Both the position numbers and the translations under genes were made by a program. DNA of 64,000 nt from Pristiophorus japonicus. Taxonomy: Eukaryota. The notes below the pieces were generated by a model. That model was not told the DNA's origin. It saw only the letters and a list, made by a program, of their open reading frames with translations, and made no database searches. Positions within the stretch are counted from its first letter, which is position 1; each line of letters opens with the position of its first letter. The stretch spans positions 85,622,001 through 85,686,000 of the forward strand of contig NC_091989.1 of assembly GCF_044704955.1 (NCBI RefSeq). Direction: 5' to 3'. Below, in pieces: positions 1 through 64,000 of this stretch.

Positions 1-2599
1 ATCCGTTAAAACAGCATAAATCATTAGTAAAGTGGTCATAATAAAAATCTTCTCATCGGGAAAGACAGCATTTTAGGTTAAACTCCAATTTTTTCTTAAC
101 TTCTAACTCAAGTACTTGCCAAAGAATTTTTTTTTTTAATTGATTTAAAATGAGACCACACATTTTTAATAGCTATTTTGTTTACTGAAATTCAATTTTT
201 TTTTTTAAATTTCTCTCTCAGCACAAAATCTAAACTTCTGTGCTGGTTCCATTTTTTCTTTCTGTGCTGAGTTAGCATAGCTTAGATCTTTTCTTCTCGT
301 TATTTTCATACATTCCAACATTTCGGGGTTTTTTTTACGGTCCCGTTCACTGGGCAAATCTTGTGTTTTATTTCTCTCTCAGCACAAAATCTAAACATCC
401 GTGCCAGTTCCATTTTCTATAAGAATTTTAAAATTCAGTAAGATTCCCAGTTTTTTCTTTCTGTGCTGAGTTCGCATAGCTTAGATCTTTTCTCCTCGTT
501 ATCTTCAAAACCCTCCTTCTTGTTTAGACTGTTCGGGTCTTTTCTTGATAAACAACGTCCATTTTGGAAGTCTTTTCAAACTGCAGTGTAATTTAAAATC
601 ATTATCACACTAGAGTATCTTTTACCACTTCCATTTTTTTTCCTTTTCCTAATTAAACCAATATCTTTTTCACAGCAAACATCAACTAGTATTTAGTAGG
701 TTATGTCTTTTTCCATCACAAACACATTTTTTTTCAGCACTTATTTAGTACGTTGCATCTTTTTTTTCAGATCTCCTTTCTTCAAATTAGGTTTTGTATT
801 TTACACAGAGGGCTCGTGACTCCATAAATTTGTTAATTTAAAATCATTTGTTTACTTTCAAAGTGGCGTCTTTATCTTTTTCTTTTCTCCATAACTAGAA
901 TGGAGTCCAGCAATTAGGCTTTGAGGGCTGCTTTTCGTTATTTCAAAATGTTCCAGTTTCAAAGTCGTTAAAATGTCTCTTCTAAACTGCTAAAGCTTGC
1001 TGTTTTTAACATTTTTCAAAAGTCCCTTTTACACCTTCACTAATAGCTCGCCACTCGCCCAGGAGTTTGACCTGATCCCTGAAGTATTTCTAGATTCTTT
1101 CCAAACCTTTTAGTTTTATATCTCCTTTTTTCTTCAAGAGATCAGATTTAATTTAATTTTTTTTTTGAATCCACCTCAGTATTTTGCTGTGCCTTCTCTG
1201 AATATCTCAAAATCCCAATTCAAACTTTGTAATTTCAATCTTTATTTAAAACTTTTTTTTGAGCTAGAAGCTTTTTTTAAAAGGCATTCTTTATCTCATT
1301 CCAAGACGAAATTTATGTCTTTCAAACCAATGTAATCAATCATTGCATGTTTTCATTCGACAAGTAAATGGGTGTGTCAAATAAATTCTTTTTTTTTTTT
1401 CGACCACCGGGACCATGTATTTTTATCTTTTGCTCAACAAACCTATCCTTTGTGCATTTCCTAGCTCAGTAACTTATCATCCGAATAAATCCACACCTGC
1501 GTTTCTAACTTAAAATGTCTTAAAACTTCCCACAGACAGGACAACACTATAAAGGGTTAAAAAAACTTTCACTCTGTTTCGAAAAGTGGGTGGAGCTAAA
1601 ATAAACACAGTTGCATTCCTCTTCCAACCAGGCTTTCGGAAACATGAAAACATAAAAACATTCATTCCGCAGTCAAAAAATCACACAAGGACTCTCAACG
1701 ACAGACATTCACAAAAATCTCTCTTCATTCAACAAAGCTTATTAATTTTTTTTTTTGGCCAGCTCTATTCCTGGATCCATACTTCACTTAAGATAATCAC
1801 TATCAGGTTTTTTTAAATTTCTTACATATTGATTTACTTCCTCTGTTAGTTTTACGTGGGCTCGCAGTATCAAAACTACAGCCGTTTCCTCTTTGTCTAT
1901 CTTTTCCTTCTCCCACCATTCCCTTTGATTCACTGGCAGGTTTGAGGATCCCACCCTGCTCTAATCATTTTCTCGATTAGTTTATTTTGTTTTTCCGCCA
2001 GGTGGCGGGTAAGGGACCCTTCTGGTCCCCACTTGTGGTTACTTGTTTCCGTGGCCATTCCTGGGTAGGACTAGAACCGTTAGTAATCTACTCTCAGAGG
2101 TCCGCTTTCTATGTAGCGTAACTTGTATCGACCATCTCCTGGCTGCTGTCAGGTTACAAGTTCTGCTGTTACACAAACTTATACAATTCTTAAAACGCGT
2201 TTAAGCAATTCCCCCAGTGCTCCTTAACGACTACCTACCACCGCTCTGCCCGTTGGTCCGACCCTGTTCACAGGTTTGGATTCCATTAGCCGCTGTACAC
2301 CGCTTGGTTCCACCCCGGAGTATATTTCAAATAACACTACTGGGTCCGGAAGATGTCTTTCGGTATCACGATCCCACGGTCCAAGTGTGTTCCGGGCACC
2401 TACTTAGTTCCTGGCCGTCACGTGGGATTAAAGTCCTCTTAATTCAGGCTCAGGCTAGGTGTTTGAGATATTGGACCATCTCCTCGTGTCGATCAACCAG
2501 CATCCACCTTCCGCACCCGTTATAAAATTTTGTTTAAGGTGTACTCACCCAGTTTCTCCAGGAGTGTCAGCGACCCTGAAATCCTGTTCGTGACGCCAC
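1..2599 (-). mobile_element. Internal region (leader plus decayed 5' ORF) of an LTR retroelement/ERV, running off the window start
   Basis: Lies directly downstream of an LTR and PBS on the minus strand. Splice-donor-like GG|GTGAGT at ~2542-2550. Lys/Glu-rich minus-strand frames are interrupted by stops. No gag/pol motif recognised, so the class is unassigned. Confidence 0.7.
2581..2598 (-). promoter_or_regulatory. Primer-binding site for tRNA-Ser(CGA)
   Basis: Plus strand reads ATCCTGTTCGTGACGCCA, which is the 3' 18 nt (with CCA) of a vertebrate tRNA-Ser(CGA) as recalled from memory. On the minus strand it begins TGG, 1 nt after the LTR's terminal CA. Confidence 0.8.
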
Positions 2600-3228
2600 T
2601 GTTAGCGTGAATGTTTTTCGGAAGAATCACTCAACACTCAGAGTCGGTTCCAACGCCAATGCGGCCTTTATTTTCGCTAGCGAGGAGGAAGCCTCAGGAC
2701 TGGATCCAGGCACTTCTCTCCGACGAACAAAGAAACTCATCGATATTTATATGTTTTACAATAGTTCTTTACAGTTACTCAGCCCACTTCGGCTGGACAC
2801 AATCCAATCATACCGATTATAGATTACATATAGGTTTCTTTAACCCAATAGAATTCTTCTGATATCTCAGGGGCTGCATGTTCGGTTTTTGTCAGCTCGG
2901 GCTGATTACTGACCTTGTTATGTGAGGCAGGTCCCCCCCCCCCTTATCTTTGTTCCTCGGGGCTCGGCTGTGTGAAGTCACTGATTATATCAGTGTACTA
3001 TAATGGTTCGTTATAATTATCTTGTATCCAAGGCATTCCTGCTACTGGGCCTCACTAGGTCATTGCTCGGTCAGCCCCAGTTCATTACTTGACTAACTGA
3101 GTACCCATCATGCTTGGGCAGCCATTTTATATGTGGCCACTTTAAACTTATATGAGTTTAGATATATTCAGCAAGTGCCTAATGCCTAGTGTTTTGATAT
3201 ATTCAGCAGGTGCCTAATGCCTAGAACA
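2600..3228 (-). mobile_element. 5' LTR (~629 bp)
   Basis: Minus strand starts TGTT (3228) and ends AACA (2600). TATAAA at 2751-2746, AATAAA at 2672-2667, adjacent PBS, and a U3 tandem repeat. Confidence 0.75.
3161..3224. repeat. 29-bp direct repeat (period 35) in LTR U3, containing an E-box
   Basis: GATATATTCAGCA(A/G)GTGCCTAATGCCTAG at 3161-3189 and 3196-3224, one mismatch. Confidence 0.85.
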
Positions 3229-4694
3229 TAGACCAATAGCCCTGTATGATAAATATTTTTAAAAAACAGAAAATAACAATCCTTTGCTCCTGCAGAATAG
3301 TGGATACATAAGTACGATATCTCAATATGGAAAGGATGTAAAGCATTGATTACAGATCAGCATAAGGATCTTTGGAGCAAAATGTTCTGCCATGTCAATA
3401 TATTACAAACAAATCCATCAATAATATAATGCTCTGTAAAGTATGTTAAAGTGTTTTATTTCTTCATTGGTAATACATGTACCGAATTTCTCGATCGATC
3501 TGTTGGTTCTCCAGTTTCTTTAAACTTGTCCAGAATTAATCAAAACGTTCAGGTTTGCTGTCAGTATCAGTGTAACAATTCAATAGCTCACTTGAACTTT
3601 GTAAAGTAACTGTAATTTTGCTTTCAGAGCCGTATCTACCAGATTCATATCAAATAAATTGAGAAACATCAGAATCATCGTATTGAAACTGCGTTCTTCA
3701 GTCCAAACAATTTGTGGATTACACTGACAAAACGAAACAGTCTATCTTAACATGAACACTTACAATTTATTTTAATATGAACACTTACATTTTGGTTATG
3801 CTGCCCTCTTCCTAATAAATAATGCTGTTGTAAATCTAACACCATTAGCCAAGATATAATTGGAAATAATAGCCTTTTTTGTTTAACTTTAAGCTTTCTG
3901 CAGTTACTCGCAATGCCCAGAGGCATCACTCTTTTGGTCTTTGTATTCCGCATAGTTGTGTCTGGCAGTGCTTCAAGGAACAACTACATGCCTGGTAATT
4001 TCTCAGGATTTCTTTGGAACTTCCGTAGCATTGATGGCAGATGTCTCGAATTCCGCACAGAAACCCTGTGAATTGACCATTTACATGGTTTCTCCAGTGT
4101 TTGCATTTAAATTAACAGAGAGTGTGGATAGCCGCAAAATCTTGCTGATCAAATTTCAAAGCACTGCCCCATTAATTTTCATGTATCTCATGTTGTTAAT
4201 AGTAGGAACTAAGGGTGGATAGATGTCCTTCTTCACCACTTGGTTATTTTTATATTAACAAGTTCCTGGAACATTTCTTTTGCACCGTCAGAACCTACTC
4301 AATATCATTTCCAATAATTTCAATGGAAGGGTTAACTGGTGGGTCCAGTTTAAGGCAATCCCTGGCGTCGATATTTTCCTTTCGGTGCTCTGTTCTGTGG
4401 AAACTTAACTTTAGGGTGGTAAATACACGTAAGTCGCTATCCCATCATTTAAAGATTTAAATAACAATGAAAATCGCATTATCAGCAGTACTTGCTCTAC
4501 CTTAAGACCTGCAATAGTCATCGAATAAGGTAAAGGAGAAATATGAGTGACAAATGTTGCCTGCGCTTTCGAAGCCATTTGCTCAATGTTCATAGAAGCC
4601 TACGTTAAAGAATAAGGCACTCGGCCCGTACTGGCACTGGCGGCTACTGATTTCAGATATCCAATTAATCACACTTCCTAATGTTTCATCCATG

Positions 4695-4849
4695 GTGGTC
4701 ACTGAGGCGTGAGTCCGGGGTCGGCGAGAGGCCTACAAAAGGCCGCGAGAGGCAGCGGGAGTTTGTGGTCGCTGAGGCGTGAGTCCGGGGTCGGCGAGAG
4801 GCCTACAAAAGGTCGCGAGAGGCAGCGGGAGTTCGTGGTCGCTGAGGCG
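4695..4849 (+). repeat. 70-bp tandem monomers at the CR1 5' end (2 copies plus a partial)
   Basis: GTGGTC(A/G)CTGAGGCGTGAGTCCGGGGTCGGCGAGAGGCCTACAAAAGG... starts at 4695, 4765 and 4835. Confidence 0.9.
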
Positions 4850-5038
4850 AGAGGCGTACTTGTGCAGCTACAGTGAGAAGGCAAAAAAGAAGTAGAAAGA
4901 AACAGAAAGGTGACGTCACAGCCTAGGTGATAAGTGATTGGCTGGTGATTGGTGAGTAGTTTTTCTTTTTCTTTTTTATATTAGTCAGTAACTTTTAACA
5001 TTGTTGTTGCCAATTTAAGTGTATCTAAGGGTTAAGTC

Positions 5039-5978
5039 ATGGCAGGAGAGCTCGGTCGGGTGTTATGCTCCTCCTGTACCATGTGCGAACTCAGGGACAC
5101 TTCCGGTGTCTCTGACGACTACGTGTGCGGGAAGTGTATCCGCCTCGAGCTCCTGACGGTCCGCGTTGCGTAATTGGAGCTGAGGGTGGATTCACTCTGG
5201 AGCATCCACGATGCTGAGAATGACATGAGTATCACGTGTAGTGAGTTGGTCTTGCCACAGGAGAAGGGTCCACAGCCAGATAGGGAATGGAAGACCAGCA
5301 GGAAGAGTAGTGCAAGGAAGGTAGTGCAGGGGTGCCGTGTGGTCATCCCACTGCAAAACAGGGGGATGACCACAGCTTTCAGTACTGTTGGGGGGGGATG
5401 ACTCATCAGGGGAGGGCAGCAGCAGCCAAGTTCATGGCACCGTGGCTGGCTCTGCTGCAAAGGAGGGCAGGAAAAAGAGTGGGAGCGCGATAGTGATAGG
5501 GGATTCAATGGTGAGGGGAATAGATAGGCGTTTCTGCGGCTGCAACCGAGACTCCAGGATGGTATGTTGCCTCCCTGGTGCAATGGTCAAGGATGTCTCG
5601 GAGCGGGTGCAGGACATTCTGAAATGGGAGGGAGAACAGCCAGTTGTCGTGGTGCACATTGGTACCAACGACATAGGTAAAAAAAAGGGATGAGGTCCTA
5701 CGAAACGAATTTAAGGAGCTAGGAGCTAAATTAAAAAGTAGGACCTCAAAAGTAGTAATCTCGGGATTGCTTCCAGTGCCACGTGCTAGTCAGAGTAGGA
5801 ATCGCAGGATAGCGCAGATGACTGGTGCAGCAGGTAGCGATTCAAATTCCTGGGGCATTGGAACCGGTTCTGGGGGAGGTGGGACCAGTAAAAACCGGAT
5901 GGTCTGCACCTGGGCAGGACCAGAACTGATGTCCTAGGGGGAGTGTTTACTCGTGCTGTTGGGGAGGAGTTAAACTAA
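5039..5978 (+). pseudogene. CR1 ORF1 (CxxC..CxxC zinc finger, leucine zipper, SGNH esterase-like), disrupted
   Basis: ATG at 5039 gives MAGELGRVLCSSC...YVCGKC. VIGDSMVRG and VHIGTND motifs occur in ORF 5388-5693. In-frame TAA at 5171 and frameshifts. Confidence 0.9.
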
Positions 5979-6055
5979 TATGGCAGGGGGATGGGAACCA
6001 ATGCAGGGAAACGGAGGGAGACAAAAAGGAGGCAAAAGCAAAAGACAGAAAGGAG

Positions 6056-8960
6056 ATGAGGAAAAGTGGAGGGCAGAGAAACCCAAGGCAAAGAACAAAA
6101 AGGGCCACTGTACAGCAAAATTCTAAAAGGACAAATGGTGTTAAAAAAACAAGCCTGAAGGCTTTGTGTCTTAAAGCAAGGAGTATCCACAATAAAGTGG
6201 ATGAATTAACTGTGCAAATAGATGTTAACAAATATGATGTGATTGGGATTACGGAGACGTGGTTCCAGGATGATCAGGGCTGGGAACTCAACATCCAAGG
6301 GTATTCAACATTCAGGAAGGATAGAATAAAAGGAAAAGGAGGTGGGGTAGCATTGCTGGTTAAAGAAGAGATTAATGCAATAGTTAGGAAAGACATTAGC
6401 TTGGATGATGTTGAATCTATATCGGTATAGCTGCAGAACATCCAAGGGCAAAAAACGTTAGTGGGAGTTGTGTACAGACCTCCAAACAGTAGTAGTGATG
6501 TTGGGGAGGGCATCAAACAGGAAATTAGGGGTGCATGCAATAAAGGTGCAGCAGTTATAATGGGTGACTTTAATATGCACGTAGATTGGGCTAGCCAAAC
6601 TGGAAGCAATACGATGGAGGAGGATATCCTGGAGTGCATAACGGATGGTTTTCTAGACCAATATGTCGAGGAATCAACTAGGAGGGAGGCCATCTTAGAC
6701 TGGGTGTTTTATAATGAGAGAGGATTAATTCGCAATCTCATTGTGCGAGGCCCCTTGGGGAAGAGTGACCATAATATGTTGGAATTCTGCATTAGGATGG
6801 AGAATGAAACAGTTAATTCAGAGACCATGGTCCAGAACTTAAAGAAGGGTAACTTTGAAGGTATGAGGCGTGAATTGGCTAGGATAGATTGGCAAATGAT
6901 ACTTAAGGGGTTGACTGTGGATGGGCAATGGCAGACATTTAGAGACCGCATGGATGAATTACAACAATTGTACATTCTTGTCTGGCGTAAAAATAAAAAA
7001 GGGAAGGTGGCTCAACAGTGGCTATCTAGGGAAATCAGGGATAGTAGTAAAGCCAAGGAAGTGGCATACAAATTGGCCAGAAATAGCAGCAAACCCGGGG
7101 ACTGGGAGAAATTTAGAACTCAGCAGAGGAGGACAAAGGGTTTGATTAGGGCAGGGAAAATGGAGTACGAGAAGAAGCTTGCAGGGAACATTAAGGCGGA
7201 TTGCAAAAGTTCCTATTGGTATGTAAAGAGAAAAAGGTTAGTAAAGACAAACGTAGGTCCCCTGCAGTCAGAATCAGGGGAAGTCATAACGGGGAACAAA
7301 GAAATGGCAGACCAATTGAACAAGTACTTTGGTTCGGTATTCACTAAGGAGGACACAAACAACCTTCCGGATATAAAAGGGGTCAGAAGGGCTAGTAAGG
7401 AGGAGGAACTGAGGGAAATCTTTATTAGTCGGGAAATTGTGTTGGGGAAATTGATGGGATTGAAGGCCGATAAATCCCCAGGGCCTGATAGACTGCATCC
7501 CAGAGTACTTAAGGAGGTGACATTGGAAATAGCGGATGCATTGACAGTCATTTTCCAACATTCCATTGACTCTGGGTCAGTTCCTATCGCGTGGAGGGTA
7601 GCCAATGTAACCCCACTTTTTAAAAAAGGAGGGAGAGAGAAAACAAGGAATTATAGACCGGTCAGCCTGACATCGGTTGTGGGTAAGATGATGGAATCAA
7701 TTATTAAGGATATCATAGCAGCGCATTTGGAAAGAAATGACATGATGGGTCCAAGTCAGCATGGATTTGTGAAAGGGAAATCATGCTTGCCAAATCTTCT
7801 GGAATTTTTGAGGATGTTTCCAGTAGAGTGGACAAGGGAGAACCCGTTGATGTGGTATATTTGGACTTTCAGAAGGCTTTTGACAAGGTCCCAGACAAGA
7901 GATTAATGTGCAAAGTTAAAGCACATGGGATTAGGGGTAGTGTGCTGATGTGGATTGAGAACTGGTTGTCAGACAGGAAGCAAATAGTAGAAGTAAATGG
8001 GTACTTTTCAGAATGGCAGGCAGTGACTAGTGGCGTACCGCAAGGTTCTGTGGTGGGGCCCCAGCTGTTTACATTGTACATTAATGATTTAGACGAGGGG
8101 ATTAAATGTAGTATCACCAAATTTGCGGTTGACACTAAGTTGGGTGGCAGTGTGAGCTGCGAGGAGGATGCTATGAGGCTGCAGAGTGACTTGGATAGGT
8201 TAGGTGAGTGGGCAAATTAATGGCAGATGAAGTATAATGTGGATAAATGTGAGGTTATCCACTTTGGTGGTAAAAACAGAGAGACAGACTATCACCTGAA
8301 TGGTGACAGATTAGGAAAAGGGAAGGTGCAAAGAGACCTGGTTGTCATGGCACATCAGTCATTGAAGGTTGGCATGCAGGTGCAGCAGGCGGTTAAGAAA
8401 GCAAATGGCATGTTGGCCTTCATAGCGAGGGGATTTGAGTACAGGGGCAGGGATGTGTTGCTACAGTTGTACAGGGCCTTGATGAGGCACACCTGCAGTA
8501 TTGTGTACAGTTTTGGTCTCCTAACTTGAGGAAGGACATTCTTGCTATTGAGGGAGTGCAGCAAAGATTCACCAGAATGATTCCCGGGATGGTGGGACTG
8601 ACCTATCAAGACAGACTGGATCAACTGGGCTTGTATTCACTGGAGTTCAGAAGAATGAGAGGGGACCTCATAGAAACGTTTAAAATTCTCTCGGGTTTAG
8701 ACAGGTTAGATGCAGGAAGAATGTTCCCAATGTTGGGGAAGTCCAGAACCAGGGGTCACAGTCTAAGGATAAGGGGTAAGCCATTTAGGACCGAGATGAG
8801 GAGAAACTTCTTCACCCAGAGAGTGGTGAACCTGTGGAATTCTCTACCACAGAAAGTAGTTGAGGCCAATTCACTAAATATATTCAAAAGGGAGTTAGAT
8901 GAAGTCCTTACTACTCGGGGGATCAAGGGGTATGGCAAGAAAGGAGGAAGGGGGTACTGA
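6056..8960 (+). pseudogene. CR1 ORF2 (APE endonuclease plus reverse transcriptase), disrupted
   Basis: GITETW, GVVYRPP, MGDFN and SDHN (APE); YRPVSLTS, QHGF, YLDFQKAFDKV and GVPQGSV (RT). Split across ORFs starting at 6056, 6461, 7783, 8227 and 8526. Confidence 0.95.
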
Positions 8961-9064
8961 AGTTTCATGTTCAGCCATGAACTCATTGAATGGCGGTGCA
9001 GGCTAGAAGGGCTGAATGGCCTGCTCCTGCACCTATTTTCTATGTTTCTATACTTCTGCAAACT

Positions 9065-9680
9065 TTCCTTTGGACGTATATATATATATATATAAATAAA
9101 TATTCCCTTTTGAAATTTATTGTTAGTAGTCTCCATCAGGCAATGCATTGTAGAATATAAAAAACTATTGCATAAAAAATATTTATCTCCCCTCTCGTGC
9201 TTTGGCCAATTATTCTAAAGCTGTGTCTTCTAGTTACCGATAATCCCACTGGTGTAACCTGTTCATCATTATTAACTTTAACATAACCACTCATAATGTT
9301 GAACACCTCGGTTAAATCACCCTGAATCGTATCTGCAGAGGAAAAACATCGTAGCTTATCTTGCCTGCAGATAATTTCAGTTCCTGATCACTGGTGTAAT
9401 TCTGGTAATTCTCCTCTATATCCTTTCCAAGGTCTTAGCATTCTTTCTAAAGTGCAGTGCCCAGAATTTACCACAATACTCCATAAAGTACTTAATTGGA
9501 TGTAAAGCGCTTTGAGACGTCCAGTAATCGTGAAAGGCGTTATATAAATCCAAGTCTTTATTTTTCCATATGAGGCATAACCAGTGATTTATAAAGGATA
9601 TATAACATTTCTCTGCTCTGTTACGCTATGCTTCTATTTAAAATGCCATGGGTCCAGCATGCTTCATTAGGAACAGGTCA
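9065..9680 (-). mobile_element. Old CR1-like 3' fragment, interrupted by an L2-type SINE 3' tail (+, ~9487-9565)
   Basis: Degenerate similarity to the other reversed CR1 3' ends (e.g. ~57700-58200). The tail reads TGTAAAGCGCTTTGAGACG...GAAAGGCGTTATATAAAT. Confidence 0.5.
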
Positions 9681-10589
9681 CGTCTGACACAGCAGGCATA
9701 GTTCAGAAGCAACTGCAATTATGTTTTTTAAATATTACTGCCTCTAATTAAATGGGCATTTAATTTTAATGACATTTTCTAGAGATGCGCTGCTCATAAA
9801 AACATTGCACCAACAACTTCTGCAGTAACATCAGTAGGATATCGGCGGAATCCTCCGTGACATAATCTTGGCTCATTTTCTTCTCAGGATACCGTTATTA
9901 AACGACTTTATTATCTAACCGTAACTAAAACAACTACAATTTAAACAGTAAATAAAAGTTTCATTGTAGCATAATTGAAACAATTTTCGGCAGCTTTCTC
10001 GCACGCAGGTATCAGCTGGAATACACGCATTTCTGCCATGTATCCATCCGCTTGCTTCGCATTCTGGTTTATTTGGACTTATATTACATTGTTGATCTCA
10101 CACGCATCTATGGGCTGTGTGAAACGAGGCCGCGACGAAAAGATTGATAAGCAGGCTACAAATTGTTTATATCGACCAGTAAAGAGCTTTCTGCGTTCTT
10201 CCCCATCTACTTGTGAAAATTCCCACTCCAGCACTTATTATTAAAAGAGCAGCGAGCCTGTGGCAGTGAAGCCTGTCATATAACAGTAAAAGGGATGAAT
10301 GCCATTTGAATAAAGTAAATCAATTAACACGTCATCGTAGCAGATAAAATGATGTCACACCAACACATTGAAGCAAATATTTCCTATTCAATGTACACTG
10401 TAAATATATTAAGTGCCAATACCTGGTTGATCTGTATTTCAGCTTTGTGGACCGACGTTATAGGCAGGAGAGAGTTCACACTCTTTTTACTCAGAGATCT
10501 ATTGTCAATGATCAACGTATTTCGCAGTACGGTCTGACATTGACATTGATGTGTGCTTGTAATTTCCACCTTCCTGTGTATAGGATACC

Positions 10590-10797
10590 AGCAAATGACT
10601 ATAGGTTACAATCATGCCCGTCTGGTGGTTGGTATGCAACTGTCACTCCCCGTTAAGATAATTCACGCACAGGCATCTTCCACCCTTGAAGATGTAGCTC
10701 GTGACCTGGAATATAAGGTCCCTTATTGAAACACCCGTGAACTCATCTTTTTTTTGGTGTCGAACCGGTCATCCTCGACACAAGAGACTGCCTAATA
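10590..10797 (+). mobile_element. 3' part of a SINE-like repeat (same family as 50750-51316)
   Basis: Shares CAGGCATCTTCCACCC...TGGAATAT.AGGTCC...ATTGAAACACC...GTCATCCTCG...ACTGCCTA with 51170-51305. Confidence 0.75.
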
Positions 10798-11284
10798 TCT
10801 ATAGGTACTCACATTTGTAAAAGTAATTTGAAAACAACTTAAACCTCTGCAAGTTCATTGCCATACCTTTTGTTTTCTTTGCTTTTTACGATGGTTTAGC
10901 TTGGGATAAAATCATTTTTGCAATTAAATGTTCCATCTTAAATCAACAACTGGTCCAATGAACGTTAGGATTCATCAGTAAAAATTAATTATTAAAATTA
11001 TGAATTCGAAGTGATCAATATAGTCCACATCATCTTGCACTTAGATTTCTAAAAGGGATCCGAAAATTATTTTGAACCTCTGTAGATTCATTGCAACTGC
11101 CTTACAATATATCTCTGACAAGAGCAAAGCTTATTCATGTAATTATGGGCGTCGGTAATGTACTGCGTCATCATGAGCATTTTTAGTCATGTACATCTTG
11201 ATAACCTGTCCCAGTCTTTGTTATCGATGGGACAGCGCTAGGCATTTCGTTTATCTAAAAACAAGGAATGTACATCTAACTAAG

Positions 11285-11293
11285 GAGGAAGTG
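11285..11293 (+). promoter_or_regulatory. Candidate ETS/PU.1 site in the receptor promoter
   Basis: GAGGAAGTG about 115 bp upstream of the leader ATG; motif match only. Confidence 0.3.
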
Positions 11294-11404
11294 GAATTTT
11301 GAACGGTCGAAATATGTAACGTTCACGTCATCGGTACTTAACAGATTATTTCACTCGAATTTTCAGTAATTCCATTCTCATTGTCCAAAAGTGATCTTGC
11401 CGAC

Positions 11405-11459
11405 ATGGATTTGGGTGATGTTCTGCGGCGCATGTTGGTCCTGGACATGGTTTTTCTAT
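11405..11459 (+). CDS. Exon 1, signal peptide MDLGDVLRRMLVLDMVFL
   Basis: ATG at 11405 (alternative 11432). Phase-1 donor T|GTAAAA joins the V exon in frame (...VFLFVLRTSSKVTQ). Confidence 0.6.
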
Positions 11460-11818
11460 GTAAAAAGTCGTGTTTGTTATACATCGCCTTTTCTGAACAG
11501 GAAAGCACACGAAGCTAACCTTTACATGTGTTATAATGTTGCTTTTTGGCTATTGCTACATTTTCTGCATTTCATCCGTTTATGTAACTTTTTAAACACA
11601 CGTGTTTCTCAGTGGAATTTACAAAAAAATCTTAACGTATAAATGCGGAACTTAGAGAGCTACTTTAGGGAAGAAACACATTTCCAAGCGCTGAACTACT
11701 CTGACAGTTTTGTACGTGCAATCACTAATATATTAATTAGCTGGGCAGACGGTGGTATTTTGTCAGTAGCTTCCCGTGTATGAATGCTGCAGTCGAGTTT
11801 GGTTTTATTTAATTGCAG

Positions 11819-12130
11819 TTGTTCTTCGAACATCGTCCAAAGTTACTCAGATCGGGGAACGCAAGATGACGCTAGTTGGTTCAAATGTATCTTTCTATTG
11901 CACTTTCTCGCTTTCTGATGAGCAGGCAGAAATTACAGTGTCCTGGTGGCGACACGGTTACTATAGTTACTTAAAACCAGAGAGCAGGAAAGAGTTCCAT
12001 GCAAAGAGAAGCTCTAACAACTTTCACCTTCTGAATGTTAATATTCAGGAGGCCGGAATTTATTACTGTGCAGTGACATATCAGGGAAAATCAATGGGAA
12101 ACGGAACAGGTACATAACTTATTGTATATA
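11819..12130 (+). CDS. Exon 2, V-set domain with J-like G strand (contains in-frame TAA)
   Basis: Acceptor TTGCAG|. Motifs KVTQ, VSFYC, VSWW, EAGIYYCAV, GNGTGT*LIVY. Phase-1 donor A|GTAAGG at 12131. Confidence 0.9.
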
Positions 12131-12336
12131 GTAAGGGTCGAGTTGCATCTACATTGGTATTCAAACGGTATTTAATAAGGAAAGCAAAAGTATGATTTTT
12201 ATTGTTTTACAGGCTTTGTTTCCACGGAAATAAGGATGCTCGTTAAATGCATTTGTTATTTTAAATCTCGTTACTGCCAGCTTATTATATAACACATTAA
12301 GAACACGTTTTACATTGATTGTCTTATAGTTCAATG

Positions 12337-14841
12337 AATGGTACAGCAGTAATCATGGGCGACTTTAATCTACATATTGATTGGGCTAAACTAACTGGGA
12401 GCAATGCGGTGGAGGAGGATTTCCTGGAGTGTATTAGGGATGGTTTTCTAGAGCAATATGTCGAGGAACCAACCAGAGACCTGGTCATCCTAGACTGGGT
12501 GATGTGTAATGAGAAGGGACTAATTAGCAATCTTGTTGTGCGCGGTCCCTTGGTGAAGATTGACCATAATATGGTAGATTTGTTTATTAAGATGGAGAGT
12601 GACAAAGTTAATTAAGAAACTAGGGTCCTGAAGTGAAGGAAAGGTAACTTTGATGGTATGAGGCACGAATTGGCGAGATTAGACTGGCAAATTATACTTA
12701 AAGGATTGACGGTGGATCGGCAATGGAAAACTTTTAAAGATCACATGGATGAACTTCAATAATTGTACATCCCTGTCTGGAGTAAAAATAAAACGGGGAA
12801 GGTGGCTCAACCGTGGCTAACAAGGGAAATTGAGGATAGAGTTAAATCCAAGGAAGAGGCATGCAAATTAGCCAGAAAAAGCAGCAAACCAGAGGACTGG
12901 GAGACATTCAGAATTCAGTAGAGGAGCACAAAAAGTTTAATTAAGAGGGGGAAGATAGAGTACGACAGGAAGCTTGCAGGGAACATAAAAACTGACTGCA
13001 AAAGCTTCTATAAATATGTGAAGAGAAAAAGATTAGTGAAGACAAATGTAGGTCCCTTGCAGTTGGATTCGGATGAATTTATAATGGGGAACAAAGAAAT
13101 GGCAGAGCAATTGAACAAGTACTTCAGTTCTGTCTTCACAAAGGAAGACACAAATAACCTTCCGAATGTACTAGGGGACCGAGGGTCTAGTGAGAAGGAG
13201 GAACTGAAGGATACCCTTATTAAGCGGGAAATTGTGTTAGGAAAATTGACAGGATTGAAGGCCAATAAATCCCCAGGCCAGAGTACTTAAGGAATTGGCT
13301 CGAGAAATTGTGGTTTCATTGGTAATTTTCCAGCAGTCTATCGAATCAGGATCAGTTCTTATGGACTGGAGGATTGCCAATGTAACACCACTTTTCAAAA
13401 AAGGAGGGAGAGAGAAAACGGGCAATTATGGATTGGTTAGCCTGACATCAGTAGTGGGGAAAATGTTGGAATCAATCATTAAGGCTGAAATAGCAGCGCA
13501 TTTAGAAAGCAGCGATCGGATTAGTCCAAGTCAGCATGGAATTATGAAAGGGAAATCACGCTTGACAAATCTTCTGGAATTTTTTGAGGATGTAACTAGT
13601 CGAGTGGACAAGGGAGAACTAGTGAATGTGGACTTTCAAAAGGCTTTTGACAAGGTCCCACACAAGAGATTGGTGTGCAAAATCAAGGCAGAATGTAATG
13701 TACTGACGTGGATAGAGAACTGGTTGGTAGATAGGAAGCAGAGAGTCGGGATAAACGGGTCCTTTTCAGAATGGCAGGCACTGACTAGTGGAGTGCCGCA
13801 GTGCTCAGTGCTGGGACCCCAGCTCTTTACAATATATATTAGTGATTCAGAAGATGGAATGGAGTGTAATATCTCCAAATTTGCAGATGACACTACACTG
13901 GGTGGCGGTGTGAGCTGTGAGGAGGACTCTAGGAGGCTTCAGGGTGACTTGGACAGGTAAGGCGAGCGGGCAAATACATGTCAGATGCAATATAATGTGG
14001 ATAAATATGAGGTTATCCACTTTGGGGGCAAAAACACGAAGGTAGAATATTATCTGAATGGCGGCAGATTAGGAAAAGGGAAGGTGCAATGAGACCTGGG
14101 GGTCACGGTTCATCAGTCACTGAAAGTGGGCATGCAGGTACAGCAGGCGGTGAAGAACCCAAATGCTATGCTGGCCTTCTTAGCTAGGGGATTTGAATAC
14201 AGGAGTAGGGAGGTCTTACTGCAGTTGTACAGGGCCTTAGTGAGGCCACACCTGGAATATTGTGTGCAGTTTTGGTCTCCTAATCTGAAGAAGGACGTTC
14301 TTGCTATTGAGGGAGTGCAGTGAAGGTTCTCCAGACTGATTCCAGGGATAGCTGGACTGTCACATGAGGAGAGACTGGATCAACTGGGCCTTTATTCACT
14401 GGAGTTTAGAAGTATTGGAGGGGATCTCATATAAACGTATAAGATTCTGACGGGACTGGACAGGTTAGATGCGGGAAGAATGTTCCCAATGTTGGGGAAG
14501 TCCAGATCCAGGGGACATAGTCTTAGTTTAAGGAGTAGGCCATTTAGGACTGAGATGAGGAGAATCTTCTTCACTCAGCGAGTTGTTAACCTATGGAATT
14601 CCCTGCCACTGAGAGTTGTTGATGCCAGTTCATTGGATATATTCAAGCGGGAGTTAGATATGGCCCTTATGGCTAAGAGGATCAAGGGGTATGGAGAGAT
14701 AGCAGGAAAGGGGTACTGAGGTAATGATCAGCCATGATCTTATTGAATGGCGCTGCAGGTTCGAAGGGCAAAATGGCCTACTCCTGGAACTATTTTCTAT
14801 ATTTCTATATTTCTATGTTTCTATATTTCTATGTTTCTATG
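12337..14841 (+). mobile_element. 5'-truncated CR1 LINE in intron 2
   Basis: MGDFN...RT fragments (ORFs starting 12319, 13018, 13295, 14126, 14480) and a (TTCTATAT/TTCTATGT)n tail. Confidence 0.95.
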
Positions 14842-15186
14842 AAACGTTTTCCACTTGGGCCTCAATCAAAGGCCAATCCTGCTATCCTATCGGTTGCATC
14901 AATTAACGCAAAGAGCATACTTTTAATCAGATTTCATGGATAAAATGCATCGGTCATTTACCCCACTTCATGTTCTAGGCAATAATTTAGGTTCAGAGAT
15001 CATAGCATATAATCAGTAAATACCTTGGATTGGCTTTACTCGAAATCTTGAATTAAATGCATAACCCAGCCGATATTTGCTACTATAACATGCATGGCAC
15101 TTCAAAGTAATTCATCTCATATCAATCGCATTTGGCATGATAACGTCCTTTCTCCAATAATTATTCCCCATGCAGCTGCATCATCC

Positions 15187-15208
15187 ATCTATCTATCTAT
15201 CTATCTAT
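15187..15208. repeat. (ATCT)n microsatellite
   Basis: ATCTATCTATCTATCTATCTAT. Confidence 0.85.
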
Positions 15209-15737
15209 TATTGTTTTCAATAAAGATATGAGTTATTACGTCGAACGTGGATGTTAAGAAAAGATTTTGATTTTTCAACTGAAATGTTTTTCTTTTGCTT
15301 CCATTTCTATTTGTCCGTGTCGAGAATAGCCGAGATGCAAGCAATTAAGCATTTGCTTTGTCCTGACTGAGGTGTAACTGAGTGCTTCAATTCCCTAATA
15401 TCACAACAATATCTGCATATCTGCAGAATTTTCAACTACAACACGCAGATCTAAATACAGAAATAATAATATCTGCGGGCGAATAATGTCAAAGTAATTC
15501 AGCTATATTTAACGACAAAAATTATTTATAAAATAATATTTTTTGTAGCTTTATCAGAGGAAATTTGGAAATAAAATAAGTTCAAAATTATAATATGGCT
15601 GCATTCTAGATCAATGATAATTTCAGTTGCAATAAAAAATCTTGACGGGACATATTTTCATATATTTACCGTCAGGTTGATTTAAAATGAACGTTTTCCT
15701 TTTGTGTGTAATATTCGCCTGTGCTTCTTCAACAAAG

Positions 15738-16040
15738 CTGCTCCAGTTCCCTTGAAGATTCTCCTCAAAGCATCCGAAAGAGTTGTGCCTTCTCCTCTCA
15801 AACTGGAGTGCAGAACAGCCGGATTTTGCCCGAAGGAATTTAAACTCACTTGGCATAAAGATGGCATTGAACTTCTCTCTGGATTTGGAACAGTACAACA
15901 CATAAATGCGGATGGACTGTATGAAGTTTCCAGCTCTTTTGAAGGGGCACAGCCTGTCCAGAGCGAGGCATTTTATACCTGTGAAGTGTCGCATGTTTCT
16001 CTCCTAATCCCAGCCAGTGTTACCTACATTGCAGCCAAAG
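15738..16040 (+). CDS. Exon 3, C1-set Ig domain
   Basis: Acceptor AAAG|CT. Reads APVPLKI...LECRTAGFCPKEFKLTWHKDG...NADGLYEVSS...YTCEVSHVSL (C1 hallmarks GFxP and YxCxVxH). Phase-1 donor G|GTGATA. Confidence 0.9.
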
Positions 16041-16646
16041 GTGATATTTTTAACATGCATCTCACTTGTATCAGTCTGGTCATTTCGAGAAAAATCTATT
16101 TTCTCTTGTAACTAACTAACTAACTGCTGCTGCTTATTTGCATAATGTCGTTTCATCTTTCAAATATTGATTTATTGCAAGTCACAATAATGGGAAAAAT
16201 GCCCATCGTGTACTGGCTATCCGTCTGATGTTATGTAGGAAGGGCTGTTCCAATTAAATTCCTGGAGAATGTCAGTTTTCAATGGAAAATTTCCACAAAG
16301 CTAATAATTAGAATTACATTACATGTTGTTTGAGAAATAAACAACAAATGCGAAGTAAGAAAACAGTGTAATCACCAAGCTGAGAAACAAATCTTCCAGG
16401 AAATTTCCGACATTAATGCTTTCATAATCACAAAGTACACTGAGCTCAGGTACACTGCGCTGTACAATATGATCACTGCATGTGGCAACATGACAAATAT
16501 ATCAGTGATTTTCTCTGTTGGATTATTATGTGAAATTGCAAATATTTTGCTTTAGATTTCATGGTTTCTGAAGTTATACCGTGGCATGCAATTTCTTTTC
16601 CCTTTACATCCAGAGCTTCTAATCTTCATTTCATGTCACTTTTTAG

Positions 16647-16760
16647 GTAAATTCCAACATATAAGTTATGCTCTGATTGCTAGACTTACAGGTGGCGCAT
16701 TTGGCTTTAACCTGCTTACAATCATGATCGTTAAGCGAGTTCAATTCATTACCCGTGACG
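16647..16760 (+). CDS. Exon 4, transmembrane GKFQHISYALIARLTGGAFGFNLLTIMIVKRVQFITRD
   Basis: Acceptor TTTTAG|; hydrophobic stretch followed by KR; phase-1 donor G|GTAGGA. Confidence 0.8.
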
Positions 16761-16866
16761 GTAGGAACATTTTAGATTTTCTTCAACTTTCACTGATACT
16801 GTTTCTGATTAGATTGTGGTAGAATTAAGCATTGAACGAAATGTTTTACATAGATTAAAGTACTTA

Positions 16867-19800
16867 ATATCGGTGGAAGTTTATGTTTATGGTATTAAAT
16901 TCGGCGCTGCATGTAGCGATTCAAACTGCCGGTTGCTATCAATGTATTTAGAATGTACATCTGGAAATCAATCCATTTTAGTATACGCTGCATCAAAATC
17001 TCGATTATATAATTTGCTGCATTCATTAAAGGTATATAGAATTGCAGGTAATAAACAGCACAGAAACAAGTCATCTGACCCAACTAATCCGTGCTGGTGT
17101 ATCCACTCCACACAAGTCTTCCCCATTATATCTGCCTCAGCTCAGCCTTTCAGCATATAATTATATTCGCTTTTCTCTCATGTACTCGTCAAGATTAATT
17201 TTGAAAGCATCTAATCTATTTTTCTCAAACACTTCCTCCGGTAGCGATTTCCACATTCTAACCAGTTTCTGAGTAAATATATTGATCCTTGTTTCCCTAT
17301 TCGGATATTAGTGACTATATTGTATTTATGTCCGCTCTTTCAGTACACTCCCAAAATTGCAAATAATCTCTCCACAACCACCGTGTTCAATCCATCCACA
17401 ACTGAAAAGGCATGTATCGGGTCTCTTCTCTGTCTCCACTTCCCCGTTAGCTATAATCTCTCAGGTGCAGGACCTTCGTTGTAATTCTTTTTTTTGCATC
17501 TTTCGAAGTGCTTCTATGCACTTTTTATAGTATGGAGGCCACAACTGTGCAAAGTAATCCAGTGCGGCCTGACCAGGGTTATGTATAATTTTAACAGAAC
17601 TACATTACTTTTGAATTCTTTCCCAATAGAAAAAAGTCTCATTGCTTTGTGTGCATTTAATTCTTTTGCTGAACTGCGCTCATTTTAGTGATCTGATCAC
17701 GATTATCCCTCGACCACTTCGCTTTTCTACCCCATTCAGTTTCTGATTTTCAAAGATCAAGGTGATGCTTCTGTTTTGCTTACCGAAGTGCATCATCTCT
17801 CAAATATCTTCAAGATTTTGATATGTTAACGCTCATTTGAGGCATAACTTTACAGTCTGCAAGTTTTCAAACATCTACATTTATTATTTTCCTTCTTGCT
17901 GAATGCTGGTTGTAGCCCCTTGCTGATATCACCATGCAAACTTTGAAATTTGATTCCATATTCCTAATTTCACTTTTACATTATGAATAACAGTGATCGT
18001 GGCACTGATCTTTGTAGTATAGCACATTCTTACTTGCCATAATATGAAAAACTACACTTTAACCCTTCTCTATGCTTTTTCTTTGGCTATTCGATTCTTC
18101 CTTTTGCTTCCAAATATATAGTTGGGGGAATTTTTCCAAAACTATATTCAAAAGAATAATTTAAAAGCATTTTGGAATTGGAACATTTGATAATCCTCAT
18201 CAATTAACTGAACAGATGTAAATCAGGCAATTAAAGCATGTTACTGTTACCAAATTTGTGATGTAGCCATATTTAAGTTAATGTTTAGAATCTATGCTGA
18301 CTCATGCTGATCAATTGAGTTTATGTTAGAAATGTTGTCGAGTATTATTATTTGTGGTGATGTACACGTAATTGTCCTGTTTTAAATTGCCTGAAATTTG
18401 AAGAGAGGTTCACTGATTGCCAGCTTTGGCGCACTGCTAGAGGTTGGAAATCCTACAAGAACCCAACTGATTGCTTGCTATCTTAATACAAGAATCGTCG
18501 AATCAAAGATTTCAGGACCCAATAATGTGTCCATCGTAAGGCAGAATAAATACTTTAGTACCATTCTTCTTCGGTATGTAGTTGTCACCAACTTTTTTAC
18601 ATATCAATAGATTGGGATCTATAGTTGTTTGGATTTTAAGGCAAAAGGGATATAGGGATAGTGCAGGAAAGTAGAATTGAGGTAGATGATCAGCCATAAT
18701 CGTATTGAATGGTGGAGCAGCATCGAAGGGCCGACGGGTCTAAACCTGCTCCTGTTTCTCATGTTGTTTTATAAATGTTAAGTTTTGATTTCATAAATTG
18801 TAAAAAGTCAGCAGAGGCGTCAAAGAGTTGGATGCAGTGAGGATATTTCCACTCATAGGAGAAAATTAATCTTGGGGCCACAGTCTCAGAATAAGGGGCC
18901 GTCAATTTAAAGCTGAGATGAGGCTGAATTTCTTCTCGCAGAGGGTTATAAATCTGTGGAATTCTCTGCCTCAGAGTGCTTTGGAGGCTGGGTCATTGAA
19001 TATATTTCAGACGGAGATAGACAGATTTTGAGCGATAAGGGAGTAAATGGTTATAGGGAGCTGGCAAAGAAGTTGAGCTGAGTCCATGATCGGATGAGTA
19101 ATGATCTTATTAAATGGCGGAGCGGGCTCGAGGGGTCAAATGGCCTACACCTGCTCCATTTTCTTATGTTCTTATGAAGCTCTCATGGACATACTTAGAA
19201 ACCAGAAGGTGCTATTTAAATGGTATTCAATACCTCGTATTTTTATATTAATAACACATTTATGCAGCAATTAGTGGAAATCTTACATTGCTTCAGATCC
19301 GGGATATGTTTAAATCAAGTTAGCACTAATATTTGTTGAGAGGTTATGAGTTGCAATGTTTTATTCGGAGAATTGAGCTGAGATTGGATTTTCCCAAAGT
19401 GGACTGCCAATTGAGTGTAAATAAGCGTCAGCGCAGTGGGCCGCATTCAAGGTGGATCTCCTGAGGGTACAGAGCAAGTATGTTCCCTTAAGGATAAAGG
19501 TGGGCTAACAAACCTAGAGCACGCCAAATCTCAAGGGACATAGAGGGTAAGATAAAGAAAACAAGGGAAGCTTATGATAGATACCAAGAACTCAAAACTG
19601 CATCAACTCTAGAGAAGTATAAGAATTAAGGCGTGCAATTAATGAAGAAATCAGGAAAGCAAAGAGAGAGCATGAAAGAATGTTGGAAAGTAAAATCAGG
19701 GAAAACCCGAAGATGCTTTGTAAATACATTAAGAGCAAGAGGATAACTAGAGCAACCGTGGGGCCTATTAAAGACAAAAAAGAAAATCTATGTGTGGAGG

Positions 19801-22800
19801 CAGAAGACATGGGTATGATTCTTAATTAAAAGTTTGCATTTGTCTTCACAAAACATAGGGGTGATGAAGGCTCTGCAATGCGGGAGGAGGAGTGTGAAAT
19901 ATTAGACGAGGTAAACATAGTGAGAGAGGAAGTAATAACGGGCTAAATAAGACCAGCCATGATATTAAATTTCAGAGCAGGCTCGAGGAGTCAAATGGCC
20001 TATACCTAATCCGATTTTTTCTGTCCTTATTGAACTTGTTATGCCTGATGTTGCGTTATTAATTATCGCTGTGCAAGTAGAAATATCGAAGAAAATATTA
20101 AAATATACGTGTAAACAAGTCTTAATTTAGTATAAGTTTGGATTTATTATGACTGCTCTATATTTACATTTACATGCAGTATAAAAACGCATTTTGAATA
20201 ATTCAGTATAAATTCGCTGGGATAATGATATATTTATAAATTTCAGCCTCCTTATGTTTAGGATTAAAGCAAAGATTAGTAAATAAGACATTCGTTCACC
20301 GACAATTAACATTATACATTTCTCCCTACCTCATTTTTGATACAAAGACAATTAATTCCTTTCTAAATTATTAGTGCTTTCGTGAAAGAAATATAAGTTA
20401 AGACGCTTATGACATAACTAGAAATATTAAGCCTGATTGTGTGGTCGGCGGCGTGGCTAAGAAGCATGCTACTGACACCCGAACGACATCCTCTCATAAC
20501 CCGTGCGAACCCCGCTTCGTGAAGCTGCTGCAGAGTTGTGCACAGGGTAGTGGCCCACTGATCCCTTGTCGCAACGTTGTGCAAATGCGAACATGGGATC
20601 GTGTCGAGCGTTGTTCCTTGCACTTACTGACTCTTAGTCCATCAGGAATGAAAGAAAATATAAATCCCCGAGGCCACAGAACTATGCTTTGCAGAAAGTC
20701 CATCGAAGCAGTTGTCCATGTTTAATTTTACTCTCTTCAGTACATATTCCAAATGATTGCTTCAGCATTATGCATCGATTCTGATTCAGTTTGATACATT
20801 GAACAATTTGATTTTAGGATTCGGTGTTGAAATTGCTGAATATAAAAATAACAGCTCATTTTAAATAATTTAGCATTCGGAAATTGTAATTAATTAATAA
20901 ATTACGATTACTGTAAATGTAATATCCGTGGAAGTTTATGTTTATGGTATTAAGTTCGGTACTGCATGTAGTGATTCAAACCGCCGGTTGCTATCAATGT
21001 ATTTAGAACTTACATCTGGAAATCAATCCATTTTAGCATGCGCTAAATTGACATCTCGATAATATAATTTGCTGCGTTCATTAAATGTTTATAGAATTGC
21101 AGGTAATAAACAGCACAGAAACAGGTCATCTGACCCAACTTATCCATGCTGGTGTATCCACTCCACACAAGTCTTCCCCATTATATCTGCCTCAGCTCAG
21201 CCTTTCAGCATATAATTATATTCGCTTTTCTCTCATGTACTCGTCAAGATTAATTTTGAAAGCATCTAATCTATTTTTCTCAAACACTTCCTCCGGTAGC
21301 GATTTCCACATTCTAACCAGTTTCTGATTAAATATATTGATCCTTGTTTCCCTATTCAGATATTAGTGACTATTGTGTATTTATGTCCGCTCTTTTAGTA
21401 CACTCCCAAAATTGCAAATACTCTCTACACAACCACCGTGTTCAATTCATCCACAACTGAAAAGGCGTGTATCGGGTCTCTTCTACGTCTCCACTTCCCA
21501 GTTAGCTATAATCTCTCAGGTGCAGGACCTTCGTTGTAAGTATTTTTTCATCTTCCCCAGTGCTTCTATGCAATATTTATAGTATGGAATCCATAACTGT
21601 GCAAAGTAATCCAGTGTGGCCTGAGCAGAGTCATGTTCAATTTTAACTTTTGAATTCTTTCCGACTAGAAATAAGTCCCATTGTTTTCTGCGCATTTAAT
21701 TGTTTTGCTGAACTGCGCTAATTTTAATGATCTGATCACACATATCCCACGACCACTTCGCTTTTCTACCCCATTCAGTTTCTGACTTTCAAAGATCAAG
21801 GTGATGTTTCTGTTTTGCTTACCCAAGTGCATCATGTCTCAAATATCTTCAAGTTTTTAATATGTTAACGCTCATTTGACGCATAACTTTACAGTCTGCA
21901 AGTTTTCAAACGTCTACATTTATTATTTTCCTTCTTGCTGAATGCTAGTTATAGCCCCTTGCTGATATCACCTTGCAAATTTTGAAATTTCGTTCCTTTT
22001 TCCTAATTTCATATTTAAATTATGAATAACAGTGATCGTGGAACTGATCCTGGTGGAATACCACAATCTTACTTCCCACAATATGAAAAACTACACTTAA
22101 CCCTTCTCCATGCTTTTTCTTTGGCTATTCGATTCTTCCTTTTGCTATTCAATTCTTCCTTTTGCTTCCAACTTTATAATAGGGGAAACTTTTCCAAAAC
22201 TATACTCAAAAGAAAAATTTAAAAGCAGATTAAAATTTGACAACGTGACAATCCTCATCAATTAAGTGAACATATATAAATCAGGCAATTAAAGCCTGTT
22301 GCTGTTGCCACATTTTTGATGTATACATATTTAAGTTATATTTAGAATCTATGCTGATCAATTCATTTTATGTTAGAAATTTAATCTAGTATTATTATTT
22401 GTAATGATTTACATGTAATTGTTCTGTATTAAATTGCCTGAAATTTGAAGAGAGATTCACTGATCGCCAGATTTGACGCTCTGCTTGAGGTTGGAAATCC
22501 TACAAGAACCCAACTGATTGCTTGCTATCTTAATACAAGAATCGTCGATCATAAGGCACAATAAAAACTTTAGTACCATTCTTCTTCGATCTATAGTTGT
22601 CACCAACTGTTTTAATTATCGATAGATTGGGATCTATAGAAGTTTGGATGTTCAGGGGAAAGAGATTGGGAATAGTGCAGGAAAGTAGATTTGAGGTAGA
22701 AGATCAGCCATGATCGTATTGAATGGAGGAGCAGCATCGAAGGGCCGACGGGTCTAAATCAGATCCTATTTCTCATGTTCTTATATAAATGTTAAGTTCT

Positions 22801-24912
22801 GATTTCATAAATTGTAAAAAGAGAGCAGAGGTGTCAACGAGTTGGATGCAGTGAGGATATTTCCACTCATAGGAGAAAATAAATCTAGGCATTACAGTCT
22901 CAGAATAATGGGCCGTCAATTTAAAGCTGAGATGAGGCTGAATTTCTTCTCGCAGAGGGTTATAAATCTCTGAAATCTCTGCCTCAGAGTGCTTTGGAGG
23001 CTGGGTCATTGAATATATTTCAGACGGAGATAGACAGATTTTGAGCGATAAGGGAATAAACGGTTATGGGGAGCTGGCAAAGAAGTTGAGCTGAGTCCAG
23101 GATCAGATGAGTCATGATCTTATTAAATGGGAGAGCGGGCTCAAGGGGTCAAATGTCCTACTTCTGCTCCCTTTTCTTATGTTCTTATGAAGCTCTCATG
23201 GACATACTTAGGATCCAGAAGGTGCTATTTAAATGGTATTCAATACCTCGTATTTTATATTAATAAAGCATTTATGCAGCAATTACTGGAAATCTTACAT
23301 TGCATCAGATCCGGGATATGTTTAAACCAAGTTATCACTAATATTTGTTGAGAGGTTATGAGTTGCAATGTTTTATTCGCAGAATTGAGCTGAGATGGGA
23401 TTTGGCCAAAGTGGACTGCTAATTGAGTGTAAATAAGTGTCAGAGCAGGGGAACGCATTCAAGGTGTTTTCCTGAGGGTACATAGCAAGTATGTTCCCTT
23501 CAGGAAAAAGGTGGGCTAACAAACCTAGAGCACACCAAATCTCAAGGGACATACAGGGTAAGATAAAGAAAACAAGGGAAGCTCATGACAGATACCAAGA
23601 ACTCAAAATTGCATAAACTCTCGAGCCGTATGAGAAGTTAAGGGGTGCAATTAATAAAGAAATCAGGAAAGCAAAGAGAGAGTATGGTAGAATGTTGGAA
23701 AGTAAAATCAGGGAAAACGCAAAGATGCTTTATAAATACATTAAGTGCAAGAGGATAACTAGAGCAACCGTGGGGCCTATTAAAGACAAAAAATAAAATC
23801 TGTGTATGGAGGCAGAAGACGTGGATATGATTCTTAATGAATAGTTTGCATCTGTTTTCACAAAACATAGGGGTGATGAAGGCTCTGCAATGCGGGAGGA
23901 GGAGTGTGAAATAGTAGACGAGATAAACATAGTTAGAGAGGAAGTAATAACGGGTTTAATATGATCAGCCATTAAATGGCAGAGCAGGCTCGAGGAGTTA
24001 AGTGGCCTATTTCTAAAACTATTTCTTATGTCCTTATTGAATATGTTATGCATAATGTTGCATTATTAATTATCGCTGTGGAAGTAGATATATCAAAGAA
24101 GAAAATAGTAACATATACGCTTAAACAAGTCTTTATTTAGTGTAAGGTTGGATGTATTATTACTGTTCTATGTATACAGTTACATGTAGTATAAAAACAC
24201 TTTTTGATTAATTCAGTATAAATTCGCTGGGATAATGACGTGTTTATAAACTTCAGCCTCGTTTTGTTAAGAATTAAAGCAAAGATTAGTAAATAAGACA
24301 TTCGTTCACCGACAATTATCATTATACATTTTTGCCCACCTCATTTTTGATACAAAGATCATTAATTCCTTTCTAAATTATTTAGTGCTTTCATGAAACA
24401 AATATAAGTTAAGACGCTTATGACATAACTAGAAATATTAAGCCTGATTGTGTGGTCGGCGGTATGGCTAAGGAGCCACCGACACCCGAACGAAATCCTC
24501 ACATAACCCGTGTGAACCCCGCTTCATGAAGCTGCTGCAGATTTGTGGTCCACTGATCCCTTGGTGCAACGTTATGCAAATGCGAATATGGGATCATGTG
24601 GAGCGTTGTTCGTTGCACTTACTGAATCTTAGCCCATCAGGAAAGAAAGAAAATAGAAATCTTTGATGCAACAGAACTATGCTTTGCAGAAAGTCCATCT
24701 CAGCAGCTGTGCATGTTAAATTTTACTATCCTCACTGCATATTCCAAATGATTGCTTTAGCATTTTGCTTCAATTTCTGATTCAATTTGATACCTTGAAC
24801 AATTTGATATTAGGATTCGGTATTTAAATTGCTGATTATAAAGAGAACAGCTCATTTTAAATAATATAGCAATTGGAAATTTTATTTAATTAGTAAATTA
24901 CGATTACTGCAA
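16867..24912. repeat. Tandem duplication of a ~4.05-kb intronic unit (copy 1 ~16867-20915, copy 2 ~20921-24912) containing old CR1 fragments
   Basis: Both copies start AATATC.GTGGAAGTTTATGTTTATGGTATTAA and end AAATTACGATTACTG. They are colinear throughout; paired ORFs include 17042/21085 and 20127/24137. Confidence 0.95.
18516..18535 (+). CDS. Candidate phase 1-to-0 micro-exon (GPNNVSI); alternative acceptor at 18441
   Basis: TTTCAG|GACCCAATAATGTGTCCATC|GTAAGG would bridge the TM exon to the phase-0 tail exons. Polypyrimidine tract is weak. Confidence 0.25.
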
Positions 24913-25746
24913 TTATATTCAATACACAAACCAAGATTTCAACATTAATATAATTCTATCGAATATAGTATATCATGAGAGACTTTTTACCGAAGGGTTT
25001 CTTAAATCCATAAAATTCTATTATGATGCTTTATATCAGCTTTAGCATAAACGTAGCTAAAAATGATGCACTGTTCTCATCCCCCTGCCATCATGATGCG
25101 CAAAAGGCTGCTGCGCTTGTTTGCACTAGCTGTAAAAAAAATGCAGGTTATCGAATGCATAGTAGGGGCATAATTAGGCCAACTATTCACCGGCTCGTTG
25201 AATTCAATGGGTCGCTGAAACCTGCAGCAAAGTTAAGTGGAATTGGAATTTGACAAATCACATGTTCTTGATTCAGCGCAACTGGTCAATTTCAGAAGCA
25301 GTGTGATGGTGCACTCAGTCTTGACATCATCAAACCAACCGTGAATTAAAGGCAAAGGATCAGCACAAATGGCTAAACTGCAACAAACGGACCTTATGAT
25401 CCAATGGGCCTGTTTCTATGCAATAACTTATTTAATTACTTGACTATATTTCTCTTTAGATTCCTTGTGGAATTTTACCAATAACGATGGGCATGAGGAG
25501 GGGCTAAGATTACTATTGTTACCAAAAATGGACACTAAATATAATGATTTGTTACTCATGACAAAGTTGCAATTTGTGAATATGTTTCGCACAACAATCC
25601 TCCCAACTCTTCAATTTTATATAATATGGAAATGTAGCAGAAGGATTTTGAAGTATTCCCCTGGAATTCCCATGAGGTTCTATTGAACTTCAGCAGTTCA
25701 ATATAACCTCCTATACTGAGGAAAAGGGACCTGAGTTTTATTTTAT

Positions 25747-27753
25747 TTGCCTGCCACGAAAGCTTTGAACAAGGCTACAAATAGCATAAAAGGGAAGGTG
25801 GCTCAACCGTGGCTATCAAGGGAAATCAGGGATAGCATTAAAGCCAAGGAAGTGGCATACAAATTGGCCAGAAATAGCAGCGAACCTGGGGACTGGGAGA
25901 AATTTAGAACTCAGCAGAAGAGGACAAAGGGTTTGATTAGGGCAGGGAAAATGGAGTACGAGAAGAAGCTTGCAGGGAACATTAAGACGGATTGCAAAAG
26001 TTTCTATAGATATGTAAAGAGAAAAAGGTTAGTAAAGACAAACGTAGGTCCCCTGCAGTCAGAATCAGGGGAAGTCATAACGGGGAACAAAGAAATGGCG
26101 GACCAATTGAACAAGTACTTTGGTTCGGTATTCACTGAGGAGGACACAAACAACCTTCCGGATATAAAAGGGGTCGGAGGGTCTAGTAAGGAGGAGGAAC
26201 TGAGGGAAATCCTTATTAGTCGGGAAATTGTGTTGGGGAAATTGATGGGATTGAAGGCCGATAAATCCCCAGGGCCTGATGGACTGTATCCCAGAGTACT
26301 TAAGGAGGTGGCCTTGGAAATAGTGGATGCATTGACAGTCATTTTCCAACATTCCATTGACTCTGGATCAGTTCCTATGGAGTGGAGGGTAGCCAATGTA
26401 ACCCCACTTTTTAAAAAAGGAGGGAGAGAGAAAACAGGGAATTACAGACCGGTCAGCCTGACATCAGTAGTGGGTAAAATGATGGAATCAATTATTAAGG
26501 ATGTCATAGCAGTGCATTTGGAAAGAGGTAATATGATAGGTCCAAGTCAGCATGGATTTGTGAAAGGGAAATCATGCTTGATAAATCTTCTGGAATTTTT
26601 TGAGGATGTTTCCAGTAGAGTGGACAAGGGAGAACCAGTTGATGTGGTATATTTGGACTTTCAGAAGGCTTTCAACAAGGTCCCACACAAGAGATTAATG
26701 TGCAAAGTTAAAGCACATGGGATTGGGGGTAGTGTGCTGACATGGATTGAGAACTGGTTGTCAGACAGGAAGCAAAGAGTAGGAGTAAATGGGGACTTTT
26801 CAGAATGGCAGGCAGTGACTAGTGGGGTACCACAAGGTTCTGTGCTGGGGCCCCAGCTGTTTACATTGTACATTAATGATTTAGACGAGGGGATTAAATG
26901 TAGTATCTCCAAATTTGCGGATGACACTAAGTTGGGTGGCAGTGTGAGCTGCAAGGAGGATTCTATGAGGCTGCAGAGCGACTTGGATAGGTTAGGTGAG
27001 TGGGCAAATGCATGGCAGATGAAGTATAATGTGGATAAATGTGAGGTTATCCACTTTGGTGGTAAAAACAGAGAGACAGACTATTATCTGAATGGTGACA
27101 GATTAGGAAAAGGGGAGGTGCAAAGAGACCTGGGTGTCATGGTACATCAGTCATTGAAGGTTGGCATGCAGGTACAGCAGGCGGTTAAGAAAGCAAATGG
27201 CATGTTGGCCTTCATAGCGAGGGGATTTGAGTACAAGGGCAGGGAGGTGTTGCTACAATTGTACAGGGCCTTGGTGAGGCCACAACTGGAGTATTGTGTA
27301 CAGTTTTGGTCTCCTAACCTGAGGAAGGACATTCTTGCTATTGAGGGAGTGCTGCGAAGGTTCACCAGACTGATTCCCGGGATGGCGGGACTGACCTATC
27401 AAGAAAGACTGGATCAACTGGGCTTGTATTCACTGGAGTTCAGAAGAATGAGAGGGGACCTCATAGAAACGTTTAAAATTCTGATGGGGTTAGACAGGTT
27501 AGATGCAGGAAGAATGTTCCCAATGTTGGGGAAGCCCAGAACCAGGGGACACAGTCTAAGGATAAGGGGGAAGCCATTTAGGACCGAGATGAGGAGGAAT
27601 TTCTTCACCCAGAGAGTGGTGAACCTGTGGAATTCTCTACCACAGAAAGTTGTTGAGGCCAATTCACTAAATATATTCAAAAAGGAGTTAGATGAAGTCC
27701 TTACTACTAGGGGAATCAAGGGGTATGGTGAGAAAGCAGGAATGGGGTACTGA
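25747..27753 (+). CDS. CR1 ORF2 C-terminal part (reverse transcriptase), intact 668-aa frame lacking the endonuclease
   Basis: YRPVSLTS, QHGF, YLDFQKAF, GVPQGSVLGP, KFADD. The first ~14 codons come from flanking DNA. Confidence 0.9.
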   Translation: MPATKALNKATNSIKGKVAQPWLSREIRDSIKAKEVAYKLARNSSEPGDWEKFRTQQKRTKGLIRAGKMEYEKKLAGNIKTDCKSFYRYVKRKRLVKTNVGPLQSESGEVITGNKEMADQLNKYFGSVFTEEDTNNLPDIKGVGGSSKEEELREILISREIVLGKLMGLKADKSPGPDGLYPRVLKEVALEIVDALTVIFQHSIDSGSVPMEWRVANVTPLFKKGGREKTGNYRPVSLTSVVGKMMESIIKDVIAVHLERGNMIGPSQHGFVKGKSCLINLLEFFEDVSSRVDKGEPVDVVYLDFQKAFNKVPHKRLMCKVKAHGIGGSVLTWIENWLSDRKQRVGVNGDFSEWQAVTSGVPQGSVLGPQLFTLYINDLDEGIKCSISKFADDTKLGGSVSCKEDSMRLQSDLDRLGEWANAWQMKYNVDKCEVIHFGGKNRETDYYLNGDRLGKGEVQRDLGVMVHQSLKVGMQVQQAVKKANGMLAFIARGFEYKGREVLLQLYRALVRPQLEYCVQFWSPNLRKDILAIEGVLRRFTRLIPGMAGLTYQERLDQLGLYSLEFRRMRGDLIETFKILMGLDRLDAGRMFPMLGKPRTRGHSLRIRGKPFRTEMRRNFFTQRVVNLWNSLPQKVVEANSLNIFKKELDEVLTTRGIKGYGEKAGMGY

Positions 27754-27850
27754 AGTTGCATGTTCAGCCATGAACTCATTGAATGGCGGTGCAGGCTAGA
27801 AGGGCCGAATGGCCTACTCCTGCACCTATTTTCTATGTTTCTATGTTTCT
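25788..27850 (+). mobile_element. Young 5'-truncated CR1 LINE
   Basis: Uninterrupted RT frame, (TTCTATGT)n tail, and a possible TAGCAT target-site duplication (25782-25787 and 27850-27855). Confidence 0.95.
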
Positions 27851-28229
27851 AGCATCAGTAGGCTTAGCGGCAATGAGTCACGCTCCATTTTGAAAGGGGG
27901 CTCTTATTGGGTGTCCAAAGCACTTGCCTGTTTAAGGATGTCGGCCAGTTAAATAAGGAATTCGGGATACAATGACATAAACAGGACCCAGAATTACACT
28001 TTAGGTCAGAACAGGACATAGCCTGTGAACAGTTCCATTAGTAATGGAATAATGGCTCAAAGAGGCACACAGGTAATTGTGAAATTACGTGTGTATCCTG
28101 GCTGCGAAGGAGTAGCAATTTGCCATGCTGGTAATTTTGCTGGCCCAATTTTGGGAGGTCCGTTTGACGCCCCATAACTATCTTCTTTGTTAATGAAGCC
28201 AGTGTCTCAAAATGGCGGCCGGCTCTTCG

Positions 28230-29511
28230 TTTATCGAAGTTATGGCAGACGTTCGCGAGGACTCATGTGAAAATTCATCCCATTTGTCCCTAAATCCTGA
28301 AAGGTTATTGGTTTCTCACCCGTGAGAAGTGCGAAGCATTCCCTTCCTTATTTCTTCTTTCATCCACTTTCTTGCAACCAGCTACGTTATTCGTAGGGAA
28401 AGGCGGAGGCTCCTCAATTCCTGATCGTATCCACTGTAAAATTAAACAAATGGGTCAAGTAAGAGGCTCATTATAATTCTAATATAAGTGGAACATTATG
28501 TTCCCAGTCAGCAGACCTCTATAGAAAAAAAACAGTGTGTCTTGATGAGAGAACGGCAATAGTTCAAACTTGTACAGTGCTTGAAGCTACAGGATAAATT
28601 GTTTCATCCGTATGGACGACGAAGACCAGCGAACACTCCGCCAGTCCGTCAGCCAAATCGTAAATTCGACACCGAACTGCATAAACTGGGGTAATTTTGA
28701 AATTGTCCAATAGTGTAAATGGCATGACATATGCTCAAACACTAGATATATAAATCTCCTAGTTTCCCTTCCCACTTAAGTAAATGTAAATGTAAATGGA
28801 AGTATTTAACAAACAGGAAGGCTAGTGGATATTGCATGTTTTACAATTTGGTTTGAAGGCAAAATTAATGCCACTGTCTATTTTTGCCGTTTGTAGCGTT
28901 TCCCCCGATTTGGGTTGGTTGGTCATTTGAGAAAGTGGTCAGACAAATTCTAGGCGTGCATGGCATATTTATGTGCGATATAATGAAGGAGATGCTCAGC
29001 TATCAGAAATGCTTGAATGTGATACTGATACAAGTGATTGGCTTAATATCTAGTACCTTTCAATAGAAAATGGAATACGTTTTGCACTATTGCTAGGACG
29101 GATACATGTGTTCTCAGTTAAACATAAATACGGATGAAACAATTTATCCTGTAGCTTCAAGCACTGTACAAGTTTGACCTATTGCCGTTCTCTCATCAAG
29201 ACACACTGTTTTTTTTCTATAGAGGTCTGCTGACTGGGAACATAATGTTCCACTTATATTAGAATTATAATGAGCCTCTTACTTGACCCATTTGTTTAAT
29301 TTTACAGTGGATACGATCAGGAATTGAGGAGCCTCCGCCTTTCCCTACGAATAACGTAGCTGGTTGCAAGAAAGTGGATGAAAGAAGAAATAAGGAAGGG
29401 AATGCTTCGCACTTCTCACGGGTGAGAAACCAATTACCTTTCAGGATTTAGGGACAAATGGGATGAATTTTCACATGAGTCCTCGCGAACGTCTGCCATA
29501 ACTTCGATAAA
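28230..29511. repeat. 384-bp inverted repeat (28230-28613 and 29128-29511) with a 514-bp spacer
   Basis: The arms are reverse complements; only two mismatches were seen by eye. Confidence 0.95.
29308..29421 (+). CDS. Candidate cytoplasmic exon WIRSGIEEPPPFPTNNVAGCKKVDERRNKEGNASHFSR (alternative phase-1 acceptor at 29321)
   Basis: TTTAATTTTACAG| acceptor, open 38-codon frame, CGG|GTGAGA phase-0 donor in frame with the next exon. Confidence 0.55.
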
Positions 29512-29735
29512 AGAGTCGCCAAAATCCCTTGGAAAAAGAAACAGAGTAAATGCCCTTTCTTCGATTTCAGCAAAGCCTCCAAGAAGGAAGAGTGGCAGCA
29601 ACCCCACTACAATTCCCCTCAAACTCTTCACATTTCAGCACTTCTTCGCTCTAGCTGCTCCATATAATGTGTGTGTAAAAGTCAATAAAACACAAAATCG
29701 ATGACCAAACGACTCTCAAACATTTGGTTTTACAG

Positions 29736-29846
29736 GAGGAAAAAGGGACAACTGATTACAAGCTGACATATGCGGATCTGGAATTGACCGCCTCGAAGAA
29801 AACTGCAAAGGCTTCAAAAAAGGAACAGAACGAAGTGTACTCACAG
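29736..29846 (+). CDS. Cytoplasmic exon with ITIM LTYADL
   Basis: TTTTACAG|EEKGTTDYKLTYADLELTASKKTAKASKKEQNEVYSQ|GTAAAG, phase 0/0. Confidence 0.85.
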
Positions 29847-29992
29847 GTAAAGCTGAAAATCTACGTTGAAATCAGTGATTTTGGTTTATATTAAAATAGA
29901 CTAAACACGTATTTTATAAATTATGAGGACGGGTTATTTCAATGGTCAGATTACAAAAAAGACGAACTCTATGTTTAATGTTCTTGTCACAG

Positions 29993-30094
29993 GTCAAACA
30001 GCAAGCTGCTGGTAACAGGCTGGCATACGTGTCTTTGCAGACGACTCTCAACAACACGACAGGACCTAATGTGAAAGGAAAGTTCGCAGTTTAG
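29993..30094 (+). CDS. Terminal exon with ITIM LAYVSL
   Basis: TTGTCACAG|VKQQAAGNRLAYVSLQTTLNNTTGPNVKGKFAV*. Completes EVYSQV across the junction. Confidence 0.8.
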   Translation, partial: VKQQAAGNRLAYVSLQTTLNNTTGPNVKGKFAV

Positions 30095-31124
30095 AGTGAG
30101 GTGTAGAATAACGGATAAATGTGACGAACTGACAAAATCAAGACTCTGAGCAGTTTACCCGCCGATTCCTCCTGTAACGTGGCCTAGAATTTGTCCGAGT
30201 TCCATCGCATGGGCATATATTTATCCTGGGCGGTAGATAAAAAAAGGGCGTAGTGAATCTGAAGCTCCTTTTCAATTCTGGCTGATTTTCCTTTCCTTTT
30301 GCAACAATGGAAAATTAAATTTGACGGTGTGTTAACCACCAGCCGACTAACTAATGGTCTTTAGCCCTAACGCACAGGATGATATTTTAAGCCATGGAAT
30401 ATTCTTGAGATTCCACGGTATCGATTTAGCACTTGTTATAGACCCAACCAAATATAAATTCCCTTGACTTCCGTTGCTATTGGCAATCAATTAGTTATTT
30501 CTGAAAAGTTTCTATCTTCAACCAATATTTTGCAACTGCGCTTCCTTGCTGGAGATGATCCTATCTTGCCCACAAGCAGTCACTGTGGGTAATTGAAACA
30601 TTTGTCAAGGGCCAACAAATGAGTATATCGAATTGGCAACGAGTTTTACATCTCCCTCAATGTTAAAACTAAGCCGACGGGGCGAAATTGGAGGACTTCC
30701 CAAATGTTATCATGTGGTAAATTTCGCACTCTCTCATTCTGCCTGAAGATTCCAATAAGTTGGTACGGTCTACCGCTCCATTCTCAGGGATTTCCTCGGC
30801 AGTTCTTCCCATATCAAGGCGTAATGGCGGAGGAAGAAATATGACAATCCAGTGTAGCTTCTATCCGCCATCTTATACAACATATTTTTCTATATAGGTC
30901 ATGTCCTATTGTTCCTGTTGTTCTGCTGTCCAACGCCAAGCATTTTGCAACTGTTTTCTACACGTGGAACAGGAAATTAATTTATTGCTTTAAAAATATA
31001 TGTTTACCATATCCATGAATAATTACACCGAATGATGTTTGCTATATATTTTAATGCAGCGCAGAGTCAGAGGTAAAGATAATGAACAGTATACCCCAGA
31101 ACATATCAAATCTATTTAAACATA

Positions 31125-32268
31125 CATTCTCAAGATAAAATTTATGGGGTTGGGGGTAACATATTAACATGAATAGTGTATGGGTTAACTAACAGATAAC
31201 AGAGTTGGGATAAATGGTTCATACTCTGGTTGGCAACCAGAAATTAATAGAGTGCCACAGGAATCAGTGCTGGGTCCCAAAGATTTGCAATCTATATTAA
31301 TGACTTGGAAGAAGGAACTGAGTGTAATGTAGCCAAATTTGCTGATGATACAAAGATGGGAGGAAAAGTAATGTGTGAAGAGGAAACAACAAATCTGCAA
31401 AAGGACATAGGCAGGCTAAATGAGTGGGTAAACATTTGGCAGATGGAGTATAATGTTGGAAAGTGTGAGGTCTTGCATATTGACAGAAAAAAATCAAATA
31501 GAAAGTTATGATTTAAATGGAGAAAGATTGCAAAGTGCCGCAGTACAGTGGGACCTGGGGGTATTGTGCATGAAACACAAAAGGAGAGTATGCAGGTAGA
31601 GCAAGTGATCAGGAAGGCCAATGGTATCTTGGCCTTTATTGCAAAGGGGATTGAGTATGAAAGCGGGGAAGTCTTGCCACAGATTTATAAGGCATTGGTG
31701 AGGCCACACCTGGAATACTGCCTGCAGTTTTGGTTTCCATATTAAGGAAATTATATACTTGCTCAGAGAAGGTTCACTCGGTTAATTCCAGTGATGGAGG
31801 GGGGGGGGGACGTATAAGGAAAGGGTGAGTAGGTTAGACCTCTACTCATTGGAATTCAGAAGAGGAGAGGTGATCTATCGAAATGAATAAGATTATGAGG
31901 GGGCTTGACAAGGTGGATGTAGAGAGGATGTTTCCACTGATGGGGTAGACAAGAACTAGAGGGCATGGCTTTGGAATAAGGGGCCGCCCATTTAAAGCAG
32001 AGGTGAGAAGAAATGTCTTCTCTCTGAGGGTTGCAAAGCTGTGGAATTCGCTGCCTCAGAGAGCTGTGGAAGCTGAGACATTGAATAAATTGAAGACTGA
32101 AATAGACAGTTTCTTAAACGATAAGGGCATGAGGGGTTATGGGGTGCGGGCGTTGAAGTGGAGCTGATCCCATGATCAGATCAGCCATGATCTTATTGAA
32201 TGGCAGAGCAGGTTCGAGGGGCCGTATGGTCTACTCCTGTTCCTATTTTTTATGTTCTTATGTTCTTA
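31125..32268 (+). mobile_element. 5'-truncated CR1 (different subfamily, (TTATGTTC)n tail)
   Basis: KFADDTK and LVRPHLEYC motifs plus 3' tail. Confidence 0.9.
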
Positions 32269-32430
32269 TTAAACAGAATGAACAAAAATTGAACGAATAT
32301 TTGATGACAACGTGGGCGAACTTTAGAGTCTGAAATGTGTTCAATTTTCTAATTATATTTGGAAAATATATCTTTGCAATATCCTAGTTTTACGTATGAT
32401 ATGCAGATAGTTTGACCGATTAATATCAAA

Positions 32431-33361
32431 GAAACATAGAAACATAAAAAATAGGTGCAGGATTAGGCCATTCGGCCCTTCGAGCCTGCACCGCCATTCA
32501 ATGAGTTCATGGGTGAACATGCAACTTCAGTATCACATTCCTGCTTTCTCGCCATACCCCTTGATCCCCCCAAGTAGTAAGGACTACATCGAACTCCTTT
32601 TTGAATATATTTAGTGAATTGGCCTCAACAATTTTCTGTGGTAGAGAATTCCACAGGTTCACCACTCTCTGGGTGAAGAAGTTTCTCCTCATCTCGGTCC
32701 TAAATGGCTTAACCCTTATCCTTAGACTGTCACCCCTTGTTCTGGGCTTCCCCAACGTTGGGAACATTCTTCCTGCATCTAACCTGTCTAAACCCATCAG
32801 AATTTTAAACGTTTCTATGAGATCCCCGCTCATTCTTCTGAAATCCAGTGAATATAAGCCCAGTTGATCCAATCTTTCTTGATATGTCAGTCCCGCCATC
32901 CCGGGAATCAGTCTGGTGAACCATCGCTGCACCATCGCTGCACTCCCTCAATAGCAAGAATGTCTTTCCTCAAGTTGGGAGACCAAAACTGTACACGATA
33001 TTCCAGGTGTGGCCTCACCAGGGCGCTGTACAACTGTAGTAACACCTCCCTGCTCCTATACTCAAATCCCCTCGCTATGAAGGCCAACATGCCAGTTGCT
33101 TTCTTAACCGCCTGCTGTACCTGCATGCCAACCTTCAATGACTGATGTACCATGACAACCAGGTCTCATTGCACCTCCCCTTTTCCTAATCTGTCACCAT
33201 TCAGATAATAGCCTGTCTCTCTGTTTTTACCACCAAAGTGGGTAACCTCACATTTATCCACATTATACTTCATCTGCCATGCATTTTCCCACTCACCCAA
33301 CCTATCCAATTCACTCTGCAGCCTCATAGCATCGTCCTCGCAGCTCACACTGCCACCCAAC
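32431..33361 (-). mobile_element. 5'-truncated CR1, same family as 25788-27850
   Basis: ORFs 33166-33360, 32908-33153 and 32507-32935 nearly match the 668-aa ORF; GAAACATAGAAACATA tail. Confidence 0.95.
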
Positions 33362-33798
33362 TGATCATTTTAACATAAACTATAGTTTGCATGGAAGTGA
33401 GCACAGGTATTTTTCAAGAAACGAATGAATATGTCTGTTCACCTCCGGGAAGAAAATCCAAGCTTTCAATTTATCCCCTTCCTCCAATTAATTTTTAACA
33501 TTTTGTTATAAAATTTCTTTCACTTTTCACATTAGCAGCAACAAATAAATAATGTTTCAGAAATCCATGCAGAGCTTCCATTTCTTATTCTTGACTATAT
33601 GCCAATCTTCCAACATGAGCCGTATTATGTATGCCTTATTATGATCAGTATTTATTCCTTCAGCATAACACAGTTACATCGATCCTAATTCTGTTCTTAG
33701 TTTTTCCAGAATGATCCGTTTGTAATTCATAATTTTCTGTAAATGCAGCATTTTCCTAAGTATTGCTGTGTGCCGTGTTAACATTTACAACTTAATGT

Positions 33799-34497
33799 GC
33801 CAGAATTTGCGTTAGGAGATGTACCTCCAGAGCCGCCAACCCGCTAAACATAGATGAAGTTACCTTTAGGCTCCCGGGCTGTAAATAATTTTGATCCTAT
33901 GCCTCCTGTCCTATAGCTGCATCAAAGTTCACAAATACCTGGGACGCAGAAAGTGCAGAAGCACCCCTGGGATTGCATGCACCAGGTCCGCCAATCAGAA
34001 TGGAGGAATCCTAATATGCTTATGGAGATTATTTGTAAGAACGGATTCTCAATAACCATATGAGGAATCCACAAATAAATAAGTAATTTATATAACTGGA
34101 ATAAAATTAATGTTTCAATTTTCAAAGTTAATTTAAAGTCCCTTCAATAAAGCGCATAAAATAAAAGATATGCTTTATTGATAAATAATATTAACATTTT
34201 AATACGAGCCAACATTTTTTTTTAATGTTATTTCATGATTTTTTATGTTTACAAATTTAACTTGAGATTTATATGAAACCAATCGCTTGTGAGAGCAGGC
34301 CCTGTGCCTGTTTTTACGAGCCATAAGGGATTTGTAATTATTTGCTGGGCAGTATTTCGGCAAAGAAGTTGACAGCTTGCAAGGTCAGGCTTTTTTGCAT
34401 GTGCTGCACATGTGGAAACTGGAACTTGTGGGGACTTTGTAAAGGCTTATGGCGGTGTAAACTGAAAGTATGCTGTAATCGTCACGGCAAATTCCAG
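33799..34497. mobile_element. MITE-like non-autonomous element
   Basis: Imperfect terminal inverted repeats CCAGAATTTGC ... GCAAATTCCAG around an AT-rich core. Confidence 0.45.
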
Positions 34498-34514
34498 ATC
34501 AATGCTACAATAAA

Positions 34515-34910
34515 CATTTATGCTATTGACAGTCAGCTCTACCTCATTCCCACTTCTGTCGATCTTTCCGTGACTCAACCCACTTGTGGCTGAAAGTATC
34601 ATTCATCCGACTGTTACATCGAGGCACTACTATGCCAATGCGCTCATTGCTAGCCTCCTAACCTCTAGCCTCAATAAACTGGAGCCTCAAGCAGAACTCT
34701 GCTTCCATTTCCGAACTAGTAGCGTTCACCCATCATGTCTAGGCTCGCTGTAGGGCAATGATCAAATAAAAAATGATTAATCTTTTGTTCAAATCCCTCC
34801 AAGTCCTCACATCTCCTAAGTTTGTATACCTTGTTTGGTCACCTGTCCAAACATATTCTTACATGGCTCGGTGTCCAAATTTGATTCATAACTTTCCCGT
34901 AAAGCGCTAA
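34515..34910 (+). mobile_element. L2 LINE 3' fragment
   Basis: TATGCTATTGACAGTCAGCTCTAC (YA.D.QLY-like) and a GTAAAGCGCT-type end. Confidence 0.5.
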
Positions 34911-35078
34911 TTATCATCTTAAAGTAACTGTTGAATCTAGTTCCAGCAGACTATCTGGCAGTGCTTTGCAGAACACAACCTGTTGCGGAAAAGACATGTT
35001 CTCAGACCTCTTTTATCTATTATCTTAATACTGTTTCCTCCCTTTACTGGCCCTTTTGGAACATATTAATTATTTACC

Positions 35079-35257
35079 TGAAATAAAAACAGAAAATGCT
35101 GAATATCTAAGCGGTCAGGCAGCATCTGAGAAGAGAGAAACAGAGTTATCGTTTCAGCTCGATCAACCTTTGTCAGAACAAAGTTAACTCTGTTTCTCTC
35201 TCCACAGATGCTTCCAGCCCTGCTGAGATTTGCAGCATTTCATTTTTGTTATTTCAG
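35079..35257. mobile_element. Palindromic element resembling a Penelope-type pseudo-LTR, with a degenerate hammerhead core
   Basis: Arms ~35079-35148 and ~35183-35257 are imperfect reverse complements (GCATCTG.GAAGAGAGAAACAGAGTTA and TAACTCTGTTTCTCTCTCCACAGATGC). The centre on the minus strand reads CTGACAA..stem..GAAAC. Confidence 0.65.
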
Positions 35258-35432
35258 ATTCATGTTTCTGCAATATTTTGATGTTGACGTGTTTATCTGG
35301 CTCGCTTCATTTCTTCTACATTTCCCCTATCACTACTTGGAGATTTATTAATCGTAGTTTTATTAATATTTTTACAAGCAATATCATGTTCTCTGAAGTG
35401 GTGTATCAAAACAAGATGCAGTATCGAATTTG

Positions 35433-36530
35433 AGAACATAGGAAGCTATGTAAGGCATTCAAATGCCCATATTGATCACAATTCAATTGGATTATGCTGA
35501 TCTATACATAAACTACACTTTATCCACATTTTCTCGATGACTTATGCTATATAAAATTCTATCTCAGTCTTCAAAATTTCAATTCACGCAGCACCCACAA
35601 CATGTTTAGGGAGAGAATTCCAGATGAACTTTATATTTACTAACATTTGCGCAAAAATGTGATTTCTAATTTCACACTTAACTATCCTAAATCTAATTTT
35701 AAGAATCTGCCCAGTTGTTTTGGACTCCGCCAACAGGGGGTAATTTATTTCTATCTTTCTATTTACACCTCGTTCAGGTCACCCCACAATTTTTGAACTC
35801 AAAGGAACACAGACAAGTGTATGCAACCTGCCCTGATAACCTAACACATGACGCCTCCTATCTTTCCAATAAATGTTCTCTTTCCTTACCAAGCACAATA
35901 CATCTTCACTGAAGTGCAGTCCCCAAAACTGAACGCAGGACTCCAGATGGATTCTGATAAATGTTCTGCATGACAGAAGTGTCATTTCCATCATGCAGGC
36001 ACTTTGAGACAAAGGCCAACATTTCATTAGCTGTTTTCATTAATTTTTGTAGCTGTTCACTAACTTTTTTGTATGTGGACGCATAAATTCCTCTGGTTCT
36101 TACCAGCATTCTCGTCTTCCACCATTGAGCAACTGTTCCACTTGTTAATTCTTGGGACCAGAGTGAACTTCCCCCAGATTGCACTCCAGCTACTAAAGTT
36201 TTACTGAATCACTTCGTCTGAGTATGTCCCATTGTAATTTGTTGTTCGCATCTATGCAACTTACTATGCATCCTTATCTAGGGCCAGTTGCAAGTTTAAA
36301 TACACAACTACCTATTCCTTCATGCAAGCTAATATGGTCAGAAGCCAAGGTCCCAGTAAGATATCAGAGGGACACCATGTGCTACATGCAGCCACTCAGC
36401 GAATTTTTCCTTTATCACAGTTTTGTGTTTCCGACCATTCAATAAATTACCAGCTAATATCACAGGCACCTCTACAATTTCGTGCATTTTGAGTTTGCTA
36501 ATATACTCCTCAGCAGAACCTTTTCAAATG
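35433..36530 (-). mobile_element. Old CR1 fragment
   Basis: HLESCVQFW and ANEMLAF remnants (ORFs 35779-36027 and 35906-36184). Confidence 0.7.
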
Positions 36531-37149
36531 ACAATGCTAAAATACTGGAAAAAAGACAAATATCAAAATGGAAAACTGTCAGTCTGTTAGTTATTCGATT
36601 TCAAATGTATATCTTATTGGATTAAAAGAAATGAAGCTCTGCCCAATGAAAAGAAGTGTATCAGAAATCTATTACTGACCTCTATGACGCATTGTCAAAC
36701 GAAAACAATGCATGAGGAATTAGAATTATGTCCCTGGCCAACTCAATAAAGGTAATTAAATTAGTGAGAGTGGAGTGCCGCATTGCTTGTGCGTTAATTA
36801 TGAAAATATTTACACTGTAGATTAGAAACTTTCTCAGCAGACCAATCTACACGTTTTATATTATTGCGTTACTTTCTGTAATTGTTCCCAATTATGGGGA
36901 CTATATTCGACAGAACAGAGCAGCTGCTGATACTTCAGAAAACATTTCAAGTAGCGTTGTTTCTTCCAGGGTTTTTACAATATTTTAGTGGATGTTACGG
37001 CGTATGAGCACAAGATGACCCCACCCCCAGAACTTTTGACTTTTTCAAATAACATCTGGTGTATACACTATACAGTGGCGATTTCTATGCTTTAAAATGA
37101 TGTTTCAAACATCCTATAGGTTGAGCGATTATAATCACAAAGCTTAAGG

Positions 37150-38900
37150 CGGCTGAATTTGTGGCATAATGTTATCTGGGGGGAGGGGAGGAGGGGCTGG
37201 TGGTGTTGTGTAGCCTAAGCAGATTACAGAGATAGGAAGGGCGAGGCCATGGAATTATTTGAAATGAAGGACTAACATTTTTTAATTGGAACATTAGTTA
37301 TCTGGCAGCCTGTGAAGGTCAGTGAGTACAGGGGTGCTGGTGAAAGCGAATTGGTGCAATTTGGGACTCCGGCTGCCTAAATTTTGATAACCTCAACTTT
37401 CCGTAGGGTAGAATGTGAGAGCCCAGCCACGAGTCAGTTGGAATAGGCAAGTCCAGAGGTAACAAAGCTATAGATGCGGGATTCAGCAGCAGAGAAGCTG
37501 AGGCAAGGGTGCAGATGGGAAATGGAAATACGGTGGTAGAAATAGGCACTCTTATTTATGACGCCGATATATGGTTGGAAGCTCATTTCAGATTCAATTA
37601 TGACACCAAGATTGTGTACAATCTTGTTGAGCCTCAGACAGACGATAGGAAAACGGATGGAGTCAGTGGCTAGGGCATGGATTTGTGGCAAGGTCCGAAG
37701 ATAATGGCATCGGTCTTCTCAATATTTGATTGTAGAAAATTTATGTTCTTCCAGTACGGGATGTTAAATCATCACTGTGTCAATTAGGAACAATTGAGGG
37801 TTCGAACGAAGTACTGGTGAGGTAGATTAGGGTGTCAGCAGCATACATCTGGGAACCGCCGCTGTGTTATTATATGATGACGCTAAGGGCGAGCATATAG
37901 ATGAGCAATAGGAGGGGGCCAAGAATAGATTGTTGGAGGGACACAAGAGGCAACGATACCAGATTGGGAAGAGAAGACATTGCATTTGATTTTCTGGCAA
38001 TGATTAGAAAGATAAGAATATAATCAGACGAGTGCATTTCCAGCCAGCAGGTGGATAGCGGACAAGTGTTGGAGGAGGATGCGATGTCAAAAGCTGCAGA
38101 CATGTCTAGAAGGACGAGAAGAGATAGTTTACCTTTGTCGCAGTCACAAGGGATATTATTTATTACATTGATGAGAGCCGTTTCATTGCTGTGGCAGGGG
38201 TGGATACCGGATTGAAACATGGAGTTCCTGGAAATATGAGCAAGAATTATGGAGGCAACAGCACATTCAAATATTTGGAGAGTCCAGGGAGGTTGGAGAT
38301 GGGGTAGCAGTTTCCAAGTACTGAGGGGTCAAGATTATTTTTTTGAGGCAAGGGATGATGATGGCTGATTTGAAGGACAGGATTACAGTACCAGAGGAGA
38401 GCAAACTTTTAAAACTGTTAAAAATGGGAGACAGAAAAGGACGTTGGGTATTCAGTAGTTTAGTGGGAAAAGTGCGGAGGGAGCAGTAAGCTGCTATCAT
38501 GGAGAAGATGAACGTGTAGAGGTCAGGAATGGAGAGCAACATGGAGAAATATGTCAGGTCAGGGCTAGGGCAGCGGTGAACCTCAGAGGAAGTCTGGCCC
38601 GATGCGCTTGGGGAAAGTTGGGAATAATCAGCGGCAGATGACAGACTCAATCTTAGGGACAAGGAAGTCCATGAGTTCCTCGCAATTATTGTTGGACATG
38701 AGTGCGGAGGAGACAGGGAGAGCAGTATAAGAACTTTGTTTTCAGTAGAAAATTGTACCTGGGGCTTATCTTTGCTTTTCAGAATGCCCGTGGAATAGCA
38801 AAAAGAAAAAGGTTTGTCAGTCAACAGTAAGTCATGACATTTTTTACGTGCTCCAGCCAGATCTGATGGTGAATGGCTAAACCAGTTGTCCAACAGTTGT
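37150..38900 (-). mobile_element. L2-clade LINE RT fragment
   Basis: FQSGIHPCHSNETAL...DKGKLSLLVLLDMSAAFD, SILGPLL and NLGVIIESEMSF match L2 RT motifs. Confidence 0.85.
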
Positions 38901-38977
38901 TCAAGTCTGAATCTCAATGTCGAAATCCAGACATAGCGGGTTTAGTTTTATTTTGTTTAAGACTGATATAGTGCGTA

Positions 38978-39276
38978 AACATATGAGAAAATAAAAGCAT
39001 AAGAACTTAACAAATAGGAGAAGGAGTAGGCACTACGGCCCCTCGAACCTATTCAACCCTTCAATAAGATTGTGGCTGACCTTCCACCTCAACACATTCC
39101 TGTCCGATCTCCATATTCCTTGATTCCCCTAGACTCCAACATTCTATCTATCTCAGCCATTAATATATTCAGAAACTCAGCGTCCACAGCCATCTGGGAC
39201 AGATAATTCCAAAGATTCACAACCCTCTGAGAGAACAAATTCCTCCTCATTTCAGTCTTAAATGACCTACCCTTAC
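38978..39276 (-). mobile_element. CR1 3' end
   Basis: Reversed tail and 3' UTR similar to the other CR1 copies. Confidence 0.75.
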
Positions 39277-40938
39277 CAAAGGACTGTAGCGAGAAGGGCG
39301 AACTGAGGGAACTCCTTATTAGTCAGGAAAAAGTGTTGAAATTGAAGGGACTGAAGGCCGATAAATACCCAGGACCTGATAGTCAGTATCCCAGAATAAT
39401 TAGGGAAGTGGCCCTAGAATTAGTAGATGCATTGGTGGTCATTTAACAACATTTTTTGGACTCTGGATCAGTGCTTATGGATTGGAGGTTACCTAATGTA
39501 ACCGCACTTTTAAAAAAATGGAGGAATAAAGAAAACAGGGAATTGAAGACCGGTTAGCCTGACATCAGTAGGGGGGGGGGGGGAAATATTGGAATCAATT
39601 ATTAAAGATGAAATAGCAACGCATTTAGAAAGGAGTGACAGGATCGGTCCAAATCAGCATGGATTTATGAAAGGGAAATCATGCTTGACTAATCTTCTGG
39701 AATTTTTTGAGGATGTAACTAGTAGAGTGGACAGGGAAGAACCGGTGGATGTGGTGTATTTGGACTTTCAAAAGGCTTTTGACAAGGTCCCACACTAGAG
39801 ATTGGTGTGCAAAATTAAAGCACATGGTATTGGGGGAATGTATTAATGTGGATCGAGAACTGGTTGCAGACAGGAAGCAGAGCATCGAGATAAACGGGTC
39901 ATTTTCAGAATGGCATGCACTGAATAGTGCGTTGCCGCAGGGCTCAGTGCTGGGACCACTGCTAAGCTATTTACAATATACATCAATGAATTAGAGAAGT
40001 AATTGAGTGTAATATCTCCAAATTTGCAGAAGACACTAAGCTGGGTGGCAGTGTGAGCTGTGAGGATGAAGCTAAGAGGCTGTAGGCTGACTTGGACAGG
40101 TTAGTTGAATGGACAAATGCATGGCAGACGTAGTATAATGTGGATACATGTGAGGTTATCAACTTTGGTGGCAAAAACACGAAGGTTGAATATTATCTGA
40201 ATGGCGGAAGATTTGGAAAAGGGGAGGTGCAGCGAGACTTGAGTTTCATGGTACATCAGTCATTGAAAGTTGGCATGCAGGTACAGCAGGCAGTGAAGCA
40301 GGCAAATGGCACGTTGGCCTTCATAGCTAGGTTATTTGAGTGTAGGAGCATGGAATTCTTACTACAGTTGTACACGGCCTTTGTGAGGCCTCACCTGGAA
40401 TATTGTGTTCAGTTTTGGTGTCCTAATCTGAGGAAGCACGTTCTTGCTATTGAGGGAGTACAGCGAAGGTTCAGCATACTGATTCCAGGGATGGCACGAC
40501 TGACATATGAGAAGAGACTGGATCGACTGGGCCAGTTATCCCTGGAACTTAGATGGATGATAAGGGATCTCAAGAAACAAACAAAATTCTGACGGGACTG
40601 GACAGGTTCGATGTAGGAAGAATGTTCCCGATGTTGGGGAATTCAGAACCAAGGGACACAGCATAAAGATAAGGGGTAAACCATTTAGGACCGAAATGAG
40701 GATAAACTTCTTCACTAAGAGAGGTGTGGAACCTCTAGAAAGTTGTTGATGCCAGTCCGTTGGTTATATTCAAGAGCGAGTTAGATATCGCCCTTACGGC
40801 TAAAGGGATCCTGGAGAGAAAGCAGGAAAAGGGTACTGAGGTGATGATCGGCCATGATCTTATTGAATGGCAGTGCAGGCTCGAAGGGCCGAGTAGCCTA
40901 CTCCTGCACCTATTTTCTATGTTTCTATATTTCTATGT
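39277..40938 (+). mobile_element. 5'-truncated CR1
   Basis: QHGF, YLDFQKAFDKV and RPHLEYCVQFW motifs; TTCTATGT tail. Confidence 0.9.
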
Positions 40939-40944
40939 TAATAA

Positions 40945-43710
40945 TACATTTGTCAAAACACAATTTCACTTCCATAAATCCATGTTGACTCCACCTAATC
41001 ATGTTATGATTAAATAAATGCACTGATCACACTTCATTCACAATGTATTCCAGCATTTTCCCGACGACTGATGTCAGGCTAACAGGCCTATATTTTCCTG
41101 TCATCTTATCTCCCTCCATTCCTGAAATGCTGTCTTACATTTGCTACATTCCAATCCGCTGGGATCGTTCTAGAAGCTAGGGAATTTTGAAAGATCAAAA
41201 CCAATGCATCTACGATCTCTGCAGCCATCTCTTTTGGAACCCTATGATGTAAGCCCTCAGGTCCAGGGGATTTGTTGGCTTTTCGTCTCATTAATTTATC
41301 TAGTACCTTTCTCTATTTATATATATATTTCATTGCATTCCTCACCCTCATTAAGCCCTTGGTTAAGTTCCATTTTAAGCATGCTTTTTGTGTCTTCTAC
41401 GTGAAGACAGATACACTCTATTAAGTTAACTTTTCAGCGATTTCCTTGTTCCCCATGATAATTTCTCCTTACTCAATCTCTAAGGGACCAATGTTTACTT
41501 TTGCTACTCTCTTCCTTTCTACATACTTGTGGAAACACGTACAATTTATTTTTCCATTTCTTGCTAGTTTTTTCTCAGTCTAATTTTTCCCTTGTTTATC
41601 AATGTTTTGCTCATCCTTTATTAGTTTCTAAAACTCTCCCAATCCTCAGGCTCCCTTCTATTATTATCGACATTATCAACTTCTTTCAATCTAATGCTAT
41701 CCTTTACTTCTTCAATTAGCCACGAAAGGATCACATTTCCTGTGGAGTTTTTGTTTCTCAATGGAATGTATTTTTATTGAGAATTATGAATTGCTTCTTT
41801 GCTAGGCACTGCTTATCCACTCATATACCTTTAAACTATTTTCCCAATCCACCTTAGCGAACCTTCCCTTCATACCTATGTAATTGACTGTATTTAAGTT
41901 TAAGGTTCTATTTTCTGATTGAAGCAAGTCACTCTCAAACGTAACGTGAAAGTCTTACATAGTATGGTCACTCTGCCACAGAGGAACAATGAAGTTGCTA
42001 ATTAACCCAATAAGATATCTAAACAGCCTATTCCATGGCACATTGTTGCAGGAAACTGTTCCGAATGCATTTCCTGAACTCATCATCCAGACTCCCTTTA
42101 CCAATTCCATTTAACATCTCCATGTGAAGATTAATGCCCCCGCCACCCACCCCCCCCCATTATTGCATTAGGTTTGTTACAAGCTTCTATTTCTTTATTA
42201 ACATTTTGTCCAACGGTGTCGCGGCTGTTAGGGGGCCTATATACTACTCCCACAAATGCTTTCTGCTCCTTGTTTTTCCTTATCTACACACATAACGATT
42301 CTACTTTCGGATCTTCCTAGCCAATACCCTTTCTCCCAACTGTCCTATGTCATCCTTTATTGATCCGGGCTAGTCCTACTGCTTTACCGTTCAGCCTGTC
42401 GTTTTTAAACAGCAAGTTCAATGGATGATTTAGTTCCCGACCCTGATCAACTTGTAATCTTGTAACCACGTCTCTGCATAGCAATTACGTCAAACCCATT
42501 TATCGCTCTTTGTGGCACTATTTCATCTATCTTCTTACGTGTGCTCTGTGCCTTCAGATAAAAAGGCTATATAGTTTTTACCATTATTCCATGCGTTGAC
42601 CTTATTCTCTGCTGCACTGCTACCATTTACCACTCTTGCCCTTCCTGTCACACGCTGCTTATGTTTACCCAAATGGCTACACTGCTCTATTGCATTGACC
42701 TTTCTCTTGAGATATCAAAATATCCGCTCACCTGATACCACACCCCGCACCCCGCCTCCACTCCAAGCATTTTTTTTAGCTTACATCCCTTTCTACAGTC
42801 CTAGTTATTCGATTCAGCAGGACGCTGATCCCTGCCCCATTTAAGTGGAGCCTGTCCCGATACAACATCCGTTTTTCCACAGCAGTGGAGCCACTGCTTC
42901 ATTGATTGAACCCTTTCCTCCAACACAACTTTCTGAGCCTCGCTGATCTGCTTGATCTTACGGCAATTTGCGAGTGGTTCAGGTACTAATCCAGAGATTA
43001 TTACACTGAAAGTTCTGCTTATTAATTTAGACACTAGCTCCTCAAACACCGTCAGCAGAACTTACTTTTTATAGCTACCTATGTCGTTGGCTCCTACAAG
43101 GACAACGACACATGGATCCTCCCCCACCACTCCAAATTTTTCTCCAGCTGTGAGGCAGTATACTTAAATCTGGAATCTGGCATGTAGAGAAACCTCCGTA
43201 ACTCACTGTTGTGGCGGCAGAGAACAGTATCTATCCCTCTGATTATACTGTCCACTACCACTACCACATTACTTCCTTCTCCCCACAATTTGCATTGCCC
43301 CCTTTGCCACAGTGCTGAGATCAGTTTGCACGTCTACCCTGCAGTCCTTTTGCTCATCCATACAGGGAACAAGTAAGTCTAGTATTCGACAGAGTCAAGT
43401 GCTGAGGCACCTCCATCCTGGGTCCCCATACCTTCGTGACTCGCAGTCGCAAACTCCTGCCCCTGACCACTGATTAACTCTAAAGTGCTATTTAGTATTA
43501 AGCGTGAGACTGCCCGCTGGAGCAAAGTGTCCAGGGAACTTTTTCCGTCCATGATGTAATGCAATGTCTGCAGCTCGTACTGCAGCTCAACAGCTATGAG
43601 CCAAAGTTCCTCAAGTTGCAGACTTTTGCGGCAGATATAGTTGCTCGGGATCGTGCTGCTCTCCGCCAACTCCTAAATGCTGCAGTTATGGCATAACACC
43701 TGTCCTGTCT
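40945..43710 (-). mobile_element. Old CR1 5' half (ORF1, APE, linker)
   Basis: YICRK..LEEL, VVDSIIRGID and ISGLVPEP (ORF1); KSPGPEGLH and WNVANV (ORF2). Confidence 0.8.
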
Positions 43711-43829
43711 TATTGTAGTTGTTACGAATAATAATAACTTTTAGTTATTATTTAGTTAAGGTTTCCTGAGCTTGAGGATGATTGATGACACTCAGTCTAG
43801 GCAAAACAACCACTCAGCATCTACGCTGT

Positions 43830-46800
43830 AAATCGTCTCAGAATCTTGTATGATTCAGAGATCACTTCTCATTCTTCTAAACTCCAGAGAGTACCAGCCC
43901 ATTCTACATAATCGCTCACCATAAGACATCGCTCTCATCCCAGGAATCAATCGAGTTAGCCTCCATTATACCGCCTCCATGGCAAGTATATCCTTCCTTA
44001 CATATGGAGACCAAACTATGCACAGCATTCCAGATGTGGTCTCACCAAGACCCTGTACAATTGTAGCAAGAGTTCCTTACTCTTATACTCCAACCCTTTG
44101 CAATAGAAAAATAGAAACATAAAGAAAAGATACAGGAGTAGGACATTCGGCCCTTCAAGGCTGCACCACCATTCAAGAAGATCATGTCTGATCATTCACC
44201 TTAGAACCCCTTTCCTGCTTTCTTTCCATACCCCTTGATCGCTTTAGCCATCATGGCCATATCTAACTCGTTCCTGAATATATATAACAAACCGGCATCA
44301 ACAACTCTCTGCGGTAGAGAATTCCACAGGTTAGCAACTCTCTGAGTGAAGAAGTTTCTCCTCATCTCGGTAATAAATGGCTTACCCGTTATCCTTAGAA
44401 TGTGACCCCTGGTTCTGGACTTGCCCAACATCGGGAACATTCTTGCTGCATCTAACCCGCCCTGTCGTGTCAGAATTTTATATGTTTCTATGAGATCCCC
44501 TCTCATTCTTCTCAACTCCAGTGAATATAAGTCCACTCGATCCAGTCTCTCCTGATAAGTCAGTCCCACCATCCCGGGCATAAGTCTGGTGAACCTTCCC
44601 TGCACTCCCTCAATAGCAAGAACGTCCTGCCTCAGGTTAGGAGACCAAAACTGAACACAATATTCCAGGTGAGGCCTCACCAAGGCCCTGTTCAACTGTA
44701 TTAAGACAACACTGCTCCGATACTCAAATCCCCTAGCTATGAAGGCCAACATGCCATTTGCCTTCTTCACTGCATGCCAAATTTCAATGACTGATGTACC
44801 ATGACAACCTGGTCTCGTTGCACCTCCCCTTTTCCTAATCTGCCGCCATTCAGATAATATTCTGCCTTCATGTTTTTGCCACCAAAGTGGATAACCTCGC
44901 ATTTACCCACATTATACAGGATCTGCCATGCATTTGCCCACTCAGCTAACCTGTACAAGTCACCCTGCAGCCTCTTAGCATCCTCCTCACAGCTCACACT
45001 GCAACCTAGCTTAGTGTCATCTGCAAACTTGGAGATATTACACTCAATTCCCTCATCCAAAATATTGATGTATATTGTAAATATCTGGGGTACAAGCACT
45101 GAGCCCTGCGGCCCCCACTAATCACTGCCTGCCATTCTGAGAAGGACCCGTTTGTCCCTACTCTCTGCTTCCTGTCTGCCAACCAGTTCTCTATCCTCGT
45201 CAATACATTATCCAAAATACTATGTGCCTTATTTTTGCACACTAATCTCTTGTGTTTGACCTTGTCAAAAGCCTTTTGAAAGTCCAAATACACCACATCC
45301 ACTGGTCCTCCCTCGTCCACTCTACTAGTTACATCCTCAAAAAATTCTAGAAAATTTGTCAAACTTGATTTCCCTTTCATATATCCATGCTGACTTGGAC
45401 CAATCTTGTCACTGGTTTCCAAATGCGCTGCTATTTGATCTTTAATCATTGATTCAAACATTTTCCCCACTACTGATGCCAGGCTAACTGCTCTATAATT
45501 GCCCGTTTTCGCTCTCCTTCCTTTTTTAAAAAGTGGTATTACATTAACAACCCTCCATGCCATAGCAACTGATCCAGAATCAAAAGACTATTGGAAAATG
45601 ATCATCAATGCATCCACTGTTTCTAGGGCCACTTCCGCAAGTATTATGGGATACAGGCTATCAGGCCTTCAATCTCAAAAAATACATCATGCCATTTGCC
45701 CTTATTTTTGCTTGCTGTACTTGCATGCTAGCTTTCTGAATTTCTTGTATAGGGACACCCAAATCTTTCTGAACATCAACATTTAAAAGTTTCTCATCAT
45801 TTAAAAAATATTCTGTTTTTCTATTCTTCCTACCAAAGTGAATAACTTCACAATTCCCTACATTATACTCCATCTCACACCTTACTGTCCACTGACTTAG
45901 TCTATCTATATCCCTTTGCAGACACCTTGTGTACTCCTCAAAGCTTACTGTCCAACCTAGCATTGTATCATCAGCAAACATGGATATATTACAAACGGTC
46001 CCTCCATCTCGTTCATTAATATAGATTATAAGTAGCTGAGGCCCAAGCACCGATCCTTGCGGTACCTCACTAGTTACAGTCTGCCAACCTGAAAAATATT
46101 TGTTTATCATTACTCGCTGTTTTCTGTCCGTTATCCGATCCTCTATCCAAACTAATCAATTACTTCCAATCCCATGATCCCTTATCTAATGTAGTAACCT
46201 TTTATATGGCAGTTTATCGAATGTCTTTTGGAAATTCAAATATACTACATCCAATGATTCCACTTTATCTACCCTGTTAGTTACACCCTCAAACAGCTGT
46301 AAGAGATTTGTCAATCAAGATTTCGCTTTCAGAAAACTATGTTGACTCTGCGTTATCATGTTATGTTTTTTTAAGTGCCTTGAAAATACTTCTTAACAAT
46401 AGATTCCAGCATTTTCCCAATAATTGTTACCAGGTTGATGGGCCTGTAGTTCCCAGTTTTCTCGCTCACTACGTTCTTCAATAGGTGTGTTACATTTGCT
46501 ACCTTCCAATCCACTGGGACCGTTCTAGAATCAAGGGAATTTTGAAAGATCAAAACCAACACATCCACTATCTCTGCAGTCACCTCTTTTAGAACCCTTG
46601 GATGTAGGCCATCAGGTCCAGCGGATTTGTCGGCTTTTAATCCGATTAGTTTCTCTAACTCTTTTTTCCTACTTATATTAATTACATTCATTTCCTCACC
46701 CTCATTAAACCTTGATTCCCACAATTTTTGGTAGGCTTTTTTGGAAGGCAGATACAAAATATTTGCTCAACATTTCTGCCATTTCCTTATTCCCCATAAT

Positions 46801-47095
46801 AATTTCTCCTGCCTCAGACTCTAAGGTACCAATATTTACTTTTGCTACTCTCTTCCTTTGTAAATACTTGTAGAAGCTCTGACAACCTGTTTTTATAATT
46901 CTTGCAAGTTTTCTTTCATAGTCTATTTTTTTCCGTTTTATCAATTTTCTCGTCATCCTTTGCTGGTTTCTCAAACTCTCCTAATCCTCGGGCGTAGTGC
47001 TATTCTTAACAACACTATACGCTTCTTCTTTCAATCTAATGCTGTCCTTAACGTCTTTAGTTAGCCCCGGATGGACCACTTTTCCAGAGGAGTTT
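43830..47095 (-). mobile_element. Host CR1 (~43830-44105 plus ~45680-47095) split by a nested CR1
   Basis: The host breaks at ...AACCCTTTGCAATA and resumes at ...ATGCCATTTGCC, which are adjacent in intact copies. Confidence 0.75.
44106..45675 (-). mobile_element. Nested 5'-truncated CR1
   Basis: ORFs 45006-45563, 44767-45099 and 44201-44902; reversed tail at ~44106-44125. Confidence 0.9.
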
Positions 47096-47109
47096 CAGAA
47101 AAGGAACCT

Positions 47110-49465
47110 TTAATTTAATTGTTTCACAATTATTCCCTACTTTTACCTTATTCTCTGCTGCACTGCTCTCTGTCCCTTCCTGTTACACTCTGCTTATTTT
47201 TACCCAAAGCGCTACACTGGTCTATTGCATTTGGCATTTCGCTTTAGATATCTAAATTCCGCCCCCCTCCTCCCATTTTTTTTATTTTAAAGCCCTATCT
47301 ACAGCCATAATTATTCAGTTCGCCAGGACTCTGGTCCCAGCCCAGTATAAGTGAAGCCCGTCAGGACGAAATAGCTCCCCCTTTCCCCAGTACTGGTGCC
47401 AGTGCTCCATAAATTGAAAACCCTTCCTCGCACACCGGTCTTTGAGCCAAGCATTTAACTATATGATCTATTTGAACCTATGACAATTTGCTCGTGGGTC
47501 ACGTCTTAATCCAGAGATTATCCCCCTTGAGGTTCTGATTATTAATTTATACTCTAGCTCCTCAAACTCCCTCAAAGCCGTTGATTCTTATCTCTATCTA
47601 TTTCGTTGTTTCCTACATGGACCACGACAACTGGATCCTCCCACTTTATGTTTCAATGCAGCCAACATTTTCTCGACAACTGATGGCAAGCTACCTGGCC
47701 TGTAGTTCCACGTTTCTCTCCCCGTCCTTTCTTGATTAAGAGGATTTCATTTTCCACCTTCTAATCCACTGCGATCATTCTACAATCTAGGGAAATCTAG
47801 ACGTTCATAAACAATGCATCAACTGTGCAGCCATCTCTTTTAGAAAACCGAGGATGGAAGCAATCTGTTTCAAGGGATTTGTCAGCTTTTAGATCCATTT
47901 TATACTCAACAAATTTTTATCCACTCATTTTAATTTGTCTAAATTCCAGAATCTTATTAGCCCGTTGGCTTCCCACTCTTGGTATGGTTTTTGTATTTCC
48001 TACTGTGAAGACAGATATAGAATATGAGTTTCAAATCTCTGCCATTTGCTTAACCCACATTATAATTTCACTTGTCTCAGCCTCTAATAGGCTAATGTTT
48101 ACTTTTGCTACTCTCTTCCTTTTTTACATACTTTTAAATGAACTCACAATCTGTTTTAATATTTATTGCTTGCAAACTCTGATATTTTACTACCTTCGTT
48201 TGCTGGTTTCTACTGTTCTCCCAATCCTCAGGATAACGACTATTATTCACAGCATTTTAAGTCTCTTATTTTAATCTAATACAGTCGTTAACTTCATCAG
48301 TTGCCATGGATGGCTCACTTTTCCCATGGAGTTATTACTTCCTAATTAATGTATACTCGCTGAGAATTTCGCTGAAAAGTTTGCCACTGCTTATCTACCG
48401 TCATATCTTTCCCACATAACTGCTATATAAATGCAACTCTTTCAAGTATTTCATTCATTTTCAAACTAATTTTCCCATCGACCTTAGCCAACTCGCCTCG
48501 CATTACTATGTAATTGGCTTCATTTAAGTTTAAGACTCTCGCACTTAAGTATTTCACTCGCATACGGCACATCTGGAATATTATGATCATTCTTCCCCAG
48601 GGAATCATTTATTATTAGATTACCATTTAACCCTGTCTCACTACACAATATAAGATCATAAATAACATGATCCGTGGTTGGTTATATCATGCATTGTTCG
48701 AGAAAACTGTCTCCGATGAATACTTAGAACACGTACTCCAGACTAGCTTTGCCAATTTGATTTTCGTGACCAATTTCCCCTCTACCTGCACGCCTTTAAG
48801 CTGCAGGTTGATCACCTCCTGAAACGTGCTATCCAAGTAGCTCTCAGCATTGCAGATGCACCGCATTGACTCCAGCCGCTGGTCAAGCTACGAAATGCGG
48901 AGCTCGAGCAGTTGAAGCTGGAGACACCTCTTGCATACATGGTTGGCTATGCTGCGCAAAGTGTCCATGACTTCAGACATGCCTCAGTATGTGCACCCCA
49001 CTAGTTAGCCTTATGTAGTTTAAAATCTACTTAAAAATAAATAGATAAAAGAGAGCTACTTACCAACGCACCTCGGCGACCACTGTGGCCTCCCGAACTC
49101 ACCAACCTCTGTTGCCTCCCGATCCCTTGGCCTCCGACCTATTAAAGAGAAATAGGGAAAAGAGAGCTACTTACCAACTCACCTCACCGACATGCGACGC
49201 CTCCGAACTCCCAGCCACCGAACTCCAGCCTCACCAACCTCACAGGGCCTACCGACTCACTGACCTCACGGCCTACCGACTCGTTGACCTCCCGACTTAG
49301 TCACCGACCTCCCGTCTCACTGAGTCGCCGAATCTCCCACTCTCCCGCTCTCGGACACTTTCGGACTCTCCCGCTCTCGGACTGACTCAGACTCTCCTGC
49401 TCTCGGAGTCTTCCCGAACTCGACCTCTCCAGAATTCGGACTCTCCGGCTCACAGACTCTCAGTG
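47110..49465 (-). mobile_element. Rearranged CR1 fragments, including the ORF1 N-terminus and a repeat-rich 5' UTR
   Basis: ORF1-like segments at ~47300-47640 and ~48780-49010; ORF2 pieces at 47650-48770; short tandem repeats AAAGAGAGCTACTTACCAAC (x2) and ACTCTCCCGCTCTCGG. Confidence 0.65.
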
Positions 49466-50142
49466 TGAAAGAAAGGGCATATAAAGCGATAGCACCATGG
49501 ATGACAGAAGTGATAGCAGTTAACATGAAAAAGAACATGGAGGCATAGGACAAGACTTATAATACAGTAGATAACTAAGCAGAATATCGAAACTACAGAG
49601 GAGATCTAAAGAAGTGAAGTGCAAATCGCCAATATGGGAATAGTTTCTCGGCTAACAAAAAAAGGACCTGAAAAGTTTTTTTTCTAAACGTGTCAATGGT
49701 AAAATGTATTCAAATGATGGGTGGCACCGATTAGGGAGCAAAAACAAAATATTCTTGTGGAGAGAAAGGGCATATTTGAGGTAGTAAATTAATTCTTTGG
49801 AATTGAATTCTCTAGAGGATAGGGTACTGCCAAAGTAGCAGTAATGGAGGACTCAGTGTGGTTATTCGATACAATTAAAGTGAATAAACATGATGAACTT
49901 CAAATGTTGGAGACCTCAAATTAGAAGAGTCAGTGGTTCCTCAGGGAAGTAATGCTGGAAAATGTGAAGCCTTTGGATGCATTCTTCCAATCCTCCATGG
50001 TCACCGTGGGTGGGGCGGGGGGCCGTGATGCTACAGGACTGGAGCTTTGCAAAAGTGCAGCAGGATTAACTGGACATCTACAGCACATGCAAGCCTCACT
50101 TCAGTGTTAGGGACAATTTGGGGGAAAATGTTGCACAATTTT

Positions 50143-51838
50143 AGGCTGAGTTTTCCCGTGAACAGAAGCTTTCAACTTCAAACATTTGGAACAGCCATAA
50201 GTATAAAAGGGAATACCACCCAAAACACGGACAAAAACGTATTGAAAACAACAACATCACATATTTCAACTCAATCAAAATGAAATTTAATTAATTATTT
50301 TAAAATTTAAATAATTTTTTGAAATATAAATTTACGTATTTGAAAGAGTTTCAGAATAAATTGTTTTAACATGGTTTAACATTTTTAATTATATTTACAA
50401 AAGTATTTTTGTGCACATGAAGGGCTGGAAGTTCCCTAAATGTACGCCCAGTTTTACACAGATATTTTGCCATTTTTGGTGAAAAATGGTGAACCGGTAG
50501 TTTTACAGAGGTTTTCCACTGATGGTTTTTAACTACAATTGGGAAGCGGACCACCAGCGTGCGAGGCTCGAAATACCACTTTTGCCAGAACGTGTCTATT
50601 CACGCACCCATATTCTGCGTGAAAACAAGCGGAGGGAAAACCTGCATTGCAGCACTTGGAACAGCGGTAGTTATGAAGACCTGCAAAAAAGGTAAGTTAA
50701 ATTCTTTATTTTTTAATTTTTTTAATGTGATTGGATAGTTAACTGCATTAGAGGGAGCAGCGTTGGCGGCCTGGCCCGGAAATCGGCGCGGTCCCTTCCT
50801 GCAAGCCCATCAGCAGGCCAACACCATCAAAGGGAGCAGCGTGCGGTGGCATAGCACTGCAGGAGAGCAACGGCTGCGAAGTCAGGTGCAGATTGCAGTG
50901 CGGGCAAGCACAGCAGGAAGGGCAAAAAGCGGCAAGAGTTTGTAGAAGGAAGTGACTGGGGCCCAGGAGAGTTGTGAGCCTGGGGCCCAGAAGAGGCGAG
51001 GGCCTAGGGGCAGCAAGAGCCAGCCAACACTGCTGTACGTGTGTGCAGTCAATCCGTGCAGTAGAGCAAGTCTCCAGTCGTCTTGGGTAATCCTTGCCAC
51101 TGGACCAAGACCTAGCTCTGTGAATCGCGCGTGGTGTCTGGTAAGCAACGGCCACCACACGTTAAAAAAATCCAACAGCAGGCATCTTCCACCCTCCAAG
51201 GTTTAACTCGAGGTCTGGAATATTAGGTCCGTCATTGAAACACCTGCGCACTCATTCCTTTTTGGCGTGGAACAAGTCATCCTCGTTTCGAGGAACTGCC
51301 TATGATGATGATGATGTCTTGTCAATGCTTTGTTAATTTTTTTGTTAGCTGAAAAATGATTTTTGGTATTTTTGCCCCCTCCCAACGTGTTTCTCGCAGC
51401 GCTACTCGGCCTCAGACTAAAGTTGCCAAGGATCACGGTTTTTAACATAAATCCTCGTGCAACATCGATTTTTAGCACTGTGTGCATTGTTTCATGTAGC
51501 TTAGGCCTTTTAAAAACTAATTGGGTGACAGTGGAAATTTTTATTAAAAATTACCGATATCACAAAAGGACGAATTTCTAGCCCAAAAATTCGTCAGCTG
51601 ATAAAAACCTAAAGCACGCTTTTATCAGTCATTATAATTTCAATTAGATTTTGCTGGGCAGGAGTTGGCCAAATAGCTACTTACCTTCAGATGCATGTGA
51701 ACTCTCAAGAGGATTCTTGACAGATCACAAGTTCTGGATTTAGGCACATCTGCTTTGCACATCTAAAGCGGAACTTGCGAGGGTCCAAAGGGTGTGCGCG
51801 CATTTCATATGTGCACGTAAAGATCGCAAATTCAGCTC
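50143..51838. mobile_element. Chained MITE-like elements
   Basis: AATT..GCCC-type termini; internal modules shared, inverted, with 54700-56390. Confidence 0.45.
50750..51316 (+). mobile_element. GC-rich SINE-like element with (ATG)n tail
   Basis: Ends AACTGCCTATGATGATGATGATG; the 3' half matches 10590-10797. Confidence 0.7.
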
Positions 51839-51849
51839 CATTGACCGAG

Positions 51850-52570
51850 TAAAAAATAATTGGCAATTTTGGGCAAATGAATGTATGTCAGCACGGGTTT
51901 TCTAAAGACAGATTGTATTTGACCAACTTGATCGAGTTCTTTGATACAGTAATAGAGTGTCGATGAGAGTGGTATGTTGTGTGTATGGAATTTGAAAAGG
52001 CATTTGTAAGTACCATATAACAGACATTTTAGCAAAATTAATGACCATGGTTTTCAGACTGGATAAAGCACAATAAGCAGTGAGCAAAGTTGAACAGATT
52101 TCTTTCAGATTGGAGGCAAGTATACAATGGCATTTCCGTGGGTTGGTGATTGGGACAACGTCTTGTATAATATCTACTAATGACCTGGAATTGAGATAGA
52201 GTTAACAATTTCAAAGTTTGCAGTTGACTCAAAAGTCGGAAAACTACTTAAAAATGAGGAGGATACCAACAGCCTTCTATCGAACATAGACAGAATGATA
52301 AGCTGGGCAGATAGGTGGTGGGTGAAATTTAACGCAGACATGAGTGAATTGATACATTTTGGTGGGAAGAAAGAGGAGTGGCAATATGAACCAAATGGTA
52401 CATATTAAAGTAGGTGCAGGAACAGCGAGACAATGGTGTGTATGTACGCAAATAATTGAAGGTGGCAAGAAAGATTTAAATGCAGTTAAACAGCAGACGG
52501 GATCCTTGATTCTATTAATAGAGGACTATATTACAAATACAATGAATTATGTTAAACCTATATACAGGGT
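51850..52570 (+). mobile_element. Old CR1 RT fragment (3' end probably at ~54330-54590)
   Basis: CAGCACGGGTTT (QHGF), AAAGGCATTT and AAAGTTTGCAG remnants. Confidence 0.6.
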
Positions 52571-52769
52571 TTGATTACCTGCATGAACATCTTTGCAGCT
52601 ACTGCGCATGTACACAGTATCCAAGAATTCCACATGCACATCCGTTTCCCTTCTGCGAATGCACCCTTTAACGGAGGCCAGGCATGCGCAGTATCCAACA
52701 GTGTGGCCTGCACTGTGGGCCAAATTTTTCTCTGCAATGGAAAGAGAAGGCCATTCGATCCATTGGTGG

Positions 52770-53620
52770 AGCAGGGAGGGGGGAGGGTGGGCGTGGAGAA
52801 GCGAGAGTGGCGAAAGTAGAGAGAGAGAAAGTGGGAATCGAAGGTGCAGATAGATGAGTTACCTAAGGAGGAAGAGAGAGGTAAGTGGAGGGAAGACAGA
52901 TATTCTGGCGATTGGAACCGGCTGGGGGTAGTGGAGATCAGAGGGGGAGACAGAGGGATTTGGAGGGGGAGACAAAGAATGAATCGGAGAGAGGAGATCG
53001 GAGTGGCGAAGGAGAGAATGTAGATTGAGGGATAGAGAGAGAGAGCAAATCGGGGGGAGATAGAGAGAGAAGATTTTAGAGCGGAGAGAGAGAGAGACTG
53101 GAGATGCGAGGGTCAGAGAGAAGGTCAAAGAGGGGAAAAAGAGTAAGGGAATCGGAATGAGGAGGGAGAGAGGGCATCTGAGGAGTGAGAGTGAGCGAAT
53201 AGAAGCGGGTGAGGAAGGGGCGAAAGAGGGAATCGGTATGGGAAAGGGAGAAGGGTTAGGACGGGAGAGAGCGAGGGATTCGGAGTGGAGAGAGAGTGGA
53301 TAGGAATTGAGATAGGGAGGAGATAGGAAGTTAGAGCTAGAGTCGACTGGCGAGAGACAGGATTGGAAGGGGTAGAGATGGCATTGTAAGGTAAGAAAGG
53401 AGGAGGAGAGAGGACCGAGCGAGAAAAGAGGGAGAAAGAGGAGGGGTAGAGAGGAGGGGAAGAGGGAGAAGAAGTGGTGAGATGGGGAGCGAAAGGAGTG
53501 GGAGAGAGAGGGACGAGGATGAGAGAAGAGTAGAGAGTAAGAGGTGGGTTTGCAGAGTTGGCAAGATGAAGCGAGATGATCGGAGGGGAGGGAAGATATG
53601 GTCAGGAAAGCGGGGAGCAC
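52770..53620 (+). repeat. Purine-rich (GA) low-complexity tract
   Basis: About 850 bp dominated by G and A on the plus strand. Confidence 0.9.
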
Positions 53621-53749
53621 ATGATCCAGTACTGTCATTATTCATTTCATACCCAATAAACCTGTTAATAACCTACAACAATGCACCAATTAATGGGGAG
53701 GTGATGAAACCGGGGGCAGATACATGCACAGTGGGAGAATGTTTGAACC

Positions 53750-54200
53750 CGGTGGAGGGACTTGGGCATTAGCAGTTGGTCAGGAATCCGGGGATAGGAA
53801 TGATTTAAGGTACGGGGGTGATCGTAAAGAAATTGAGGAACCTGGGCTGAGGGGCAACGTCAGAAATTGGGAGTGGGTGACAGCCTCGGGACAGCTGAGG
53901 AGGAGGTCAGTAACTTGGAAGGGGAAATAGCCAGAAAAGTGGCAAGGAGAAAAGGACTGGAACTTAGGGGGTGTGGTGGCCAGGAACTTGGGCGGTGTGG
54001 AGAAGGTCAGGAATTTTGGTGGGGGAGAAGTTCAGAAACTCCTGGGGGAGGTCGTGAACTTGGGTGAGAAGGAGAGTTCAGTAACTTGGGCAGGTGGAGA
54101 AGGTCAGGAAGTTTGGCAGGGAGAGAAGGTGAGGAACTTGTTTGGAATAAGATTAGGACCTAGTTGGGGGGAATTAGCAACGTGATTGGGAGTGGGAGAT
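53750..54200 (+). repeat. Degenerate G-rich minisatellite
   Basis: Recurring GAGAAGGTCAGGAACTTGGG-like units. Confidence 0.7.
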
Positions 54201-54699
54201 GGGCCATGTTGTTTCTACGTGAGCTCTGGTCTGTCTGGAGCATGTCAATCAGAATTACTCAATTTATACTTTGTAAAGTAACTGATTACTAAGGCAGGCA
54301 TGATCTAATTACACATTCCAGATATACAGCTGAGAACCAAATGCGAAGTGAGGACACAATTTATACAGTGACTTGATGTGCTCTATGATACATTGCCTGA
54401 AAGTGTAGTGGAAGCAGGTTCAATTGTAACATTCAAAATAAAATTGAATACATACATGAAGGGCAAAAATGTTCTGTGCAATGTAGAACGTAAAGAGGAA
54501 TGGGAAAATTGGTTAGCTTTATTGAAAAGCAGGCACCTGCAGGTTTGCCGAATGTCCTCTTGTGTGCTGTATCATGCTATATGTCCATGATTTTTAATAT
54601 TTCTACAAACGAACAGATTGCAGGAAAGTTTGCATGAGAGTATTAATTGGTCTCACATAGAAGAAACTTTTGAGCTATATTTCTAAATGATAGATAATA

Positions 54700-56390
54700 A
54701 TGACCCAAATTCGTAGTGTATGCGGGCAGGTACGAGGTTTCCACACACATGCAGGGGTGTCACAATTTCCGGGGTTAGGCATACAAAGTGCCTGCATCTA
54801 AACCCGGAACTTGAGATCTGTCAAGAATCCTCTTGACAGATTGCAGGCATCTGAAAGTAAAGGGAATTTGCGGGCGGAGAGTTGGGCTATTTCTTGAAGT
54901 TCTACAAGTGAATGACCTTGCAACTCTAAAGCTTGATCAACGCAGGCGTAAGGCCAGCTTTTTTCAGCGTAAGACTTTTAAAAAAGATAAAAAAAATACA
55001 CTTTATTGAATAATTTAAACATTTAAAATCCTGTTAAACAAGGTAAGTTTAATTTAACACCATTTAATATATGTAAATTGATTTTCCAAAAAAATGTTTT
55101 TCAATAATTAACTAAGATCCATTTTGATTAATTTTAACCATGTGATGTTTTTGTTTATTTTTTTGTGATTTTATGTTTTTGAGATGCTACTGTTTATACT
55201 TAAGGGAACTCACAAGTATGAATGGTAAAACCCCTACTCTGATTCGTTGGGCCAGCCCGTGTGATCCCGGGGACACGTACAAAGTGCTTAAGGCTGAGAG
55301 ATACATGGGCCTCTATATAGGGACCCAGGAGCGCAAGTCTGAAGAACTCCCGGACCACGAGGTAGATTCGTGGAATATTCTCAGTTAAGTGGCATCTGCC
55401 CACGGGATGCCTCTGACGCAATTTATGGGGCAATATTGGCTTGTACACAGTGGCCTGGAAAGCCCGGATTCTCCGGATCGGTACTGAATGTCAACGGAAA
55501 CGGGAGGCATTGCAAAAGCCGGTTTTCAGCACGCAATTCGCATGCGCTAAAACTCGGCTTTTCCAAACTGTTAAACTGGATCTTGACAGATCCAATACAT
55601 ATCTTGCCCAGGAAATGCCCGCAAAACTCTTGCGCCTGATGAAATAAATTGTGGGCCAAAAATTGTGACCTCGTCATGTGCGTACGATATGTGCAAAAGA
55701 AACAGCAGTGCCTTGCAAAATACGTGACAGGCGAAGCAGATGCGCTGATAACGAACCGTCTTTTTCAATCTGTCAAATTTTCTTTTGACAGATCCAACAC
55801 ATCCATGGGATTAGGATAGCCGTGTGGCAAAGATTTGGCTATTTGCCCAACACTAGCCCAGCGAATATGCTTCAAACACTTATGATTGGTAAAAGCAGCG
55901 GCACAGTCTACTTTTACCAACCAAAGTGTTTTAAAGGATAGAAGCATAACATTTAATCACACATTTTTATGTTAAAAAACCTGAACATTAATGTAAGTTT
56001 ATTTTTAACACTTATTGAAACACATGAAAAAAATCCATTTATTTTTCTAAAACATTTTATTAAATTCAATTTCAAATAATTTTTAATAGGTGAGATATTT
56101 TTTTATTTATTGCTTTGTTTTTCTTTGGTTTAGGGTAGAATTCTCATTGATATTAACGAGAGGTCCATACAACCAGAGTTCCCATTAATATCAGTTAGAA
56201 TACCAAATAGTGCTTGATGGTCCAGGCTGCACTTACTTATATGGAATACATGTTCCGGTGCGCTGCACAGCGATAGAAGGCCTCCGACCGGAATCCTGCT
56301 TTACTCCGGGACCACCAGTTATTTTCGTAAGTTTTGATTGGGTCTGATGCGTTCGTCTGAAGGAAACCTGCGACCACAATTATTTCCCCA
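54700..56390. mobile_element. Two adjacent MITE-like elements (junction ~55655)
   Basis: Each carries an ATCTGTCAA..TTGACAGAT hairpin, TTGG(G)CTATTT and GTAAGTTTA modules, and an AT-rich core. Confidence 0.55.
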
Positions 56391-56889
56391 TTTTGCTGTG
56401 TAACTGGCATCTGCAGAACCATGAAGGTCTGGTTTTTGGGCTGGAAATACCTGTGAGTCTATCAGCAGATCCAGTAATACGGAGTAAATTGGCAGCAAAA
56501 TAATTATTCAAACATGCACAGTTGAAGAGGGTAAGGCTAACACTCATGTTTGTTATCGTGAAATTCTCACAGCCACTTGCAGAGTGGAGTTAAGTGCAAA
56601 AATCTGGAATGTGCTGTCCAATTTGACATCATCCTCCAAAAGTTTTGCTACAATTGTATCTCACTAAGAGACAAGAAACGGCGTGAACATGCTGTACCTA
56701 CTTGATAGATGCACAATACACTGCTCAGAAAAAGCTAGGGCTTGTCCAGTCAAGTGCAAGTGAATTATAATCGCTGCATAAGCCTTAATTACTGCCAAAC
56801 AACGCCTCTGGCACTGAAGGTTAACTTTTGCAAGTGTGGTGTCTCATTCCTTCAGATGTAATGCAGTATGGAAACAACAATGTGATAAT

Positions 56890-57141
56890 GTCAAGAAAAT
56901 CGGTTTTCGAATGATGTTGATTGAGGGATAAAGATTTCCTTGCTCTTCTTTGCAATAGTGCCATGGGATATTTTATGTCCACATGAAAGAGCAGACCGTG
57001 TCTCGATTTAAATATCTTGGAAAATACAGCAACACTTTCTCAGAACTGCACTACTGCGTGCCAGCCTAGATTTTTGTATAGGACTTAGAACTCACAACCT
57101 TCTGCCTCAGAGGCGACAGTGTTATCAACTGAGCCAGCGCT
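56890..57141 (-). mobile_element. tRNA-derived SINE (DeuSINE/SacSINE1-like)
   Basis: Minus strand begins GGCTCAGTTGATAACACTGTCGCCTCTGAGGCAGAAGGTTGTGAGTTCTAAGTCC (A/B box-like), followed by a Deu-like TAAAATATCCCATGGCACTATT. Confidence 0.7.
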
Positions 57142-57689
57142 AAGAGCTGTATAGAGAGAAAGAAAATGGTTTGATGTGAACGTAATGTTGACTTAAATGA
57201 GAAAGTCAGCAGTACTGGAGGAACGGGTGGAGCATAGAATTAGTGCGAGCGGAGTGAGTGATGGCCAAAAATAAAGCGAGATCGAAGTGCAGGAGGATAG
57301 AAAGGCCGAATTGAATGTAATAAAACAAGGCGAACGATTTAGAAATTATACATTCTTAGAGTGGAAGAAACACAAATGTATTTGGATGCAGGAGGGTGAA
57401 TGTCAACTGACCAAGGCGACTTTCATTCGTTACTTGTCTCAATGTCATCTGTCCATCTGTTCTAAAATGTTAGCGCAGAATTGTATTCATGTTTGGATAG
57501 GTTGCGATAGCAAAGATGGCATCGTTTTTATCACTGGAGCCACAAGAATACAAAGAAGGACGTCTGGAATACTGACCGGGCTGCCACAGCATCACAAGCA
57601 CCCCAGAGATATATAATCATGCCTGACAGAAGGAGGCGATTCCGGTCATGAAGCTTCTTGGAAAGAATTATCAAATTCATGCCACTCAC

Positions 57690-59230
57690 CCACTTTTTCT
57701 TTACCATAACCCTGTAGATATGTTCAAGTGCCTTTGGAAAGTTATATTGAATGTGCTTGCACCACTGTTTCAGGCAAAACATTACAGATCATAACAACAC
57801 CATGCATAAAATAAATCCGCATCTCTCCTCTAGTTATTTTGTCAATTTTTTAGAATATGTGTCTTCTGGTCATTGATCCATCTGCAAGTGGAAACGTTGT
57901 ATCCTTATTTATTCTATAAAACGCCTCATATTTTTGAACGTCTCTATTAAAATCTTTCCTTAACCTGCCCTGCTCTGAAGTGAAGAATCATTTTTTTTTA
58001 ATCTCTCCACATAATTGAAGCCTCTCATCCCTCGTTTAGTTCTGGAACATCTGCCCTGCAGGCTCGCCATTGCCCTGGCATCATTCTTAACGTGTACTGC
58101 ACAGAACTGCGCATGATGCCCAACCAGTGCTATAAAACGATTGAGCACAACTTCCTTTTTTATGTAATCTATGACACTCTCAATAAATCCCATATAATAA
58201 CAGCTTCATGAACTTGCCTTGCCACTTCAAAGAGTTGTGCATATTAATTCCTGTGCAGCCATTAAAATTGTACCTTTACTTTAAATTGCCTTGCAAATTT
58301 CTTCCTCCTGAAATGTATCACTTCAGACTTATTTGCAATAAACGTAATCATACATGTATCTATACATTTCAGCAGTGTCGACGTCCTCGTAATGTCAGTA
58401 ATTAAATAGTGTTACTATTTACTGCTCTTACAAGTTTTTTTTCTCAGCGGTAAATTTGGAATGAAACAACCTACAATCAAGTTCAAGTCATTAATATATA
58501 TTAAAAAGAGCAGTGGTCCTAATACCGAATCCTGGGCAACAGCACTACACACGTCCTTCCAGTCTGAAGTAACCAACATTTACCACTACTTTTTGGTTTC
58601 TGTCTTTTATGCAATTTCGTATACACGCTACCACTGTCCCTTTAATTCTATGAGCTCAGTTTTCACAACGTGTCTATTATCAAAGGTTGTTTCAAACTTA
58701 ATATACACTATATGATTTGCACTACCATCATCATCAATCTCTGTTATTTAATCATAGAACTCAATTACATTTCTGAGATATGACCCGCCTTTAATATATT
58801 TATGTTGTCCATCATGTATTAATTTTTTTTGTCGAAGAGTAAATAATTTTGGATATGACGACTAGATTCTTTTCCACCATAGATTTTGGCTCACTGGCCT
58901 GTACTTACTGGATTCAGCACTCCCATTTTTTGAACAGTGATGTCACATTTGCAATGTTCAATCCTCTGGCTCCACCCCCATATCGAAGCAGGGCTGGCGG
59001 ATTGTAGCCCAACCCCCTGCAATTTCCACGCTAACTTGCCTCAGCAACCTTGGAAGCATCTTTTCTGGACTGCATCACATTATTACTTAGAAGACTGCCA
59101 ATCTTTATATACATCCTCTTTATTTATTTTCCTGCTATTTTTTCTGACCTGTCATCCTTTACTGTAATATTTGCAGAATCATCTTCTTTTGTGAAGACAG
59201 ATATTTTAATCATTCAGAGCCTCTGACTCC
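57690..59230 (-). mobile_element. Old CR1-like fragment
   Basis: FCAVH...RGMRGFNYVERLKK remnant (ORF 57960-58193) and further degenerate RT segments. Confidence 0.65.
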
Positions 59231-60929
59231 ACAACCATATATCATTTTTGGTCCCTCCCCAGCCGCACCACATCCTTTCACGTTTATTTTAATCTTTCTA
59301 AATTTATAATACACTTTAGCGCTCCCTGTTATGTTACCCACTATTATTTTTGATACACTGTCTTTGCCAGGGCTGACAGCTCCATAAGCATTTATGTCAT
59401 AACTTGCAAATCCGCACGTTTTCCTAAAAAAGGCAAGCTGATGAACAAGTACCCGTTCAGCAGCCGTTTCCAGGTCCACGATGAATGGATGCTAATGTGT
59501 ACTTTTTTACCTAATGTCATGTTTTTTTAACAGTGGCGTGAATTTTCTTTCTATACTTGAAGGAGGTCGATTGCTTAGAGGCTTAATTAAATTCGTGAGC
59601 CTGACGGTCACCCACACACATACATTTGGAATGTAGTCTGCATTATACCTCTTAGTGTTGCATATATCTAATAATTTTGTCACGATGCACTGCTCATCAT
59701 TCATATTGTCAGTTCAGCACCAATTCAGTGCGTTCCAGATCACTGGAAGCCAAAAGTGTAGAGGAGCCCAAACCATTGCATTGATGTGTGGCTTGCGAAT
59801 TAACATAAAGACAGGTTTCTGTGACATTCATTTCCAACTGAGTGATTTTTAAAAGGTGAACTTTCCATATACTGCCCCAATTATGAATTAAGCAATGCTA
59901 CAGTCCGAAGTATTCTATATTCTGATAAACGTCCAAAAGGAAATAACGCTAATATGCCCCATTATTCCCTTAGTGATAATCTGAGGTTATTCTTCTTGGT
60001 CTCAAATGGAACAATCTGTCACTAGTTTCCCTAAAAGGAACTTTCAGAAGTTGAAAAAGTCCCCTTATTCATCATCAAGAGTCTCTGCTCCACTGGAGAA
60101 TGGAGTCCACCTAACTCATTCTTCATGCATCAAATCTGTTATTCCTCAATACACTCTAATGAATCTCTACACTTTAAATAGCAGCAAAACACTTTGTTAT
60201 AATGAGCTGGACAGAACAGCACGTGGTTGACTCGACCGAAGCCTCATGCAAATTCAACATGGCTGCATTTCTTTTATATTGATTTCACAAATGAATAAAA
60301 CACCAAATTCCCATTTGACTTTTAATGGCTTTTTATTATATTCATACTTCTCCCTTCTAAGTATTATATGGGGCCTCGAACTGGATGCTCACCCAAGTTA
60401 CCAATATTTGCTTCCAGTTCATGGAACGCCACCTCGAGTCCACAAAGATAATTATGTACCTCAAATTATTTTTGAAATATATCATTTTAATTGAATACTA
60501 ATATAAATACAACAAAATATCTAGCGTTCATGCGCAGCCGAGGTAATTCCATTTCATTAACAAACGTAAACCTGCATTATTATTTTGAGAAATGCAACAA
60601 CAGTCGATGGATGTGTGATTCTACTGATCTAACATAAACCACAGGACACAGCTGTACATCAACTTGTTCCGAAACAGATTCTGTTGAGCCGAGCATTAAA
60701 GCAAAAGGAAATATTCGAGAGCTGGCCTCAGATCAACACGTACAAATTTTTCCACTATCAGTTTAATCAGTTTTCTAGTTTATAGATGTTGTTATTAGTC
60801 ATCGTAGGCATTGGAACTTCTCCGATTTCAAGCATTTGCAGATTTTATCAGTAAACTGCAGTGTCGCTCGAGCTCGATGCAGCCTATAACAAAAAAAAAC
60901 CATTACGAAGCCAACCGATAAGAACAAAT

Positions 60930-62606
60930 TCTGCATTCCAACCAGATCCACCTTGTTTGGTGGTAGACAATTAATAAACTAACATGACGAGGAGGCTTCA
61001 TATGTATCCCCAACCTAAATAATGATAAGCCCAGCCCGTGTGTGCGAAATGCAACGCTGATGCATTCTCAACATTCTTCAACCAGAGATTTCGAGTGCTG
61101 ATCCATCTAGCTTCATCCTAACGTCCTACCAACACAGATATCTGTGTTCAGCAAATCCAATTGGGATGTCCTTATATTAAGAAACGATACAGAGCACAGG
61201 ATCGTGCCAAGGCTTTAGGACTCTGACAAAATTCAGCTGTAGCATTTACGGCTGTACTACCAACGCCTCTATCCAAACTACTTCAGTACAGCTATAGCAC
61301 TGATACCGACGTGAAAATGTAAAAATTTACCCGGTCATGTCCCGTCCACAAAATATAGGACAAATCCAAACCTGCCACTTTGTGCCCCATCAAACGACTA
61401 TGAATCATATTTAAAGTGATGGAAGGTGCCGTCTACAGTGGTCTCAGTTGGCACATATTTACCAATACCCTGCGCACTGATGCTCAATTTGGGTTCTGCC
61501 AGAACTAGTTGGCTCCGTAAATCATTAAAGCGTTGTTCCAAACATGGACAAAAGAGCTCAATTGCACAGGTGAGACGAGAGTGACTACCCTCGACCTCAA
61601 GGGAGCATCTGTTGCATGTCGGAGCCTTGTAGAACTGAGCCCAATGATTTCATCCCTCCGACATCGCTGCAGAAGTTGCTTAGTGCAATGTCCTAGGCCC
61701 AAGCATCTTTAACTGCTTTATCAATGAACTTCCCGCTGTCATAAGGTTGGAAGTGAGGAATTACGCTGTTTATTTTACAGTATTCAGTTCCATGCACAAT
61801 TCGTCAGATCATAAAGAAGTCCATGGCCATATGCAGCAAGACCCGGAAAACATTCTGCGTTGGGCTGATAAGTGGCAAGTAAAATTTGAGCCACACAGGT
61901 ACAAGATAATGACGATCTCTAACAACATATAGGCTAGCCATCTCCCTTTGCCATTCAATGGCACTACATTCGTCGAAATCCCCAGCTCAACATCCAGGGG
62001 TTCCCATTTTTCAAACAATTAACTGCAAAAGCCAGATACATGCTGTGGTTACCATAACAGGTACGAGGCTGGGTGTTCTGCAACGAGTGACACACCTCCT
62101 GACTGCCAATTCCTTTCCCACACCTACATGGTACAAGTCAGGAGTTTCAGAGCAAACTCTCCACTTGCCTCAATGAGTGCAGCTCCAAAATCACTCAGGA
62201 ACCTTGACACCATCCCAGACATATCAGTCCAGCAGCGGCAAAACGTAGGTGCAGTGTGTATCATACAAAAGAAGTACTGCTCCAACTCGCCAAGGCTACC
62301 CAACAGCACCTCCTAAAACCGTGACCGCGAAAACATAGATGGACAAATTTAGCAGGCCCATGGGCCACCACCTTCTCCAAGTTCCCCTCCTAGTCACACA
62401 TCACTCTGAATTCGAAATATACCGCCGTTCTTTCACCGCCAATATCCTACCAATCCATCTATAACAGCATTGTCGATGTATATTCAACACACAGACTGCA
62501 GTGTTTCAAGGAAGTGTCTCACTACCTTCTTGGTGCCAACTAGGTATGGACAATAATTGCTAGCCATGCCATAGATGCCCACATCCGGTGAATGAATAAT
62601 AAAAAG
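60930..62606 (+). mobile_element. Old non-LTR LINE (CR1/L2-group RT, family unassigned)
   Basis: GATGCTCAATTTGGGTTC (DAQFGF) and WADKWQVKFEP; tail GTGAATGAATAATAAAA. Confidence 0.7.
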
Positions 62607-62827
62607 AGTTCTTTCAGATGCAGCATGTTAATTCAATACTAAAGTCTAATCAGCCATTAACGCCGGCTTGTTAACAAATATAAAGCAATAGGCGGGAGTT
62701 GTCACTGAAAAAATACATCTCAGGCCCGCTTCAACCATCGTAATGTAGTGGTTGATGAGGATTTATTTACTGTGACTTGCTCAGACGTTCCTGCGGATAT
62801 TTCAGCCACGTTAAGGCAGATGTTGGG

Positions 62828-63802
62828 AACATAGAACATAGAAAAATAGGAGCAGTAGTAAGCCCTTCGCGTCTGCACCGTCAATCAGTATGATCATGGC
62901 TGATCCTCTATCTCAACACCATATTGCCGCTTTTTCCCCATACCCCTTGATGCCTTTTGTTTCTCGAAACCTATTTATCTCCCTATTAAATATATTCAGT
63001 GAATTGGCATCCACAGCCTTCTGTGGTACACAATTCAAGGCAATCAGCAACCTCTGAATGAAAAAATGTCTCCTTAACTCCTATCCCGTATCCTGAGACT
63101 GTGACCACTTGTTCTAGACTTCTCAGCCAGGGGAAACATCCTCCCCGCATCCAGTCCATCAAAAACAGTCAGAATTTATGCGTTTCAATAACATTCCCTC
63201 TCATTCATCTAAAGTGAATACAGGCCTAGTCTCAACCAATCTCTCCTGATATGACAGTCCTGCCATTCCTGGAATCAGTCTGATGAACATTCCTTTCATC
63301 CGCTCTATGACAAACGTATCCTTTCTTATGTAATGAGAACAATACTGCACACAATACTCCAGGTGCGCTCTCACCAAGGCCCTGTATAACTGCAGTAAGA
63401 CATCCTTGCTCCTGTACTCAAATCCTCTTGCAATGAAGGCCAACATACTATGCTTCTTACTAACTGCTTGCTGCAGCTACATGTTTGCTTTCAATGGTTG
63501 GTTTACAAGGACACCCAGGTCCCTCTGTACATCGACACTTCCCAAGCCAATTATATAATACTTTATCCTCATGTTTTTCCTACCAAAGTGGATAACTTTA
63601 CATTTATCCGCATCTGCCATGTGTTTGCCTACTCACTCATCTTACCTAAATTGTCTTGCAGCGTCTTTGCATGCTCCTCACAGCGCACAATCCCTCCTAG
63701 TTTTGTGCCATCAGCAAACTTGGAAATATTACATTTGGTTCCCTCATCCAAATCATTTATATATATTGTGAATAGCTGGGGCCCAAGCATTGATCCCTGC
63801 TG
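62828..63802 (-). mobile_element. 5'-truncated CR1
   Basis: QGSMLGPQLF, KFADGTK and MLAFIARGFEY motifs; AACATAGAACATAGAAA tail. Confidence 0.9.
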
Positions 63803-64000
63803 TGAACGAACCACTGGGGAAATTCAAGGTCAATTGATTGGAAAGAATTATCAACAATATTATTTCTGCAACATCAATAAAGTAAACAGTGCCCCTAATG
63901 AAAGTAACAAACAGTAGTGCTTTATTTAAAAACCCTGTTCATTAACACAATGCAGAAGGCAAGAATTGCTAATGTTTAAATTTGTGATTTGTGTCATTTA

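What the first reader, a model, noticed from the sequence alone, without database searches (positions are those of the whole stretch)
11405..30094. Non-rearranging antigen-receptor-like gene: germline-joined VJ + C1 + TM + inhibitory tail
Seen: one exon encodes a complete V domain including a J-like G strand (YYCAV...GNGTGT*LIV), followed by a C1-set exon, a TM exon and ITIM exons. No CACAGTG heptamer with nonamer flanks the V exon. Established: C1-set domains are largely restricted to Ig, TCR, MHC, B2M, tapasin and SIRPs; NKp30 has a similar GxGxGT.L.V G strand; mammalian SIRPalpha is V-C1-C1. Inference: a V-C1 ectodomain like a TCR or light chain, wired to an ITIM tail, is the architecture proposed for the pre-RAG ancestor of antigen receptors. 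It may belong to a poorly described paired-receptor family in cartilaginous fish. The ORF track shows only the V, C1 and TM pieces and misses the leader and tail exons.
Basis: partly seen in the sequence, partly recalled or inferred. Interest (0 to 1): 0.8.

Follow-up and report, generated by a model that had tools for sequence, protein, structure and literature searches.

The report
Broken shark SIRP-like V-C1 receptor gene
This is a real non-rearranging immune-receptor gene (an antibody-like V domain, one C1 domain, a membrane anchor and inhibitory-tail exons) from a large SIRP-like family of sharks, rays and chimaeras, but this copy has a stop codon inside its V domain, so it is most likely a recently disabled copy and not a hidden ancestral antigen receptor.

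Summary
No RSS flanks the V exon. Three corrections apply.

1. The "*" in GNGTGT*LIV is a real in-frame TAA (12115-12117), upstream of the family's usual V-exon donor.
2. The V domain is short: 57 residues Cys to Cys. It passes Pfam's I-set threshold, not V-set.
3. The TM exon (phase 1) does not join the ITIM exon (phase 0) in frame, and no linking exon could be verified.

All four exon types match a multigene family predicted in sharks, rays and a chimaera. NCBI auto-names it [quoted passage not shown] (SIRP-alpha-like) among other contradictory names. In a C1 tree the window sits inside this family (support 99). The family groups with the first C1 domains of bony-vertebrate SIRPs (support 93, few outgroups).

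Apart from the stop the ectodomain keeps 37 of 40 consensus residues, so the inactivation is recent, or a null allele, or an assembly error. No RNA runs were listed.

This scan had already found this family many times on other DNA of the same genome, both intact and dead copies. Verdict: an ordinary, probably dead member of a known kind.

The parts
11405..11459 (+). Candidate split-leader exon (MDLGDVLRRMLVLDMVFL plus 1 base; donor T|GTAAAA, phase 1)
   Evidence: Read from the sequence. It aligns in the same columns as the family leaders (M..L....M..L..I/M.) in a local MAFFT add-alignment. It carries R, R and D inside the hydrophobic core, so it is a weak signal peptide. Not verified by RNA.
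11819..12130 (+). V-like exon with a fused J-like G strand (acceptor ttgcag|TT, phase 1; canonical donor A|GTAAGG at 12131)
   Evidence: tblastn/BLASTP to family members gives E down to 5e-24. Pfam: I-set 27.5 bits, V-set 22.2 bits. The exon end after ...VY is the same as in the Heterodontus relative, where an isoform skips exactly the C1 exon.
12115..12117 (+). In-frame TAA stop inside the J-like motif (G-T-G-T-*-L-I-V)
   Evidence: In all tblastn alignments this codon aligns with a sense residue, mostly Q, R or K. That is consistent with a single-base change such as CAA to TAA (inference).
12110..12115 (+). Alternative upstream donor G|GTACAT (exon would end at 12109, also phase 1). It would bypass the stop but delete the xLxV half of strand G.
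   Evidence: Read from the sequence. No evidence that it is used.
15738..16040 (+). C1-set exon (phase 1 to phase 1)
   Evidence: Pfam C1-set 37.7 bits, E 2.6e-9. The best single-domain PDB matches include SIRP-gamma and SIRP-alpha d2. At most 52% identity to family members. It lies inside the family clade in the C1 tree.
16647..16760 (+). TM and juxtamembrane exon (KFQHISYALIARLTGGAFGFNLLTIMIVKRVQFITRD; donor G|GTAGGA, phase 1). Arg sits at the column used by the Arg-TM members.
   Evidence: BLASTP to P0161 gives 55% over 29 aa, E 1e-5. The Arg aligns with the Arg of P0165, P0005, P0016, P0035, P0168 and others. If unspliced, the frame reads on to a TAG at 16820-16822 and gives a short tail.
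29571..29674 (+). Unverified candidate linking exon (phase 1 to 0; acceptor tttcag|CA; donors AAT|GTGTGT or TGT|GTAAAA)
   Evidence: The phases fit. Its peptide scores no better against the family than shuffled versions: best 20.6 bits, equal to the shuffle median. Listed only because some such exon is needed for an in-frame ITIM tail.
29736..29846 (+). ITIM module exon (EEKGTTDYKLTYADLELTASKKTAKASKKEQNEVYSQ; ITIM LTYADL at 29763-29780; phase 0 to 0)
   Evidence: It aligns with the repeated tail modules of family members at 45-50% identity (E 1e-7 to 7e-8).
29993..30094 (+). Last coding exon (VKQQAAGNRLAYVSLQTTLNNTTGPNVKGKFAV*; ITIM LAYVSL at 30020-30037; TAG at 30092-30094)
   Evidence: Weak match to the first half of a tail module (E 0.02).

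Best explanation
The locus is one member of a multigene family of non-rearranging IgSF receptors in cartilaginous fish. The gene order is split leader, short V-type domain with a germline-fused J-like strand (GxG[T/S]xLxV), one C1-set domain, a TM segment, and a tail built of repeated ITIM modules. Databases auto-label the family SIRP-alpha/beta-like.

Intact members most likely work as paired receptors of the SIRP/KIR type (inferred, not shown). ITIM forms would recruit SH2 phosphatases after tyrosine phosphorylation. Arg-TM short-tail forms would pair with an ITAM adaptor.

This copy carries a premature TAA in the last strand of its V domain, upstream of the family's V-exon donor. A normally spliced mRNA would therefore stop before C1, TM and tail. 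The other coding exons are still well preserved, so the inactivation is recent: a young pseudogene or a null allele. The copy also combines a TM arginine with ITIM exons 13 kb downstream, and their in-frame connection could not be shown.
For: Family membership. A HMMER scan of 1.84 billion representatives with the C1 exon alone gave 116 hits at E<=1e-10. The single-C1 hits of 250-400 aa have the C1 at about residues 120-220, behind a V domain ending in ...NGTGSxLxV|(V/A)PPTPLKI. Their sources are Heterodontus, Chiloscyllium, Heptranchias, Stegostoma, Scyliorhinus, Mustelus, Amblyraja, Pristis, Hemitrygon, Mobula and Callorhinchus. Their names are mostly 'tyrosine-protein phosphatase non-receptor type substrate 1-like'. 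One relative (P0012) matches the window's V, C1, TM and ITIM exons in order. In the C1 tree the family is one clade (SH-aLRT 99) with the window inside it.

Stop codon. TAA lies at 12115-12117 and aligns to a sense residue in every relative. The family donor lies after ...VY, downstream of the stop, as shown by the C1-skipping isoform pair P0161/P0171.

Recent inactivation. The window keeps 37 of 40 consensus ectodomain positions, mid-range for annotated members. There are no other stops or frameshifts in the V, C1, TM or ITIM exons.

Paired-receptor design. 8 of 24 aligned members carry Arg at one TM column, mostly with short tails. The others have tails with LTYAxL / TEYAxI-type motifs.
Against: No read or RNA evidence exists for this locus: no run was listed. 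The TAA could therefore be an assembly error or a heterozygous variant. An upstream phase-1 donor (G|GTACAT, exon end 12109) could in principle bypass the stop. The good preservation of the exons also fits a still-functional gene. The join from TM exon to ITIM exon is out of frame without an unidentified exon, so the 'ITIM tail' may not belong to the same transcript. Signalling functions are inferred from motifs only.
Confidence: 0.68

Rival explanations
1. The gene is functional. Either the TAA is an assembly or sequencing error or one allele of a polymorphism, or the upstream donor at 12109/12110 is used. The locus would then encode a working V-C1 receptor.
For: The ectodomain keeps 37/40 consensus residues. 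All splice sites of the V, C1, TM and ITIM exons are canonical AG/GT. There is only one lesion. The alternative donor is in the same phase.
Against: The stop is in the assembled sequence. Using the upstream donor would remove the xLxV half of strand G, which is conserved in 21-23 of 24 relatives, and no relative ends its V exon there. The TM-to-tail frame problem remains.
Confidence: 0.2
2. Before it was hit by the stop, this copy was, or was becoming, an activating-type member. It would have an Arg in the TM and a short tail made by reading through the TM exon to the TAG at 16820-16822. The ITIM exons 13 kb downstream would be fossil or orphan exons no longer spliced in. This does not exclude the best explanation.
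For: Arg sits at the same TM column as in the short-tailed members. The TM exon in phase 1 and the ITIM exon in phase 0 do not join in frame. The candidate linking exon has no support. The intervening 13 kb holds a LINE and a 4-kb tandem duplication. Earlier notes of this scan describe Arg-TM copies with eroded tails elsewhere in this genome (not verified by me).
Against: Both ITIM exons are intact, with good splice sites and a terminal stop. The C-terminal half of the TM (LLTIMIVKR) is of the inhibitory type, 55% identical to P0161. At least one annotated relative (P0035) combines a TM Arg with an ITIM tail.
Confidence: 0.25
3. One reading: a unique relic of the pre-RAG antigen-receptor ancestor, closer to TCR/IgL than to any characterised receptor.
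For: The V(J-like)-C1 layout has no RSS. A family profile scores Ig light chains, UrIg2 and SIRP-alpha in the same range, so a deep link to antigen receptors is not excluded.
Against: It is not unique. Dozens of paralogues and orthologues exist across chondrichthyans, and there are many copies in this genome according to earlier notes. In the sampled tree, C1 groups with bony-vertebrate SIRP C1 domains and not with the IgH, Ig-lambda-like, MR1-like or beta2m-like C1 domains. The tail motifs are of the SIRP-alpha type. This copy is broken.
Confidence: 0.03

Closest known systems
Predicted chondrichthyan 'tyrosine-protein phosphatase non-receptor type substrate 1-like' / 'SIRP beta-1-like' proteins (e.g. 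XP_067905931.1 Heterodontus francisci = P0012; XP_072403667.1 Chiloscyllium punctatum = P0005; XP_067853494.1 Heptranchias perlo = P0039; Callorhinchus A0A4W3H4Z2 = P0031)
   Same: They share the exon order and motifs: split leader, short V with ...YYC...GxGTG(S/T)xLxV(Y/H), C1 starting (A/P)P(V/T)PLKI, a TM of the (I/L)IAGCAGG type or with Arg, and tail modules K.QG...LTYA.L....K.....VYA. The window's V, C1, TM and ITIM exons each match them, and the window's C1 is nested in their clade.
   Different: The window's copy is at most 52% (C1) and 49% (V) identical to any retrieved member. It has a stop codon in the V exon, an Arg in an otherwise inhibitory-type TM, and an unresolved TM-to-tail junction.
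Tetrapod SIRP-alpha/beta/gamma (SHPS-1; PDB 2wng, 4i2x; rodent SIRP-alpha P0174)
   Same: Both have a non-rearranging V with a J-like strand followed by a C1-set domain. Both families are paired inhibitory/activating. SIRP-alpha's tail carries ITYADL...TEYASI...LTYADL...SEYASV, and the window has LTYADL. hhalign of the family profile against SIRP-alpha gives Prob 99.2%, E 2e-19, collinear from V d1 into C1 d2. The family C1 groups with the first C1 of rodent, coelacanth and lungfish SIRP(-like) proteins at SH-aLRT 93.
   Different: SIRPs have V-C1-C1, whereas here there is one C1. The V is 10 residues shorter in the C'-C'' region, and the family's V-domain profile scores the V domain of rodent SIRP-alpha at only 15 bits. 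The activating forms use Arg here, and Lys in SIRP-beta (the latter from my own knowledge). Orthology, synteny and CD47 binding were not tested. A 2026 survey dates the SIRP family to Tetrapoda (PMC13262535).
UrIg / UrIg2 (non-rearranging elasmobranch VJ-C1 genes; PMC12227049; PDB 9dmx)
   Same: Non-rearranging, with a single VJ exon, a split leader and C1-type domains, and found in cartilaginous fish. The family profile hits UrIg2 at 118 bits over three domains.
   Different: Nurse shark UrIg2 has nine C1-type domains, and UrIg also has several C domains. Neither paper passage read here mentions an ITIM tail, and the V is a typical full-length VJ. The window's gene has one C1 and an ITIM-module tail. 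Per domain, the UrIg2 match (48 bits for V-C1) is no better than that of Ig light chains.
NKp30 / NCR3
   Same: A non-rearranging V-like domain with a G-rich J-like strand. A TM Arg in NKp30 (from my own knowledge).
   Different: NKp30 has no C1 domain. The window V exon against PDB NKp30 chains gives only E 0.08-0.1, weaker than NCAM2, CD79a or TCR hits.
Teleost NITRs and PRARPs (other VJ-fused IgSF receptors)
   Same: A V domain with a J-like motif, a TM and ITIM, and paired inhibitory/activating forms. They are named as a group with SIRP, CD8, CD79 and NKp30 in PMC11599192. PRARP is cited in PMC10751288.
   Different: From my own knowledge, the second domain of NITRs is I-type and not C1-set, and PRARPs are V-only or V-C2. 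No NITR or PRARP sequence was available here, so this was not tested.

Membership tests
IgSF C1-set domain (window 15738-16040) | Pfam PF07654 at or above the gathering score | tested here: met
   37.7 bits against a cut-off of 21, E 2.6e-9.
IgSF C1-set domain (window 15738-16040) | 13 residues between the Cys of strand B and the Trp of strand C (criterion in PMC2785349) | tested here: met
   C-RTAGFCPKEFKLT-W has 13 residues between them (translation).
IgSF C1-set domain (window 15738-16040) | (F/Y)(F/Y/H)P at the start of the BC loop | tested here: inconclusive
   The window has FCP and the family consensus is FYP. SIRP-alpha d2 has FSP according to PMC2785349. The middle residue is therefore off-pattern and is an extra Cys.
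IgSF C1-set domain (window 15738-16040) | x-V-x-H after the Cys of strand F | tested here: met
   YTCEVSH.
Chondrichthyan SIRP-like V(J)-C1 receptor family | V exon homologous to the family V and ending GxG(T/S)xLxV(Y/H) at a phase-1 donor | tested here: met
   E 5e-24 to family V domains. The motif is G-T-G-T-*-L-I-V-Y followed by A|GTAAGG. The exon end is the same as in the P0161/P0171 isoform pair.
Chondrichthyan SIRP-like V(J)-C1 receptor family | C1 domain inside the family clade | tested here: met
   The family of 31 rows forms one clade, SH-aLRT 99, with the window inside a subclade at 91. This was a quick IQ-TREE search on 99 columns.
Chondrichthyan SIRP-like V(J)-C1 receptor family | Family-type TM and ITIM tail modules downstream on the same strand | tested here: met
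   TM is 55% identical over 29 aa, E 1e-5. The ITIM module is 45-50% identical, E about 1e-7.
Chondrichthyan SIRP-like V(J)-C1 receptor family | Open reading frame through all exons (a working member) | tested here: not met
   TAA at 12115-12117. TM (phase 1) to ITIM exon (phase 0) is not in frame, and the candidate linker is unsupported.
SIRP family proper (tetrapod SIRP-alpha/beta/gamma) | Three-domain ectodomain V-C1-C1 | tested here: not met
   There is only one C1 exon between V and TM. tblastn of the C1 exon against the whole window finds no second copy. Most relatives also have one C1.
SIRP family proper (tetrapod SIRP-alpha/beta/gamma) | C1 and V domains closest to SIRP domains in phylogeny | tested here: inconclusive
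   C1: the family joins the first C1 of rodent, coelacanth and lungfish SIRP(-like) proteins at SH-aLRT 93, but there were no TCR, shark IgL, MHC II or tapasin rows. V: the family's V-domain profile scores the SIRP-alpha V at only 15 bits. hhalign is collinear at Prob 99.2%, without a control V-C1 protein. The profile against PDB ranks SIRP-alpha (97.5 bits) among Ig chains and UrIg2.
SIRP family proper (tetrapod SIRP-alpha/beta/gamma) | Cytoplasmic tail with paired (I/L)TYADL and (T/S)EYAS(I/V) tyrosine motifs | tested here: inconclusive
   The window has LTYADL (identical to one SIRP-alpha motif), EVYSQV (not an ITIM or ITSM) and LAYVSL. Relatives have LTYAxL plus TEYAx(I/L) pairs.
SIRP family proper (tetrapod SIRP-alpha/beta/gamma) | Conserved synteny with the SIRP locus; binding of CD47 | not testable with these tools
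Binding needs an experiment.
Rearranging antigen-receptor V gene segment (Ig/TCR) | Recombination signal sequence (heptamer, 12/23 spacer, nonamer) at the 3' end of V; separate J segment | tested here: not met
   There is no CACAGTG/CACTGTG within 10.5-17.5 kb. No heptamer (up to 1 mismatch) with spacer and nonamer (up to 2 mismatches) occurs anywhere in the window. The J-like strand is fused in the V exon.
NKp30 (NCR3) | Single V-like domain with no C1 domain; significant sequence similarity | tested here: not met
   A C1 exon follows the V exon. PDB NKp30 chains score E 0.08-0.1 against the window V exon.
UrIg / UrIg2 | VJ domain followed by several C1-type domains (nine in nurse shark UrIg2, PMC12227049) | tested here: not met
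   There is one C1 exon. The per-domain score to UrIg2 is not above that of Ig chains.
NITR (teleost novel immune-type receptors) | V(J)-I-TM-ITIM, with an I-type second domain | not tested
   No NITR sequence was retrieved by any search. The second domain here is C1-set, which argues against membership on my own knowledge of NITRs.

The most novel reading that the evidence does not exclude
The chondrichthyan V(J)-C1 family to which this copy belongs may be the true sister, or the ancestral two-domain form, of tetrapod SIRPs. That would move the origin of SIRP-type myeloid checkpoint receptors to the base of jawed vertebrates. It would also give a living example of the V-C1 non-rearranging receptor proposed as the antigen-receptor precursor. 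This particular copy, with a TM arginine, inhibitory-type TM flank and still-intact ITIM exons, would then be a snapshot of an inhibitory-to-activating conversion that was cut short by a nonsense mutation.
Probability: 0.15. Interest if true: 0.55.

Novelty: new member of a known kind. Interest (0 to 1): 0.28.

Why it matters
For the locus itself, little: it is one probably dead copy in a large gene cluster.

For the family, somewhat more. Every cartilaginous-fish genome sampled carries non-rearranging V(J-like)-C1 receptors with SIRP-alpha-style inhibitory tails and Arg-TM partners. Databases give them contradictory automatic names: SIRP-alpha-like, tapasin-related, CD276, Ig lambda-like, MHC class II beta-like. 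I found no paper in the searchable library that describes them, and a 2026 survey dates SIRPs to tetrapods. A curated description would bear on when SIRP-type receptors arose and on the V-C1 precursor hypothesis of antigen receptors. Broken copies like this one document the birth-and-death turnover typical of such families.

Tried and rejected
Splicing and the reality of the TAA are untested.

I obtained no genomic loci of relatives, no synteny and no dN/dS.

3. The search for homologous proteins with the V exon alone found nothing, because it only sees proteins of 52-165 aa.

4. Candidate linking exon 29571-29674. Its 'AK...SNPTT' looked like the family's 'AKRNSLNPTQ', but BLAST-short gave 20.6 bits, equal to the median of 200 shuffles. 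It is rejected as evidence.

5. The apparent similarity of the read-through after the TM exon (GRNILDFLQ) to KRNSLNPTQ of P0161 is too weak to use.

6. A family profile against PDB does not separate SIRP-alpha from Ig chains and UrIg2.

7. Foldseek of an AlphaFold model of relative P0012 puts ICOS-L, B7-H6 and Ig light chains on top. This is a generic V-C architecture and is not diagnostic.

8. Hydrophobic similarity of the ORF just upstream of the V acceptor to family leaders is attributed to the polypyrimidine tract. There is no in-frame ATG.

9. One literature search on 'PRARP' alone returned only urology and other unrelated papers.

In some searches the exon translations were laid in one row, separated by X, only for a local alignment to A1.

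Full report
**1. What is in the sequence**

- A candidate leader runs from 11405 to 11459, with donor T|GTAAAA in phase 1.
- The V-like exon runs from 11819 to 12130, with acceptor ttgcag and donor A|GTAAGG, in phase 1.
- The C1 exon runs from 15738 to 16040, phase 1 at both ends.
- The TM exon runs from 16647 to 16760, with donor G|GTAGGA in phase 1.
- An ITIM exon runs from 29736 to 29846, phase 0 at both ends, and carries LTYADL.
- The last exon runs from 29993 to 30094. It carries LAYVSL and ends in TAG.

tblastn of each exon against the whole window finds no second copy. The rest of the window is mostly LINE fragments. No heptamer or heptamer-spacer-nonamer lies near the V exon or anywhere in the window.

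**2. The stop codon**

The '*' is a TAA at 12115-12117. It occupies the variable position of the J-like motif G-x-G-T-x-L-x-V. In every tblastn alignment with relatives it faces a sense residue, mostly Q, R or K, for example GTGLQLLVY, GTGVQLVVY and GTGSRLIVH.

The family's V exon ends after ...V(Y/H). This is shown by a Heterodontus isoform pair in which exactly the C1 exon is skipped...QLVVY|DVIPTNQ against ...QLVVY|AAPTPMN...NK|DVIPTNQ. The normal donor therefore lies downstream of the stop.

An upstream GT (G|GTACAT, exon end 12109) is in the same phase and would bypass the stop. It would also delete the xLxV half of strand G, which is conserved in 21-23 of 24 relatives.

**3. The domains**

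The C1 exon is a genuine C1-set domain. Pfam gives 37.7 bits against a cut-off of 21. It has 13 residues between Cys and Trp and the C-x-V-x-H motif, two of the hallmarks listed by Hatherley et al. 2009 (PMC2785349). The third hallmark reads FCP here, where the family has FYP.

The V exon is a short V-type domain, 57 residues Cys to Cys against 67 in rodent SIRP-alpha. It scores above Pfam's I-set threshold and below V-set. hhalign against SIRP-alpha places two gaps (10 and 4 residues) in the C'-C'' region. An AlphaFold model of relative P0012 (ectodomain pLDDT mostly 85-96) has no C'' strand.

**4. The family**

The C1 exon alone, scanned against 1.84 billion representative proteins, gave 418 hits at E<=1e-3 and 116 at E<=1e-10. 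The best single-C1 hits are proteins of 250-400 aa with V(J-like)-C1-TM and either ITIM tails or an Arg-TM with a short tail.

They come from sharks, skates and rays, and a chimaera. Their automatic names are inconsistent. SIRP-alpha-like is the commonest. Others are SIRP-beta-1-like, tapasin-related, CD276 homolog, NCR3LG1-like, Ig lambda-like and MHC class II beta-like.

One relative (P0012) matches the window's V, C1, TM and ITIM exons in order. This is the evidence, by homology, that these exons form one gene.

The window's copy is divergent: at most 52% identity in C1 and 49% in V to any retrieved member. Even so it keeps 37 of 40 consensus ectodomain positions, mid-range for annotated members.

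**5. Relation to known families**

I built a C1-domain tree of 95 rows with a quick IQ-TREE search on 99 columns. The chondrichthyan family is one clade (SH-aLRT 99). The window branches at the base of a subclade containing both shark and batoid members (91). The family joins the first C1 domains of rodent SIRP-alpha and of coelacanth and lungfish SIRP-like proteins (93). IgH-like, Ig-lambda-like, MR1-like and beta2m-like C1 domains lie apart.

The reference rows were only those my searches returned. TCR, shark IgL, MHC II, tapasin, NKp30 and NITR are missing, so this is suggestive and not decisive.

Other comparisons do not settle the question.
- hhalign of the family profile against SIRP-alpha is collinear from V into C1 (Prob 99.2%, E 2e-19).
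- A profile search of PDB puts SIRP-alpha (97.5 bits) in the same range as Ig chains and UrIg2.
- Foldseek gives generic V-C matches.
- The NKp30 similarity of the V exon is not significant (E about 0.1).

The tail motifs are the most SIRP-like trait. The window has LTYADL, and relatives have LTYAxL plus TEYAx(I/L) pairs. Rodent SIRP-alpha has ITYADL/TEYASI/LTYADL/SEYASV.

The family fails the V-C1-C1 definition of SIRPs. I therefore file it as 'SIRP-like' and not as SIRP. It also fails the definitions of UrIg/UrIg2 (several C domains), of NKp30 (no C1) and of rearranging V segments (no RSS).

**6. The tail problem and the TM arginine**

The TM exon ends in phase 1 and the ITIM exon begins in phase 0. 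A direct join gives a frameshift and an early stop. A phase 1-to-0 exon is needed between them.

The one candidate I found (29571-29674) has no similarity beyond shuffled controls. The 13 kb between the exons contains a LINE with a 668-codon RT ORF, a 4-kb tandem duplication and a 387-nt inverted repeat.

The TM segment has an Arg at exactly the column where 8 of 24 aligned relatives have theirs, mostly short-tailed and presumably activating. Its C-terminal half is of the inhibitory type. One annotated relative (P0035) also combines Arg with an ITIM tail.

I therefore keep as a non-exclusive rival that this copy was an Arg-TM form whose ITIM exons are no longer used.

**7. Mechanism**

What is shown is sequence architecture and family membership.

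What is inferred is function. Intact ITIM members would act as inhibitory receptors by recruiting SH2-domain phosphatases, as established for ITIMs in general and SIRP-alpha in particular. Arg-TM members would signal through an acidic-TM ITAM adaptor.

For this copy, a normally spliced mRNA would terminate in strand G of the V domain. No receptor would then be made, unless the TAA is an assembly error or an allele.

**8. Literature**

The link between a V-C1 SIRP-type receptor and the antigen-receptor precursor is published (PMC2785349). Other non-rearranging VJ genes are known: UrIg/UrIg2 (PMC12227049), and NKp30 and PRARP (PMC10751288; PMC11599192).

In six searches on this topic I found no paper describing this chondrichthyan family. 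A 2026 survey lists the SIRP family under Tetrapoda (PMC13262535). The library is partial, so absence of a paper is not proven.

**9. Earlier notes of this scan**

The same family has been noted many times in this genome: 21 notes matched 'SIRP'. They include a similar gene 940 bases beyond this window's end, intact six- to eight-exon genes, dead copies, and Arg-TM copies with eroded tails.

I treated these notes as leads. My family assignment rests on my own searches. The notes agree with it, and they also suggested the rival about fossil tails.

**10. Limits**

- No RNA or DNA run was listed.
- The species was not identified.
- Exons were searched one by one. In some searches exon translations were placed in one row, separated by X, for a local alignment only.

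**Verdict**

The locus is a probably recently inactivated member of a known, computer-predicted SIRP-like receptor family of cartilaginous fish.

Noticed in passing
window 16865-20780 and 20920-24775: A tandem duplication of about 4 kb (eleven collinear blocks, 85-94% identical, spacing about 4010-4058) lies inside the long intron between the TM exon and the tail exons. It starts about 100 nt after the TM exon, which is not itself duplicated.
   Followed up: partly
window 28227-28613 and 29128-29514: An inverted repeat of 387 nt is 99% complementary, with 514 nt between the arms. It ends 57 nt upstream of the candidate linking exon and about 220 nt upstream of the ITIM exon. It is probably a foldback or transposon structure.
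   Followed up: partly
window 25747-27753 (+); also 12319-14719 (+), 6056-8960 (+), 32507-32935 (-), 40140-40592 (+), 44201-46757 (-): There are many copies of one LINE family. The copy in the TM-tail intron keeps a 668-codon ORF with an RVT_1 domain (114.9 bits). A decayed copy with RVT_1 (76.2 bits) fills much of the V-C1 intron.
   Followed up: partly
window 16667-16690: The TM segment has Arg (ALIARLTGG) at the column where the short-tailed family members have Arg, and an Asn further in (FGFNLL). The flanking sequence and the downstream exons are of the inhibitory type.
   Followed up: partly
window 15815-15823: The C1 BC-loop motif reads FCP where the family has FYP. This adds an unpaired cysteine to the domain.
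   Followed up: no
proteins P0002, P0006, P0022 (white shark, Heptranchias, stingray): Long proteins with many C1-type domains in tandem and a TM motif like AWLWTITAVGALTVYTVILIV were among the better hits to the C1 exon. One is auto-named 'titin-like'. They may be UrIg2-type genes. I did not check.
   Followed up: no
window 52859-53638 (-): A 259-codon ORF of low-complexity S/P/L-rich sequence, probably a simple repeat and not a gene.
   Followed up: no

What the first reader, a model, noticed from the sequence alone, without database searches (positions are those of the whole stretch)
28230..29511. Near-perfect 384-bp inverted duplication that would bury a whole candidate exon in a pre-mRNA hairpin
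Seen: 28230-28613 is the reverse complement of 29128-29511 (two mismatches seen). The sequence is not a recognisable transposon, and the right arm spans the acceptor, exon 29308-29421 and its donor. Inference: this is a recent fold-back or template-switch event. The dsRNA could force exon skipping, attract ADAR editing or yield endo-siRNAs against paralogues. If TM (phase 1) then splices straight to 29736 (phase 0), the frame shifts to GGKRDN* and all ITIMs are lost, giving a short-tailed isoform. If a phase-correcting micro-exon exists, the skip is in frame.
Basis: partly seen in the sequence, partly recalled or inferred. Interest (0 to 1): 0.7.

Follow-up and report, generated by a model that had tools for sequence, protein, structure and literature searches.

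The report
Backwards intron copy in decaying receptor
A 384-base piece of a shark immune-receptor intron sits copied backwards 514 bases upstream, inside an old repeat, likely as the scar of a DNA-copying slip; the stretch it is predicted to hide in an RNA hairpin is likely not an exon, and the gene itself is likely decaying, so this looks ordinary.

Summary
The repeat is real: 28230-28613 is the reverse complement of 29128-29511, with 2 mismatches. It occurs at this locus only, and all four junctions are present in contigs of a DNA run. The left arm is the derived copy. It splits an old MITE-like repeat that resumes at 28614 with about 8-10 bases lost, which is a 1-4-3-2 template switch. The candidate exon 29308-29421 is not supported. 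It is out of phase with the TM exon (giving VDTIRN*) and has no counterpart in paralogues or in 14 shark homologues. The family's phase-correcting exon is 44 nt. Its likely orthologue lies outside the repeat, at 25460-25503, with a dead donor (CTAAGA). The V exon carries a TAA stop, so the gene is probably decaying. One spliced contig joins a cryptic LINE-derived donor to 29736, skipping both arms. The arm shares at most 18 identical bases with other cluster sequence, so silencing of paralogues is unsupported. Six similar local inverted copies occur in 1.26 Mb scanned, and this scan noted such events before in this and other shark genomes. Ordinary repair scar.

The parts
28230..28613 (-). Left arm: derived, inverted copy of 29128-29511, inserted into an old MITE-like repeat
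   Evidence: 384 bp, 2 mismatches; single locus; splits the repeat between model positions 110 and about 118
29128..29511 (+). Right arm: template, likely ancestral intron sequence
   Evidence: ancestry inferred from repeat continuity across the left arm
28614..29127 (+). 514-bp spacer (predicted loop), in ancestral orientation
   Evidence: starts with the 3' end of the split repeat on the + strand; one contig in X1
27860..28229 (+). 5' and middle part of an old MITE-like interspersed repeat (a full copy is about 580 bp with inverted ends); its start is cut by a LINE 3' end
   Evidence: 39 other places at 70-87% identity; alignments
28614..28673 (+). 3' end of the same repeat, resuming after the left arm with about 8-10 bases lost
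   Evidence: join of 28229 to 28614 scores 27.3 bits against 15-19 for other joins; shuffle control 156 against 108 +/- 8
29308..29421 (+).
   Evidence: TM + this = VDTIRN*; 44-nt register 29378-29421 lacks an AG and ranks 619 of 12,905 on the exon-end profile; no match in paralogues or homologues
25460..25503 (+). Likely orthologue of the family's 44-nt phase 1-to-0 linker exon (DSLWNFTNNDGHEEG), with a dead donor (CTAAGA in place of GT....)
   Evidence: rank 1 of 12,905 positions on exon-end profile and 1 of 876 AG-anchored sites; residual spacing 651 nt against 533-621 in 5 of 6 paralogues
11819..12130 (+). V-type Ig exon with in-frame TAA at 12115-12117; possible cryptic donor at 12110
   Evidence: Pfam Ig hits; 22 of 23 printed paralogue V ends read through to a donor; donor scores
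15747..16040 (+). C1-set Ig exon, open
   Evidence: PF07654 E 6e-9
16647..16760 (+). Transmembrane exon, phase 1 to 1, least hydrophobic of 11 compared
   Evidence: hydropathy 1.56 against 2.22-3.17
16865..24912 (+). Tandem duplication of two 4-kb units (88% identical) holding antisense LINE remnants; separates TM from the 44-nt exon
21515..21535 (+). 3' end of a cryptic exon in an antisense LINE remnant (identical 21-mer at 17460-17480); spliced to 29736 in one contig
   Evidence: loose end in run X6, located
29736..29846 (+). ITIM exon 1 (LTYADL), phase 0 to 0, outside the stem
   Evidence: paralogue matches; covered with both junctions by the X6 contig
29993..30094 (+). Ancestral last coding exon (LAYVSL); skipped in the X6 contig
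57501..57575 (+). Distal exon joined to 29846 in the X6 contig (only its first 37 bases seen)

Best explanation
A 384-bp stretch of intron is duplicated backwards 514 bp upstream, inside an old MITE-like repeat, likely through one replication or repair event with two template switches, and it is likely an unselected scar in a probably decaying V-C1-TM-ITIM receptor gene. Mechanism (inferred): synthesis stopped inside the repeat, switched to the opposite strand, copied 29128-29511, and returned 8-10 bases further on (four-point type 1-4-3-2, mirror 3-2-1-4). Short imperfect microhomologies flank both junctions. The pre-mRNA is predicted to fold the two arms into a long stem, but the stem likely holds only intron, so it is predicted to be spliced out, perhaps edited, without changing the product. 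The ITIM frame was likely lost independently, by the dead donor at 25504.
For: Shown: single locus; four junctions in read contigs; the repeat's two parts are collinear across the left arm. The family linker exon is 44 nt in 6 of the 6 fetched paralogue regions with both TM and ITIM exons (6 of 10 with a TM call, of 18 regions examined), and shark homologues carry a linker of about 15 residues there (P0012, P0001). 25460-25503 tops two scans. TAA in the V exon. The only spliced contig skips both arms and uses the 29736 acceptor. Six other local inverted copies in 1.26 Mb, one 99% identical 72 kb away. Literature: type 1-4-3-2 is 31% of human-chimp events (PMC5453318, passages).
Against: RNA evidence is one 169-nt contig at depth 4.8 from one run whose type is not on record, and it is unknown whether that animal carries the left arm; skipping there fits hairpin-driven skipping equally well. 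The 5' half of 25460-25503 matches the profile poorly (total -2.5 bits against 28-51 for true exons), the donor +1 position was dropped from scoring after the candidate was seen, flanking introns show no alignment above shuffles, and at protein level 25460 (22), 29378 (21) and 29576 (23) score alike. The donor at 29422 scores well, and acceptors at 29321, 29360 and 29375 would restore the ITIM frame. A cryptic donor at 12110 could bypass the V stop in frame. C1 and both ITIM exons are open, and two leader-like ATG stretches lie upstream of V. No orthologous locus from another shark was available.
Confidence: 0.8

Rival explanations
1. The hairpin matters for splicing. After the 25504 donor died, a cryptic phase 1-to-0 exon ending at 29421 (acceptor 29321, 29360 or 29375) restored the ITIM tail. 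The inverted copy now buries it and forces tail-less products, as in the human CHM exon-12 case.
For: These three exons give open TM-to-ITIM frames; donor 29422 scores 4.2; all lie in the predicted stem; the X6 contig skips them; 29378-29421 shares R, N, H and R positions with a paralogue linker; precedent PMC8756506 (passages).
Against: All three acceptors are weak (-2.6, -2.8, and below -3 for 29375), while the strong one at 29308 is out of frame. No transcript including them was seen. The V exon has a stop. The profile prefers 25460.
Confidence: 0.1
2. Same structure, but the main consequence is a long intronic double-stranded RNA that is ADAR-edited or diced and lowers this gene's or its paralogues' RNA.
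For: Predicted stem of about 384 bp, -875 kcal/mol for 28180-29560; a transcript running from 21535 or 17480 to 57501 would contain both arms; editing of long intronic duplexes is established knowledge (recalled).
Against: No paralogue target: longest exact match 14 nt in 336 kb of paralogue loci and 18 nt in 664 kb. The stem is intronic. Some editing would be expected under the best explanation too and would not imply function.
Confidence: 0.05
3. The structure arose by an inversion with staggered breaks, or the arms are ends of a transposon, or it is an assembly error.
For: Short-read contigs cannot orient a spacer between near-identical arms, and X1 shows neither mismatch (contigs drop variants).
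Against: A staggered inversion would leave the spacer reversed, but the split repeat resumes on the + strand at 28614; joins to the reversed spacer or to 29512 score no better than the flank alone. Arms are single-locus. All four junctions are in read contigs.
Confidence: 0.05

Closest known systems
Template-switch mutation type 1-4-3-2 / 3-2-1-4, four-point model (PMC5453318, passages read; PMC7954356, abstract and first part of introduction read)
   Same: Switch order 1 < 4 < 3 < 2; a reverse-complement copy of nearby sequence creates a new inverted repeat around a non-inverted spacer
   Different: Those events are tens of bases; this copy is 384 bp with a 514-bp spacer. The ancestral state here is inferred from repeat copies, not from a sister genome.
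Human CHM 1,752-bp intragenic inverted duplication with exon 12 skipping, FoSTeS/MMBIR (PMC8756506, passages read)
   Same: Intronic inverted copy a few hundred bases from its template, junction microhomology, predicted pre-mRNA hairpin
   Different: There a validated exon is covered and skipping was measured. Here the covered stretch is likely intron and the gene is likely already broken.
[quoted passage not shown]
   Same: Small loss at the insertion site plus an inverted copy of neighbouring DNA
   Different: Those are somatic and mostly far larger (cancer) or 5-34 bp (yeast); this one is in a germline assembly.
Shark V-C1-TM-ITIM receptors auto-named SIRP-like, NCR3LG1-like or tapasin-related (P0001-P0014); SIRP-alpha
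   Same: V plus C1 ectodomain, TM, tyrosine motifs such as LTYADL, clustered paralogues on one chromosome
   Different: One C1 domain rather than SIRP-alpha's two (recalled). This copy has a V-exon stop and a dead linker-exon donor. Orthology to SIRP was not tested.

Membership tests
Local templated inverted duplication (template switch 1-4-3-2) | Inserted segment is the reverse complement of nearby sequence | tested here: met
   384 bp, 2 mismatches, 514 bp away
Local templated inverted duplication (template switch 1-4-3-2) | Flanks of the insert were contiguous before the event, spacer not inverted | tested here: met
   old repeat collinear across the left arm; 27.3 bits against 15-19 for other joins
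Local templated inverted duplication (template switch 1-4-3-2) | Microhomology at the switch points | tested here: inconclusive
   outer junction: CTCTT shared with a 2-nt offset; inner junction: arm end CCGTAT resembles CCGGAAT in repeat copies, but the lost bases are unknown
Local templated inverted duplication (template switch 1-4-3-2) | Empty site in a sister genome or allele | not testable with these tools
   no related shark genome is held; no empty-site loose end in X1, but contigs drop variants
DNA transposon / MITE with long terminal inverted repeats | Arms are multicopy in the genome | tested here: not met
   2 matches, the two arms
DNA transposon / MITE with long terminal inverted repeats | Target-site duplication around the whole unit | tested here: not met
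   outer flanks differ beyond 2-3 bases; left junction lies inside an older repeat
Hairpin-driven exon skipping (CHM type) | A validated exon or its splice sites lie in the stem | tested here: not met
   29308-29421 out of phase, no homologue, not in the one spliced contig
Hairpin-driven exon skipping (CHM type) | Arms can pair in one pre-mRNA | tested here: met
   predicted only: stem present in MFE and centroid structures; transcript spans the region
Hairpin-driven exon skipping (CHM type) | Inclusion differs with and without the inverted copy | not testable with these tools
   needs a minigene or an empty-site allele
Hairpin endo-siRNA locus acting on paralogues | At least about 21 nt of identity to target RNAs | tested here: not met
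   14 nt in 64 paralogue loci; 18 nt in 664 kb; not all paralogues were fetched whole
Shark V-C1-TM-ITIM receptor cluster | V, C1, TM and ITIM exons homologous to clustered paralogues | tested here: met
Shark V-C1-TM-ITIM receptor cluster | Intact reading frame from V to ITIMs | tested here: not met
   TAA 12115-12117; donor CT at 25504; only cryptic routes restore the frame
SIRP family | Orthology by phylogeny and synteny | not tested
   only automatic names; PDB profile searches listed no SIRP among the rows shown (60 of 2093 for C1, 38 of 38 for V)

The most novel reading that the evidence does not exclude
The gene is still alive. A cryptic donor at 12110 removes the V-exon stop, a new exon ending at 29421 replaced the dead 44-nt linker, and the inverted copy acts as an RNA-structure switch that turns an inhibitory ITIM receptor into tail-less decoy forms: a repair scar that rewired signalling in a shark immune receptor.
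Probability: 0.05. Interest if true: 0.55.

Novelty: new member of a known kind. Interest (0 to 1): 0.15.

Why it matters
As a single locus it matters little. It is a clean, directional example of a template-switch duplication, because an old repeat preserves the pre-insertion state. It also shows that a hairpin over splice-like signals need not bury a real exon. The side result may be worth more: about six comparable local inverted copies of 100-350 bp in 1.26 Mb (only three inspected base by base) suggest that this mutation class is common in this shark genome. A genome-wide count could test that. If the novel case were true, it would be a natural example of a repair scar switching an inhibitory receptor to a decoy.

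Tried and rejected
(1) 29378-29421 as the orthologue of the 44-nt exon: attractive by eye, but it has no AG and scores 0.4 bits against 15-38 for held-out true exons; rejected in favour of 25460, though its protein-level score is similar. (2) 28614-28690 as an exon whose acceptor the insertion destroyed: it is the 3' end of the old repeat. (3) 29445-29545 and 29571-29668 as phase 1-to-0 exons: open, but weak donors (0.3, 1.7) and no homologues. (4) A 7-bp direct repeat 67 bases apart in the right arm as a target-site duplication: seen by eye, untested. (5) A first repeat profile built with long flanks did not separate the joins (153.6 against 153.1 bits); the 3'-end profile did. (6) RNA: no RNA holder listed; X5 and X7 laid nothing on 28614-30700; X5-X7 gave no cover of the C1 or TM exons; none of this is evidence on expression, and what follows TM in RNA remains unknown. 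(8) Paper searches for this shark receptor family listed no paper describing it, and term look-ups in PMC12227049 were not relevant; two searches of an open-access library do not show it is undescribed. No supplements were read. (9) No earlier notes near this place.

Full report
Observation. 28230-28613 is the reverse complement of 29128-29511: 384 bp, mismatches at 28306/29435 and 28563/29178, spacer 514 bp. The arm matches only these two places in the 5.9-Gb own genome (a lower bound). In contigs of DNA run X1 the arm collapses into one 384-nt contig at depth 4.92 against 2.4-2.9 for neighbours, and all four junctions are present. X1 is a same-sample holder, so this argues against an assembly error but is not a second animal. 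It shows neither mismatch, and such contigs cannot orient the spacer.

Setting. The window lies in a shark genome. A neighbouring gene about 100 kb upstream matches, in the three exon stretches printed, protein P0002, labelled Pristiophorus japonicus, so the species is likely that sawshark (inference). The gene has a V exon (11819-12130), a C1 exon (15747-16040), a TM exon (16647-16760, phase 1) and two ITIM-type exons (29736-29846, 29993-30094). It belongs to clusters of V-C1 paralogues on the same contig. Fourteen shark proteins of this layout carry mixed automatic names.

How the repeat arose. 27860-28229 is part of an old interspersed repeat (39 other places); one full copy is 582 bp with inverted ends, so it is MITE-like. 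Its 3' end reappears right after the left arm, at 28614-28673. The start of the spacer aligns to the copies better than shuffles (top-5 sum 156 against 108 +/- 8, maximum 129), while the reversed spacer, the right flank and the arm start do not (105-117). A profile of 25 copies of the 3' end scores the join 28229-to-28614 at 27.3 bits, against 15.2-18.8 for the flank alone or other joins. An earlier profile with long flanks did not separate the joins. In the 6 of 25 copies that matched both anchor motifs the anchors are 19 nt apart, against 11 in the join, so about 8-10 bases were lost. The left arm is therefore the derived copy and the spacer keeps its orientation. The switch order is 1-4-3-2, the type that makes up 31% of high-confidence human-chimp events (PMC5453318, passages). 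Imperfect microhomology is visible at the outer junction and plausible at the inner one. Fold-back on the nascent strand and an inter-strand switch give the same product and cannot be told apart. Two differences in 384 bp is 0.5%. At the epaulette shark rate of 7e-10 per base per generation (PMC10587355, passages) that is about 3.7 million generations (0.45-13 million), if the rate applies, the mismatches are real and no gene conversion occurred. It is younger than the 88% tandem duplication, but not necessarily recent in years.

Is an exon buried? The TM exon ends in phase 1 and 29736 starts in phase 0. Of 18 paralogue regions examined, 10 gave a TM call. Six of these had a 44-nt phase 1-to-0 exon, and they are the 6 with ITIM exons downstream; one more had 41 nt. 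Shark homologues carry a linker of about 15 residues at this place, and none resembles the 29308 peptide. A profile of the six exons gave 29378-29421 only 0.4 bits against 15-38 for held-out exons. Using the last 12 exon bases and donor positions +2 to +6, 25460-25503 ranks 1 of 12,905 positions (13.6 bits; held-out 7.0-19.2). It also has an AG exactly 44 nt upstream, which 876 of the positions do, and it ranks 1 of those 876. It ends HEEG like the paralogues' HEER, HEDQ and FEEQ. With the 8-kb tandem array removed it lies 651 nt from TM, against 533-621 in 5 of 6 paralogues. Its donor reads CTAAGA. Against this: its 5' half matches poorly (total -2.5 against 28-51 bits), I dropped the +1 position after seeing the candidate, intron flanks do not align above shuffles, and protein scores do not separate it from 29378 or 29576. 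I put about 80% on it being the lost exon. It lies 2.7 kb upstream of the left arm.

State of the gene. The V exon has TAA at 12115-12117 in the last strand. Of 24 paralogue V loci examined, 23 matched the motif and 22 of those read through to a donor five codons later; all 14 homologous proteins continue there. A cryptic donor at 12110 could drop the stop in frame at the cost of six residues. The TM segment is the least hydrophobic of 11. C1 and the ITIM exons are open, leader-like ATG stretches exist, and several neighbours also carry stops. A decaying paralogue is the likeliest reading, not a proven one.

RNA. No RNA holder was listed. Of three small runs of unrecorded type, X6 gave one 169-nt contig (depth 4.84) covering 29736-29848 with two loose ends. 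One maps to a 21-mer ending at GT donors at 17480 and 21535, inside antisense LINE remnants in both copies of the tandem unit. The other maps to 57501 after an AG. So this is spliced RNA that skips 25460, both arms and 29993. Every acceptor option for the cryptic exon, joined to TM, stops before the ITIMs. It fits a gene with broken splicing, but it is one contig, would also fit hairpin-driven skipping, and may come from an animal without the left arm. C1 and TM were not covered in X5-X7, which is no evidence either way.

Hairpin consequences. The arms are predicted to pair almost end to end (-875 kcal/mol for 28180-29560; no shuffle control at this length). The 29736 acceptor is 225 nt past the stem and is used in X6. 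Longest exact arm matches elsewhere are 14 nt in 64 paralogue loci (336 kb) and 18 nt in 664 kb of the cluster, too short for siRNA targeting. Editing could not be tested.

How common. A scan of 1.264 Mb (664 kb of the cluster, three 200-kb controls) found 18 inverted pairs of at least 100 bp and 85%. Nine were pairs of common repeats with closer copies elsewhere and two were self-overlapping. In seven, this one included, the arms are closer to each other than to any other copy in the sample: four in the cluster and three in controls. The three cluster neighbours were inspected; one, 72 kb away, is 348 bp at 99.1% with a 27-nt direct repeat around the inserted arm. The control cases were not inspected. 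Earlier unchecked notes of this scan describe similar events in this and other shark genomes; they supplied two papers that I then read and are not counted as evidence.

Comparison and verdict. It works like the four-point template switch (PMC5453318; PMC7954356, abstract and first part of introduction), like local 2-jumps with loss plus inverted duplication (PMC7025897, section 9 and passages) and like yeast fold-back insertions (PMC11724301, abstract). It resembles the CHM duplication structurally (PMC8756506, passages) but fails that class's key test, a validated exon in the stem. Inverted-Alu skipping (PMC13019027) was seen only as a search listing. Verdict: real feature, known kind, likely neutral; interest 0.15.

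Noticed in passing
window 25460-25509: Likely orthologue of the family's 44-nt linker exon with its donor reading CTAAGA instead of GT; probable cause of the lost ITIM frame.
   Followed up: yes
window 12115-12117: In-frame TAA in the last strand of the V exon; a cryptic donor at 12110 could bypass it.
   Followed up: partly
window 16865-20916 and 20920-24912: 4-kb tandem duplication (88% identical) in the intron after TM; each unit holds an antisense LINE remnant with a cryptic donor, one of which is spliced to 29736 in run X6.
   Followed up: partly
window 57501 onward: Distal exon 27.6 kb downstream joined to the ITIM exon in one spliced contig, skipping the ancestral last exon.
   Followed up: partly
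L148:6425-7428 (G000:C13:85578425-85579428): Second near-perfect local inverted duplication, 348 bp at 99.1%, spacer 308, with a 27-nt direct repeat around the right arm, 72 kb from this one.
   Followed up: partly
G000:C13:85704255-85705384 (L114) and 85238903-85239512 (L154): Two older local inverted copies (297 bp at 92%; 182 bp at 85%) inside old repeats in the same cluster.
   Followed up: partly
G000:C5:100199140-100200000, C5:100194374-100197253, C13:30152209-30154855: Three candidate local inverted copies in 600 kb of control sequence (98%, 86%, 94%); with the cluster cases this suggests roughly one per 200 kb.
   Followed up: no
G000:C5:100093198-100093622 and 100183479-100184457: Two self-overlapping palindromic stretches (438 and 986 bp); may be simple AT-rich repeats.
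   Followed up: no
G000:C13:84.9-86.1 Mb, 98-102.6 Mb, 104.0-105.1 Mb, 111.4 Mb: At least 38 V and 38 C1 exon matches of a V-C1-TM(-ITIM) receptor family, several with stops; two paper searches listed no description of the family.
   Followed up: partly
window 25735-27851: 5'-truncated CR1-type LINE (type name recalled) with a 672-codon open frame, 95% identical to the copy at 6997-9057; its 3' end cuts the start of the MITE-like repeat.
   Followed up: no
window 29306-29379: 7-bp direct repeat 67 bases apart inside the candidate exon; could be chance or an insertion footprint.
   Followed up: no
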